Source of the DNA: Azolla caroliniana
Lineage: Eukaryota > Plantae > Polypodiophyta
Direction: 5' to 3'
Length of the DNA stretch: 64,000 nt
Assembly (NCBI GenBank): GCA_043228905.1
Contig: JBHGNT010000018.1
Location: 15,562,001-15,626,000 of the forward strand
The notes under the pieces were generated by a model that saw nothing but the letters and a program-made list of their open reading frames with translations, was not told the origin of the DNA and searched no databases. Shown here piece after piece: positions 1 to 64,000 of the stretch; position 1 is the stretch's first letter, and each line of letters starts with the position of its first letter. A program made the translations under genes and the position numbers.

Positions 1-121
1 GATTGGGAAGAAGCTTTCCATTTCCACATCATTAGTAATACTCATAGTAACACTGGCAGCTCTCACAGATTAGGAAGAAGCTTTTCATTTCCACATCATT
101 AATAATACTCATAATAACACT
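1..121. repeat. Direct repeat, two ~54-bp copies 67 bp apart
   Basis: gattgggaagaagctttccatttccacatcattagtaatactcatagtaacact (1-54) recurs with a few substitutions at 68-121. Confidence 0.85.
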
Positions 122-2094
122 AACTCCGCCTCCTCTTCAACTTGCTCTTCTCCTCATGATCTCAGGAAATATAATCAACCTTTAATCCATGTGAGTAACA
201 ACAATATAGACAACCTGGGTAGCTTTAATGGAAGCTTGAGTGTAAACTTTGCTGCCATTGTCGCCATTGCCGCCTTTGTTGTTGCCAATGGTCAAAGTAC
301 TGTCAAGAGTGGGAGCCGCCATTGCGCCGCCATTGCCACTGCCAATGGTCCCCCCCACATGAGCAGTGATGTGAGCAAGGCTACTGCCTGGCAATGGCGC
401 CATGGCCGCCGCCATTCTAGCCCTTCCGTCGTCGCTTCCTCTGCCCACCACCACCACCACCATCTGAATCATGCTTCCGCCCACCCTGCACATCTTCATC
501 TCCTCCAATCGCCGTCGCCTAATGCTATGCTTTATCCCACCATCCTTAACAACGCCGCCATCGTTCAAATTCTGATTGATGAGGATGTGATCAGGTCGCA
601 CTGGACCTTCAAGGCTGTCAACATCAGCAGCACAGATGGCGATTCCCGCTTCAAATCCAAAGCCATGGATCGAATGATACACTACTAAGGTGCCGCCCCT
701 GACTCAAAATCCTGCCAATCTCTGCCAAATTGAAGTTACAATTATTGATCAGGAAATCCCTCCCCACGATCAACTGTCATCGCTCTTCGATGAGGCAGAC
801 CTCTGCAGCCTCAAAGCTTGCATGGTGGAGGCGCATCTCCCTCGCCCATGCCCGCCGCCGCCTGTACGTCTCGCTGCCTCTTGTGATCCCATTCACAAAC
901 TGCCTGATACTCTTAATGGGGCATCGACTAACGCCTTCTAGAAGATTCTTCGCCATTTCACCGCCCCATTCAAATCAGGTTCAAAACCAGGTCCTGCAGG
1001 ATCGAATTGTAATCCACGATCATAGAATGGATTAGGGTTACCTCGATTTGCAAGGCGAGGAAGATGTCAATTCCCACAGCATAGGCATGGAGTCAGCTAC
1101 AACGAAGATGGTGATGCAACGATGGAGGAGGAGGAGGAGGAGGAGGAGGAGGAACTACAACATTACCATCACTACATTTGTCACCATTACCATCATTATC
1201 ACCATGGCCGACCTCTTGGGGACGAATTCACCGGCTCTGACCTAAACGACGAGGAACATTATGTAGAGGCAACATCAGTACTGGAGCTTGACTATGAAGA
1301 TAAGGGGAGCTCAAGGAGGACGAGCTCGGGCCGTGCGAGTAGTCGAAGCTCTAGCCGACCTAGGCGGCATTCAAACAACGACTATGTTCAGATGTCTCGG
1401 AGAAGACCCGATCTTTTCTTCCATGGAACTACCTGGCACCTACATAGATCAGTACACCAATGGCGATCTTGCAGAGCGTAACAATTTCCCGCCCGAATCA
1501 GAATCTATGCATGCAGAAATCGCTGCCATGGATCCTCAGAGGTGTAGAGAACGTGGAGACAGAAGTATTGAGGAGGTAATTATGGAAGGAAAGGATGATG
1601 ATTATGATGAGCAGATGAGTTGCAGGAATAAGTACCAGGATACCCCTTGAAAAATCCCCTAAGTAAAGAAATTTGTGTTTGAAGGGTATTCTGGTAAATA
1701 GGGCTTGTAGATTTGAGTGTATAATTACTTTATAAAGTGTATTTTTTGGACATAGGGGTAGTTTGGTAAATTTGGAACATCCAGGGGCATTCTGGTAAAT
1801 AGACAAACTTCTAGGGGTATCTTGGTACTTTTCCCAAATAAGAAATAGTAGGGGGAAGGGTATGAAGTAAAATTAAGAGAGAGGGGAGGGGTACAATGGA
1901 AATTAATGGAAGAAAAAAGGGGGAAAGGGTAGCTTAAGTTTTTAGGAAAAGATTAAGGGAGGAAGGGGAGACTCGAGAGGGTAGAGTAACATAGGTAAAG
2001 GAGGGAGGGGTATCGTGAGAAATTTGGTAAAGTAAAAAAGAGGGGAGGGAGAATCAAGAAAGAGGGATTCGGCATCAATGAACCATTCCCTACA

Positions 2095-3127
2095 TCCTCG
2101 ATGTAGAATGGTGTAGCTGAACAAATGAACTAGACCATTCAAGAAAGAGAGATGACAATGCTTCAACACGTAGGACTAAAGCTGGAATTTTGGGCTAAGG
2201 TGGTGCAGACGACTATCTATTGGATCAACCAATCATTGTCCAAGGCCATCAAACTACAAATGCCACAGGCACTATGGTCGGGTAAGCAGCTAAACTACAA
2301 CTAGCTTCGCATATATGGGTGCGAAGCATCAACACATATACCGAGGGAGAACCGAATGAAGTTTGCTCCCCATTTGAGAAAATGCATCTTTCTCAGATAT
2401 GGGACAGATGGGAATTTCGGCTATCAGCTATGGGACCCAGAGAACATCAAGTTGATCTGAAGTAGCGACGTAGTTTTCAATGAAAACTCAATTAGCTCAG
2501 TCAGAAATCCTTCCCAAATCGACAGGCGAGTGAGTTTCGACCTCTCTCAAAATGAGTCAAAGGCCGAAATGTCAAATGCCCAACCCCAATTCGGCCAACA
2601 AGCAGACAACCAAACCCGATTTTGAATCGGCTAGAAAGCTGACCAAAAGGGACATAGATGAATTGATCGAACACTCCTAAGGTAAGGTAAGATCCGACAT
2701 CGAGGCAAGAATTTTGCAGATTTCCTCCAACAAATGGTATCAAGGGTTCAAACAATGTTGACCAGACACCTCTATAGGTCGAAGAAGCTGAACTGACACA
2801 ATCGGCACCAAGGAGATCTGGACGAGTCCGAAAGTTGACAAAGTTTTATCAACCGTGCTTAGACTATATCAATTATTCAAACGCATGCAAACCGAGCTCA
2901 TACGAAGAAGCTATCATTGCATTGGATGCCGACATGTTGTGACAAGCCATGATATCCGAGATGGACTTAATTAAACAAAACGACACATGGGAGCTTGTCG
3001 AATTACCCGTCGTTAGAAAGTCGTTGCCTTGCAAATGGGTGTAGAGATACAAATATGTATCTACTTCAAATCAACCCAAATATAAAGCTTGACTCGTTGC
3101 AAAGGGATTCAAACAAGAACATGGTGT
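2095..3127 (+). mobile_element. Degenerate Ty1/copia fragment (integrase C-terminus to start of RT)
   Basis: Manual translation gives GVAEQMN*TIQER, EFWAKVVQTTIYWIN, WELVELP..RKSLPCKWV and LVAKGFKQEHGV, with stops and frameshifts. Confidence 0.85.
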
Positions 3128-3966
3128 TGAGGCAGAACCACTGGGGTTCAGGACCAGAAGGTTTGTGAAAAGGAGAGGTGCATGGGCACGCTTGAATCAA
3201 CTCCAAGTCACAAGATGAACGAGCATAGAAGAGGAAGGCTTACACACAAGACATGAATGTTCAAACGCCTTTGTGAAAAGGAGAAATGCATGGGCAAGCC
3301 CGAATCAACCCCTAGTCACAAGACGAACTAACGCACGAGAGGAGGGCTTACCCACAAGACACAAATGTTCAAATGCCTTTGTGAAAAGGAGAATTGCATG
3401 GGCAAGCCCGAATCAACCACTAGTCACAAGACAAACTAACGCACGAGAGGAAGTGACACGCACAAGACATGAATGTTTGAACGCATTTGTCAAAAGGAGA
3501 AGTGCATGGGCAAGCCCGAATCAACCCCTTGACACAAGATGAACTAACACACGAGAGGAGGTTACACACACAAGACACGAATAGTGATAGATAAAAGAAA
3601 ACAACACTTAATCTCAAAACAAGAGCTTCTTTTATAAAATAAGATTCAAGTTACAACATGTTGAAACAAGGAAGATAATTCTCAAGAAGGGGGAAGAGAG
3701 TTGGAGAAGAGAAATTAGTGGAGCATAAAAGAGAGAAATCCTTCATTGTTGATGAGGTCCCCTAACGACCGACGACTTTGTTGCCTTTATTATGAAATCA
3801 TGTCCCTCCTTATGGGCAAAGAGGTCCACTCAGCCAAGAGCCAACAGAGAGCTGGCTAAGGCTAAGTGCCAAATCGACTGAAGCCGAATATGCCAAGGAC
3901 AAATATGTAAATACATACATGTATATATATATGTATGTATAAACCCTACGTATATATATGTCAACA
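3125..3966. mobile_element. Putative LTR-like insertion containing a 108-bp tandem array
   Basis: Begins TGTTGA and ends TCAACA, and the copia RT stops here. No matching TSD found. Confidence 0.4.
3162..3581. repeat. Tandem repeat, four copies of a 108-bp unit
   Basis: tttgt(g/c)aaaaggaga..tgcatgggca starts at 3162, 3270, 3378 and 3486. Confidence 0.9.
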
Positions 3967-4519
3967 ATTGTGTGAGTAGATACACCAAAAATACCCAAAA
4001 ATTAGGCATTTATAGTTTTCTAAAAAATCTCTATAATGACTTACTGTTAGATCCCGAGCTTGCTAGCATCTCACGCCCCTTCATATGTTGGACAAAATCT
4101 AAGTTCATACATGCCCTCCTAGTTAAGACTAAATTTTCAAAAAATCCACCCAAATCCCCCACGTAATATTATATTGTCATCCTAAAACCCTTTTTCATCA
4201 CATTAAGAACTCCTCCCTCACTCTTATACCCATCATTATCATCATTAAACTCTTTCCCCCCTCTCTCACTCCCTATCACTTTCATACACACATTTCTCTC
4301 TCTCTCTCTCTGTCTCTGTCTCTCTCTCTCTCTCATCAACACCTCCTATTATATCTCATTTACTACACAAATAAAATCCTCCCCACTCATTTTCTCTCAC
4401 TCCCTCTTCCTCTCCTTCCTCCCCACCCCTTTATTAATCACGTTCTCTTGTTGTAATGGTATTTGCATTGAAGAGCTCCACTAGTTTGCGTAAGACCATC
4501 ACCCTCTTTTAATAAAATC

Positions 4520-4560
<41 letters not shown>

Positions 4561-5946
4561 ATGTATGTTGCGTACTCTCTCTTGTTTAGCTTAACCACCC
4601 TCTAATCTCCGCATGCCTATCCATATGCAGTCCTTGATCCGACCATTTGGTCCTAACAAGACACATTAAACCTTGTGTCTATTTATTCTTTCTGTTAGTT
4701 TGTTGTCATTCTGCTTGTTTGTTCGATTGTCTAGCTTGAGTTTTGTTGGGAAAACATGTCCCTCCGAATGGGGAGAAGAGTACAAGCCGAATCGGATGGA
4801 ACCAAAGGGTAATTCAGCCGAGGTTGAAATCAAGAATCGATTATATAACCGATTCGGAAGACTATACTTGTAAATAGTCTAAATCTGTAAATAGCCAGAA
4901 AGTTGATAAGTATAAATACAACTAGGGCAAACTTTATGGAGGTAATGTGAATCAGTTAGTGATAGTGTATAGTTATTGATGAGGTCGTTGCCTCCGTAAC
5001 TGGGTATGATAGAGAGTGAGAGTGTGTGTAACTCTGTAGTCGTCGCTTCACGAAGAAGAGGTCAAGGTTGTTGCTTTGAATCCTCTTGTTGTGCTCCTCC
5101 CCTTATAATGATTTAGTTCGGAGTTCGAGGATTCCCGTGGTTTTTCCCTTTCGGGCTTTCCACGTTAAATCTTGTGTCTCTATACTTGTGTTTTCTGTTT
5201 TCTCGTTTTTTCTGTTTGTGCAATATCTCGCTTGTTTCTTTGCACCTGAAGATGTATACGAGCAACCGGTTGTGGCCGGTTCCGATCCTAACAAAATGGC
5301 ATCAGAGCGATGGATGAACATTTCGATGGAATGTTCAAGTTAACTAGCTCCAACTATTCAGTGTGGAAGTCGAAGATGCAGGATATGCTCGCGTGCAAAG
5401 ACCTGTGGTTGCGGGTGCAATATGACAAGATGAAGCCAGACAAGATCAATGCATCGACTTGGGAAGTCATGCATCTGAAGTTAGTTGCACACATAAGGTG
5501 TTTTATAGACATGAGTCTATACAACAACTTTGATGAAGAGACGAATGCCAACGTCCTTTGGACGAAGATTGGCGTGATGTTCGAAAACAAGAACGTTGTG
5601 AACAGAGTCTCAGTTTTCAAAAAAATTGTGAGACTCTGGTATCAAGACGAGTCCAACATGGCAGGGCATATTAATGTCTTCCAAGGACTGATGAATCAAA
5701 CCACCTCTCTAAAGGTACCTCTTGCCGATGAGGTATTAGCACTATTGTTACGAGGATCCCTTCTAGACAATTGGGAGACGTTCGTTGTCACTTTGGGCAA
5801 CGTCGGACCAGAAAGGAAGCATCTATCCCTAGAGCAGGTGAAGAAGCTCGACGGAAGGATCGAGAGTCCATTGCTGACCCAAAGGCCTTAGTCACGGAAA
5901 GTGACACAAATCAAGGAAGAGGCCGAAATAGAAGTCCCCAGAATCG

Positions 5947-6539
5947 TGTCGCAAAACAGCGCTCGGTCACAAACCGAGGAATAGGATCAACTCACAGAAA
6001 ACGGGAAATACAAAGTGCACGAAGACAATAGAGAGAAGAGTACACAGGGTGTTTTACGTGGAAAACCCTAAATGGGAAAAAACCACGGGAGTCCTCAAAC
6101 TCCAACTATCACTATACACAGAGATGTACAATGGTGAAGCTACAAGACAACAACCTTGAGCTCACTGTCTTCGCCACAGGCGGCGGTAATACACAGAGGC
6201 GTCGACCTCTTCCTTTCTCTCTCTTTCTCTCTCGACTGCTCTCACTTCGCTCTCTCGGTTGAAAACATAAAAAATGAGCAACAACGTAAAACTGTTTGCC
6301 CTAAGTCATATTTATACGCATATGACTTTCGGGCTATTTACAAATATAGCCTCAAGGGCCCTTGGTAAACATATTCACAAATATGTCCCCGCATCCGGAT
6401 CTCGCTCAGGGTACATTCATCATCCGGCTCCGTAGCCGGGATCTTCATCATCCGGCTCCCTAGCCGGGACCGTAACCGTAACCGGAGTTGCCGTCATTCA
6501 TCTCCGGACATCCCATCCGGAGGGACCGAAATCCCAACA
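5947..6539 (-). repeat. 3' LTR of copia B (593 bp)
   Basis: Near-identical to 10654-11274 and adjacent to the PPT. Confidence 0.95.
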
Positions 6540-6550
6540 AACTCCCCCTT
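6540..6550 (-). other. Polypurine tract of copia B
   Basis: Minus-strand AAGGGGGAGTT directly before the 3' LTR. Confidence 0.9.
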
Positions 6551-9500
6551 CACTTCGGCATGGGATGTCTCTCCAATCCGATCCTCTTCCGGCATGCTTC
6601 CAGCTTGTCGGGTGTGAGAACCTTGGTCAGCATATCCGACCCGTTCTCGTCTGTGTGGATCTTCGTCAGCACGAATTCCTTGTCTTCTATCCTTTCCCGG
6701 ATCCAGTGGTATCTACGCTGGATGTGCTTCGTCCGGGAGTGATAGGCCGCATTCTTCGCAAGGTGGATGGCACTCTGACTGTCACAGTAGAGTCGGTACC
6801 CCTCCTGCCGGATACCGAGCTCTCTAATGAAGTCCTTCATCCATATTATTTCCTTGCCGGCTTCAACAGCCGCCATGTACTCCGCCTCCGTAGTTGACAA
6901 CGCAACCGTCTTCTGCAGCCTCGACTGCCACGAAACAGCTCCCCCTGCATACGTCATCACATACCCTGATGTGGACCGGCTGGTATCTGCATCAGCCGAC
7001 ATATCCGAATCGGTAAAGCCGTCGAGTTCGGGCTTACCGGAGCCGAATCGGAGGCACACGTTTGTCGTGCCCTTCAGGTATCGGAGTATCCACTTGACCG
7101 CGTTCCAGTGCTCTTTGCCGGGATTGCTCATGTACCGGCTCACCACTCCGACTGCGTATCCTATGTCCGGTCTTGTACACACCATTGCGTACATCAAGCT
7201 TCCGACGGCAGAGGCATATGGTACTTTCATCATGTCCTCCTTCTCAGCCTTTGTCTCGGGGCTTTGCTTGCTGGACAACTTGCAGTTTGCCGGGAGGGTT
7301 GACCCGACCGGTCTTGCTTCCGACATGTTGAACCGGTGAAGCACCTTTGTCACGTACTTCTCCTGTGACAGCCACAACTGCTTCTTCTTCCGGTTCCGGA
7401 TGATGTGCATCCCTAGTATTTGCCTCGCTGGACCCAGGTCCTTCATTGAGAAAGTTCGGTGAAGCGCTTTCTTCAGCATCCGTATCTTGGCCTGGTCCCG
7501 TCCGATGATCAACATGTCGTCCACGTAAAGGAGGAGTATTAGAAAGTCTCCTCCTTCGAACTTCTTCACAAACACGCAGTGATCGGACTGCGTTTTGTGG
7601 TACCCTTCGTCGGTCATGAAGGAGTCGAACTTCCGGTACCATTGCCGGGGAGCCTGCTTCAGTCCGTAAAGGCTCTTCTTCAACCGGCATACCAGGTGCT
7701 CCTTCCCTTTCTTCTCGAATCCTTCCGGTTGCTGCATGTAGATCTCTTCTTCGAGGTCACCGTGAAGGAATGCCGTCTTCACGTCCATTTGTTCTACCTC
7801 GAGGTCCATGCTTGCTGCTATGCTCAGCACCGTCCGGATGGAGGTCATCTTCACTACCGGGGCAAATATCTCCTCGAAGTCGACGCCCTTCTTCTGCTGG
7901 AACCCCTTCACTACGATCCTGGCTTTGTATCTCGGGGGGTTTCCGGCATCTCCCGGTTTCAGCTTGAACACCCACTTGTTTCGAAGTGCCCGCTTACCTT
8001 TCGGCAACTCCACAAGTTCATATGTGTGGTTCTCATGCAGGGAATCCATCTCCTCCTGCATGGCACTTAACCACCTGCGGCTATGGTTGTCAAGCTTTGC
8101 TTCTTCAAAACTTTCTGGCTCCCCCTCGTCGGTTAGCAGCACGTGCTCTGGTTCCGGAAATCTCCGGGGGGCCCTTCTCTCTCTTAGAGGATATCTCCGT
8201 TCCGGAGCTTCGGTAACCGGCTCCTCCGTTTCCTCTTCATCCGAATCCATTTCAGGATCGGGGCCGGTTCCGATATCAGTTTCATCTTCCTCGGCCGGTT
8301 CTGTTTCTTCACCGTCTTCGGCCGGATCCTCGAGTGCTAACCGGTCCCTTGCCGGTCGGGACTGCTCTTCGTAGAGTTGATCCTCACCGGTTGACTTGGA
8401 GCTCTTCATCTTCTTCTCCGACTCCCAGTCGGCGAGTGTCTTGTCCTCCATGAAGATGATATCACGACTCCTGAATATCTTCTTGTCGACCGGGTCCCAT
8501 ACTCGGTAGCCGAACTCGTCGTCGCCGTAACCGAGGAATATGCATGGCCGGGTCTTTGGATCTAACTTTCCTCTCCGGTCCTTTGCCACATGCACGTATG
8601 CGAGACACCCGAACACCTTCAGATGCCGGTAGGACACTTCCTTACCGGTCCACACTTTCTGCGGCGTGTCTCCGTCCAAAGGTACTGAGGGTGATTTATT
8701 TATCACATACGCCGCCGTCGACATTGCCTCAGCCCAAAATCCCTTGGGTAATTTCGCATGTGCTAGCATACTCCGGACCCTCTCCATTATGGTCCGGTTC
8801 ATCCTCTCGGCCAGCCCGTTCAGTTCCGGCGTCTTCGGCACAGTAAACTCGAGCCGGATTCCCTTAGAGCGACAGTACTCTGCGAACTGCCCCCGGTATT
8901 CCCCTCCGTTATCCGCTCGTATCGCTTTCAGCTTCTTGCCGGATTCTCTTTCCACTCTCGCGTGGAGTTCTTTGAAGACGGACAATACTTGGTCCTTTGT
9001 CTTCAACGGTGCCGTCCACAGCTTCCGGCTATGGTCATCTATGAATGTTACGAAGTACTGAGCTCCGCCATGTGACTTCGCTTCTACTTGACACACATCA
9101 GTGTGTACCAACTCCAATGGTGCGCTACGTCTCGTCGGTGGCCTTGAGTGGAAGTAGGTCCGGTTTTGCTTACCGGCCAGACAGTCGGTACACTTCCCCA
9201 GGTGTACGTGCTTTACCGGTATCAGGTTGTCATCGGCAAGCCTCTTCATCCCCTTCTCACTCATGTGGCACGGTCTCTTGTGCCACAGCTCACCGGCAGT
9301 GTCGGCTGCCACGTTCAGCTCCTCCGGACATAGCCGGGAATTCATCAGGTACAGTGTATTGACCTTCCGGGCCCGAGCCACTATCAGGCTCCCTTTGCTG
9401 AACTTCATGACACCGTTCCGGATGCTACCCGTGTAGCCTTCATCATCTAGCCTCCCGGCCGAGATCAGGTTCAATCGGACCTCCGGAACGTGTCGAACAT

Positions 9501-10623
9501 CCTTCAGCAGCATCTTGCATCCGGTTGATGTCATCAGCCACACGTCTCCTATGCCGGCAATCCGGCATGTGCCTTCATTTCCCATCCGGACACAGCCGTG
9601 CTCACCGGCTGTGTAGGATGAGAAGTATTTCTTCTCCGGGGTCAGGTGGAACGACGCTCCGGAATCGACCACCCAGGTCATCTCTACACCGGCAAGGTTC
9701 AGCTCCCTCTCTTCGGTAATGAGAATTATCTCTTCTTCACTTGCCGCGAGTGCCGTCGTTCCTTTCCGGTCCTGCCCTCGCCGATCCGGACCTCTCCGGT
9801 CTGTGGCTCCCCGGTATGCACCGTTTCTCTCCGGTGACTTCTTCGAATCGGTGTCGTCGGCTCCGTTGTCCTTTCGGTAATGCCGACAATTCTTCCGGAA
9901 GTGCCCCGGCTTCCCACAGTGGAAGCATGTGGGCCTTCCTCTTGACTGCGACCGGGTCCCCGACTTCTCCCGTCTTTGCGGACTCCGGTTCCATTGTCTT
10001 CCCCGATCCGATTCGGTAAGCAGCATCTTCGGATCGGAAACCGGTTCTTTATCTCTCCGACGCGCTTCTTCGTTCAAAATGCTTGTCTTTACCGTTTGTA
10101 GAGACAAGTTATCTTCGGTGCAGGAGGTGCTGAGAGTCACCACCAAGTTCTCCCAGCTTTCCGGCAATGTACACATCAGAATGATGGCTTGCATTGCATC
10201 CTCCAACGGGAACTTGATCGCCGCAAGCTGGTTCACGAATCCCATGAACGTGCTCACGTGTTCCACCATATTCTCGCCGTCCCGGTACTTGAGGTTCACT
10301 ATCTTCCTCATCAGGGAGGTCCGGTTCAACGCATTCTTCCTCTCGTAGAGGCCCGACAGCTTCTTCCACATCTCATATGCGTTGGTGTCATTCGCCACAT
10401 GTTGTAGAACGCTTACATCGACATATTGCCGGATCGTCGCTACGGCTTTCCGGTTCAGGAGCTTCCACTCCGACTCTATTACCCCCTTGGGTATCTCGGC
10501 ATTGTCGATCGGTTCATACAGGTCTCGGACGATGAGAAGGTCTTCCATCTTTATCTTCCAGTCGGCGTAGTTCTGTGAGTTTAACACCATCATGCCCGGA
10601 GGCCCACTACCGCCGCCTTCCAT
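6550..10623 (-). CDS. gag-pol: Copia Gag-Pol polyprotein, 1357 aa (Gag, CCHC knuckle, protease, integrase, RT, RNase H)
   Basis: First ATG after the PBS is at 10623. Motifs CFHCGKPGHFRKNC, WVVDSGAS, HTD..FIDD..NGLAERMNRT, LLYVDDM, FTDSD and HSRTKHI occur in copia order. Confidence 0.96.
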   Translation of the reverse strand: MEGGGSGPPGMMVLNSQNYADWKIKMEDLLIVRDLYEPIDNAEIPKGVIESEWKLLNRKAVATIRQYVDVSVLQHVANDTNAYEMWKKLSGLYERKNALNRTSLMRKIVNLKYRDGENMVEHVSTFMGFVNQLAAIKFPLEDAMQAIILMCTLPESWENLVVTLSTSCTEDNLSLQTVKTSILNEEARRRDKEPVSDPKMLLTESDRGRQWNRSPQRREKSGTRSQSRGRPTCFHCGKPGHFRKNCRHYRKDNGADDTDSKKSPERNGAYRGATDRRGPDRRGQDRKGTTALAASEEEIILITEERELNLAGVEMTWVVDSGASFHLTPEKKYFSSYTAGEHGCVRMGNEGTCRIAGIGDVWLMTSTGCKMLLKDVRHVPEVRLNLISAGRLDDEGYTGSIRNGVMKFSKGSLIVARARKVNTLYLMNSRLCPEELNVAADTAGELWHKRPCHMSEKGMKRLADDNLIPVKHVHLGKCTDCLAGKQNRTYFHSRPPTRRSAPLELVHTDVCQVEAKSHGGAQYFVTFIDDHSRKLWTAPLKTKDQVLSVFKELHARVERESGKKLKAIRADNGGEYRGQFAEYCRSKGIRLEFTVPKTPELNGLAERMNRTIMERVRSMLAHAKLPKGFWAEAMSTAAYVINKSPSVPLDGDTPQKVWTGKEVSYRHLKVFGCLAYVHVAKDRRGKLDPKTRPCIFLGYGDDEFGYRVWDPVDKKIFRSRDIIFMEDKTLADWESEKKMKSSKSTGEDQLYEEQSRPARDRLALEDPAEDGEETEPAEEDETDIGTGPDPEMDSDEEETEEPVTEAPERRYPLRERRAPRRFPEPEHVLLTDEGEPESFEEAKLDNHSRRWLSAMQEEMDSLHENHTYELVELPKGKRALRNKWVFKLKPGDAGNPPRYKARIVVKGFQQKKGVDFEEIFAPVVKMTSIRTVLSIAASMDLEVEQMDVKTAFLHGDLEEEIYMQQPEGFEKKGKEHLVCRLKKSLYGLKQAPRQWYRKFDSFMTDEGYHKTQSDHCVFVKKFEGGDFLILLLYVDDMLIIGRDQAKIRMLKKALHRTFSMKDLGPARQILGMHIIRNRKKKQLWLSQEKYVTKVLHRFNMSEARPVGSTLPANCKLSSKQSPETKAEKEDMMKVPYASAVGSLMYAMVCTRPDIGYAVGVVSRYMSNPGKEHWNAVKWILRYLKGTTNVCLRFGSGKPELDGFTDSDMSADADTSRSTSGYVMTYAGGAVSWQSRLQKTVALSTTEAEYMAAVEAGKEIIWMKDFIRELGIRQEGYRLYCDSQSAIHLAKNAAYHSRTKHIQRRYHWIRERIEDKEFVLTKIHTDENGSDMLTKVLTPDKLEACRKRIGLERHPMPK

Positions 10624-10638
10624 TTTCTGTGTTACCGT

Positions 10639-10650
10639 GCTCTGATACCA
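10639..10650 (-). other. Primer binding site (tRNA-iMet) of copia B
   Basis: Minus-strand TGGTATCAGAGC, 3 nt inside the 5' LTR. Confidence 0.95.
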
Positions 10651-10653
10651 ATT

Positions 10654-11274
10654 TGTCGCAAAATAGCGCTCGGTCACAAACCGAGGAATAGGATCAACTC
10701 ACAGAAAACGGGAAATACAAAGTGCACGAAGACAATAGAGAGAAGAGTACACAGGGTGTTTTACGTGGAAAACCCTAAATGGGAAAAAACCACGGGAGTC
10801 CTCAAACTCCAACTATCACTATACACAGAGATGTACAATGGTGAAGCTACAAGACAACAACCTTGAGCTCACTGTCTTCGCCACAGGCGGCGGTAATACA
10901 CAGAGGCGTCGACCTCTTCCTTTCTCTCTCTTTCTCTCTCGACTGCTCTCACTTCGCTCTCTCGGCTGAAAACATAAAAAATGAGCAACAACGTAAAACT
11001 GTTTGCCCTAAGTCATATTTATACGCATATGACTTTCGGGCTATTTACAAATATAGCCTCAAGGGCCCTTGGTAAACATATTCACAAATATGTCCCCGCA
11101 TCCGGATCTCGCTCAGGGTACATTCATCATCCGGCTCCGTAGCCGGGGTCTTCATCATCCGGCTCCGTAGCCGGGATCTTCATCATCCGGCTCCCTAGCC
11201 GGGACCGTAACCGTAACCGGAGTTGCCGTCATTCATCTCCGGACATCCCATCCGGAGGGACCGAAATCCCAACA
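10654..11274 (-). repeat. 5' LTR of copia B (621 bp)
   Basis: Matches the 3' LTR except for about 2 substitutions and one extra 28-bp unit. Confidence 0.95.
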
Positions 11275-13353
11275 AATCGAGATAATTCGGGGACAACGTT
11301 GAAGTCGAGGGGGAGGCCCACGTGCTTCTATTGTGGGAAGTCAGGGCACTTCCAAAAGAATACTGACACTTTCGAAAGGAGAAAGGGGGAGATGATGTTG
11401 TAGAGCCGATGAAAATTCCAGACAGAAAGAACACCTCAACAATCGTCGTGAGTGAAGAGGAGTTGTTGTTCATTAGTGAGCCTAACCCCGGACCGAAAGT
11501 GCTTCTCATCATACAAGGCCGGAGACCACGGTCTTGTGAAAATGGGAAATGAAGGACCATGCAGAATCATCGGTGTAGAGATGTGTGTCTGATGACATCG
11601 ATCGGGTGCAGACTAGTGTTGAGAGATGTTCGACACATACCGGAAGTCAGTTTGAATCTAATATTAGCCAGTCAACTAGATGATGAAGGCTATAGGGGTA
11701 GCATCTAGAACGGTGTCATGAATTTCTACAAAGGGAGCTTGATAATGGCTCAAGCTTGGAAAACCAACACGTTGTATATAATGCATGCTCGATTATGCCG
11801 AAAGGAAGTAAACGTGGCAGCCAACATAACTGGTGAGTTGTGGCATAAGAGGTTGTGCCACATGAGCCAAAAGGGAATGCAGATGCTAACCGAAAAAGAA
11901 CTCCTACCAGAGGTAAAGAAAGTGCATCTAGGTAAGTGTGCTAATTGCTTGGGCGACAAACAGAACAAAGCCATGTTCCAATCGAGGCCTCCGACTCAGA
12001 GGAAAACCGCCTTGGAACTTGTACACATCGATGTATGCTATGTAGACGTGAAGTCTCATTCCAGTGGACAATACTTTGTTACTTTCATTGATGATTACAG
12101 TCGTAAGTTGTGGGCTTACGTGTTGAAGATGGAGGATCAAGTACTAAGTGTTTTCAAAGAGTTCATAGCGAGAGTCGAGAGAGAAACCGACCAAAAATTG
12201 AAGGCAGTTCGAATGGACAACAATGGTGAATACCGAGAGCAATTCGAGGAATATTGCCGAACAGAGGGAATCTTACTCGAGTATATTGTGCTGAAGATGC
12301 TAGAGCTTAATAGGCGGGCCGAAAGAATGAACCGGACCATTACGTGATAAACCGATCACCCTAAGTACCTTTGGACGGTGATATTCCACAAAGGGTGTGG
12401 AATGGCAAAGACGTTTCATATTGACACTTGAGGGTGTTCAATTGTCTTGCCTATATGCATGTTGCAATGAACCAGAGGGGGAAGTTGGACCCGAAATCTC
12501 GGCCATGTATATTTCTCGGCTATGGTGACAACGAATTCGGCTATCGGCTATGGGACTTAGCCGAGAAGAAGGTGATTAGGAGCCGAGACATCATCTTCAT
12601 GAAAGAGAAGACGATTGTTGATTGGGAGATTGAGAATAAGTCTCCAACTACCGAATCGAGTAAAAGTCGATTCGATCAAAATCGAATCCGAGCCAGTCGG
12701 CCGATTTAATACTCGGCAAAATCAAGAACTAATTGAAGAACAAAGGGAACCGGCCGAACGAGGAACCGAATTTGACTCGGCCGAAGAAGTTGAAGAAGAA
12801 CCAACCATGCCGAATGGAGGCCGAAGATATCCCCTTAGAGAGAGAAGGCCCCCCGGAGATTCCTGGATAGCGAATATGTGATGTTAACCGATGAGGCGGA
12901 GCCGGAAAGCTTCGAAAAAGCTATAAACGATACCACAGCTGAAAGTGGTCAAGTGCCAGGCAAGAGGAGATGGATTCCTTGCATGAGAACTACACATACG
13001 AATTGACCAAGTTGCCAAAAGGGAAGATGTTAAGAGTCTATTATTAATCAATAGACCAAAATAAAGTAAAAGAAGGAAAATAGATTGGATAGAAGAACCC
13101 GTTCCACCCGACCACCCCCGAGCTATGATCTAGACATAGCCAACCTACCATCGACGTCCCATACTGCCGGATATTAGGATGACTAATACCTTGGAAGAGA
13201 TTACACGATCATCGAGATGAAAGCCTAGCCCGCACCACCGGTGTCTAAGGCAACAACCTTCCAACGTAATGTGCTTATGAGGGTAGCTAAGCCTCATATT
13301 TATACCTTTTCCTAGTCCCCTTGAATAGATGTGCCTTTCTAAAAGGCTCTCCA

Positions 13354-15507
13354 TGTCAAGAAATTAATCGTCAATCCATAAGAAAATGAATATGCTGAAA
13401 TACACAACTTTGAAACACAGAAAATAGTGTGCACAGATTTAACGTGGAAAACCCTAAAGTGGGAGAAAACCACAGAGAACGAAGCTTCACTATACAATGG
13501 ATATACAACAAAGAGATCAGAGTACAACACTCTCCACACAAAGTGTAAACAGCCTCGTAGGGCTCTTGGTGTATGCTATTTCTAAAGCATAGTTATGGCG
13601 CTGCTCATTCCCTCACGCTCCCACACACTCTCCTCACACGCACACACAATTTGCTATAGAGGCTCACCCATATATATATCTACATGTTCTGTTTGCCCTA
13701 GGTGTATTTATACTAATACACAGAATGGGCTATTTAAAATCATGGCCATTATTATTATCCAATAATAATAATAATAGTCTTACCAATCAGCCGACTCATT
13801 CGTCGACTATTGGGTTGGTCCTACTAGTCGGCCTGGTCATCAACCATCCGGTCGGCCCGACTAGCCAGTCGTGTCTTCGACCTCGATCAACTCTCTCTGA
13901 GTTGACTCCTCAACCGTTGGCTCCTCCCACTGGAGGGACATATTCCTAACAAACTCCCCCTTCACTCCAATGGGGAGGAGTCCTTTATTCCTGTCCTTTG
14001 TCAACATACTTTAAGTCAGTCCATCGGTACGTTCTTTGTCAGCATGTTAGATCCATTGTCATCAGTATGGATCTTCACGAGGGTAAACTCTCCTTCTTTG
14101 ACTTTCTCCCGTAACCAGTGATACCTTCTCTGTATGTGCTTGGTCCGGGAGTGGTATGCCGCATTCTTGGCTAGATGTAGAGCTCTCTGGCTGTCACAAT
14201 GAAGCAAGAAATCCCGTTGCTTCATCCCCAACACGCTGAGAAAGTGTCTCATCCAAATAAGGTCCTTTCCGGTCTCTACTACTGCCATGTACTCGGCTCT
14301 GCCTCTGTGGTCGACAAAGCCACAAACTTCTACAATCGTGATTGCCATGACACTGCTCCCCCTGCATAGGTCATCACGTATCCTGACGTGGATCGGCTTG
14401 GGTCTACATCCCCCGACATGTCCGAGTTTTCCGACACCATACTTAAGACACACACCCGAGGTGCCTTTTAAGTACCTGAGTATCGATTTAACTGTTGCCC
14501 AATGTTCTCATCCTAGATTACTCATGTATCGGCTTACTATTCCCACAACAAATGCTATGTCTGGTCTCGTACAAGCCATAGCCTACATTAAGCTACCGAT
14601 AGTTGAGGCATATGGTATTTTCCTCATCTAAACCTTTTCTTTCTCCCTCTCAGGCATTGCTTTGCATTTAGCTTGCAGTTAGTCAGTAACACAGAGCCGA
14701 CCGGCTTTGCTTCTAACATGTTGAATCTTTCTAGGATATTAGTCACATATTTCTCTTGTGACAACCACAACACTTTCTTAGTTCCATCTCAAACTATGTG
14801 CATCCCTAAGATATGTTTAAACAGTCCAAGATATTTCATGTCATCTACATATAACAAGAGAATCAAGAAGTCACCTTCGTCGTAGCTTTTTACGAACACA
14901 CAATGATCAACTTGTCTTTTCTAGAACCTATGTTTCACCATGAAGGACCGAACTTCTTGTACCATTGGTATGGAGCTTGTTTCAACCCATACAAGCTTTT
15001 CTTCACTCGACACACCAGGTTATCTTTCCCTTTCTCCTCAAAACCTTTGGGTTGCAGCATGTAAATCTCTTCATCCAGCTCCCCGTGCAAGAATGATGTC
15101 TTGACATCCAGCTATTCGATCTCCAGATCCGTACTAGCAGTTATGCTCAGAATAGTTCTAATGGATGTCATCTTCACGACTGGAGTGAATATTTCGTTGA
15201 AGTCAACACCCCTTTTCTGTTGGAACCCCTTCACCACAATGCGGGCTTTATACCTAGGCGCATTGTCGACTTCTCCAATCTTCACCTTGTAGACCCATTT
15301 GTTCCCGAGTGCTCTCTTACATTTCGATAGCTCTACTAGGTCGTAGGTATAATTCTTGTGCAAAGAATCCATCTCATCGCACTCAACCATTTCTCTCTGT
15401 GCTTGTTGGCAATGGCTTCATCATAACACTATGGGTCCCCTTCATCAGTCAAGAGGATGTATTGACTGACATATGTTGTTGGTGCTCTCCTTTCTCTGAG
15501 TGGGTAT
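13354..15507 (-). mobile_element. Decayed Ty1/copia element C (3' LTR plus RT/RNase H)
   Basis: LTR about 13354-13951 (left edge uncertain) shares acgtggaaaaccctaaa with B. PPT at 13952-13961. ORF pieces AKNAAYHSRTKHIQRRYHW and YKARIVVKGFQQKRG. Confidence 0.85.
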
Positions 15508-15710
15508 TGTCGAATATGAGTGTATAATGGCCGTATTCACAATGTCCCTTTGGACAACCCAAGTTTGTGCTATTTCTGTAAATAGCATAAAGGGCAATTG
15601 CCCTAGGATAGTCACTATATAAAGTGACTTTGTAACCTTTAGAAAAGGTTGTTGGTTGTCATTATTTGTAACTGTTGCTATTAAGAAATAAAACGTTTCT
15701 TTTGTGCCTA

Positions 15711-15799
<89 letters not shown>

Positions 15800-18700
15800 A
15801 TCTTGTTCATTCTCATACACAGGTCCTTCAACATCACAGATGTTGTTTGTTCTTCCGCGATGACGACCTTGTCCCCAACATTTGGTATCAGAGCGTTGGA
15901 GGTTCTTCAACCCGTTGTCGGCCGTCATAGTACACCACACAACATTCCGTCTTCGTTTTCTTTGAAGAACAGAGAAGGGAGGAGAAAAACAAAAAGCTCG
16001 CATCTCACTGTGTTAAATCACAAATTGGAGTAAGCCAGTCGGCTGTACTCTGTTCCTGTGATTGTAACCGCTTGAGGGGAGCTCCTTGAGCAACAACCGA
16101 CCCAATCGTGCTTCATTCGGTTAAACATCCGAATAGGTCACCGGACGCTATTCACCCGCTTGCTGTAACCACCCGCTGTAGATTGGTCTCCAGGCAACAA
16201 CCAAATTCGTGCTTCACTCGGCTGATCAACATTCGGGAGGATCAGTTGGATCCGTCCCTCTCATCGCTGCAGTCATCCAAAGCAGAATCGGCCCAAACAA
16301 TCGGTTTCTTGTAATCGGTATTCGGCATACAATCGGAAGCTAACTGGGCTCACTCCAACTCGGCAACATTCGGGAACACCAGTCGGTTCTGTCTCTCAAG
16401 TTACCGGAGTCACTTCGAGCAAGTTCAGCAACAAGTATCCGAAACCAAACCGACTAGAACGATATCGGGTGAGCCGACTGGCTGCACCCCACTAAGGTTC
16501 GTAGTCAACTCTGAACCAAGTCCTACCAACCGAAACCGAAGTAGATGGCATCAAAATCTGGCTCATCGGAGATGAGTCTAAGGAGGTTCGACGGTTCGAA
16601 CTTCAACTTTCGGAAGGAACAAATGCAAGACTATCTCATAGTCAAGGGTCACATAGACCCGATTGAGAATGAAAATCCTCCAGAAGCATACAAGGCAAAT
16701 GAGTGGCAGAAGCTGGACAGAATTGTTCGTGCCACGATTCCGATGCACTTGTCGGAGTCAGTGTACTTCACAGTGCAATGATGCTCGATAGCATTTGAAC
16801 TTTGGAAAACACTGTCGGAAACGTATGAAAAGAAGGTCGTGGCAATGAAGATGTATCTGATCCGGCGCCTCTACAACTTGCGGATGAAAGAATCTGATTC
16901 AATTCAGGCACACCTCAATGAGTACGAAAGCATAAGCTCCCAAATCTCGTCTTAGGGGACGGTAATCGAGGATGAACTCAGAGCAATGATACTTATGAGT
17001 AGTCTCCCCTCTTCATGGGAAACTTTTGTTACAACCGTGTGCAACGCTTCAAGAGTTGTCGTTAAGTACTCCGAAGTCACGAGCGCAATCCTGACTGAAG
17101 CAGCTCGGAGAAAGTCTTTCACCAAAGACTCGGCAGATGAAGCTTACGTGATACAAGGTTTGACCGACCAATCGAACAACCGGGGAAGAAGTCCTTCCCG
17201 ACCGTTGAAGAATTAGCGAAGCCAGAGCAAGTCCCGGGACAACCGAATCTGCAACTACTACAAGAAACCGGGACACATCAAAGCCTACTGTCGAGCACTC
17301 AAAGCAAAAACCGACAAAGCTCAGAGAGCGGATCAGAAGAGTAGCCGGCATGAGGAGGTCAACTACGTCGGCTCTTCAGCCGAAATTTTGACGACCGACC
17401 CAAACATATTGTCCATAGAGAACCCAGTCGAATCAAAAGTTTTGCTTACGACTGAGGAATCAATCACATGGCTCCTGAACTCGGGCGAATAGTATCATGT
17501 GACACCTCACCAATCTCAGTTTCGGCAATACTCGAACCGGCACTCAGACTCAGTTCGAGTCGGAAACTCGCAGCACTGTGCTATAATCGGAATCGGCACC
17601 ATAGAGCTCAACCTTTCGGGTGGCTCTACACTTGTACTACACAATGTCTGACACGTTCCTGAGCTTTCAAGACCCCTGATCTCAGTTGGACAACTTGACG
17701 AAGCCTACATCCGTGCCGGGTTCTCATCAGGAGGGTGGACACTCCACAAAGGGAACCTCCTGCTTGCTCGAGGACCAAAGGTACACTCTTTGTACCCTTT
17801 ATATGTCACGCTCAAAGAGGGTGACTTATTTCTGGTTGATATCCCCGTATCATCGGTATGGCACGGATGACTTGGACACCTCATCAAGGCCGGCATAACA
17901 CACCTATCCAGAGTCGGTTACATCCCCAAACTCTCCTTCTCGGATCACCAATTCTGTGAGCATTGCCAGTGCGGCAAACAGGTAGCCGCATCACACTCGA
18001 CATTAGCACCAAGAGAATCGAGCCCACTCGATTTGGTTCACTCGAACGTCTATGGCCCGATGCCACATCAGTGTCTCAGTGGTGCTTCGTACTTCGTCAG
18101 TTTCATTGATGACTCGACTCGGAAGGTGTGGGCTTACCCCATTAGAACCAAAGATCAGGTGTTCTCCATCTTCTCTGAATGGCTTGGAACGGTTGAAAAT
18201 CAGACTGGTCGGAAACTGAAATGTCTCCGAACCGACAACAAAGGAGAATTCAAGTCTGAAGAGTTCGTCAAATTTTGCCAGGAACGCGGCATTCAATGTG
18301 AATATACGGCACCCTATAGTCCAGAGCAGAATGGAATTGTTGAACACATGAATTGAACGATTCAAGAACATGTAGTATCCATGCTCCAACACTCCGGGCT
18401 GTCGGATGGCTTTTGGGCGGAGGCTCTACTTACGGCAGTACACATAATAAATATGTCACCAAGTAGACCTCTAGGACTTCAAATACCTCAGGAAATATGG
18501 ACCGGTAGTAAGCCGAATTATGACAAGCTGAGGATCTTCGGTTGCGAGGCATACACCCTCATACCGAAAGATGATCGTTGGAAACTCGAACCAAGATCAA
18601 GGAAATGCGTTTTCCTTGGGTATGGACCCGACGGAGAGATCGAATATAAACTCTGGGACCCCAAGCACAAACAAATCGTCTGATGTTCGGACGTCGTGTT

Positions 18701-20840
18701 CAATGAGTCGGCTATGCATAAAACGGCCGAAAAGCCCTATTGAAGTCCGAAGGGTAATATTTTCCGAAGTGCCAACCCTTCATGACGGCCCAGCCCACAA
18801 CACGAGATCGGTTTCATGGGTAACCGATAACTCTCGCACCGAATCCACCGTTTCAGCACAGCCGAATGGCTCGGCTCCCAACCATCCGACATCGACACCT
18901 GGTGCGACTAGTCCAGTCATACCTCGTAGATCCGAGAGATTGTCGCAACCTCCGGAGAGGTACTCTCCCAGAATTTTCTTTACCGACGCCGGTGAACCGA
19001 CGTCTTACGAAGAAGCATTGGCATCTGCCGATTCAGCCACATGGCATCGGGCGATGGAGTCGGAAATGCATTCCATTCGGGCAAACAAGACTTGGGACTT
19101 GGTCGAATTACCGAAGAATCGACGTGCTCTTCCATGTAAGTGGGTCTATCGACTAAAAGAGACGTCTGACTTGACCAACCCAAAGTTCAAGGCCAAATTA
19201 GTTGCGAAGGGATTTAGACAAGAATATGGCGTCGACTTCGACGAAATCTTTTCACCAGTGGTGAAACTGACGACCCTTCGTTTCATGCTCGGTGTCGTGG
19301 CCGATGACAACTTGGAGTTGATTCAACTAGATGTAAAAACGACATTCCTTCACGGTGACCTACAGGAGGAAATCTATATGGAGCAGCCGAAAGGCTCTGT
19401 GGCAGTCGGCCAGGAACATCTAGTCTGCAGACTCGGGAAGAGTCTCTACGGCCTGAAACAGGCACCCCGACAGTGATACAAGAAGTTCAACGACTTCATC
19501 CAGTCGGCCGGCTTCTCTAATAGCGATAAGGACCACTATCTCTTCACCAAAACAGCTCAAGACGGGTCTCCCATCTTCCTCATCATTTACGTGGATGACA
19601 TGCTACTCTCCAGTCAGCATGTCGGAGAGCTCATCAAACTCGTTCGGAAACTACGATTGAAGTTTGCCATGAAGGACCTCGGTCCGGCAAGACACATACT
19701 TGGTATGAAGATTAGTCGGCATCGCGATAAACGTCAACTTTTCTTGTCTCAAACCGACTACATCGGACGTGTCTTGGAACGCTTCAACATGCACTCGGCC
19801 AAGTCTACTTCGACCCCACTTCAAATTAACCTTCGGCTATCTCAGCGAGACTGCCCGACATCCGGTCCGGAGGGGGAAGATATGAAGTCAGTACCGTATG
19901 CATCGGTAGTCAGCTCCCTTATGTACACGATGGTCACGACACGTCCTGATATTTCTCACGCCGTAGGAGTCGTAAGCAGATTCATGCACAACCCCGGCCG
20001 ATCACACTGGAACACAGTCAAGTATGTGTTCAGATATCTAGTTGGCACAAAAGACCACGGCATTCTTTTCGGCCCGAACTCAACCTCAGGCGTAGTCGGT
20101 TACACCAACTCGGACTTCGCCGGCTGTGTGGACAGTCGGAAATCAACAATCGGATACTGTTTCAAATTCGGCAATGGAGCAATCTCGTGGAAGTCGAAAC
20201 TTCAGGAGTGCACAACCACCTCAACGACCAAAGCGGAATATGTAGCTGCGTCCGACGCGGCAAAAGAAGCTTTATGGCTCGGTCGACTGGCGCACACGTT
20301 TCCAACTCCGACTCGGCTCCAGTTGTCTACAGCGACAGTCAGGGTGTTGTTGCTTTGTCAAAGAATCCAGTGTCACGTTGTTACGCGCGTGCGTGTAGAA
20401 AGAGGCGGGACCACAGGGGGTCTTGGACCAATGCATAACTCCGACTCGGCTCCAGTTGTCTACAACGACAGTCAGGGTGTTGTTGCTTTGTCAAAGAATT
20501 CGGTTCACCACAACACCTCCAAGCATATCGACGTTCGATATCACTTCGTTCAGGACTGCGTCATTTCAGGGAAAATCGGTCTAGAGAAGATATCCACAAC
20601 CAATAATGTCGCAGATGGAATGACCAAGTGTCTTTCGGCGGATCGTTTCTGGTCCCTTCGGCACCAGATGGGCGTAACGAAAAATCGGTCTGGTTAAAGT
20701 CAAACACAAAGCACGGGATGGTTTCGGACCACCGACATCAGTTCTTTGAGGATCGGCTTCAGCTCTTCCGACCCAACCGGTTCGGTCTTCTGTCTTTGGA
20801 TCTTGCCGACTCTAACAAAACCGATCTGTCCGATAATGAC
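15508..20840 (+). mobile_element. Decayed Ty1/copia element D (5' LTR, long leader, full but broken gag-pol, no 3' LTR seen)
   Basis: LTR 15508-15880 (TGTCG...CCAACA), PBS TGGTATCAGAGC 15883-15894, gag ATG 16545, integrase 18033-18683, RT/RNase H to the stop at 20697. Several stops and frameshifts. Right edge approximate. Confidence 0.9.
15711..15799. repeat. Compound (CT)n(GT)n microsatellite inside the LTR of element D
   Basis: Directly visible. Confidence 0.95.
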
Positions 20841-20899
20841 CTTTTTTTTAATAAAGATTCACCAAGTTGGTATTAATGGAAAGATGTCCAAAGGCTACA

Positions 20900-21395
20900 A
20901 AGAACTCATATGGTAAAATATAACCCTCATACCCACATCAACCAACATGTCGAGTAGCAAAATCCCTCATGCATTGTCCTTCCAAGATGGGGAGCGAAAA
21001 AAGCCATCTTGGTGGAGCATATCTCCTAACTTTATTTTGTCCCCAAAAGAGGTGAAGACCTCTGCATTTTTCCAAATTTCTCGAAAATGTTGTTGATTAC
21101 GAAACACAACCTCAGGCTCACCATTTATTGTCTCATATTGACCTCTTAGAGTATGTAGGAGCATCAGCTAAATGTCCTTGACTAACTCAACAACATTCTA
21201 TTTGACTTTTTCAAATACACATTTACATCTTGCCTTCCATAATACCCAACCTACTAAAGAAGATATCGTAGACCAAACCTTGTCCTCTTCCAAACATGGG
21301 ATTATTAAAATATAAGAGACCTCCAATACATGTCTTCCATCGGAGAGGAGCAGAAAATCAACATACTCCTTTTCATAATTCTGTATTTCTTCAAC
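20900..21395 (-). mobile_element. LINE (L1-like) 3' remnant
   Basis: WSTISSLVGWVLWKARCKCVFE resembles the W..W..RN...F motif after the L1 zf-RVT domain. Confidence 0.55.
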
Positions 21396-22444
21396 TGACA
21401 GGGATAGTACTAGAGGCAAGGAGAATTAGTACTAAAGATAGAGGAGAAGAATACTATGAGAATTAGTACTAAGAAGGGAAAGAGTGTGTGAGAATCACGA
21501 GAGGGGAAGAGAGAGAGAGAGAGAGAGAGAATGATGACAACAAGAAGTATATTATATTATATGAAGAAGGATACAAGAACAACTAGGAGATTGATGTTGA
21601 ACCGAATTGGTTCTGAATAATGTCATGTGTTGGAAGAGCCACCATGGGAACCAATCTACAACTTGTCACCAATCGAGCTTGAAGTTCTTCAAGCCTACAT
21701 GGAGGAAATTTTGGCAAATGGGTTCATTCGACATTCGAAATCTCTAGTCAGCGCACCCATTTTCTTTGTAAAGAAAAAGGATGGATCACTTCACCTAGTC
21801 GTGGATTACCATGGCTTGAATAAGGTCACCATTAGGAATAGGTATGCACTTCCTCTGATCTCGAGTCTTCTAGAAAGGATTAATGGTGCAAAGTTTTTCA
21901 CAAAGATCGACTTACGAGGAGCATATAACCTCGTACGGATCCGACCGGGAGACGAATGGAAAACAACTTTCTGCACCTGTTATGGGCACTTTGAGTATAC
22001 GGTTATGTCGTTCGACCTTACCAATGCACCAACAATCTTCCGGCACATGGCAAATGATATATTCCGAGATCTTTTGAACATTTGTTTGATCATCTACTTG
22101 GATGATCTGCTAGTTTATTCAAAGACACAAGAGGAGCATGATTCTCATGTACTATTAGTGCTAAAAACTACGAGAACATGGTCTTTAATAATGTTCCAGA
22201 GTTATCTAGAATATACATGAATTTCTTGTAATGAAATAAAAAATGAAAATATTTTTTTTGTGTTACAATGCATAACTTAATGGTATGGCTTCAACTTATG
22301 TAACACAAGGTCATGGGTTCAAATCCTTTTTGAGCCATACCATGCCATATCATGACACTTCAACGCCAGTCTTAAGCCTTCTAGTTGTTCTTGTATCCTT
22401 CTTCATATAATATAATATACTTCCCTCTCACTCCTCGAGAGACA
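21396..22444. mobile_element. Rearranged gypsy remnant: LTR pieces related to the young gypsy LTR around an RT fragment
   Basis: LTR-like 21396-21626 and 22186-22357 (ends CATGACA like the young LTR). RT ORF 21627-22220 (+; IDLRGAYNLVRI, YLDD). Inverted LTR piece 22358-22444. Confidence 0.75.
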
Positions 22445-22946
22445 ATGCCATCAAGCATACTTCCAAGAGCCACGAACTAAAGGGTGGCTCTTTGACTCAT
22501 TAGTGACTCCCTCTCTCATGTATGCATCAGCGGTTTGGGCTCCAGAACTACCATCTTTCATGTGGACGCAATTAAAGAGACCATTGGTGATGATGTTATC
22601 ACGCCAACTCTGAAGCAAATCGTCAGTCCCACATGACATTATTAGGGTTGAGTTCGCTCTACTCCCGATGTTAGTAGAAGCACTTTTTCAACTTGTAGTC
22701 TTTATCCATAGGATACATAACCAACCACTTGATAGAATATCCCATCAAGCCTTTAAGGCTTCTCGAGCACTGTATGAGTCCGGCTATACTAGCTCATGGT
22801 ATGGCATGATGGTGAGTTGGCTTCTTGCAAACGGTCTAGACATTAATAACCTCCCCCCCCTTAAGTATGACCACACAACTGATAAGACTTTAATCTCTCA
22901 TGAGGACCGTAATAAAGTAATACGCCAAGAAATATGGCAAATTTAG
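22445..22946 (+). mobile_element. Non-LTR retroelement remnant (post-RT region)
   Basis: Translation LFDSLVTPSLMYASAVWAP...VPHDIIRVEF resembles the conserved stretch after LINE RT. Confidence 0.55.
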
Positions 22947-24494
22947 GAACTCGAAGCGACATTTGGCGAGACAGATGGGCGACGAATGGCACTCACAAAG
23001 CTTTATTCTTTCCAACAAGGCTCACGTCTAGCCTCAGTCTACGTCTTAGAGTTCCGTCAGATTGCCTGTGATGTCAGTTGGGATGACCAAGCCCTATACG
23101 ACCATTTCCGTCGCGGCCTCCAAAATGGCGTCAAGACCCTTCTCTTAAACTTCTCGGAGCCCATATCGTTGTCTCAAGTAATCTCCCAAGTTGTCCAGTG
23201 TGACAATTGTCTCTTCGAACTTTGTCAAGAAAACGGGGGACTCGCGGATCTCATGCTTCTTCCCGAAACGTATCAATCGCTAGGCCCTACTTGTCTCCCA
23301 CGCCAACCTTACCATCACCCAGTGATACCCATACCACGACGGAGGTCGATTTCCATACCCCGATGGAGATCGACCACTCTCGATTCCAACCACTAATTGA
23401 AGCCCAACGCGAACATCGTCGGGACAATGGACTCGGTTTCTATTGTGGCAACCCCGGCCATGTCATCCGTCACTACCCGGTGCAGGGCCCGCAACACCAA
23501 TTCCATCGTGCACATCTTGCGGAGGTTCCTCGACAATAGGAAAATGACCAAGTCTGGTTGTAGTAGGAGCCATGCCGCTAGACGCTTCCTGTTACTCACC
23601 TTCTCCATGCTCCTACAAGTCCATTCTGCCATTAGGAGGGTTTTCTTTGCATGTAAGTCTTTGTTTTGGTTCGACTTCAATAAATTCTCATGCCTTGCTC
23701 AATTCTGGAGCATCTACTTGATTTATCGATAAATCATTTGTCCGTGCACATAATATCCCCACCGTCCGCACATCACAACCCATATCCGTTGAAGTGATCG
23801 ACGGTCGGGTTCCCTCTTCGAGGGCGGTTACCGAAACCATTGTCCCGTTGGTGGTTCAAGTCAGTGCACACCAGGAAGAACTCACGTTCCACCTCATCAC
23901 AACCCCCCGACATCTGATTGTGTTAGGGCTATCTTGCTTGGAGACACACAATCCGATAGTGGATTGGTGTAACCGCTCCATCACTTTTCCAGTAAGGCCA
24001 ATTCCTGCTAGATCACGACACTCTCTTGATTCCGTTGCAGTTGAGTTCGGTTTGGTCGCTACATTGGCCATTGTGTCGGGGGATGTCACCGTTCTTGTCA
24101 ACAATTTACCCATCCGATATAGCGATTTTTCCAACATCTTCGAAAAGCGGAATGTCGATCGGTTACCAACTCATTGCCCCTGCGATTGCCCAATTGAACT
24201 CCAAGCTGGCGAGCATCCCCCATTCGGTCCTATCTATGGGTTATCTGAACCTGAACTTGAGGCTCTCCGCACATATCTGGCTGAGAATCTCGCAAAGGGC
24301 TTCATTCAACCCTCCAAATCACCGATCGGGGCACCAATCTTATTTGTCAAAATGAAGGACGGCTCCTTACGCTTATGTTTTGGATTATCGGGGTCCCAAC
24401 AAAGTTATGGTGCATAATCGTTACCCCCCGCCCTTAATTCCAACGCTCCTCGATCGACTTCGAACTGGGGCATATCTTCTCCAAGATTGACCTT

Positions 24495-25043
24495 TGTCGT
24501 GACTCTTGAGTAGGAAGCAGAGAGAGAGAGCGATGGCGATAGAGATAACGATAACGATAGAGATGGCGAGAGCGGTAGAGATAGCGATAGTGATAGAAAG
24601 AGAGTGAAAGAGGGAGAGAGTGCGAGAGAGAGAAAAGTATAAGTGAGAGATAAGAAATGGGAATGCGATTATATTATGAGAAAGAAGATTACAAGGAGTA
24701 GGCTAAGGGCTAAAGACTGGTGTTGAACCGAATGAGTTGTGATGAGTGTATGGACTCTTATTTATAGGCCCTTATAGAGTATTCTAGAATGTTCTAGAAT
24801 ATTTTAGATATTTATGAATAATAATAATAATAAATATAATCATGAAATATTCAAGAACATTCTAGAATAATCTAGAATGTTCTAAATATCTCGTAATAAC
24901 TAAACATATAATTATTATGATTACATCTCACATATGTTATTACAATGGTTAAAGTACAATATGTAAACCAAGAGGTTATGGGTTCGATTCCTGGTTCGCC
25001 AAGATGAATGTCATGATAAGCCAAGATGTATGTCTTCATGACA
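24495..25043 (-). repeat. 3' LTR of young gypsy
   Basis: TGTCG...TGACA, near-identical to 29869-30417. Confidence 0.96.
24931..25001 (+). other. tRNA-like (Pol III A/B box) module in the 3' LTR
   Basis: A-box-like TATTACAATGG at 24938, perfect B box GGTTCGATTCC 24981-24991, 43-nt spacing, ends ...CGCCA. Confidence 0.7.
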
Positions 25044-28000
25044 TTATCCCCCCTTTTCGATGACGAGTTGCACGAGTCGGAAGAAAAGAGTTCAGACTTG
25101 GTTTATGAGGATATTGGTTGTGAAATGCAACAACCATGTCGGAGGCATTGGCAAGATGTTCGGCAGGCTCCCATGTTCGATCATTAGGTGTATAGCCTAA
25201 CCAATCAACCAAGTAGTATAGTTTGTTGCGAATGATCTTGGAGTCGAGGATAGCGGCAACCTCATATTCAGAGCCATTGGAAACGTCAATTGGAGGTGGG
25301 GGACCCGGAATAGAGCTCGTTGTGTAAGGCTCCAAAAGTGAAACATGGAAGACCGGGTGAAGACGCATATGAGGAGGAAGATCAAGACGAAATGTCACAT
25401 CATTGATCTTACCACTTATGACATATGGGCCAAAACGTTGATAATCCAATTTGTAGCAAGGTCGGGTCGTTTTAATGCTACCTTGTAAGAGCCATACACG
25501 ATCGCCTACTTGAAATGTAGTCGATGAATCACGCCGATGACGGTCAGCAATCTTCTTTTGAGTGTTTTGGGCTTCACATAAATGATGCAAAAGCATATCC
25601 TGAACTTCTTGGAGTCGAGTGAGCCGATCTTCAGCAGCTGGGTTTTTTGGGAGTTCAGGATGTTCAAGCATCGTCCAACGAGGATGGTACCCAATGTTTG
25701 CAAAAAATGGGGAATATCCAGTAGAAGAATGCTCGGAGTTGTTATAAGCAAATTCTGCCAAAGGTAGTAAATCCACCCAATCATCTTGTTGATAGTTGAC
25801 AAAACAACGTAGATATTGCTCGACTATTTGGTTGGTGCGCTCACTCTGCCCATTAGTCTCTGGATGGTAGCCGGAAGAGAGTTTACAAGAAGTATGTAAG
25901 AGTCTGAACATGTGCCGCCAAAATTTCGAGATGAATTGGGGACCCCGATCACTGATAATATCATCCGGAAGACCATGATGGCGAAACACCTCCCGCATGA
26001 GTAAATCAGCTGTCTCGTGACTAGTAATGGTCTTTGTGCATGGAAGGAAATGTGCCATCTTCGTAAAACGATCGACAACCGTGAGAATCGAATCAAATCC
26101 CTTGGAAGGTGGAAGATCCGTAATAAAGTCCAAGGAAATAGATTTCCATGGGCTCTCCGGAATAGGCATTGGCTGTAATAAGCCATATGGATGATGTCGA
26201 GGCTTTTTTGATCGGCAACATGTATCACAGCTACGAACATAATCCGTAACAAAATGGCGAAGCCGTGGCCACCAATATCGGCGAGAAATCAACTCAAAAG
26301 TCTTGTGGATGCCGAAGTGTCCCGCCATTGGTGTGTCATGACATTGTTGCATGACTTTGAGTCGAGAAGGACCGTCAGGCACATACAAGAGAGTTTGTCG
26401 AAAAAGTAACCCATCATGCCAACTAAACTGGGTGTAGTCTAGACGAGGATTTTGAGTTTGGGAGCTAGATGCACGATTTGGGATAATATGGCTCAAAACC
26501 TCTTGGGCGAACGCATCAGTCGCAATCTGCTCACGAATGGAATCAAGAAGCCTTGAATCTCCCGGTGTGTTGATGGTATGCATTGCCATTATTCGTAGAC
26601 GATCAGGACCTAAGAGGATTTGCTTTTGGCTTTCAAATGCGGCCTCTCCAGGTTGAAGTTCCATATACGAACGTCTAGATAAAGCATCTGCTTTTCCTTG
26701 TTGCATCCCAGGGCGATATAGAATTACAAAATCGAAACGAGTTAAGAACTGCGCCCAACGAGCTTGTCGTCGATTCAAGACTCGAGCACTTTGAAAGTAT
26801 GTTAGATTTTTATGATCATTGTAGACAATAATCTGCTGAGAAGAACCCTCCAGAAAATGACGCCATTGTTGAAAAGAATCCACAATGGCAAGAAGCTCTT
26901 TGTCGTGAATCTCATAGTTGATTTCTGCGGCTTCAAATTTTCGTGAGTGAAAAGCCACCGGGTGCAGTTCACCATCATCACCAATTTGGGATAGTACACT
27001 TCCGAGTGCGAAATCCGATGCATCAGCTTCAAGTATAAAGCGCCTCATTGGATCGACATGGATTAAGATTGGTGCGGATGTAAATGCTTGCTTTAAACCC
27101 TCAAATGCAGAGTTCGCATCTATACTCCATACAAATGATCGATTCTTGTGCGTCAGTTGAGTGAGGGGCAACACAATTTTTGAATAGTCTTTGATGAACT
27201 TGCGATAAAAGTTTGCGAACCCCAAAAAACATTGCACATCTCGCACGGACTGTGGTGTTTGCCAATCCAAAATTGTTTGAACCTTTGATGGATCCATAGA
27301 GATGCCATTTGAAGAGACTATGTACCCCAAAAACTCCACTTGACGTTGGTCGAAACTACACTTCTCCAATTTTGCATAGAGACCATACTCTCGTAGCCGT
27401 TGCAAAACTTGGCGAACATGTATATCATGTTCTTCTTGAGTTTTTGAGTAGATCAAGATATCATCCAGGTAAACAATGATGAAGATATCGAGGAAGTCTC
27501 GAAAAATATCATTCGCCATATGTTGGAAGACTGCTGGTGCATTCGTGAGGCCAAAAGGCATCACTGTGTACTCAAAATGACCATAGCGAGTGCGGAACGC
27601 CGTCTTCCATTCATCCCCAGGACGAATTCGAACAAGGTTGTAGGCACCTCGAAGATCTAACTTCGTGAAATACTTTGCTTCACTGAGGCGTTCTAGAAGG
27701 CTTGAGATCAATGGGAGAGCATATCGGTTTCTAACGGTCACTTTATTCAAGCCTCGATAATCCACGACCATACGAAGCGTACCATCTTTCTTCTTAACGA
27801 AAAAGATGGGTGCACCAGCAGGAGATTTTGAATGTTGGATAAAACCATTTGCCAAGTTCTCATTGATATATTCTCGAAGAACCTCTAACTCCGTGGGCGA
27901 AAGATTATAAATTGGTCCCCATGGAGGCTCTTTTCCTGGCTGCAAATCAATTGGGCAATCATATGGTCGATGCTCTGGTAGTCTATTAGCCTTCACCTTA

Positions 28001-28668
28001 TCGAACACATCGGAGAATTCTATGTACTTCTTTGGTAGTTGGACCCCCAATTCTTGTGAGCTAGATGAGGGAGTTGCTAAAACCGCAAATACCATCATGT
28101 CTTCCTTTCTTCCATCCTCTCGTAATTGATGTATAGAGATTGTTGAAATTGTGGGGGATCCTAGATCCTTAGTTGGAGCTTCAAGAGACTTGGATTGTAC
28201 GGTGACCTCTTCAATAGTTCTTTTTCTCCAATCAATGGTTGGGTTATGTAACTCAAACCAAGGAAGACCAAGAACTAGAGAGTGCTCCGGACTACTAATG
28301 ATGTTAAATGAGATGACACTAGCCAAATTACCTAGGACTACACGAATTGGTTCAGACTCTTCGACTATATCTCCTGATGCTATAGGGCGACCATCGATGA
28401 CTCCTACAGCTACTGGGTTTGGGAGTTTTTTCAAGATGATGTTTTGAGTCAATGCAAACTCGCGATCCATGAAACAAGAATTGGCTCCAGAATCTAGGAG
28501 GGCAGAGGCTAGGGCGCGATGACCTGTAGATGTGCTAAGCTCGACTTGTGCAGAAAAAACTCTACTAACTTGATTTGATGAAATGGAACCACAACTAGGT
28601 ACTGACTCTACATAACTAGGATGGTCCAACCAAATGGCTCCTATTTTGGCCGGACTTATTCGTTTAAC
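25036..28668 (-). CDS. pol: Gypsy Pol (protease, RT, RNase H, integrase, chromodomain), probably expressed by -1 frameshift from gag
   Basis: LLDSGA, YLDD, EADASD, HDTPMAGH..CDTC, SLDF..SDRG..GQSER, GPY, and chromodomain YEVAAILDSK..YYLVDWLGY..TWEP. The frame is open back to the slippery site at 28662-28668. Confidence 0.95.
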   Translation of the reverse strand, partial: VKRISPAKIGAIWLDHPSYVESVPSCGSISSNQVSRVFSAQVELSTSTGHRALASALLDSGANSCFMDREFALTQNIILKKLPNPVAVGVIDGRPIASGDIVEESEPIRVVLGNLASVISFNIISSPEHSLVLGLPWFELHNPTIDWRKRTIEEVTVQSKSLEAPTKDLGSPTISTISIHQLREDGRKEDMMVFAVLATPSSSSQELGVQLPKKYIEFSDVFDKVKANRLPEHRPYDCPIDLQPGKEPPWGPIYNLSPTELEVLREYINENLANGFIQHSKSPAGAPIFFVKKKDGTLRMVVDYRGLNKVTVRNRYALPLISSLLERLSEAKYFTKLDLRGAYNLVRIRPGDEWKTAFRTRYGHFEYTVMPFGLTNAPAVFQHMANDIFRDFLDIFIIVYLDDILIYSKTQEEHDIHVRQVLQRLREYGLYAKLEKCSFDQRQVEFLGYIVSSNGISMDPSKVQTILDWQTPQSVRDVQCFLGFANFYRKFIKDYSKIVLPLTQLTHKNRSFVWSIDANSAFEGLKQAFTSAPILIHVDPMRRFILEADASDFALGSVLSQIGDDGELHPVAFHSRKFEAAEINYEIHDKELLAIVDSFQQWRHFLEGSSQQIIVYNDHKNLTYFQSARVLNRRQARWAQFLTRFDFVILYRPGMQQGKADALSRRSYMELQPGEAAFESQKQILLGPDRLRIMAMHTINTPGDSRLLDSIREQIATDAFAQEVLSHIIPNRASSSQTQNPRLDYTQFSWHDGLLFRQTLLYVPDGPSRLKVMQQCHDTPMAGHFGIHKTFELISRRYWWPRLRHFVTDYVRSCDTCCRSKKPRHHPYGLLQPMPIPESPWKSISLDFITDLPPSKGFDSILTVVDRFTKMAHFLPCTKTITSHETADLLMREVFRHHGLPDDIISDRGPQFISKFWRHMFRLLHTSCKLSSGYHPETNGQSERTNQIVEQYLRCFVNYQQDDWVDLLPLAEFAYNNSEHSSTGYSPFFANIGYHPRWTMLEHPELPKNPAAEDRLTRLQEVQDMLLHHLCEAQNTQKKIADRHRRDSSTTFQVGDRVWLLQGSIKTTRPCYKLDYQRFGPYVISGKINDVTFRLDLPPHMRLHPVFHVSLLEPYTTSSIPGPPPPIDVSNGSEYEVAAILDSKIIRNKLYYLVDWLGYTPNDRTWEPAEHLANASDMVVAFHNQYPHKPSLNSFLPTRATRHRKGGIMS
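25044..25058 (-). other. Polypurine tract of young gypsy
   Basis: Minus-strand GAAAAGGGGGGATAA abuts the 3' LTR. Confidence 0.9.
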
Positions 28669-29783
28669 ACATCCTCTAATTGGCTCAAGACATCAAATCT
28701 ATTCTCATGGCATGGGCTAGTAGGCTTAGTACTTAAGTTATTAGAAGTGATAGTAGAACTTGATGTAGGGTTGTCATGTGCACTTACTTGGTAAACTTGA
28801 CGCCTGGGTTTATGTGGACAATTCACAGCTATATGTCCTGGACCACCACAGTAGAGGCATAAGCGATGCGCCCGACGTCGTTGTTTCTCAGCATCTGATA
28901 AGGGCCCTCGACGTTGTGTCGACTCTATTTCCATCGGAGTGGGACCATCCCTCGTAACGGGTCTAGAACCTTGTGGCGGTGTGGCGACTATAGAAGCGTA
29001 TGTCTGTTCCGGTTGGCGGCGTAACATTTGTTGACGTTCAGAACGTCGCTCAAATAGGCGATTATCACATCGCACAGCTCGGCTAATAGCTTCAGTAAGA
29101 GACTTTGGATCTTCATGGAAAGTAAGAAGAAGATCTTTGACATCGTTACGCAAACCCTGACGGAATTGATCCATTAAGGCTGCCTCATCCCAAGGGATGT
29201 CGCATGCCAAGAGACGGAAATCTGCGGCATAAGCTGAAGCGGGACGATCTCCTTGTCGGAGTCTTCGAATCTTGTTTATTGCAGTCCTAGTGCTATCCGT
29301 ATCTCCAAAACTAGCTTGAAACTCCTTAACGAATGCCTCGAAATCCTCCAGTAATGGTGATTTCTTCTCAAGAAGTGGTGCAAACCATGCTAACGCTGTA
29401 CCGCTTAGCAAGGTTCCTATTAATCCCACACGGGCAGCATCAGTTGGATACCGATTGGGATGTAACTGAATCACCAAACGAACTTGATTCAGGAAACCTC
29501 GAAAGAGAGATCCGGTACCATCAAACTTGGCAGGGAGGCTAATCTTTGGTTCCCTTGGGGAGTTTTGAACCCCCGCCGCTTGTTCTCGTAATGTTAATAT
29601 AGTAGCCTCAAGTTGATGAACCCGTTGTGATAACTCCTCATATTGATGAGCTTTCTCAGTACTGACTTGTTGAAGATCCCCGAGTAGCCTTTGATTTTCT
29701 TGCTCTAATGCCACAAACTTAGTGGTGAGCATATCGAGCTCCGAAAGGACACGCATATACTCTTGCTTGCTGACCGACTCCAT
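28656..29783 (-). CDS. gag: Gypsy Gag, 375 aa (coiled coil, capsid, CCHC knuckle)
   Basis: PKISLPAKFDG, LRQGDRPASAYAADF, PTPMEI and CLYCGGPGHIAVNC. Confidence 0.95.
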   Translation of the reverse strand: MESVSKQEYMRVLSELDMLTTKFVALEQENQRLLGDLQQVSTEKAHQYEELSQRVHQLEATILTLREQAAGVQNSPREPKISLPAKFDGTGSLFRGFLNQVRLVIQLHPNRYPTDAARVGLIGTLLSGTALAWFAPLLEKKSPLLEDFEAFVKEFQASFGDTDSTRTAINKIRRLRQGDRPASAYAADFRLLACDIPWDEAALMDQFRQGLRNDVKDLLLTFHEDPKSLTEAISRAVRCDNRLFERRSERQQMLRRQPEQTYASIVATPPQGSRPVTRDGPTPMEIESTQRRGPLSDAEKQRRRAHRLCLYCGGPGHIAVNCPHKPRRQVYQVSAHDNPTSSSTITSNNLSTKPTSPCHENRFDVLSQLEDVLNE

Positions 29784-29855
29784 AACCGCGGGGGAAAAAG
29801 AAAGAAGGATAAAGAAGAAAGCTTGCTAGAGTTATTGGAGAAAGGGAAAAGAAAT

Positions 29856-29866
29856 ATTCGGTTCAA
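29856..29866 (-). other. Self-priming (Tf1-type) primer binding site
   Basis: Minus-strand TTGAACCGAAT, 2 nt after the LTR, complementary to ATTCGGTTCAA at 30107-30097 inside the LTR. Confidence 0.8.
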
Positions 29867-30132
29867 ACTGTCGTGACTCTTGAGTAGGAAGCAGAGAGAG
29901 AGAGCGATGGCGATAGAGATAACGATAACGATAGAGATGGCGAGAGCGGTAGAGATAGCGATAGTGATAGAAAGAGAGTGAAAGAGGGAGAGAGTGCGAG
30001 AGAGAGAAAAGTATAAGTGAGAGATAAGAAATGGGAATGTGATTATATTATGAGAAAGAAGATTACAAGGAGTAGGCTAAGGGCTAAAGACTGGTGTTGA
30101 ACCGAATGAGTTGTGATGAGTGTATGGACTCT

Positions 30133-30257
30133 TATTTATAGGCCCTTATGGAGTATTCTAGAATGTTCTAGAATATTTTAGATATTTATGAATAATAATA
30201 ATAATAAATATAATCATGAAATATTCAAGAACATTCTAGAATAATCTAGAATGTTCT
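30133..30257 (-). promoter_or_regulatory. LTR promoter: TATA box plus two heat-shock element arrays
   Basis: TATAAATA (minus strand, 30140-30133). Alternating nTTCn/nGAAn at 30155-30174 and 30223-30257, with copies at 24781-24800 and 24849-24883. Confidence 0.7.
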
Positions 30258-30304
30258 AAATATCTCGTAATAACTAAACATATAATTATTATGATTACAT
30301 CTCA

Positions 30305-30375
30305 CATATGTTATTACAATGGTTAAAGTACAATATGTAAACCAAGAGGTTATGGGTTCGATTCCTGGTTCGCCA
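30305..30375 (+). other. tRNA-like (Pol III A/B box) module in the 5' LTR
   Basis: Same as 24931-25001. B box at 30355-30365. Confidence 0.7.
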
Positions 30376-32547
30376 AGATGAATGTCATGATAAGCCAAGA
30401 TGTATGTCTTCATGACAACCTTCGGGGCACCTACAATTTGGTGCGCATCAAGCCTGGAGACGAGTGGAAAACGGCCTTTCGAATGCGTTATGGACATTTC
30501 GAGTACAAAGTGATGCCATTCGGCCTTACCAACGCTCCGGCCATCTTCTAGCACATGATGAACGATATTTTTCGAGAGTATCTCGATCATTTCGTGGTCA
30601 TCTACCTTGATAACATCCTAGTTTTTTCTTCAAACTAGGAGGAACACACACACCACGTATCTGGTTCTCACCAAACTCTGGGAATATGGGATCTTCACCA
30701 AAAGTGAGAAATGTGAATTCGATAGGACCTCTGTCAAATTCATGGGTTACATGATCTCCCCTACCGGGATCAAAATGGATGAACGCAAGGTAGCGGCAAT
30801 CACCGATTAGCCTCTCCCGACTCGGCTGAAAGAGGTACAATCATTTCTTGGTTTTGCAAATTTTTATAGACGGGTTCTCTTCCCTAGTCCAACCTCTCAT
30901 CCATCTTACCCGGAAAGATACTCCATTTCTTTGGACCCTTGTGGCACACTATGCTTTTAATGCCCTCAAAGCATCTTTTCTCTCCGCCCCCGTGTTAGTC
31001 CACCCCGACCCCGCCCGCCCTTTCCAAGTTGAAACCAACGCCTCCGACTTTTCCATAGGTGCGGTCTTGTCTCAGCCCGACGACGATGGCACCCTGCATC
31101 CGGTCGCCTTCTACTCTCGAAAGTTTACAACCCCAGAAATCAATTATCCAGTCTATGACAAGGAGCTTGCAGTTATCATCTCAGCCTTCGCCAAATGGCG
31201 ACCCTATCTGGTTGGGGGCCAACATCGTATTCAGGTACTGACCGACCACAAGAATCTCATCTACTTCACCATCACTTGTACGTTGAATCGGCGGCAGGCT
31301 CGCTGGTCATCTTTTCTCGCTAACAATGACTTCGAATTCTTGTTTCGACCCGGCGTTCAACATGGGAAAGCGGATGCTCTCTCTCAGCGACCCGATGACG
31401 CATATTCTCAACAATCACATTGTTTATTGCAGCCCGATCAACTACACATGTTCGCAACCTATATGTTGCATGATGATTCCTTGCTCAACGAGATCGCCCA
31501 AGCAACCATGTTGGACCCTTTCACTACTGACATCAGGGTGCACCTCAACAACCCATCCCAAGAAATACAAAGCTTGGATCTTAGTCACTTTACAACTCAG
31601 GATGGGCTACTCTATCGTAATCACCTCCTTTACGTACCAGCTGGCACATGTCACATCTGAGTACTACAAACTTGCCACGATGATCCTCTTGTCAGACACT
31701 TTGGGGTCGCGAAAACGTTGGCGTTGCTGTCTCAGGGATTTTGGTGGCCCCAACCTTGGAAATTGATCAAAGAATTTATCAAAACTTGTGACATTTGTGC
31801 TCGCTCCAAAGCGGCTCACCATCGCCCATATGGTCTTCCACACCCACTTCCAATTCCCAATCGACCTTGGGCATCTCTCTCCATGGACTTTATCACCGAC
31901 CTTCCTCGAGTCGGTGACCATGACACAGTGGTAGTGGTCGTCGATCGGTTTTCAAAGATGGCTCACTTTGTCCCATGTGCGAAAACCATTTCGAGGGAGG
32001 AGACGGCTGACCTTTTTCTAAAAAATGTCGTCTAATTACACGACTTCCCTGAGGATGTCACTTCTGATCGAGGTCCTCAATTTATCTCCCACTTCTGGCG
32101 CCAACTTCTATAGACATTCGGGACTTCTGTGAACTTGCAACCGTGCACCACCCTCAAACTTATGGCCAAACCGAAAGAGTCAACCAAATCCTCGAACAAT
32201 ACCTCTGGTGTACAGTCAACTACCAACAAGATGATTGGGTGGACTTCCTTGCCATGGCGGAATTTGCCTACAATAATAGTATCCATGCCTCAACTAAGGT
32301 TTCCCCATTCTTTGCAAACTACGGTTTCCACCCTCGTTTCAACATTTCCATTCCGGAGACATCCGTCAATCCGTCGACCGAGAGGCTTGCCCACACCTTA
32401 CAAGATGTCCATTGTGACCTCTCCCTCGAGCTTTGTGTCGTTGGAAAACAATATAAAGCTCACGTTGACCGACATTGCTTGGTCACGCCGACCTTCGCAG
32501 TCGATGACATGGTTTGGTTGCTACGTCGCCACATCACAACCACCCGT

Positions 32548-33539
32548 TGTCGGGGTAGTTGTGGTTCGTGCGGCGAAATCACAGGGACTAAGGTTTAAGG
32601 GGAGTTGAAGAAACTTTTATAAAGCTTGCGCACAAATGTTAGGAAGAATAAGAGTTCAAAGTATTGTGTGACAAAGAGACGAGCATAGATTAGAGACAAA
32701 GACCATATATGACTTAAGAAGCAAGAGTATATGATATTAACATGATTTATATTAAGAATATAAGATTTTACCACAAAGATTCAGGATAGAAGGAATAAAA
32801 GTTGAAAGTAATGTACGAGAGAGAGACGAACAATGATGAGAGATAGAGACAATGTATGATTGAAGAGGTAAGAAAATATGATAAGAATATGTATTATATT
32901 AAAAACCCAAGATTTTACCAAAGTTACAATGTCGACGACAAGATACGACTTTTCTTTTGTTGAATTGTAGATTTGAACCCTTGCCTCCAACTTCAAAACA
33001 CAAGACTCTTCCCAAATGAGCTAACTTGTTTGTTTGATCATATCATTTCTCTAACTTTCTCTTCTTGATTGATTCCCTTTTGTTTTCCTTTCCCCTCTTT
33101 TTATAAGTATTTCCATGCATATGGTAATGGCATGCATGTAATGCATGAGTTACATGTGATGCATGATCGCCATTTGGCGCACATGCATTGCATGTGATGC
33201 ATGATAGCCATCATGCTCATTTGAGCTCCCATGTATGAAAATATATATGGGATATGTATAATGATGGATATAACCTTAAAACAAATAACCTAGCTTAGTG
33301 GTGTATGCTTTGTGCTTGATGTACAAGGTTCAAGTCCCTCAATTTTACTTAATACAATATTTAAGTTTATTCTTATATAGTGAAGCACATTCTTGACAAT
33401 ATTTCTAAAAACAAATAGCCTACCCTAGTGGTATATACATTGTGCTTGGTTTATAAGGTTGTGGGTTCAAGTGTCTCAAATACTACTAAATACAATACTT
33501 AAGTTCATTTTTATATCGTGAAGCAAATTCTTCACGACA
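32548..33539 (-). mobile_element. Solo LTR (992 bp) inserted in the old gypsy integrase
   Basis: TGTCG...CGACA termini with 4-bp TSD CCGT (32544-32547 and 33540-33543). Removal restores ITTTR|PCTKLDYKKLG. Strand inferred from TATA and poly(A)-like signals. Confidence 0.85.
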
Positions 33540-33912
33540 CCGTCCCTGCACGAAGCTCGACTACAAAAAGCTAGGCTCCTTCCGTATCCTTGAGCGCATT
33601 AACCCAATCGCCTTCTAGTTAGCGCTTCCCCCCACATTTCGGCTTCACAATGTTTTCCACGTCTCTCTCCTCGAACCCTACCATCCTTCTCGCATTCCAG
33701 GATGACAACCTCCGCCCGTGGAATTATCAATAGGTGAGGAGTACGAGGTTGACCAGATCCTCGACTCCCGCTTGCGCCGCCGAAGACTTCAATACTTGGT
33801 TTTATGGAAAGGTTACCCTCTTTCGGACGCCACATGCAATTCGCGCTTTTCATCAACGATACCCTCATAAATCAGTCGCGGGTGTTAGGAGGCGGCCTTA
33901 GAGGGAGGATAA

Positions 33913-34318
33913 TGTCATAGACATATGCCACGGAGGAAGGTAGTCTAGGGATTGAACCCAAGACCTCATGGTCTCTATTGGACAACTCTACAAATTGAGC
34001 TACCTATGCATCCTTGTACCAAATCTAACTTCATGTAGTGTAGATTGAACATTGGAAGTTTCTAGCTTGCACACATTCTCTTGCATTCTCTATTGCATGC
34101 ATCATCATGCATTCTCCATTGCATGCATCCTCATGCATACTCTATTTCTAGCTGGCTTACATAGCCCTACCTTCTTGTATAAATACTCAAGTGTACCTTG
34201 ATTCTAATCAAGGTGAACAACACCAATTACGAATTCTATAATTTGAGTTCTTGTTCTTTTCCTCTCTCTTGTGTTCTAGTCTTGTCTTCTCTTTGCTCTA
34301 TTATACTTGTTTGTGACA
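33913..34318 (+). repeat. 3' LTR of old gypsy, with an antisense tRNA-like module at about 33940-34009
   Basis: TGTCA...TGACA after the PPT, TATAAATA at 34178. Minus-strand TAGCTCAATTTGTAGAG...GGTTCAATCCC. Confidence 0.85.
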
Positions 34319-37300
34319 TCATTTGGATGTGGATTCAACATTCATTTTTTTATTGTTCTTCTACAATATATGAATAGGCAACATATCCCTTGAGTTACAA
34401 CTTCGTCTTCCATAAAGAGAAAATGGAGCCGTCCAGAAGGCAAAGCATCGAAATAAAGACATTCCTGAGAGTTTTTATAACCCATGACCCCCAACAAGAC
34501 ATGTAATTTTATATTAATTTCTGAAACCGTGTTCAATCAATGTAATACGTGATTTCGTCTCTTCCCCAATGAGCACAAGTGTAGTGGCTTTTGTCTTCTT
34601 CTTCATTGATATCTTTATTTGCATCCCTTCTCCAGATTATAGTGCCAACTTCCATATCTACATATTCTTGGATTTTGATTGCATTAACTATGTTTCATCT
34701 ATCAGTTATCTCTACCTTACTATCAAGGATTCTCTTTTCTAAAACCTTTTTGATGTCAATGGTATTTTCTATGTCCATGGCTAGCTTAAATGCAAGGGAT
34801 GTTTTTTGTTTTGACTTTTCTTCCGCATATTGAGGGAGGTTCCAAAGTTGGCATTTGTAGCTCTTCAACAACCAAAGTAGGTCCTACTATACTTTGACCA
34901 ATGTTCAAATCTGTAGTATCTCCATGTCTTAACACTTATGTCTATGTAGTCTTATGGGCTCTCCAAGTAATATGCATTGTCATAAAAAAGAAATTTTGGA
35001 TGGTTTGTCACTTAAATTCATTGTTTATATGGTTGAACTACTCTTCACTTACGTAGTTGAAGTTATCTTGTATTTGGAGATGTGGAGTGATTGTATAAAT
35101 AACAATGTTGAGTTCTTGTGAATGAATGGTTAGCATGAAATTAATAGTTAAATTCAGATAAAATATCACAAAATATCCATTATATATGTCGTAATTTTAA
35201 TTATATCCTAGTATGTATTTTTCATGGTAGAAAAGTTAAATTTGGTTAACCCACACTAATACTAAGACACGTTGCATCATAATCAATTAATATGATCTAA
35301 TTAGGCTACATGATGATATAATTAGGTTATAATGTAAATCATTTACTTTGTTTACATCAATAGCTACATTGTTCACATTGTTATTGTTATATTTTGCCTT
35401 ATGTAATCAAACAATATTCCAATTTAAAATGACCTACTTGCATAATTTGATTGAATTTTGTAGAATAATGAAATATGACTTTTAGCATGTTGGTATATTT
35501 ACTTTTTGACCAAGGGCATAAGGCGATATTTTTAAAACAAGATCAAGTAGGATCCCACATTGCCCCTGATATATGGGTAGATCAACATTTTTGTAAATGG
35601 ATGTATTAGGTGATATTCAAAATAATAATAATGTGTAAGGTTCGGTATTACTCTAAGATGAGTGGAAGAAATTTCAATATATGATCGAAATCATTACATG
35701 AGCCAAGACAAGAGAGTGTAGACAGAACAAAACACTAAACTTTGTAATCATTGCAATGTCATGAACATTTCAGAAAAAAACGAAATTCGACATTCCTCTT
35801 TTTTCATCAAGAAACATTAAATGCACCAACTCTAAGTGGCATCGCCTGAAAAGCCTTGGATGAGTATCTCATAAAATTCCAAATAAAAAACCTCAGCAAG
35901 CATCCACATCTCTCACCATCACAATGGAATAAGCATTTTCCAAAGGGCTTCCCCTATTATATACATATGGACATAATTTGTCAGAAAACAACAAACAAAA
36001 CACAGTTGTTAGTTTCACTCTTTTTCTTATGCATGAAAAGACATACAATAGTTGTTGTGCTCATGTATTTAAGTGATGGAATTGTCTAGTGTTTGGTGTA
36101 GGTATATGGCATTTATAAGATATTAAGTGCCAATGCATACATATTGTGTTCATAGTAAAAAATAAGATGCATCAATAAACCACCAATATATTCCCTAACA
36201 TTCAATATAAATTACTAACCCCTATGTTTTCTAAATCTACCAAAATACTTTTTAAAAACTAAGAAACCATCTCTCCATTTTAAATAGCAAATAATTAGCC
36301 AACGTTTGCTCTAGTTTTTGTGAACAATTGCTTCTAAAGGTATGTGTACCACTCATTAGCTTATTGGTCTCTAATTCAACTAATTATGCAAAGCACTTAG
36401 CTAGTCGATCAAAGTATTGATCAAGCACAAGTCACTAACTAATGATTCATCACGTTATTTGTAATTAAGGACAAAATAAGCAACCAACGTATTAATCAAG
36501 GTGCATTGTGAATTATTCGCGAGTACGCATCGAGTATGTGAATATATTTAGAGCCAAGTGACCTTTTTTTGGGTCAAAAACATCACAAGGGACATGATGG
36601 TGGTTGTTATGATGTAATTTCAAAAGTTACGTTGGATATGGTGGTGACTCTCGAATGGCTTTTTGTCCCCATGTTCATGAATATGGGGACATGCACTTTC
36701 CTAAAGGTAATATACATCTTTCTCCAAGATTATGCTTTCTTAAATGCATGTATCTACATGTAAATCATATCTAGTAGCTCTTCATTTTGAATTTTCGGTC
36801 CATCATATATTAGTTCCCTTTTTTTATATGGTTGTAACTTGTGAATTGTGATGTCCTTTAAGCTTGTCACTTTTCTCTTTTGTACACTTAAAAAGTCTTG
36901 GTAATTCTAATTTTTACAAGATGTATATTCGATGCCTTTGATTCAATGGGTCGGTCACTATTTCCTGAATCCTAACATATATGAGATGAATTTGTTCCTA
37001 CTTACATGTCTCTTTTCAGTCACATGTGCCCTGTTCATTCAATGTGAAATTAGATGCCCATCATGTACTTGGTTATTCAATTTATCAAAAGCAATATGGT
37101 TGCATATCATTCAATTTGTCATATTCACCATGGTTGGTGTATGCTCATAATGTTTTCTTAAATTCAACGTTAAGTGTCATATTAATGATCCATGTGTCCT
37201 ATCAATAGTAAAGTGCATAACAAGACATTACATAGTAAATCACAATGCGAAAGCATTGCACATATACATGCAAGTTGTTTAGACAAATTCCACATTACAC

Positions 37301-38005
37301 ATTCATCGGGTCGCATTACTTTTAAAGTTCTAAAATTCTAATTTGTAAGCATGAGGTTAAGGTTGTATCTTGCCACAATAATGTTGCTGGTTAAAGTCTT
37401 CAACAATGATTGTGATTTTTTAAAACGGATCTACAAAATTGAAAAAACATTCCATATGCCAAGATTTATAAATAACATGCTCACTTTAAGCAGGGAAAAT
37501 CAAGGGCATCATATGTCCTAAATTGATAAAGTAGGAATTGGCGAGTCTAGTTCCAAATAAAAAATGTTTCATCGTACAACTAACATTGCACTAGGCTTAG
37601 GCTTAGGCTTACGAAATCCTTCTAATAGTGATCTCCGCTCACAATTCCAAGGCTTCATCTTAGTCACGTGTTTTCGAATGATCCCAACATAATCACGGTG
37701 ACTAATCACATACTTTACCATGTTTTTGAAGGCTTGCTACCACAATTTGTGAACCCACCCATGATCAACGTGACACTTTTGAACACCCAAACCTTCATAA
37801 TTATAGCATACATTCTTTTTAAGTAATTAATAGCTCAAACATCTTCTAATAGTGTTGGAAGGACGAAAGTTAGATAAAATAAATAAATGTTTGGACAATA
37901 CATATAACTAGTCTACATGAATGACCTCATCCTCTTTTACTAAAGTGAAAGGTTGTGAGGCCAAGTGAGATATCACGAACTTCCTAGGTATGATTCATCA
38001 CCCTT

Positions 38006-38012
38006 TATAAAA
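38006..38012 (+). promoter_or_regulatory. TATA box of the KCS gene
   Basis: TATAAAA 63 bp upstream of ATG 38069. Confidence 0.55.
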
Positions 38013-38068
38013 AGGGCGAGAGAGTGAAAAGAGATGGTCGAGAGGTTGAGCTCTACAGAACATTTGCT

Positions 38069-39490
38069 ATGGCACATCTTGTGTTATTTGCCTTCTTTTT
38101 CATATCAATCCTATTTCTATACATAAGGAAACTAATATTATTGAACAGTAAAGTACCTATATACTTGTTGGATTATGCTTGTTCAAAGGGGACTGAAGAA
38201 TCCATGGCTTCTGTTGAGCGTCTCCTCTATTTCTCACAAGAGCTCAAGACTATGTCTATAAAGAATATACTATTCCAAACCAAAGTGACAATGAAATCTG
38301 GAGTCGGAGAAGAAGCTTACGTACCTAGGGTCAATCTAGTGAAAGGAAGGTCTATGACCCTAATGGATTCACATGACCAAGCCCAAATTCTTTTAGTGGG
38401 GGCAGTTGAAACACTCCTTCGAAAAACACGAGTCTCACCACAACTCATCGACATTCTCATTGTGAATAGTGGAGTGTTTAACCCTACCCCTTCACTTTCA
38501 TCGATCTTAATCAATCATTTTAATATGAAATCCTCAATAAGATCATTCCATCTAAGTGGCATGGGTTGCTCGGCAGGCTTGATCTCAGTCTCACTTGCAA
38601 AAGACCTCTTATCGATTAAGCATCAACGTCGAAAAAATCATTATTGTAGTGATGATTCAACCCAATTTGCACTCGTAGCAAGCACTGAGATCCTTTCTAG
38701 CATCTATGATGGAAAAGATCGGTCTATGATGGTCACCAATTGCTTGTTTCGTAGTGCTGGAAATGCACTCCTACTTTCAAATAATCCCAAAGATCGAAAT
38801 CGCTCAAAGATGGAGCTTTTGCATGTGATTAGGGTCAACATGTCAAGCAAAGATGAAGCCCATAATGCAATCATTTTGAAAGAAGATGCAGATGGTATCG
38901 TTGGGGCCCAATTGAGCCCTTGCCTCATTGATGTTGCAACAATGACCATACGACAAAATATAAGGCATTTGGCCCCCAAAGTATTGCCCATAATGGAGCT
39001 TTTGAAAATAGGGGTTACTGAAGTAGTCCTAAGAGGATCGCGTCTAATGATGAAGAAATATCATATGAAGAAATCGTATGTGCCCAATTTTAAGCTAGTT
39101 TTTGACCACTTTTGCATACATCCAGGGAGCAAGGTAGTTATAGAAGGGGTGGGGAAGAGTCTAGGTTTGACCAACTATGATATTGAGCCATCACTTATGG
39201 CATTGCATAGGTTTGGGAACACATCAAGCTCTGGGATATGGTATGAACTGGCTTATATTGAAGCTAAGAATAGGCTCAAGGCAGGCGATAATGTGTGGCA
39301 AATAGGGTTGGGATCTGGTTTCAAGTGCAATAGTGCAGTGTGGAGGGTGTTGAGGACAATTGATGATAATGAGCTATTTTTAGGAGATAATCCTTGGCAT
39401 GATTGTATCCATAGATACCCTGTCCTTGAAGACCTTTCCAAGCTCCCTCATGTAGTCAATGCACTTAGCTTTTTGCAAAAATTGACCTAA
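38069..39490 (+). CDS. KCS: 3-ketoacyl-CoA synthase (FAE1/KCS family), intronless, 473 aa
   Basis: N-terminal TM helix, FNPTPSLS, LSGMGCSAG (catalytic Cys), NCLFR, HFCIHPG (His), LHRFGNTSSS (Asn), WQIGLGSGFKCNSAVW and NPWHDCIHRYPV. Confidence 0.96.
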   Translation: MAHLVLFAFFFISILFLYIRKLILLNSKVPIYLLDYACSKGTEESMASVERLLYFSQELKTMSIKNILFQTKVTMKSGVGEEAYVPRVNLVKGRSMTLMDSHDQAQILLVGAVETLLRKTRVSPQLIDILIVNSGVFNPTPSLSSILINHFNMKSSIRSFHLSGMGCSAGLISVSLAKDLLSIKHQRRKNHYCSDDSTQFALVASTEILSSIYDGKDRSMMVTNCLFRSAGNALLLSNNPKDRNRSKMELLHVIRVNMSSKDEAHNAIILKEDADGIVGAQLSPCLIDVATMTIRQNIRHLAPKVLPIMELLKIGVTEVVLRGSRLMMKKYHMKKSYVPNFKLVFDHFCIHPGSKVVIEGVGKSLGLTNYDIEPSLMALHRFGNTSSSGIWYELAYIEAKNRLKAGDNVWQIGLGSGFKCNSAVWRVLRTIDDNELFLGDNPWHDCIHRYPVLEDLSKLPHVVNALSFLQKLT

Positions 39491-42400
39491 GCTTGTCGTA
39501 GCATGAAGGGAAGGCTTAGTATATAAACTTGGGTGTTCAAAGTGTTGCCCTATCCACTTTTTTGTATAGGTTTAGCTATTAAAGCACGTTGTTCCTTATG
39601 CAACACAACCATTGGATTTCCACTGAATATTTAACTCAATGTATATATAACGACAAAGTTTGTAGAAATAAAGTTATTGCTTGTGGTTATTTTTATCAAT
39701 CCCATGGTCTAATTGTCTAGACCTTTCTTTATAATCATATCACTGTCTAAGGAAGACAATTCTATTTCTTTCAATTCTCGAGGTGGGGAAAAGAACATGT
39801 TCTATTCCTACTTATATCCTTAACTTGACCCAGATGAATAAAATGTTATTGTTTTCAATATTGGTTGTGAAACGTAAATTTGTTATGCTATAATTGAAGG
39901 GTTGTTTCATAGTTTAGTAACCAATGTTGCAAATATTTAAATAATTCATAGAAGAAATGGTAAGGCAAAGAAAGCATACAAGTTATCAACACAACTAAGA
40001 TTATCTTCTAAATAAGTAAAAATGGATCGATTTTCTTGACAAGGAATAATCTATGTTAAAACTTTCACTAGACATAAAAAATGACAAAAGGCAATTGTAA
40101 TACAGTGATACACTATGCGTGCCGAGCCAAATAGTATGGCGAATCTACAAAATTAACTATGGGCTATTTTAACACAACAATTGTCAACAATTCCTCTTGG
40201 TATTAAAGCTATAACTAAACCTATTCTTAGGTTGTGGATCTAGAAGCAAAGAATGATAAGATCAAAGAGAGGCAATGCATTTCTCATGTTTGCATGAGAC
40301 ACAATATATTACCTTCTTAACCAATAAATTCGCTAACAACCTAATCTTTGAATTGATTATTGGAAAAGGTAATACCCCTTGGCTTACTTATCTTGTGTTT
40401 AAGGAAATACATAATTCTACCCCTTGTATTATCAAATTAATCAATACTCATGTTTAACTACGAATAAGTCTATAATTACTATAATTAACCATATCAAGTT
40501 AAGACAACATCAAAAGTCAAGTCAAATATTAAAATTGTAATTGTAGTAATATATATAAAATAGGAAACCAAGTTTGTTTTCAAAACTAAGGTAGAACATT
40601 CACCGATATTACCCCTTGTATATTACAGTAATGTGGATCATATCCTTAGTATTTTTAGCATATAGCCATATGGCTCCAATCAAAAACCGGATATGTGCTC
40701 CCTTAAAATCATACTTTCAACGTTTTTCTAAATTAATCACTCCACAAGAATCAATCTTGAATTCATAAACGAACATAGTTTTTAATGACAAATGTAAAAT
40801 AAAAGTTATAAAAACATTCATACCTACAACAAATACAAAAATTTACATAATGTTCATTAGATATCAACATTTAATTCTGAACACTAGGATCAAGCACATA
40901 TTGTTCGATAGTTATCAACACTTAATTGTTGGCACTAGGGTGTCATGCCAAATTTCACCACAGTAAAACCATAAGATACAAATGAATGTGAAACTCCCAT
41001 TGTGTATGCATAACATAAATTTCTAATCAATAGACTTTAAAACATTATTGCGGCCTCTATTGAGGCAACAAGAGGTGGTGGGCAAATGATGAAAAAGGAA
41101 AAACGAAGTACCTAAAGCACTCACAACTTCCAAATATGCTTGCTTTTTTTGATCCCATCATGAGCTTTGAACACCATATTTCCGTGACATACATCACTTC
41201 TCTTTGAAAGCTATAATAATGTACTACTACATCATTTAACTTTGATTCAAAAGCTCACTCCTTGTCAACTCAAAGATTGTTTTCAATTAGCTAAAGATAG
41301 CTTATTTGATTATTTGTGTTCTCAACTATTTGATCGAGGTAGATATGGAAGTGCTTTTAGCACTTTCAAGGTGTAACTGCAATATCCTCTTGGAATGAAA
41401 AGAAAACAATAGTGTTAAAGTTGATGTGACTTTTATATGAATTGAAGACAATCAATCCACAAAGGAAAATATCAAATAACATTATGTGTGAGGAGATCAA
41501 CAACATTTCTTTATTCAATCGGTAAACTAAAAATATATCAACAAAATTCCAACATCTCTCATAAAATCTTGGGGTTTTTACCGTTTGTCACCCCATTGCT
41601 ACATTTTCCTCCTTGTCTTCCCATCCATCTCAAACATTTGTCTTCTAAAACCACATTGTTGTGATAAGATCAAACTATCAATAGTATTGAAAAAGAGAAA
41701 TAAATAAGTGACAATGCCATTCCTCCCAACTACCCCCAAGCAAAGGGTTCAAGACAATCCCTAAACCCTAACGACATCCCATACCATTGCGTATGGTCTA
41801 AAGATGTACCTTGTCTTAGGTTAGATGATAGGCGCCTTGACACGAGAACCTTCAAACCACCAAGGTCTTAGAGTTTCAACAAGGAGATGATAAAATGAGG
41901 TAGCTAATCTCATATGTGCTTATATATGAAGGCAAAGGCCCCTTGACTGCCGCGTAAATGGCTACATGTTGTTGATCATGCTAGGTTGTCTCAAACCCTA
42001 GGATAATTATCCTTCCTTGCTTATTTATTTATGATGAATTAGCCCTCCCATTCAGACCTAGAGCTATGACCATAACACACATGTATTAACACATTTCATC
42101 CACATAAAAATGCCAAAACTAGAAGATATAATGGTCCACCAAAGGCGAATTAAAACAAGTGATGTTCCAAGAGCAATGACATGAATATGACACAAATAAA
42201 TAATAAAATCCCCAACTCTTATGATCCTTGCTATCAATAAAAAGCCATGTGGATTTAGAGCATTCAATGTTGTAATATGATTGACACACATGTATAATTT
42301 ATCTTGATATGCCCATTGAGGAGATTTGTGCATAACATTCCCCGACTCTTCAATTACTTTATTGATATCTTCCATTTGGGTTCAAAACTAGCAATCTAGT

Positions 42401-45400
42401 TAGGTTTCTAGTAGCCACGATAATTGCCATTATTAATTGCCTCAAATTGTTTAAGAGGTTATAAAGGGTTGTATGTTTATCTTTGGCGACCTCGTTGACA
42501 TCACGAGACCAATTGATGACAAGCTTACATTGCGACGATTGTAAGGGCATTTTGATATTGATATACATGATAATCACATTAACAAATATATCATTGTTAG
42601 AGTCTAACTAATTAATTAAATAAGAAATAAGGATTTATAGACCAAAGAAAGGAAAGAGGGGTGCCAAACCACTCAACCACTGCCAACAACAGGATGAGAC
42701 GGACCCGAACCTCCGCAATGTCCCATATTATCAAGGGTTTAAGCGAGTCATACATTGGGGTCTGTGAGGATCACACATGTTTAGCTAACAAGAGCCATAG
42801 CCACATTCATAGTCTCAACATAAGTCAAGCCTCTTCGATAAGAAGGTGGCTAATCTTCTTATATAGGCAGAAAACCTAGGCCCTAGTGTGTTCACATTTG
42901 ACTACTTTATGTGAAGTGGTCGAGTGATAACACCACTTAATAGTTATCCCACACCTTATAATTGAATATTACAGTTCACACCCTTGCTCCTTTCATAATT
43001 AACCCCCACATAATCATCATAAGATTAGGGAAAACTACATAAAACTTATCTAATTATCAATTATCGTTAAATGCACGTTAACAAATGTACCAACATGTTT
43101 AAGTTATGAAGATGAGGCCAATGTGGGTCTATGCATGTCATTTCCATTATCTTCAAGCATAAGGATGATTGTCGACAAAAGGTGTCCCATTTAGGTGTAG
43201 ATGACAACAAAGGTACTTGCCAATATGTTAAACCGAGGAAGGAAAGTCCCATGAGGATGTGTGAAACAAAATTTGATCTCTTGAGTCTTTAGCATCATGA
43301 GAAAATGTTGACATTAAGTGTTCATTTGAGTTTATTATAATTACTATATAAGTTATCCATTCATCGATCTAAGGATGTGATTCTCGTCGCTCGAATGACC
43401 AACAAAGGAAACAACCATCTTGTTGGCCAAAAATGCCAAAAAGGGCTACCGTCTCTGAAGGATAAAAGTGGAGTATCTTTCTAGCAAGTGATAATTTGGA
43501 GATGTTGTGCAATTTCAGCATCTAAATCCCCAATAAAACCATCCCACTATCCCTCTAAAACATGGACCATGTCTAACAAAATGTTACACACCACTTCAAC
43601 TTGTGAGACCCTAATTGGCATCCATTTGAGTTCAAACACAATGTTCGAGAAAAAGGTGAGCACATTCACCAAAACATAAGATAGACAAAAGTACTCAAAA
43701 AAACGGAAAGAAATCGAACTAAAATTACACATATTATTATTTGTGTGACAATCCTATAAACACAAGCATATTTTCACAAACAAAAGGAAATTTGGGTTTA
43801 TTAGTAAAGGTTTTCTCTTATGATGAGGTTTGGGGCTTATTGTTGGAAGGGATCGTATTGTTGGCAAATACATGATAGTTAGCATTTAAACATACACATG
43901 TGCATGCATACATACATCACATGCATGCATCAACACATGTATGGACATACAAACATACATTGCATTGGGTTTCATATAAAATCAAAATTTCAACAGGGTC
44001 CTAGAATAGTCGTTCTTGCTTATCAACTTGATGATAAGCTTGACCTTATGTTATATTCAAATAGTATACACAAATACCATCAAGGACACCAAACTTTAGG
44101 GGCAATTCATTTGTTGCTTCAAATCTTCTCGACTATATAATCTCACATTGCTAGACTAAAATATCCTAAGATAGATTGGTTGAAAGCTAATCTTTATTCC
44201 ATGAGTCAATCACCCCCCCCCAAAGACATTCAAGCCAATTTCATATAGCCAGATGTTATACTTCTTAGACATATATGCTAAACAACAATGAGGAAGTCAC
44301 ATGTTGCCTTGTCTCAAAATTGCAAAACCGCAACCCAAAGGTTGTAGATGTCACAACCAATTACTTATTATAATTTTATTCTATAACGTAGCTATAGTAT
44401 TTTGTATGCATACATCACAATCGATTATTAGAAGAGCTATTTGTATGATGTGTATATACAACCAACAAAAAATAGTCCCAAAAACACCTTAATTTATAAT
44501 GCTATCCATTAACGTATTGAGTTGCCTCACGCACAAGACGATACCAAATGCACCTTTTCTGATCTAAGTTCTCTAGTATTAGGTCAATACTCTAGAGTCT
44601 ACATTGCATCAACAAATGCATTTTTACAACAGTTAAGGGAGAAATACATTTGCCGGGATTTGAGAAACTTACAAAAGGTAGTTGATCTCTGTATACCACT
44701 TTAACTCATAATATTGGGCAAGATGTTCAAGAAAAACTTACACTCTATGCTGCTTGAATGTCCAATACACATAATATATGATGAGAACTAAAAAAATTAA
44801 AATGATAACAAATTATATGTTTAAAATATCCAAAAGGGAAGGGATATGCTGAATTTCATAGAGTTTTTAAAACCATTGACTTGGTTCTGTGTTCAAAATG
44901 GTAAAAAAGTGTATGGCAATGCTATCAATTAGAATAAAGAGATTATATGTTTAGAACGAAGACCACAACGACGACCATTGGGACCATATCCAAAATGAAA
45001 ATAAAGGTTACCAATTGGCCTCTCTCTCTCTCTCTCTCTTCCCCTTAGCCTATGATGTTGCAACCAAACACACAAAGAAATATGAGTAATCTGATTCCAT
45101 ATGTATTTTTTAATAATTATAGTTAACATGGGGTAGTTGTAGGTAGTCTGGTTAGATGGAGGGGCCGAGTTAGAAAAATGATCACTTGGGTTATAAATTT
45201 TATTGGCCTGGGTTAGACGTGACAGAGGTTGGTGAGGGCCGGGTTAGAAATTTTATTGGCCCGGGTTATAGATGTGATAGAGGCTGGAGTGAGCCAGGTT
45301 AGTTACGGGCGTGCGCTTTTTGTGGATAGAGATATGAGGGTGTAGATCGCACGTGCCCTGCACCGTCTGTGAGCGTGATTTCCTCACCATGCCTCTTTAT

Positions 45401-45462
45401 TATTTGGTTGCAAACGAAAACGAGCGTGCATACATACATACACATACATACATACATACATG

Positions 45463-45606
45463 ATACATCTTGAAGAGAGCCATATGTTATTGTGAGAGGG
45501 ACAAATGGCTCTCTCAAAGCTCCACCATACATACATACATACATCTTGAAGAGAGCCATTTGTTCTTGTGGGAGAGACCGATGGCTCTCTCAAAGCTCCA
45601 CCATTG
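45463..45606. repeat. Two tandem fold-back copies of RING-gene exon 1 sequence
   Basis: Each unit is a sense copy of 46357-46386 followed by the reverse complement of about 46342-46368. Confidence 0.9.
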
Positions 45607-45612
45607 GTTTTT

Positions 45613-45733
45613 ATACATACATACATGTGTAGATACATAGATACATAGATACATAGATACACACACACACACACACACACATACATACATACATACATAC
45701 ATACATACATACATACATACATACATACATACA

Positions 45734-45765
<32 letters not shown>

Positions 45766-45847
45766 CATACATATACATACATATACATACATATACATAC
45801 ATATACATACATATACATACATACATACATACATACATACATACATA
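45613..45847. repeat. Compound (ATAC)n/(AC)n microsatellite
   Basis: Directly visible. Confidence 0.95.
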
Positions 45848-46180
45848 CGGTAATTTATGAAGAGAAATAGTTTGAGCAGAAAATGATAGAAAAATTGAAA
45901 GGGAAAATTCTCGTGAGGAAAACTAGGTCTTTTCTCTGCAACATCTTGGGGCATGGCGCCTCAAAATTTAACACACAGCATTTGGTTTGATCCATCATCA
46001 ATGAAGCTTTACCTTATCTCAGAGAGGATTACGAATGCAAAACTAGGGCTATAGAAAAAACGACCAAGGGAAAAAACCCATATTCAAAATAGGGTTAGGG
46101 TTAAAGGAAAAAAGACTCAAAGGATTGCGGGATTTAAGCCATACTCAAAATTAGGGTTAAGGAACATCTTAAGAAAAAAG

Positions 46181-49100
46181 ATGTATGGACGAGAAAGAGA
46201 ACAGAGCGTATCTGCTTCGATGGATTCTTCACCACTTTTAGAAGTTTCAAATGCTAGACCTTCTTCTTCTTCTTCTCCTTCTTCTTCAAGAAGAGGGAGG
46301 ATTTCCAGAATAATTAGATTGATGAGTGGAAGAAGAAGGAACAATGGTGGAGCTTTAAGAGAGCCATCTGTTCTTGTGAGAGAGACAGCAGCAGATCATC
46401 TTGAAGAAAGACAGAGTGATTGGGCTTATTCTAGACCAGTTGTTATATTGGACCTTCTATGGAACCTTGCTTTTATCATCGTCTCCATTGTTGTGCTTTT
46501 CTTGAGTAGGAAGGAAAGACCCACTAATCCTCTTAGGCTATGGATTGTGGTTTATGGTGCCCAGTGCTTCGTTCATATGATATGTGTTGGGGTTGAATAT
46601 CGACATCGCCGACCTCGAAGGAATAATATCTCGGAAGGATCTCAAAGACCCTCGGATCAAGGTGTTTCCTCTTATGTTGGAAATCCTCAAATAAGCCTGA
46701 ATGTGGATCAGACCTTTGATGAAACCGATGTTCATTCACAAATAAGGTTAGTGTTCCCTTTCTTTTAAGGCTGAAGTGATTTGAGTTTATTCATAATGTA
46801 GTAGCAGAATGAATGTTCATTAGGAACTTTTGTTCTTGGTTGAATTGCATGATTTGATTTATAATGTAGAAGTGGAATGGATGTTCAATGGAAATGTTGG
46901 TTCTGACTCTAGGTGATGTTCTTGATTCAATTTACAATCTAGAAAACTCATAAATTTGTAGAAGCAGAATATACATTAGAAACTCTGTTCCTTGTTTCAA
47001 GAGCTTGATTTAAATCATAATGTAGAAGTAGATTGCTCATGTCAAATTGTACTTTTAAGGGCATGATTTTAGTTTCTAACGTAGAAAACTCATAAATGTG
47101 AAGAAGTAGAATGTGAATCAGAAAGTTTGGTTCTGATTTCAACTTCACAATTCCAATGCATCACATAAAAGTTGATTATCATAATGTAAAAGCTGAATAC
47201 TCATTAGAAAGGTTGGTTTTTGTTTCAATGTTAGAGTGCTTGATTTAGTTAATAATGTAAAAGTAGAATTCTCACTAGAAAATATGATTTTTGTCTCGTC
47301 TTAATTTAATCGATAATGTGAAGAGACAGAGTGTGTTCTATATAGAACATTATGTACCAGAACTGCTAGAACATATTCAGGTGATTAGAATCCATTCCTC
47401 CTGAGGGAAAAAAAATCGCGCCCTTTCTCCTCCTTGTCACTAGAACAATCAACTACATTAAAGTGCGTTTTTTCTCCACTATAAGAGAAACATATGCATA
47501 CTATTTATTTTATTCGACAATCATAGTTTTGAAAGAAAATGGTGAAAAAGAGTGTAAAGACAAGACGTTGGTAGTTAAATTTTTTATTTTTCTTGCAGTA
47601 TGTTTGTAAAAGGTCTAATGTCTTTACCATGCTTGATATTATGGAGTGATAATGTTTGATGATTTCTCTACTTCTATAAATCATGTTTATGGCATCTTTT
47701 TTGCAGTTTGCATTCTTTGATATTTTAAGAGATGGCTAAACCGTTTAGTCCCTTCTTTCTAGTGGATGATTATAATATTAACGCTAAATTCTGTTTCTTT
47801 GTTTGAATATGGCATCAAAACATTCACTTTGGAGCTTCCTTTCTTCATGTTTTGCAAAGTGTAGTTGGTACAGCTTTGGAAAAATTTAAAGATTTTTCCT
47901 CAAGTAATTTCTTTCTTACAGTTGCAACAAAAAACTAGTCTTCTTAGGCTAAGTGTTCATTCAAGACATTACCCAAAGTTAGAGTCTTCATTCAAGACAT
48001 TCCCACGGATAATAGCTGTGCTATGTACTTTGCAAACTTGTATCTCTCTTTGTGCCTGATTTTGGCTTCATAGAGTGATCCGTTCCAAAATTACCCAGAA
48101 ATGGTTACTGCACATTAGCTTATTTTTTGTACTGACAGCAGCTTGGTGTAAGGCATTTCCAGCATTTTTCCAAGGCCAACCATTTACTATTTAGAGAAAA
48201 ACAATATTTGAATAACTATCAGGTTCTAGTGTACTTTTATTGCTTTTGTTATTATGGCTTCTAGGCATTGTTTAAAATATCTCGAATAATGATTGTATTA
48301 AAATTGATTGTAAATTTGTCATTATAAATTTTTCTATATTCTCTCTCACCCTAACTTGTACATAATTGTAGTGTAGCATCAAACAACGTTTTATCTCTTA
48401 CAGAAATGAGTAACGGTGTATCCAGAAATGTGAAATGATGTTTCTTACACATGTTGAACCGAGAAATTGGATAGCCTAATCGGTTATATTCAGTTGCTAT
48501 TCCTCTCTCTTTCAGGCTTGATCTCTCGCTCTCTATTATTGTATATATAGAGAGAGATTGGAATTGGCTGTTTCGATCTCATAGGCTATTTCAACCTCTT
48601 AAAGACATGTATATCTTTCTTCTTTTTCTTTCACTCTGACTCCACCTCCACAACCCACTACTCCCTCCTTCCATCTTTCCATCTTTCCATCCCTCCATCT
48701 CTTTTTTATTTTTAGAAAGCAGGGCTTATACTACTTGTACTTGTGTAAGTCTGCACACAAAATGCTCCTTCCTTGGGATTTTGGAATCCGTTTTGTTGCT
48801 TCATGTATAGCTCTTTGTCCAGGTCTCTATGAAGAAAGCTTTTTAAACGCTCATTTGAATCCAATCTGGTTGTCATGATGCCTCAACCTTAATAAAGTCC
48901 ATAGTGATTGAGTTTTTCTTTTCGCAATGTCAATGTATCTATGCAAGGAAAAGATATGGCCATATGCATTTCGCATTGATTTAAACCATCTTCTTTTCCC
49001 CTTGCCTATAAAGAACAAAAAGCATTCTGACGGTAACTCCTGATGATCAGCTCCCTCAATTTATGTACCCTTTGGCTACTAGTAAAGCCTTATACTTGTG

Positions 49101-52100
49101 TTGACCATCAGAAGTTTTTACCTTATGTAACCACTTATTGGGTATGGCCTTCCTGCCCTTAGGCAGCTTGACAAGATCCCAAATTTGTTTGTGTGGATTT
49201 CTCTAATCTCTTCTTGCACATCAAACTTCTCTTATTTGAAGACTCAGATATTCTAGAATCTTTGACTGTGAGAAGCTCCCCCTTGTCTGCAAGAAAAATC
49301 TGATGGAAGGATGGAGTATAACACTGATTTAGACGCTTGCTGCTGTTCAGCAGGCACATTAGCACCTTCAGGATTTGGTAAGGTACTTGGTTGTTTGTTG
49401 GCTTCAACCTGTTGTCTATCTTCCTGAGGTGTCATTTCTGGGTCAATGATTGGTATTATTGCTGAAAGTTAAACTTTTTCTTTGGTTTTGAGACATCCAT
49501 ATTTTTCGGCAGCTTTGCCTCATTAAACACAACATTTTGGCTCCTGACCTTTTTTGGACTGTGGTAACCTCACTGTTTCCTAGGAAGATACACTTGATGG
49601 AACTAGTATCCAGTTTACTCCTTAGCTTTTGCTAGATGTGAACAAATGATGCACAGCCAAAGATGGTGACTGGAGGTAGGTTTGCTAGACCAAACCTCCT
49701 CTGGTATGCCACCATTTAGTGAATGGCGACTGATTAAAAACACTTACTGCAATTTGTACAGCCTCTCCCCAAAACTCATGAGAGAGATTAGCCATGGACA
49801 ATATACATAGAGCTGTGCACATTAAGTTCTGGATACCATTGAGCCACACCATTTGAGGCTGGTTTATAGAGAATTATAAGCTCCCTTTTAATCCCATATT
49901 CAGTACAATAATCTGTGAACTATGTCCCAGTGCACTCACCTCTATTATCTGTTTGCAAGCACCTTAGACTTGAATCAGTCTAAGCAGCGGTAAATGTATG
50001 AAACCTTTTGAAGACAACAAGTACATCGTCCTTTTCCTTTAGCAAATATATCCAGCACTTTCTATAATAATCATCTATAAATGTGATAAAGTTTAGAGAT
50101 TCACCTAAAGGCATGGAACATGTGCCTGAATTTATAAGCTCGTGTGGTGTGAGTGAAAGAGTATTGTACTGTGAGTAGTGCATCTGGTTGTGTGATATTG
50201 TAATATCAGCAACATCTGTTGCATATAAGATGTGCTCTATGTCAGACATTTCTCTGATGATGACTTCAGAGGCCACATTGACCTTCTCCTTCTCCTTATA
50301 TTGGGATTCACTCTTCTTCTCAAACTTATCTCTTTTATTCTTCTTCCGTCTTTCCAGCTATTGCTTGTAGAATCTGCAGTCAGGTTTCATATACCCTTGC
50401 CAATTGAACTGGAAATAATTGAAATATTTCCTCTTGCTTTTGTTTTTGGGCCATTTTGTGAGGGATTTTTGGAATAGTTTTCCCTCTTATTGTATTGGCA
50501 GAGACAGAAGACTTCCCACTAGTTTTCTTTAGGGCTTTTTCATTGAGGATTGCTCCTCACTTGCCATCAAATGTGGGATTTGTATTGCTGGATAGTGATA
50601 CCATCTATGCATACCGTGAGTCTGGCAATATCATGGGTAAGAATATAGCCTTCATTTTGTTGTCTCATCAAGTGTATGTTCCGCTGCAGATCTAACCTCA
50701 TCAAGTCATGATGCATAAGCTCTCTCATATCAGTGGTCAACTCATACATGGCCTCGAGTTTGTCCAGACTTCATTGGGTATAGTCAGCCCCTTGATATCT
50801 TAGTACCTTATCTGAGATCCCCAGTGTAGATGTTCGTAATGGCATTGTGGTTGAAATCTTTCATGCAGCCCTGTTCACAACATTTGGGGCATCTGTTTCT
50901 AGCACCTGTGCACACCCGTGGAGATAGAATGTGCCCTCCATTCTCTGTAACCTTGTGTAAATCAAATCCAGTCCTATCAAATCTCTTGAACTCAATGACA
51001 GTATTCGGAGATGTACCTGCCAATGAATGAAGTCTAGGGAATAGAGCTCCCACTTGCTGAAAGGGGGAAATCAGGCTGTGAAATCTTTGAAAGCACAAGC
51101 AGGCTTGTGGAAGCAAAATACAACATCAAAGGCTTTCAAAAGAAAGTGCCAGGTACACGGGTGTCTATTCCTAACCTGTAGCCAAGCTTTGATATAGTTC
51201 TAGAATGCCGCATTTATTGCAGAATAGGTGGCATCTAGAGCATTTACCCTGAGAGTAAGGAAAATATTGTATTTCTCAAAATGTTCAATTAAACATGCAT
51301 TCCATTCGGGTGTTCAAAAGTCAGCAATATCATTATAGTCTTTAGATTTGGTATCCGCCTATGCATGGATTATGGAAAACTGCCAGAGAGTAAGATAATC
51401 TCTTTGAACATGCTTTAAATATGCGACATGATGCTTTTTTGTATGAAATCAATGCAAGATGAAGTTTTAATATATTCTATTGATTGATTTGACAGTATTA
51501 CTAAACGGATAGAATCTGCAAATACTTCCTTCTCATTTGTTTGGTGGGTCATTGGATTCTATTGGACCACTACAGGACCCCAATCTCATGATGCACCGTT
51601 TTTGTTCTGGTATGTATGCCATTGGATGGTTTATGCTTGCCGAGTTTTGATTTAATTGCGGATATTTGAGATACTTGTATAACATGGTACAAATACTTAT
51701 GCTTTTCTTATAACGTTTTTTTTTCTATGATTGGGGTTTTGACAGGCTTTGTGTAGCATTTTTGGCGTTTGATGTCTTTTTTGTTGTATTTTGTGTTACT
51801 CTGGCATGCATTATTGGCATTGCCGTGTGTTGCTGTTTACCCTGCATTATTGCCATCATGTATGCTGTTGCAGAGCAGGTAAAATATAGGAAAAGCCTAA
51901 CATTTCATAATAATCTTGAGTCTGCATGCTTAGTTTTGAGAATGCTAGGAACAGGATATTAGGGTATTGCTGGAACTAAGGTATCAAGAGCACATTAATC
52001 TATGGATATCAGTATATTTATATCTAAAAGGCATTCTGTGAGATTGATGGTCTCCAGGCAGTCAAAAGTAACAGATTGTTGATGGGTCATGTAGATGGAT

Positions 52101-53153
52101 CATTGTGTTTATTTACATATAATGATAGGAAAGCAATCTATTTTACTCTTAGCTGATCATGATTATGTGTACAGGAGGGTGCTTCTGATGAAGACATAGA
52201 CTTGTTGCCAAAGTACAAGTTTCGAAGGATTGGGAACTATGTGACCACTGGAGATCTGTCAAACCCATCTGGTGGAGTAATGAGTATACTTGCTTCCACA
52301 CCTGGAGCAGGTGGAGAGCGTGTTCTGCTTGCAGAAGATGCGGTAATTCTGATCTGAAACTAAACATTTAATATGCTATTAATTGGTTTTATTGATCATC
52401 TTGTGGTATGCGTTCTCTCTAACATTTTATCATGGGTTTAAAAGACAACATTGATCTCTTTACACCCCTTTTACTATGGAAGATATTCTTATTGTGTTCT
52501 CGGAGATGAACAAAGAGACTTGCTAGAGTTGTTTTTAGTTGACTAAATCTAGTAAAGCTCCTTCTAACCTTGGGTCAAATTCATCTAACCTCTGGGTTAA
52601 TTGTAGCTCATTGAGCCAAGTTAAATATTTCCCTGTTGAACCACAACGTAGCACATCTCATTGTAGTAATCTTCCTAAGTTGTAATTATCTCTTTGTGCT
52701 AGTTCTGGCCTTTTCTAAACTATGAATCATATTGGCTTTTAATGACACATTTAAGTCATGATGCAAAATGCAAGGTTATGCTATTCTATAATAAAAGCAA
52801 ATTATGGATCAATTTAAGTCCAAAAATGTGTTTTCTGATCTGAATTAAATAAACTTTTCTGATTTATCTCACAAATTTGCAACTATAAATTTGTCTAGAT
52901 TTGTTTAGCTTACTTATCATGGTGGAAGACCAAATCATTTTTCGTAGAATTGACTTTTTCCTATGCGTTTTTTTTGTAGGAATGTTGTATATGCATTTCT
53001 TCGTATGACGATGGTGTGGAGTTGCGGGAACTTCCATGTGGACACCATTTTCATTGTGCTTGTATTGATCGTTGGTTGCGGATGAATTCCACATGTCCTC
53101 TTTGCAAGTTAAACATCTCGAAAACCAACTCTACAGGTAGTGAAGATGTATAA
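46181..53153 (+). CDS. Transmembrane RING-H2 E3 ubiquitin ligase (At4g11680/At1g12760-like), 384 aa; exons 46181-46746, 51496-51609, 51746-51878, 52175-52342, 52980-53153
   Basis: [88 protein letters not shown], and [42 protein letters not shown]. All introns are GT-AG and the frame is kept. Confidence 0.95.
48950..51100 (-). mobile_element. Highly decayed Ty1/copia remnant in intron 1 of the RING gene
   Basis: [31 protein letters not shown] (integrase) and [13 protein letters not shown] (gag start). Edges approximate. Confidence 0.75.
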
Positions 53154-54396
53154 AGAAAAAAATGTTCTTGTCTGAACCTGAATGTAAAAAAGCATTTGTG
53201 GCTTATATAGAAGGGCTTCAAGTTAAAAATTGAACACTCAGAAATATGTGCTCACAGCAATATTAGCTACTATTACCGCCCTTGTCTTCTTGCAATACTT
53301 TTGATATTGAAGCTTTAGTTTGGTTGCGATAGACAGATTTTATAATTGATATCCTCTGTCTTAAGCTACTTACTCTCTTGTAGAAACAATCACCTTGCAA
53401 TCTCCATATCTTTTATTTCGTAAAAAGTTTTGCTATTTCATGTACCAGTTTCTTCTGCCAACTGTATGCTAATTTCTTTGGTTTGGGTATCTCTTTGTGG
53501 TGTTGGATCATAATCTTGTGGAGAATTACATGGTTTTCCTTCGTTATCGAGATCCTGTCTATTTAGTGACTAGGATAGTATTATCTAGAGCTAGATAGGG
53601 GTTCATACCTATATCTTCTTTTGTTGAATAGTAAACATGAACATTTATGTCCAGAAATTATTGATATATTTTTTCATACTTTTGTTGCAAAATATTTCAT
53701 GTCATGTTTAGCAAATTGTTTATGGTTCATAGTTTTGTTATATGTAAGTTAGCAACTTTTTAAGTGCTATGTCATCGATTGACGATATGATCTCAATGAT
53801 ACTATTATGTGGTTGGACAAAAGCAAAGGCTTATCTTGCATTAATGCAAGGTTGATTCATGCTCTAAGATGTCGGGCTTCCTAAATTTTGCTCATGATTG
53901 AATATTATAGTAGGATGGAGATGTACATCGTTCCTAAGAAGTTTAGGTCAAATGGTGTCGAGACTGTTATGGATAAAAAAAGACAGGTATGTCATGACCT
54001 TGTTCAAATGTAAAGCATGCAGGAGTACTATATATGCCATTTATTCAAATAGAATGACAAGTACTTCGGTTTGAATGTGAATTTCTAAGAACATGTTTTG
54101 AACCATCTAACTTGTATGAAAAACAATAGTAAAGGTATATGGATCACCTATATCTTATGAAAATGCCATAACGCAAGTGAGCGAATTGAGCTGGATCGGA
54201 TTTCTTGATGTGAGGAGAGAGCTTGTTTATAAATGGGCAATATCTTAGTTCCATGATTTATACACCATACTAGAAATGCAACACTTACTTTCTTCCCTAA
54301 ATCTAATTTATACTAATCCCTATGCTAGAATGTCATGCCAACATATGGATCTAAGAATCTCATTTGACAAGCCTTAAATACATGTCTAACATGCAA

Positions 54397-54684
54397 AAAG
54401 ATCTAGAAAGGCCACAATAAAATAATAAAGTTCAAATGTAGGAAATGGATGACCATGAGAAATTTTCCAGCTTCAATGTGGGCCTCACATACAAACATAG
54501 CCTTGGGAACATTGGAACACAACAAATATTGATTTGGCTCAAAGATCTAGAAAGGCCACAATAAAATAATAAAGCTCAAATGTAGGAAATGGATGACCAT
54601 GAGAAATTTTCCAGCTTCAATGTGGGCCTCACATACAAACATAGCCTTGGGAACATCAGAACACAACAAATATTGATTTGGCTC
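54397..54684. repeat. Tandem duplication, 2 x 144 bp
   Basis: 54397-54540 versus 54541-54684, with 3 substitutions seen. Confidence 0.93.
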
Positions 54685-57600
54685 ATGAATTCCACTACAT
54701 TAACATTTTGCACTCCATGTGTAGCCACATAGCCCAACAAGACTTGAATCTTTGTTGCTAGTCTAGATGACGTTTGATACTTACATTGTCACATGATCAA
54801 ACTCCTTTTCTAACTCATCAAGGTATTGTGTGCAAACTTTGTGCTAGCCTTAGGGTGAGGAGGTCGATGTCTGGAGACATTTGACTCCAACTTCTATTTT
54901 GCTTGAGCATGTCGAAGAAAGTGGTGATCAAAATGAACTTTGGATAGTGCAATAAATGAAATGAATAGGGTAGTGGAGGAGCTCCTGCATAATGTATGCA
55001 CGCATCCACATGGCCCTTGTGTGAACTAACCCTAAGATGGATCCTATAAACTAGTTTAACCAAATTTCTTTGCTACACCAAAGGTTGAACTTTGACTAAT
55101 CAATATATAACATGTAGTGGAGAAACTTTGACTTTAGTGTTGCCTGGCATCTTGGTAGCCTCATGGAAATTATTCTCATATATTTGTTTCTTAACATTTC
55201 TTGTTGATGAATGGATAAGATGTAGAGTTATTGCCTGCGTGGGAGCATCGGTTGTGTGTAGATTTGTGACAACTTGAACATTGAGAGGCACAATTTGGAT
55301 CAATAATCATACCACCATGTTTATCTTCCCTAAAAAAATTGGCTCACTTCATTGCAATACTAGCAATGGATATGGTACATCTCTAATATCAATAGCTTCA
55401 CACACACCTCGGTTTATACATAAACAAGACATTATGCGTTAAAACACATTGGCGATTGATAAACAATACATCACTTGCGCAACACAATCTATAATACCCC
55501 CCTTATAAATCAGGAATGCATTGAGATGGAGGAATACTACAATGGGTAGGTACATTTCTTTTTTCACAGTTAAACCATCATAAGGAAAATTTGACGTTAC
55601 TTTTAATAATAGTACAACTCAATTGTTTTCATGCATATGTTTGCTCAATTATTTAAACCGTTAAGTATGCACAACTATATAAAATGCACTTTTATAATAT
55701 TGTCCCAAAATTGGCTTCTCAGCACCAATATTATAACTCTTCGGACATCTCCCGTCAATTCATTGATGGAAATTTGGTTTCAAGGCTATCCACAAATGTT
55801 TCAAATGTTTTATGTAAGAAGATTACACTATTGTGTTTATGGGGTTGACATATTGTTATAACTTATAATAGAATATTAGGGCTTGATGAAACTAGAATGA
55901 TCAACGTTATAATGTCCTAGTGGATTTTAGTACATTCTTAAAGAAAAGTGGTCCCATGAAAGTACTTGTAAGTTCCCTAATAGAACCCTATGCATTATCC
56001 TTCACATGTTAGATAGGGGTCAATGAATGTCCATCAATTATTCAACATGGTTTAGTATACATTTTAATGTGTCGATTTGCCACACCATTCTATGCCAAGC
56101 TATTGCAATGTTTTGTTATTTTCATTACAGTGCACATAAAACTAAAATATATTCTTATGCGTACTTGAATTTGATCATCCAAATGGATGGAATACAAACC
56201 TTGAAAATAAAAAGAAATTAATCCTTTCTTCGACCTTCCTTATTATTGCATGTTTTCTGTGATGACATTGACTCGCATCCACGTTATGCTTCGCCTAAGA
56301 AAAATTTGTTAAATTGTGATGGATCATACACATTGGTCATTCAAATGTGGGGAAATTCGATCTAATATTGCTTGAGTGCAAACTCAATTAGATGGTTACA
56401 AGACTTGTTTGCAGTCCTTCCCCCATATTTGGTCAATGCCAACTTGTTTGCCAGTGGGCCTACTAAGGTCACCACTTGTACTTGATAACCACCACCACAA
56501 GACATTTGTTAGTGCATACAATCATGATATTTGGGTGGACCAAGGTTGAACCATCTTATTGTCATATGCAACAAAATATAAGGAAAGAGTATGTTTTATG
56601 AATCTCACACAAGAACTAAATAATAAAACATAAAAGACCCAAGAGAGCCATTATTGCGTGTTCTCATTACCAAGTTTATAAGAAATTGTTTACATCAATG
56701 GGTGTGAGATCGAGTCATGGGCTAATTGCAAGTTGCAACATGAGATTTACCATTATGATCTAAGAAACCTATTAATAATAAATTTTTGGGATGCTTTACG
56801 ACATAATGTCCCAAATGAATTGTTGATACTAAAATTCTTTCTTTGTCAACAATTCACCAATGACATTGAGAATATCCATATGCTCAATTTTTCATTAAGT
56901 TGGTTTCGCCTCAACTAAAATTCTTTATTCGACAATGCTTCACTAGTAGATGCCGAGAATATACATTAGCTCAACTTTTTCTTAAAGTTCTTTTTGTCTC
57001 AAAGCATGTGCCCACTATGGGGACCTTGCAATGCGTTTTGTTGGGGAGTTGCTAGTACTTTGGCACTCGCCTTTTGGATGTTAAGGTAATGTTTTGTTCC
57101 AAAGATTACCTTTTCTTTTAATGCGAATTTATGGTGTATCTATACCTTTATCTATATCGTGTACATAAACAAGCAAGAAATTATATGCTAAATCATCATG
57201 TTAATGCATTGACTTCATAGTGTGGTACATTATATACAAGAGTGAAAGCATGCACATAAACAAAATTTAGGCGTCCTCACAAGCTATTTCTTATCGATCA
57301 AAGAGTGGCTTATGTTATTGAAATTCAAAAATTCAAAAATATAAACATGTGGCATGTATAACATAACGCCAATACTATGGGTTGGCAAATATTGACTAAT
57401 GGGTTTGAATGTTGTATGTATACATTGCATAACATTCCTCTTTTAAATGCAAAGATGATCAATAATATCTACACACAATATAGACATATGATCACATGTG
57501 TTTGTGCACGTTATTAGCATGCGCGCACGCACACACACACACACTACAATGTGAGACAAGGCGATGGGGCACAAGTGATGAGAGTGGTTGACTATGCACA

Positions 57601-57863
57601 CTTTGCACAAAACAAGTATGAGAGTTTATCACACCTTTATACAATGCTCAGCCTTTGATCACATTCAACTATGATTTCCACACATCTTCGTCCAAACCCA
57701 ATCCTTCCATGAATTTCTCTCATAGTCACAATGTGCACTCTCAATTGCAAATTTTTTTGGTAAAAGTCTTGAACATCGAGAATCGTTATTCACTTTCACA
57801 TGTATTACGAGAAATGTAATATTTATGGTTCATTGGGTATACTTGACCTCCGAAGGCAATAAT

Positions 57864-57894
<31 letters not shown>

Positions 57895-57949
57895 TTGGTA
57901 AAAGCACACAATTATATTAATTGTATGTAAAATCCACTTCGTTACAACG

Positions 57950-59700
57950 CTTCTTAGTCTCCTCTACCTATCATATGCCAATGCATGGAGAGGGACGTCT
58001 TGTAATGCCATTAAAAAAACTTGAATATGCATTTGAGGAAATGACCCCCACATGCTCTAACATTCAAAAATTCCACACGAGAATACTTGTCAACTGCTTT
58101 ATATAGGCTTTCACCCCATGTCTATTATCAAACATGAAAGCATTACATATATTCCAATTGTGTTGTAGTCCCCAATAACGTAAAAATTGGAACAATATCT
58201 CCATCTCATCATGTGAACCATTTTGAACATATTGAGAAAAAATCCATTATTGAGGTCTCAAACAACAACGGTTTAAAACTTGCCAAATGTCTGATAAGTA
58301 CTTCCAAATGGTACACACTATAGGACATTTCATGAACCTATGTGTACTATCCTCCAATGCAACAATGCAATCACGCCCTAGTCCTCGTCTCTTTGAGGCC
58401 GAACCTAATGGGATCCCACCACTCATGACTCTCCATATGAATACCTTTGCATGAAATGGTAGATGGGAATGCCAACCACATTGTAATATTTTCCACCACC
58501 TTGCATCCGACTTACATACATTCCACAACTTCTCTACTTTAGGAGATAGCCAAGATAATGATGCCATTGCATGATGATACAATATATTTGTAGTGACTTG
58601 TAACAAGCGTGTACCATCTTGTAACCGCCAATCCACCGAAGTTGCAACATTTGTTTTCAATGGCAAAGATCCTTGCAACAATGGTATATCTTGTAATTTC
58701 TCCCAAATAAATCCATAATTTGGGGGAATACATAACCATCACTTGACATCTTCAAATTCCGACAACCTTTGAGATTCATTATCAACCACATATTCCAAAT
58801 TTACATTTCCCAATTGAAATAAATGATTGAATTGAGATCTCAACTTCTCTTTCCCATGCCAAAACAATAGTTGAGAAGAAATGAGCAATTCATTTTTTGC
58901 ACCACCTAACCTTTTAGGAGTAGTCAAATGGTCCCATGAAATCCATGAAATCCATGTAACTCCTATCCTTTCTCTTGTCTGCCACAACATGAAACGAATA
59001 GGTTGTAACATGTTTTGTAATGCCTTCTTAGTCCAAGGTAGTCATGGTAAAAAATATAATAACATGGGTATCAAGATACATTGCACCACTTTGAGTTGTA
59101 CATAAAAGGGCCATATATTGAGACTTCCAATACATAAATTTGTCCTTCAATTTACTACCAATCCAATCAATCAATTGACAATTTGCAACATCAACACCCA
59201 ATGAATAACCCAAATGTCGATAAATGGATCCTCGTGTAACCACTGACCCTTGTCATCCCAAACATTCCAAATCACTCTCCGTACAATAAATAAGGCGAAA
59301 TTTCCTCCAATTTATATACAACCCTGAAGCCAAAGCAAATTGATCCCAAACTTGCATACCCCTCTTAAGATTTTCTTTTGAGGCTTGTCAAAACATAAAA
59401 GACAATGCTTGTACCACCAATTTTCCACCAGAAGGAGAGATCCAAACCCACAATATCACCACTGGCTGCAAGATTTGACAACATTACTACCCAAAACTTC
59501 CTTGTGGGATGGGTCGCTTGCCACACCCACTACAGAATGAATAAATTGACAATAACAAAGGATGTGTAACAATAGCAAATAACAATGGGCTTAGGGGACA
59601 TCCTTGCCGCACGGATCTAGTAAGAAAAACATTCGAAGTAACTCCGCCATTAAGCATCCCACGCAAGGTTGCATTTTGCCCTAGCAAAAAGATAAGGTGA
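57950..59700 (-). mobile_element. Decayed 5'-truncated L1-type LINE (RT to zf-RVT)
   Basis: LTRSVRQGCPLSPLLFAIVTHPL, IYRHLGYSLG, ISWDHLTTPKRLGG and AKVFIWRVMSGGIP...EDSTHRFMKCP. Confidence 0.88.
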
Positions 59701-61137
59701 CACATACGAGGACCATTCCCATTGTTTATTATTAGATAGAAACACACAAACAAACACACGGACCCACACATGTTCGAGTATTTGCACACTTGTTGTGTTG
59801 ATGTGTTATCATGCCATTTGTTAAACGATATGAACGTTGCCACGATTTATTACAAACACAATATATCATACGTACGCGACATGCCATCATATTTATAAAG
59901 CACATTATGGAAGCATTACCTTTACAGAACATATAAAGGATCTAGACGTCCCTACAAATCTATTGAATAAATCATTGCTTATAGTCTCGAAATCTTACCT
60001 TTTTATAATATGTCAATTTACCATTCTTGTCATGCTAGAGGCTAACATTTAGTTTCCACGGTGCACCTATTGGAAATGATGGGCATGCCTTTTATTGCAC
60101 TCCACAACCCAAGGGTTGGTTGAAAACCATAACACTGCATATATCACTTTCCACAACCTAAGGATGGAAAAAATGTCATCCAAGTTTAAAAAAAGGAAAG
60201 CAAATAGTGAATTGTTGAGCTACAAATTAAAAACAAAATGTCTCATTAGTTACAACAATCTTAAAGATAAGAAAGGCATTGCAACTTTTATTGGTTTAAA
60301 ATGAAGTGGTGTCTTGTGAGTTATAATGGTTCTTTTGCTAACTTGCTTTCGATATTTTCCATAAACACGATTCTTTTATACATGTGCTTATGCTCCTTTT
60401 GCTAATATGTTATTGAAGTACTATGAGATCATTCATGCTAAATATTCACTTCTAAAAAGGTGGCTTTATAAGTTCACTTTTCACAACGTAAGGGTTGAAC
60501 CAATATCACAACCTACATCTAGAAGTGATAACATGGTGTACAAAAAAAGCCACCCTAATAAAATATATGACACGACACGCTCTTGTTTGAAATGAAGTGG
60601 CATCTCATGAATTATAATGACGTTAGAGTCTTTTAGAATGGATTTGTGGGTAATGCCAAGAGCTGTTTTTCGCAAATAGGAAGGATTTTTCATCGATGTT
60701 ATGATGTTTCCTGCATCAACAAAAACTTAAGAACCAAAAGCATTACACCAAATGCCACATGTTTCTCAAAGCAATGGTTGGCATGATATGATATGATTGA
60801 GCTAACAAGTGAGTCCATTCTAGACCAAATTGTGTGTGCGCATGTATGTTGAGTGTCATGGGGCTAACAAATGTATAATGTATATCCTATGATAATACAT
60901 CTTATCCTTTCCAAAATTTATATACGTCAAACGAAAGTGTGCGAGTATGTTGATTCTCACGGGGTTAACATTTGGACCATGTATTGCCTACAGTAGAAAA
61001 ATAAACATTCTTTCACATTTAACATGCGCACATATGGATCATATATCGATATTCATACAGAGACATGGCTAATAACTTCAAAACACACTCAAGTTTCTCC
61101 ACAAAACGTCGTCCTCCCTCTAAAGGGAGAAAAACAG

Positions 61138-61305
61138 ATGTGTATAGCATTTTGTCCTCGAGTGTACACGTATATAGTATATGTATAAAACAAATGTATA
61201 CAGATTTTCGTCCTCGAGTGTACACGTATATAGTCTAGATATAAAATAGATGTATATCGATTTTCGTCCTCGAGTGTACATATATATAGTATACAAAATC
61301 CATGT
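61138..61305. repeat. Tandem repeat, three copies of a 56-bp unit
   Basis: gtcctcgagtgtaca at 61154, 61210 and 61266. Confidence 0.88.
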
Positions 61306-61487
61306 TATGTATACATCGATTGTTGCGAGAGGGAGGGAAAGCTTTGAGATCCTATCAATGCGAGCTTGGTGCTGGGTCAATGGACGTACCTGGGTCAATG
61401 GACGGGCAAGAAAAGGAGCCGGATAGGAGGTGGATGGTGTGGAACGAAGGGGCAATTCGGGGAATAAGGAAAAGATTGGGAGGGGAG

Positions 61488-61927
61488 TATGTATATGTAT
61501 ATGTATATGTGTATCTGTACGTGCATGCATATGCATATGTATATGTATATGTGTATGCATATCATATATGTATATGTGCACAATGCATGTATATGTGTAT
61601 GTGTATGTGTATGTGTATGTGTGTATGTGCATGCATATCATATATGCATATGTATATGTATATGTGTATGCATATCATATATGTATATGTGCACAGTGCA
61701 TGTATATGTGTATGTGTATGCGTGTATGTGCATGCATATCATATATGCATATGTATATGTATATGTGTATGCATATCATATATGCATATGTATATGTATA
61801 TGTGTATGCATATCATATACATATGTATACGTGCAGAGTGCATGTATATGTGTATGTGTATGTGTGTATGTGCATGCATATGCATATGTATATGTATATG
61901 TGTATGTGTATGTGTATGTGTATGTAT
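61488..61927. repeat. Low-complexity (TATG/TATATG/TGCA) compound microsatellite
   Basis: Directly visible. Confidence 0.95.
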
Positions 61928-63168
61928 TTAGGATGTACATGTGTGGTGGAAGAGAAGAGTGAAGAGAAGAGAAGAGAAGAGAAGAGACTGATCGAATAAA
62001 TGAATGAATGAGGAGGCAGGGGAGGGGGGGGGGTCCCTACCAATGACTTGTGAATAATGATGATGAAGAAGAAGAAGAAGAAGAAGAAGAAGAAGAAGAC
62101 GACGACAGCTCTCTCATCTCCCCATTTCCTGGGTATTTCCCTCTCTGTATTCACTGTTCCTGAGCAAGAAGAAGGAGAAGGAGAAGGAAGAAGAAGAAGA
62201 AGAAGATCTGATCCTCATCCTGAATCAGATTTCTTACAGGTACTGCTTGTTTTCCTTTTCCTTGTGTCTCCTTCCTCTCTCAACTTTTTGCTCTGTTTCC
62301 CCTCTTCTTTTCTATTTGCATACAACTAACTGATGATATCTCTTATATCTCTCTTCTTGGGTTAACTCTTGTGTCTTGCATTTCTCATATTCTTGAGAAT
62401 TAGGGGTTTTCCCTTCTCGTGTTCATGTTTATTTTCATTTTCTTTACAAAAACATGGTGTCTTTACATCTCTGTTTTGTCTTCTTTGTATTGGAAGTGTG
62501 CCGTCAGAATGGAAAATTCATACCGTTTTCATTGTCGCTTCTGTTTTATCCTTTTTTCGACATAAACATGATCCTTTGCCCTCCTCGGGTAAGATGGTAA
62601 TAATGTATCGCGGCATATACTGTGTGCAATACCACATTGTGAAGTTAGATCCTTTTATACCCAGTCCATTATGGCACTGATAGTATGTATAGTAGACCCA
62701 ATTCAGATTTTTGAAGTAAGATTGTAGACATAATGTCTAGTTTCTGGCATCCAGGCTATGGAAATTATTACGGCTAGTTCTTTAGGCTTTTGTTTTGAAG
62801 TATATGACCATGAATCAGAGGAAACTGTATGGGTTGGGCTAGGTTATGTACAAGTTATGTCTAGTTTTTAGAGGTTTTTGGACCATGGACATGAACCAGC
62901 GGCGATTCTCTTGAGGAAAATATGTAGTTGTGAAGAAAGAAAAAACTACTTTCCTGTATCATCTGCGACTTAGGGAATGGTGACCGTAAAGGATGTATTA
63001 TTGATTTTCTGGAATCTTGCTTGGTGTTTGTGTCTTTGTATGCTGCTTGGTTCTCAAGCCACCATACACTATGGTGGTGCGATGGAACAATATGTAATTA
63101 GAACTTTTACTTTTTAAAAATTTCTGAATCACCTTGGTTTTCAATGTCTGATCAGAAAGATAGCCGAA

Positions 63169-64000
63169 ATGCCTCATAGACACACTCGTGTATCAACACA
63201 AAGCAAGCCTCCACCTTCGAGGTGGATGGTTTTGGTCGCTTCAATCTGGATCCAAGCATTCTCAGCAAATCCATACAACTTCTACTCGCCCACTTTGAAG
63301 ACAGTGTTAAGCATTAATCAGTTCAAGCTGAATTTGCTTGCATTCACGAAAGACTTTGGTGAGCATGCTGGTATTCTTGCTGGAATCTTATGCAACAAAT
63401 TGCCTCCGTGGGCATTGCTTTCCATTGGTGCATTGTGTGCATTTGTAGGGTATGGTTCGATTTGGCTTGTAGCTGGCCAACAAATCAGCTTTTTGCCTTA
63501 TCTCATGGTAAGAACAAGTTATGGGCAAAGCACCAAAACACTTTTAACTTTCAATTGTCACAAAAAAGTCCCGAATACCCCTATGTAGTAGAAAAATCTT
63601 GCATTCTCCTAACTGTTGAAAATTTAGGAGTATTCTGATAAATAACCAGTAAACTGTAGGGGTATTCCTTGTAAATTGGCTAACAATTCTTAAGTATTTT
63701 CGCATTTTTCACAATATATGTGTAATAGCCTCTGTTTCATTGTGTAATCAAGAAGCAGCTCCCATGTGTTGCTGTTTTAAATAAAAATGTGATTTGCTTT
63801 GCTTATCAGAGTACTCTGAGAGACTATCCCACTTGTTTGCTGACCTCGGCAGATGCTCATAGCGATCTGTATTGGTCCCAACAGTGCGACGTGGTTCAAT
63901 ACGGTAGCACTCGTGACATGCATGAGGAACTTTCCTCACAATAGAGGATTGATAGCTGGTTTTCTTAAAGGTTTTGTGGGTCTAAGCTCTTCCATTTACA
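63169..64000 (+). CDS. Nodulin-like / MFS protein (NFD4 family), 5' part; exons 63169-63507 and 63853->64000
   Basis: RWMVLVASIWIQAFSANPYNF..YSPTLK..KDFGEHAGILAG, then MLIAICIGPNSATWFNTVALVTCMRNFPHNRGLIAGFLKGFVGLS. GT at 63508 and AG at 63851-63852. Possible 5'-UTR intron donor at 62240. Confidence 0.93.
63522..63710. mobile_element. Possible Mutator-like MITE in the Nodulin gene intron
   Basis: Imperfect inverted motifs (gaatacccctat versus gtaggggtattc). Similar ggggtat..ggtaaat motifs occur at 1650-1835. Confidence 0.35.

Follow-up and report, generated by a model that had tools for sequence, protein, structure and literature searches.

The closest described systems are the U3 Pol III cassettes of foamy viruses and the TRIMs Helenus, Cassandra and Ajax ('TRIMp3', Kojima 2024). 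The latter are short and non-autonomous, and their own RNA is made from a Pol III promoter, as demonstrated for Cassandra and presumed for the others (PMC10886601). Their autonomous partners are expected in that article to rely on Pol II LTRs lacking such a promoter; tRNA-like parts are said there to occur in 'not a few' Repbase LTRs, the analysis itself being restricted to TRIMs (PMC10886601). Pol III promoters of LTRs have been described as TRIM drivers and as miRNA cassettes of foamy viruses; neither role explains a promoter that is conserved in antisense at the edge of an autonomous plant LTR. In the literature searched we found no description of autonomous plant LTRs that carry a tRNA-type module in antisense; such LTRs may be contained in subscription journals, in Repbase entries or in the supplements on Helenus, which lay outside the search.

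The window analyzed here is a stretch of 64,000 nucleotides of Azolla caroliniana DNA; a host gene assigns the genome to Streptophyta. Seven A-box/B-box pairs were located in its LTRs, all at the coordinates given by the original prediction (Table 1). Six of the seven have the tRNA-like spacing of 43-44 nt that had been claimed for them (43 nt in four pairs, 44 nt in two), the last one being spaced by 36 nt. Each LTR was also said to hold one outward-pointing antisense B box near its U3 end. This stands, at 31 to 65 nt in the window, except that the module at 33023 lies on the sense strand, in R and not in U3. The proposed distance of 30-65 bp fits the window but not a chromosome-1 sample: across its 76 module-bearing copies the B box lies 6-63 nt from the outer U3 end, with a median of 16. 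None of the modules is a tRNA gene. ARAGORN reported 0 tRNAs, the Rfam tRNA model gave 0 matches at E<=10 in the region, pairing of the outer T-stem is at chance level, and the six modules that were folded did no better than their shuffles (z from -0.99 to 0.98).

Table 1. Features of the window, with A- and B-box positions, A-to-B spacing, distance from B-box end to outer U3 end and B-matrix score
Feature	Position	Strand	Remarks
Module in rearranged U3 remnant, related chromovirus family	22273..22326	+	A 22273, B 22316, spacing 43; LTR end 22357; 31 nt to U3 end; 17.4 bits; type as in clusters F1/F23
Young autonomous Ty3/gypsy chromovirus (Tcn1-like)	24495..30417	-	Inside RT of older element; TSD ACCTT
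3' LTR, young element	24495..25043	-	
Antisense module, young 3' LTR	24938..24991	+	A 24938, B 24981, spacing 43; 52 nt to U3 end; 21.2 bits
PPT, young element	25044..25057	-	Complement holds TTTT at 25054-25057
Self-priming PBS, young element	29856..29868	-	11 nt complementary to R start 30107-30097
5' LTR, young element	29869..30417	-	TATA at 30140-30133
Antisense module, young 5' LTR	30312..30365	+	A 30312, B 30355, spacing 43; 52 nt to U3 end; same sequence as 3' LTR copy
Solo LTR, probable non-chromovirus, Phygy-like gypsy family	32548..33539	-	4-bp TSD CCGT
Sense-strand module, R region of solo LTR	32969..33023	-	A 33023, B 32979, spacing 44; 7.5 bits
Inner antisense module, solo LTR	33291..33337	+	A 33291, B 33327, spacing 36; tandem duplicate
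Outer antisense module, solo LTR	33421..33474	+	A 33421, B 33464, spacing 43; 65 nt to U3 end; 10.7 bits, B box without C61
3' LTR, old host chromovirus (second subclade)	33913..34318	+	TATA and self-primer
Antisense module, old LTR	33948..34002	-	A 34002, B 33958, spacing 44; 35 nt to U3 end; 19.0 bits; homologous to head of free SINE family

The young element is 5.9 kb long with open gag and pol frames, and Pfam recognized Gag, RT, RNase H, integrase and Chromo domains in it (Chromo E-value 1.9e-11). Its two LTRs of 549 nt each show 2 differences, exact starts of this LTR were counted 193 times genome-wide, and the module of the 3' LTR, whose A box is weak, is intact in 29 of the 30 best-matching copies. 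The complementarity between R start and PBS indicates self-priming, which bears out the suggestion that no tRNA primer is needed, and the same layout was found in 4 relatives with paired LTRs (L123, L125, L130, L131). In pairwise comparison, named protein matches are 56-71% identical for amphibian and 49-59% for seed-plant sequences. Of 66 flanks of young-family insertions, 26 match the coding sequence of other retrotransposons.

The solo LTR probably belongs to a different, distant lineage. The Pol of its family is 20-25% identical to chromovirus Pol by pairwise comparison, has no match over the chromodomain and goes with a tRNA-type PBS. Phygy elements are described as having a 4-bp TSD with an NCGN preference (PMC6317226); consistently, 16 of 20 distinct upstream flanks of this family have a central CG, the other 4 having TG or CA. 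At least one antisense box scoring >=8 was detected in 28 of 30 LTRs of the family, the stronger box lying about 200 nt from the LTR end, and 21 of 30 have a sense box scoring >=8 at 420-600 nt. The idea that a single lineage keeps the module was thus not upheld: the four LTRs appear to represent two distant gypsy lineages, and the integrase tree needs at least 2 changes.

The arrangement is genome-wide. A sample of 90 chromovirus copies was picked via a chromodomain motif, 82 of them with a readable LTR start. A strict B-box core was found antisense within the first 100 bases of 75 of these 82 LTRs and on the sense strand of 0, and in 0 of 29 copia LTRs. With a B-box matrix built from 12 tRNA genes of the host, 66 of 82 antisense windows over the first 200 nt scored >=13 bits, a value reached by none of the windows in sense, upstream or at LTR positions 200-400 and by 2 of 1640 dinucleotide shuffles. 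The placement of the module exceeds chance. At >=10 bits the matrix also hit the sense windows of 5 of 29 copia LTRs, but these matches turned out to be G+C-rich repeats without G53 and A58. Its presence in 75 of 82 copies and the lack of a SINE body, tail or TSD inside the LTR mark the module as a fixed part of the LTR rather than a SINE insertion specific to one copy, in agreement with the original prediction. A 15-nt word spanning the variable loop and the B box has 4560 exact matches in the genome, about half of the first 30 being at LTR ends.

The module occurs in two chromovirus subclades and in the non-chromovirus family, and the same LTR slot is held by different module types. On the integrase tree one subclade of 15 rows carries it in every row, and the label 'no module' takes 2 changes. 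A clade made up of F24, F27 and L351 retains just an ATTCRA remnant of the box, and L348 is boxless. The more distant relatives seen in metagenome contigs have no module; two metagenome loci (<53% identity) scoring 14.5 at 145 nt lack A58 and were not counted as modules.

Conservation was measured on 21 LTR clusters, between which integrase identity has a median of about 50%. Columns G53, T54, T55, A58 and G46 have an identity of 1.0, and C56 and G52 one of 0.9, compared to 0.28 at N59 and 0.33 in U3 further in; as the B matrix also picked the anchor, the B-column values are to some extent circular. The A box was measured independently of that anchor: 14 of 21 clusters have TR..GG where tRNA spacing would put it, as compared to 0-2 in 12 controls with a shifted position, A boxes being weak in several families. 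The claim that the boxes are better conserved than the adjoining U3 was thereby supported. The outer three T-stem pairs are paired in 0.44 of cells, whereas the shuffled value is 0.51 and that of host tRNAs 1.0, so that mimicry of the T arm by an RNA was rejected. Bases contacted by TFIIIC and the distance to the A box have been preserved; neither the U3 next to them nor the tRNA stem pairing has. Since the DNA boxes are retained and the RNA fold is lost, these data point to a Pol III promoter at the DNA level rather than to a tRNA mimic.

At 76-91% identity, one type of module resembles the head of a free SINE family; the two have only this head in common, and it ends at the LTR terminus. For the old LTR the local alignment with the SINE head scores 88 (shuffle maximum 27). 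The free family has a tRNA-like head with A and B boxes, a defined 5' end, an A-rich tail and variable TSDs, as expected of a tRNA-derived SINE; 20 of 30 loci are full length, with 159-236 nt to the tail, and 8 of 20 are flanked by direct repeats of >=8 nt (simple repeats excluded), some of them GA-rich. The outer module of the solo LTR matches 19 of 21 nt in the A-box region of the SINE's inverted 3' module, a marginal match whose score of 34 is just above the highest shuffle score, 33. Modules of the 15-row subclade have no match beyond the generic boxes among the 30 SINE loci. Exchange with SINEs was thus part of the history of the module, and the SINE-head homology together with the module-less sister lineages indicates that it was gained or lost more than once.

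Our preferred reading, which we put forward tentatively and at somewhat less than an even chance, is that a tRNA/SINE-derived type-2 Pol III promoter has been fixed antisense at the outer U3 of both LTRs, where it is likely bound by TFIIIC and would act as a barrier protecting the 5' LTR with its Pol II promoter. In yeast, tDNAs reportedly act as chromatin barriers. TFIIIC binds B boxes, often at chromatin boundaries, according to a study of mouse and not of plants (PMC8136502), and chromodomains are described as steering integration into heterochromatin (PMC7466625). Judging from its boxes, the module at the outer U3 edge would be bound by host TFIIIC and, by analogy with such boundaries, could form a portable chromatin barrier against silencing spreading from flanking DNA, keeping the 5' LTR promoter shielded. 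In the chromovirus families the TATA lies about 160-215 nt from the B box; the outward orientation would put any TFIIIB on this inner side, and any Pol III read-through would head away from the element's own transcript. We infer purifying selection on the boxes (or their repeated refreshing), TFIIIC binding and barrier function. With lower confidence, it is possible that two distant gypsy lineages repeatedly recruited tRNA/SINE boxes as an outward-facing TFIIIC barrier, an anti-silencing device that elements entering heterochromatin carry with them; it would have produced thousands of TFIIIC sites across a plant genome and swapped parts with a SINE family bearing two convergent promoters. The weak A boxes of several families, the clade with the ATTCRA remnant alone and the boxless L348 count against a barrier. 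Copia elements are more numerous (8020 versus 3738 motif matches) and entirely without the module, which is therefore not required to thrive in this genome.

It is rather unlikely that the promoter is active and that its antisense transcript is the function, running from the 3' LTR over the PPT and the end of the chromodomain and tuning expression, feeding small RNAs or occluding read-through. The A box at tRNA spacing agrees with such a transcript, as a TFIIIC site made of a B box only would not need it, and so do the identity of one module type with a SINE head and the Pol III RNAs that foamy viruses produce from U3 (PMC3993851). RNA structure is not conserved, however, and no terminator is shared. 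The original prediction let a short antisense RNA end at the TTTT run opposite the PPT; this run is real but family-specific: 12 of 76 copies have TTTT <=30 nt beyond the LTR end, and 6 of 21 cluster representatives lack it for 150 nt.

The module may also be a near-neutral relic, which we consider unlikely: reverse transcriptase would repeatedly copy co-packaged tRNA or SINE RNA at the start of the plus strand, and the boxes, refreshed from host Pol III RNAs, would only seem conserved. Capture during plus-strand synthesis would itself yield both position and orientation, and this weakens the argument that the same place means selection. The SINE-head type ending at the LTR terminus, the 2 tree changes and the existence of module-less lineages go in the same direction. 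The 15-row subclade does not, with all its rows module-bearing, no SINE match past the generic boxes, and stems and middles that have diverged while the boxes have not; nor does the copia of the same genome, which show no module.

An action of the box on unintegrated cDNA, with TFIIIC beside the U3 attachment end tethering or chaperoning the preintegration complex or protecting the end, appears improbable. The constant proximity of the B box to the DNA end would suit it, as would cluster F3, in which the box forms a perfect hairpin with the terminal bases; however, the 66 flanks of young-family insertions show no bias to strong B boxes, and the non-chromovirus family has its stronger box far from the end.

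Pairing at the RNA level, with the module as the 3' half of a bipartite primer-binding site contacting the T-psi-C and D arms of the primer or the self-primer, has a model in the U3 of Ty3 (PMC5371799), and the self-primer of one subclade includes GGTTCAA, which matches the box core. Box and primer nevertheless do not covary: the other subclade keeps the box though its primer is GGTGAACAAC, and the PBS of the tRNA-primed family implies A62 (so T52) in the primer where the modules have G52, which largely refutes a second primer site and leaves this reading very improbable. A landing pad drawing tRNA-targeting retrotransposons upstream of the module is just as remote: 12 of 95 distinct module-bearing LTRs match a relative over <300 nt (4 are singletons; the others break at a distance of 17-264 nt that they do not have in common), the apparent self-nesting of the 5 among 66 young flanks that are in an LTR is mostly inverted or tandem end rearrangements, and 0 library LTRs lie upstream of 12 tRNA loci.

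The TFIIIC-barrier reading bears on how chromoviruses that target heterochromatin remain expressible after insertion. Thousands of natural intact and mutated boxes make the function of the module directly testable, and with it whether plant TFIIIC barriers operate. In genomes of this kind, the number of predicted tRNAs may also be too high because of the modules.

Among known systems, the Tcn1 clade of Tf1/sushi chromoviruses has a chromodomain, self-priming and a 5-bp TSD, as here; the portions of PMC6317226 and PMC2864245 that treat it describe no tRNA-like LTR module ('tRNA-like' has 0 occurrences in PMC6317226). The bipartite PBS of Ty3 is complementary to tRNA arms near the U3 start and tracks the primer tRNA (PMC5371799), whereas the elements studied here are self-primed or have a box that mismatches the primer. 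TFIIIC-bound tDNA, ETC and SINE barriers are likewise centred on B boxes at a domain edge, but those covered in PMC8136502 are host loci or SINEs, not built into an LTR, and a similar function here would be by analogy. The U3 cassettes of simian foamy virus, as presented in PMC3993851, are likewise Pol III A/B-box units in the U3 of an autonomous retroelement; they encode miRNA hairpins with terminators, whereas here neither fold nor terminator is conserved. The resemblance to TRIMp3 lies in a small-RNA-derived sequence with conserved boxes in both LTRs: Helenus is described as having a tRNA-derived sequence fixed in both, with boxes A and B most conserved, not a functional tRNA and with a proposed SINE origin (PMC10886601). 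Unlike TRIMp3, the carriers here are autonomous, 5.9 kb long, with open gag and pol and with a TATA and a self-primer that mark a Pol II start. Their Pol III promoter does not face in the direction of the element's transcription (75 of 82 antisense, 0 sense) and is unable to produce the genomic RNA from its antisense position at the U3 end.

All seven tRNA-type A-box/B-box pairs (type-2 Pol III promoter boxes, hereafter modules) of the original prediction were recovered inside gypsy LTRs, with an A-to-B spacing of 43-44 nt in six; a tRNA gene identity was ruled out for all seven. As had also been claimed, every LTR carries one outward-pointing antisense B box near its U3 edge, ending 31-65 nt from the outer U3 end.

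Elements of the nested block carrying the modules, on contig C18 of the 523 Mb genome
Feature	Position in window	Strand	Remarks
Rearranged U3 remnant of a related chromovirus family	end at 22357		
Young element (Tcn1-like chromovirus)	24495-30417	-	549-nt LTRs with 2 differences; TSD ACCTT; inserted in RT of the old chromovirus
Solo LTR (Phygy-like family)	32548-33539		TSD CCGT; inserted in integrase of the old chromovirus
Old chromovirus 3' LTR	33913-34318	+	element interrupted twice: in RT by the young element, in integrase by the solo LTR

Judging by a host gene, the genome falls in Streptophyta. In the young element the gag and pol frames are both open, and RT, RNase H, integrase and chromodomain are all encoded. 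It was thought not to need a tRNA primer, and it is self-primed, its PBS being complementary to 11 nt directly 3' of TATA, as expected of the Tcn1 / Tf1-sushi group from the available part of PMC6317226. The self-primer of one chromovirus subclade contains the B-box core GGTTCAA and the other subclade uses GGTGAACAAC (window 30107-30097 + 29856-29868). An inverted repeat of the terminal 8 nt of the young LTR lies about 25 nt further inward. An additional U3 piece, in inverted orientation and joined in the palindromic TTCTAGAA region, forms the end of several young elements (loci L451-L457, at G000:C7:5928494-5934643, C7:16.68-16.69 Mb, C9:16.16 Mb and C10:16.29 Mb, and L482). At L451 and L452 a single TSD, CTGAG, encloses the whole structure including this additional piece, so what integrated there appears to have been an aberrant cDNA bearing two U3 ends.

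In the remnant, a minus-strand U3 end adjoins a plus-strand R-U5 piece (window 22190-22445), and a 46-nt inverted copy lies at 21544-21589 (window 21500-21625). Between the remnant and the old gag, window 22446-22900 resembles, when read by eye, a LINE-type C-terminal coding fragment. A young copia element (window 5947-11276) has an open frame of 1382 aa and LTR blocks of 100% identity, shifted by a length difference of 28 nt; GGTTCRA is absent from its LTRs.

Chromoviruses were sampled by a chromodomain motif (3738 genome matches), without reference to the module. Among the first 100 matches listed, all on contig C1, 90 copies were examined (rows 1-92 minus one close duplicate and one skipped row); the 82 with a readable PPT/LTR junction were kept and the other 8 left out. 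Within the first 100 nt, a strict B core was detected on the antisense strand of 75 of the 82 LTRs and on the sense strand of none, and on neither strand of 29 copia LTRs (30 loci, one without PPT, representing only about four families). A B-box matrix trained on 12 host tRNA genes reached at least 13 bits in 66/82 chromovirus LTRs, in none of four control windows and in 2 of 1640 shuffles. In a second sample, which overlaps the first and takes 30 of 443 matches to the PPT junction, 27/30 scored at least 7 bits. Among the misses, L288/L042 show a U3 deletion, L255 has a copia element inserted in its LTR, and a clade of two copies retains just a remnant. In one module-less clade (L286, L290, L351) a hairpin resembling ATTCRA(G/C)TC persists close to the U3 end and may be a B box in decay. 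The LTR module is a real feature with strong sequence support; its function we infer.

Clustering of the 82 copies gave 27 clusters, which fall into two integrase subclades; pairwise identity is 52% at the median. A box is present in 21 of the clusters, and their column identity (tRNA numbering) was 1.0 at G53, T54, T55, A58 and G46, 0.9 at C56 and G52, 0.82 at C61 and 0.28 at N59, compared with 0.33 for U3 further in, the conservation of the B columns being partly circular because the B-box matrix set the anchor. Free of this circularity, an A box TR..GG stood at tRNA spacing in 14/21 clusters versus 0-2 in shifted controls. The outer three T-stem pairs were at chance (0.44 versus 0.51 shuffled; 1.0 in host tRNAs). 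With boxes conserved and T-stem pairing at chance, it is the promoter letters that are kept and not the RNA fold. In cluster F3 (L063, L270), the terminal LTR bases close a perfect hairpin of 8 bp that has the B box as its loop.

The family of the solo LTR is probably not a chromovirus one: its PBS is of tRNA type, its identity to chromovirus Pol is 20-25%, and its target sites are 4-bp NCGN (CG in 16/20 flanks). Such features are described for Phygy in the available part of PMC6317226. Of the 30 LTRs that match the solo LTR best, a selection favouring close copies, 28 carry an antisense box. A non-coding Phygy-like derivative (L140, G000:C12:14168200-14172900) keeps its modules, and no protein match was obtained in the ~2.1 kb between its 850-nt LTRs.

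On a 39-row tree, in which L344 was entered as module-bearing by eye though its score was 3.7, the 'no module' label changes twice (once in 0% of bootstrap trees) and the module-less lineages lie inside one integrase subclade. Two changes, together with a module in a non-chromovirus family, imply that the module arose at least twice and, in addition, either arose a third time or was lost. Metagenome contigs yielded 80 related loci, with the junction present in 34: 8 of the 14 relatives at 53% identity or more scored at least 10, and below 53% one true module was found among 20. Every positive comes from a single assembly series, and some match families of this genome almost perfectly, so a wide host range is not shown.

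The converse search, with a 15-nt variable-loop and B-box word, gave 4560 genome matches (control 0). Of the first 30 loci, 16 were chromovirus LTR ends and one was a tRNA-Ile gene; the 13 others were mostly a free SINE-like family (L311-L340, e.g. G000:C1:2328161) of ~200 nt with 693 exact 18-mer matches genome-wide. Its 5' end is fixed and its tail A-rich, and 8/20 full copies show TSD-like repeats. Two tRNA-type modules converge within it: the head, in sense orientation, and, near the tail, an inverted A/B module (B score at least 10 in 16/20 full copies). Its copies often lie in (GA)n runs, sometimes in tandem. Of the module types, only that of the old LTR (clusters F8, F9, F10, F14, F16) matches the head, at 76-91% identity, and the similarity ends at the LTR terminus; young and remnant types do not match this family beyond generic boxes. 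Genes for tRNA-Lys(TTT) and tRNA-Ile(TAT) stand in tandem arrays, many of the copies being variants, at G000:C5:17.99-18.02 Mb and C2:20.108-20.110 Mb, and a tRNA family search returned 58,716 rough first-look candidates.

The module is probably under selection as a site for TFIIIC or Pol III, of whatever kind. On the best reading, which is more tentative, it may be a TFIIIC site that works as a barrier protecting the Pol II promoter lying deeper in the LTR, as its boxes are kept as DNA, at the outer edge, facing out, in elements expected to be sent into heterochromatin. The chromodomain would send chromoviruses into heterochromatin, as expected from the available part of PMC7466625, TFIIIC would bind the outward-facing boxes at the LTR edge, and it would there shield the inner promoter; TFIIIC is found at chromatin boundaries (PMC8136502, in part). 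Retrotransposon coding sequence is matched by 26/66 young-family insertion flanks. Against a barrier, copia elements thrive in the same genome and sister lineages persist, both without the module. It also counts against a barrier that copying of a co-packaged Pol III RNA at the plus-strand start could plausibly, with no selection, put a module in this position and orientation. That the module makes an antisense transcript is unlikely; the TTTT terminator put forward for such an RNA is no general feature and is family-specific, with TTTT no more than 30 nt beyond the LTR end in 12/76 copies. We consider a near-neutral refreshed relic slightly more doubtful still, and a role at the cDNA end the least probable of these. 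A bipartite primer site like that of Ty3 (PMC5371799, in part) fails since box and primer do not covary, and a landing pad for insertions was not supported by the 95 target LTRs, 66 insertion flanks or 12 tRNA loci examined.

No description of such an LTR module was found in the literature outside subscription papers, Repbase and supplements; it goes unmentioned in the available parts of PMC2864245 and PMC9033089, and that of PMC7466625 contains no occurrence of tRNA, polymerase III or SINE. Kojima 2024 (PMC10886601), in its accessible part, mentions other tRNA-like LTRs in Repbase without analysis and expects autonomous partners to lack the small-RNA promoter. Foamy viruses also carry Pol III cassettes in U3, but these produce miRNAs (PMC3993851, in part). 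Helenus and Cassandra resemble the gypsy LTRs in bearing small-RNA promoters, but unlike the gypsy carriers they are short, non-autonomous and self-transcribing.
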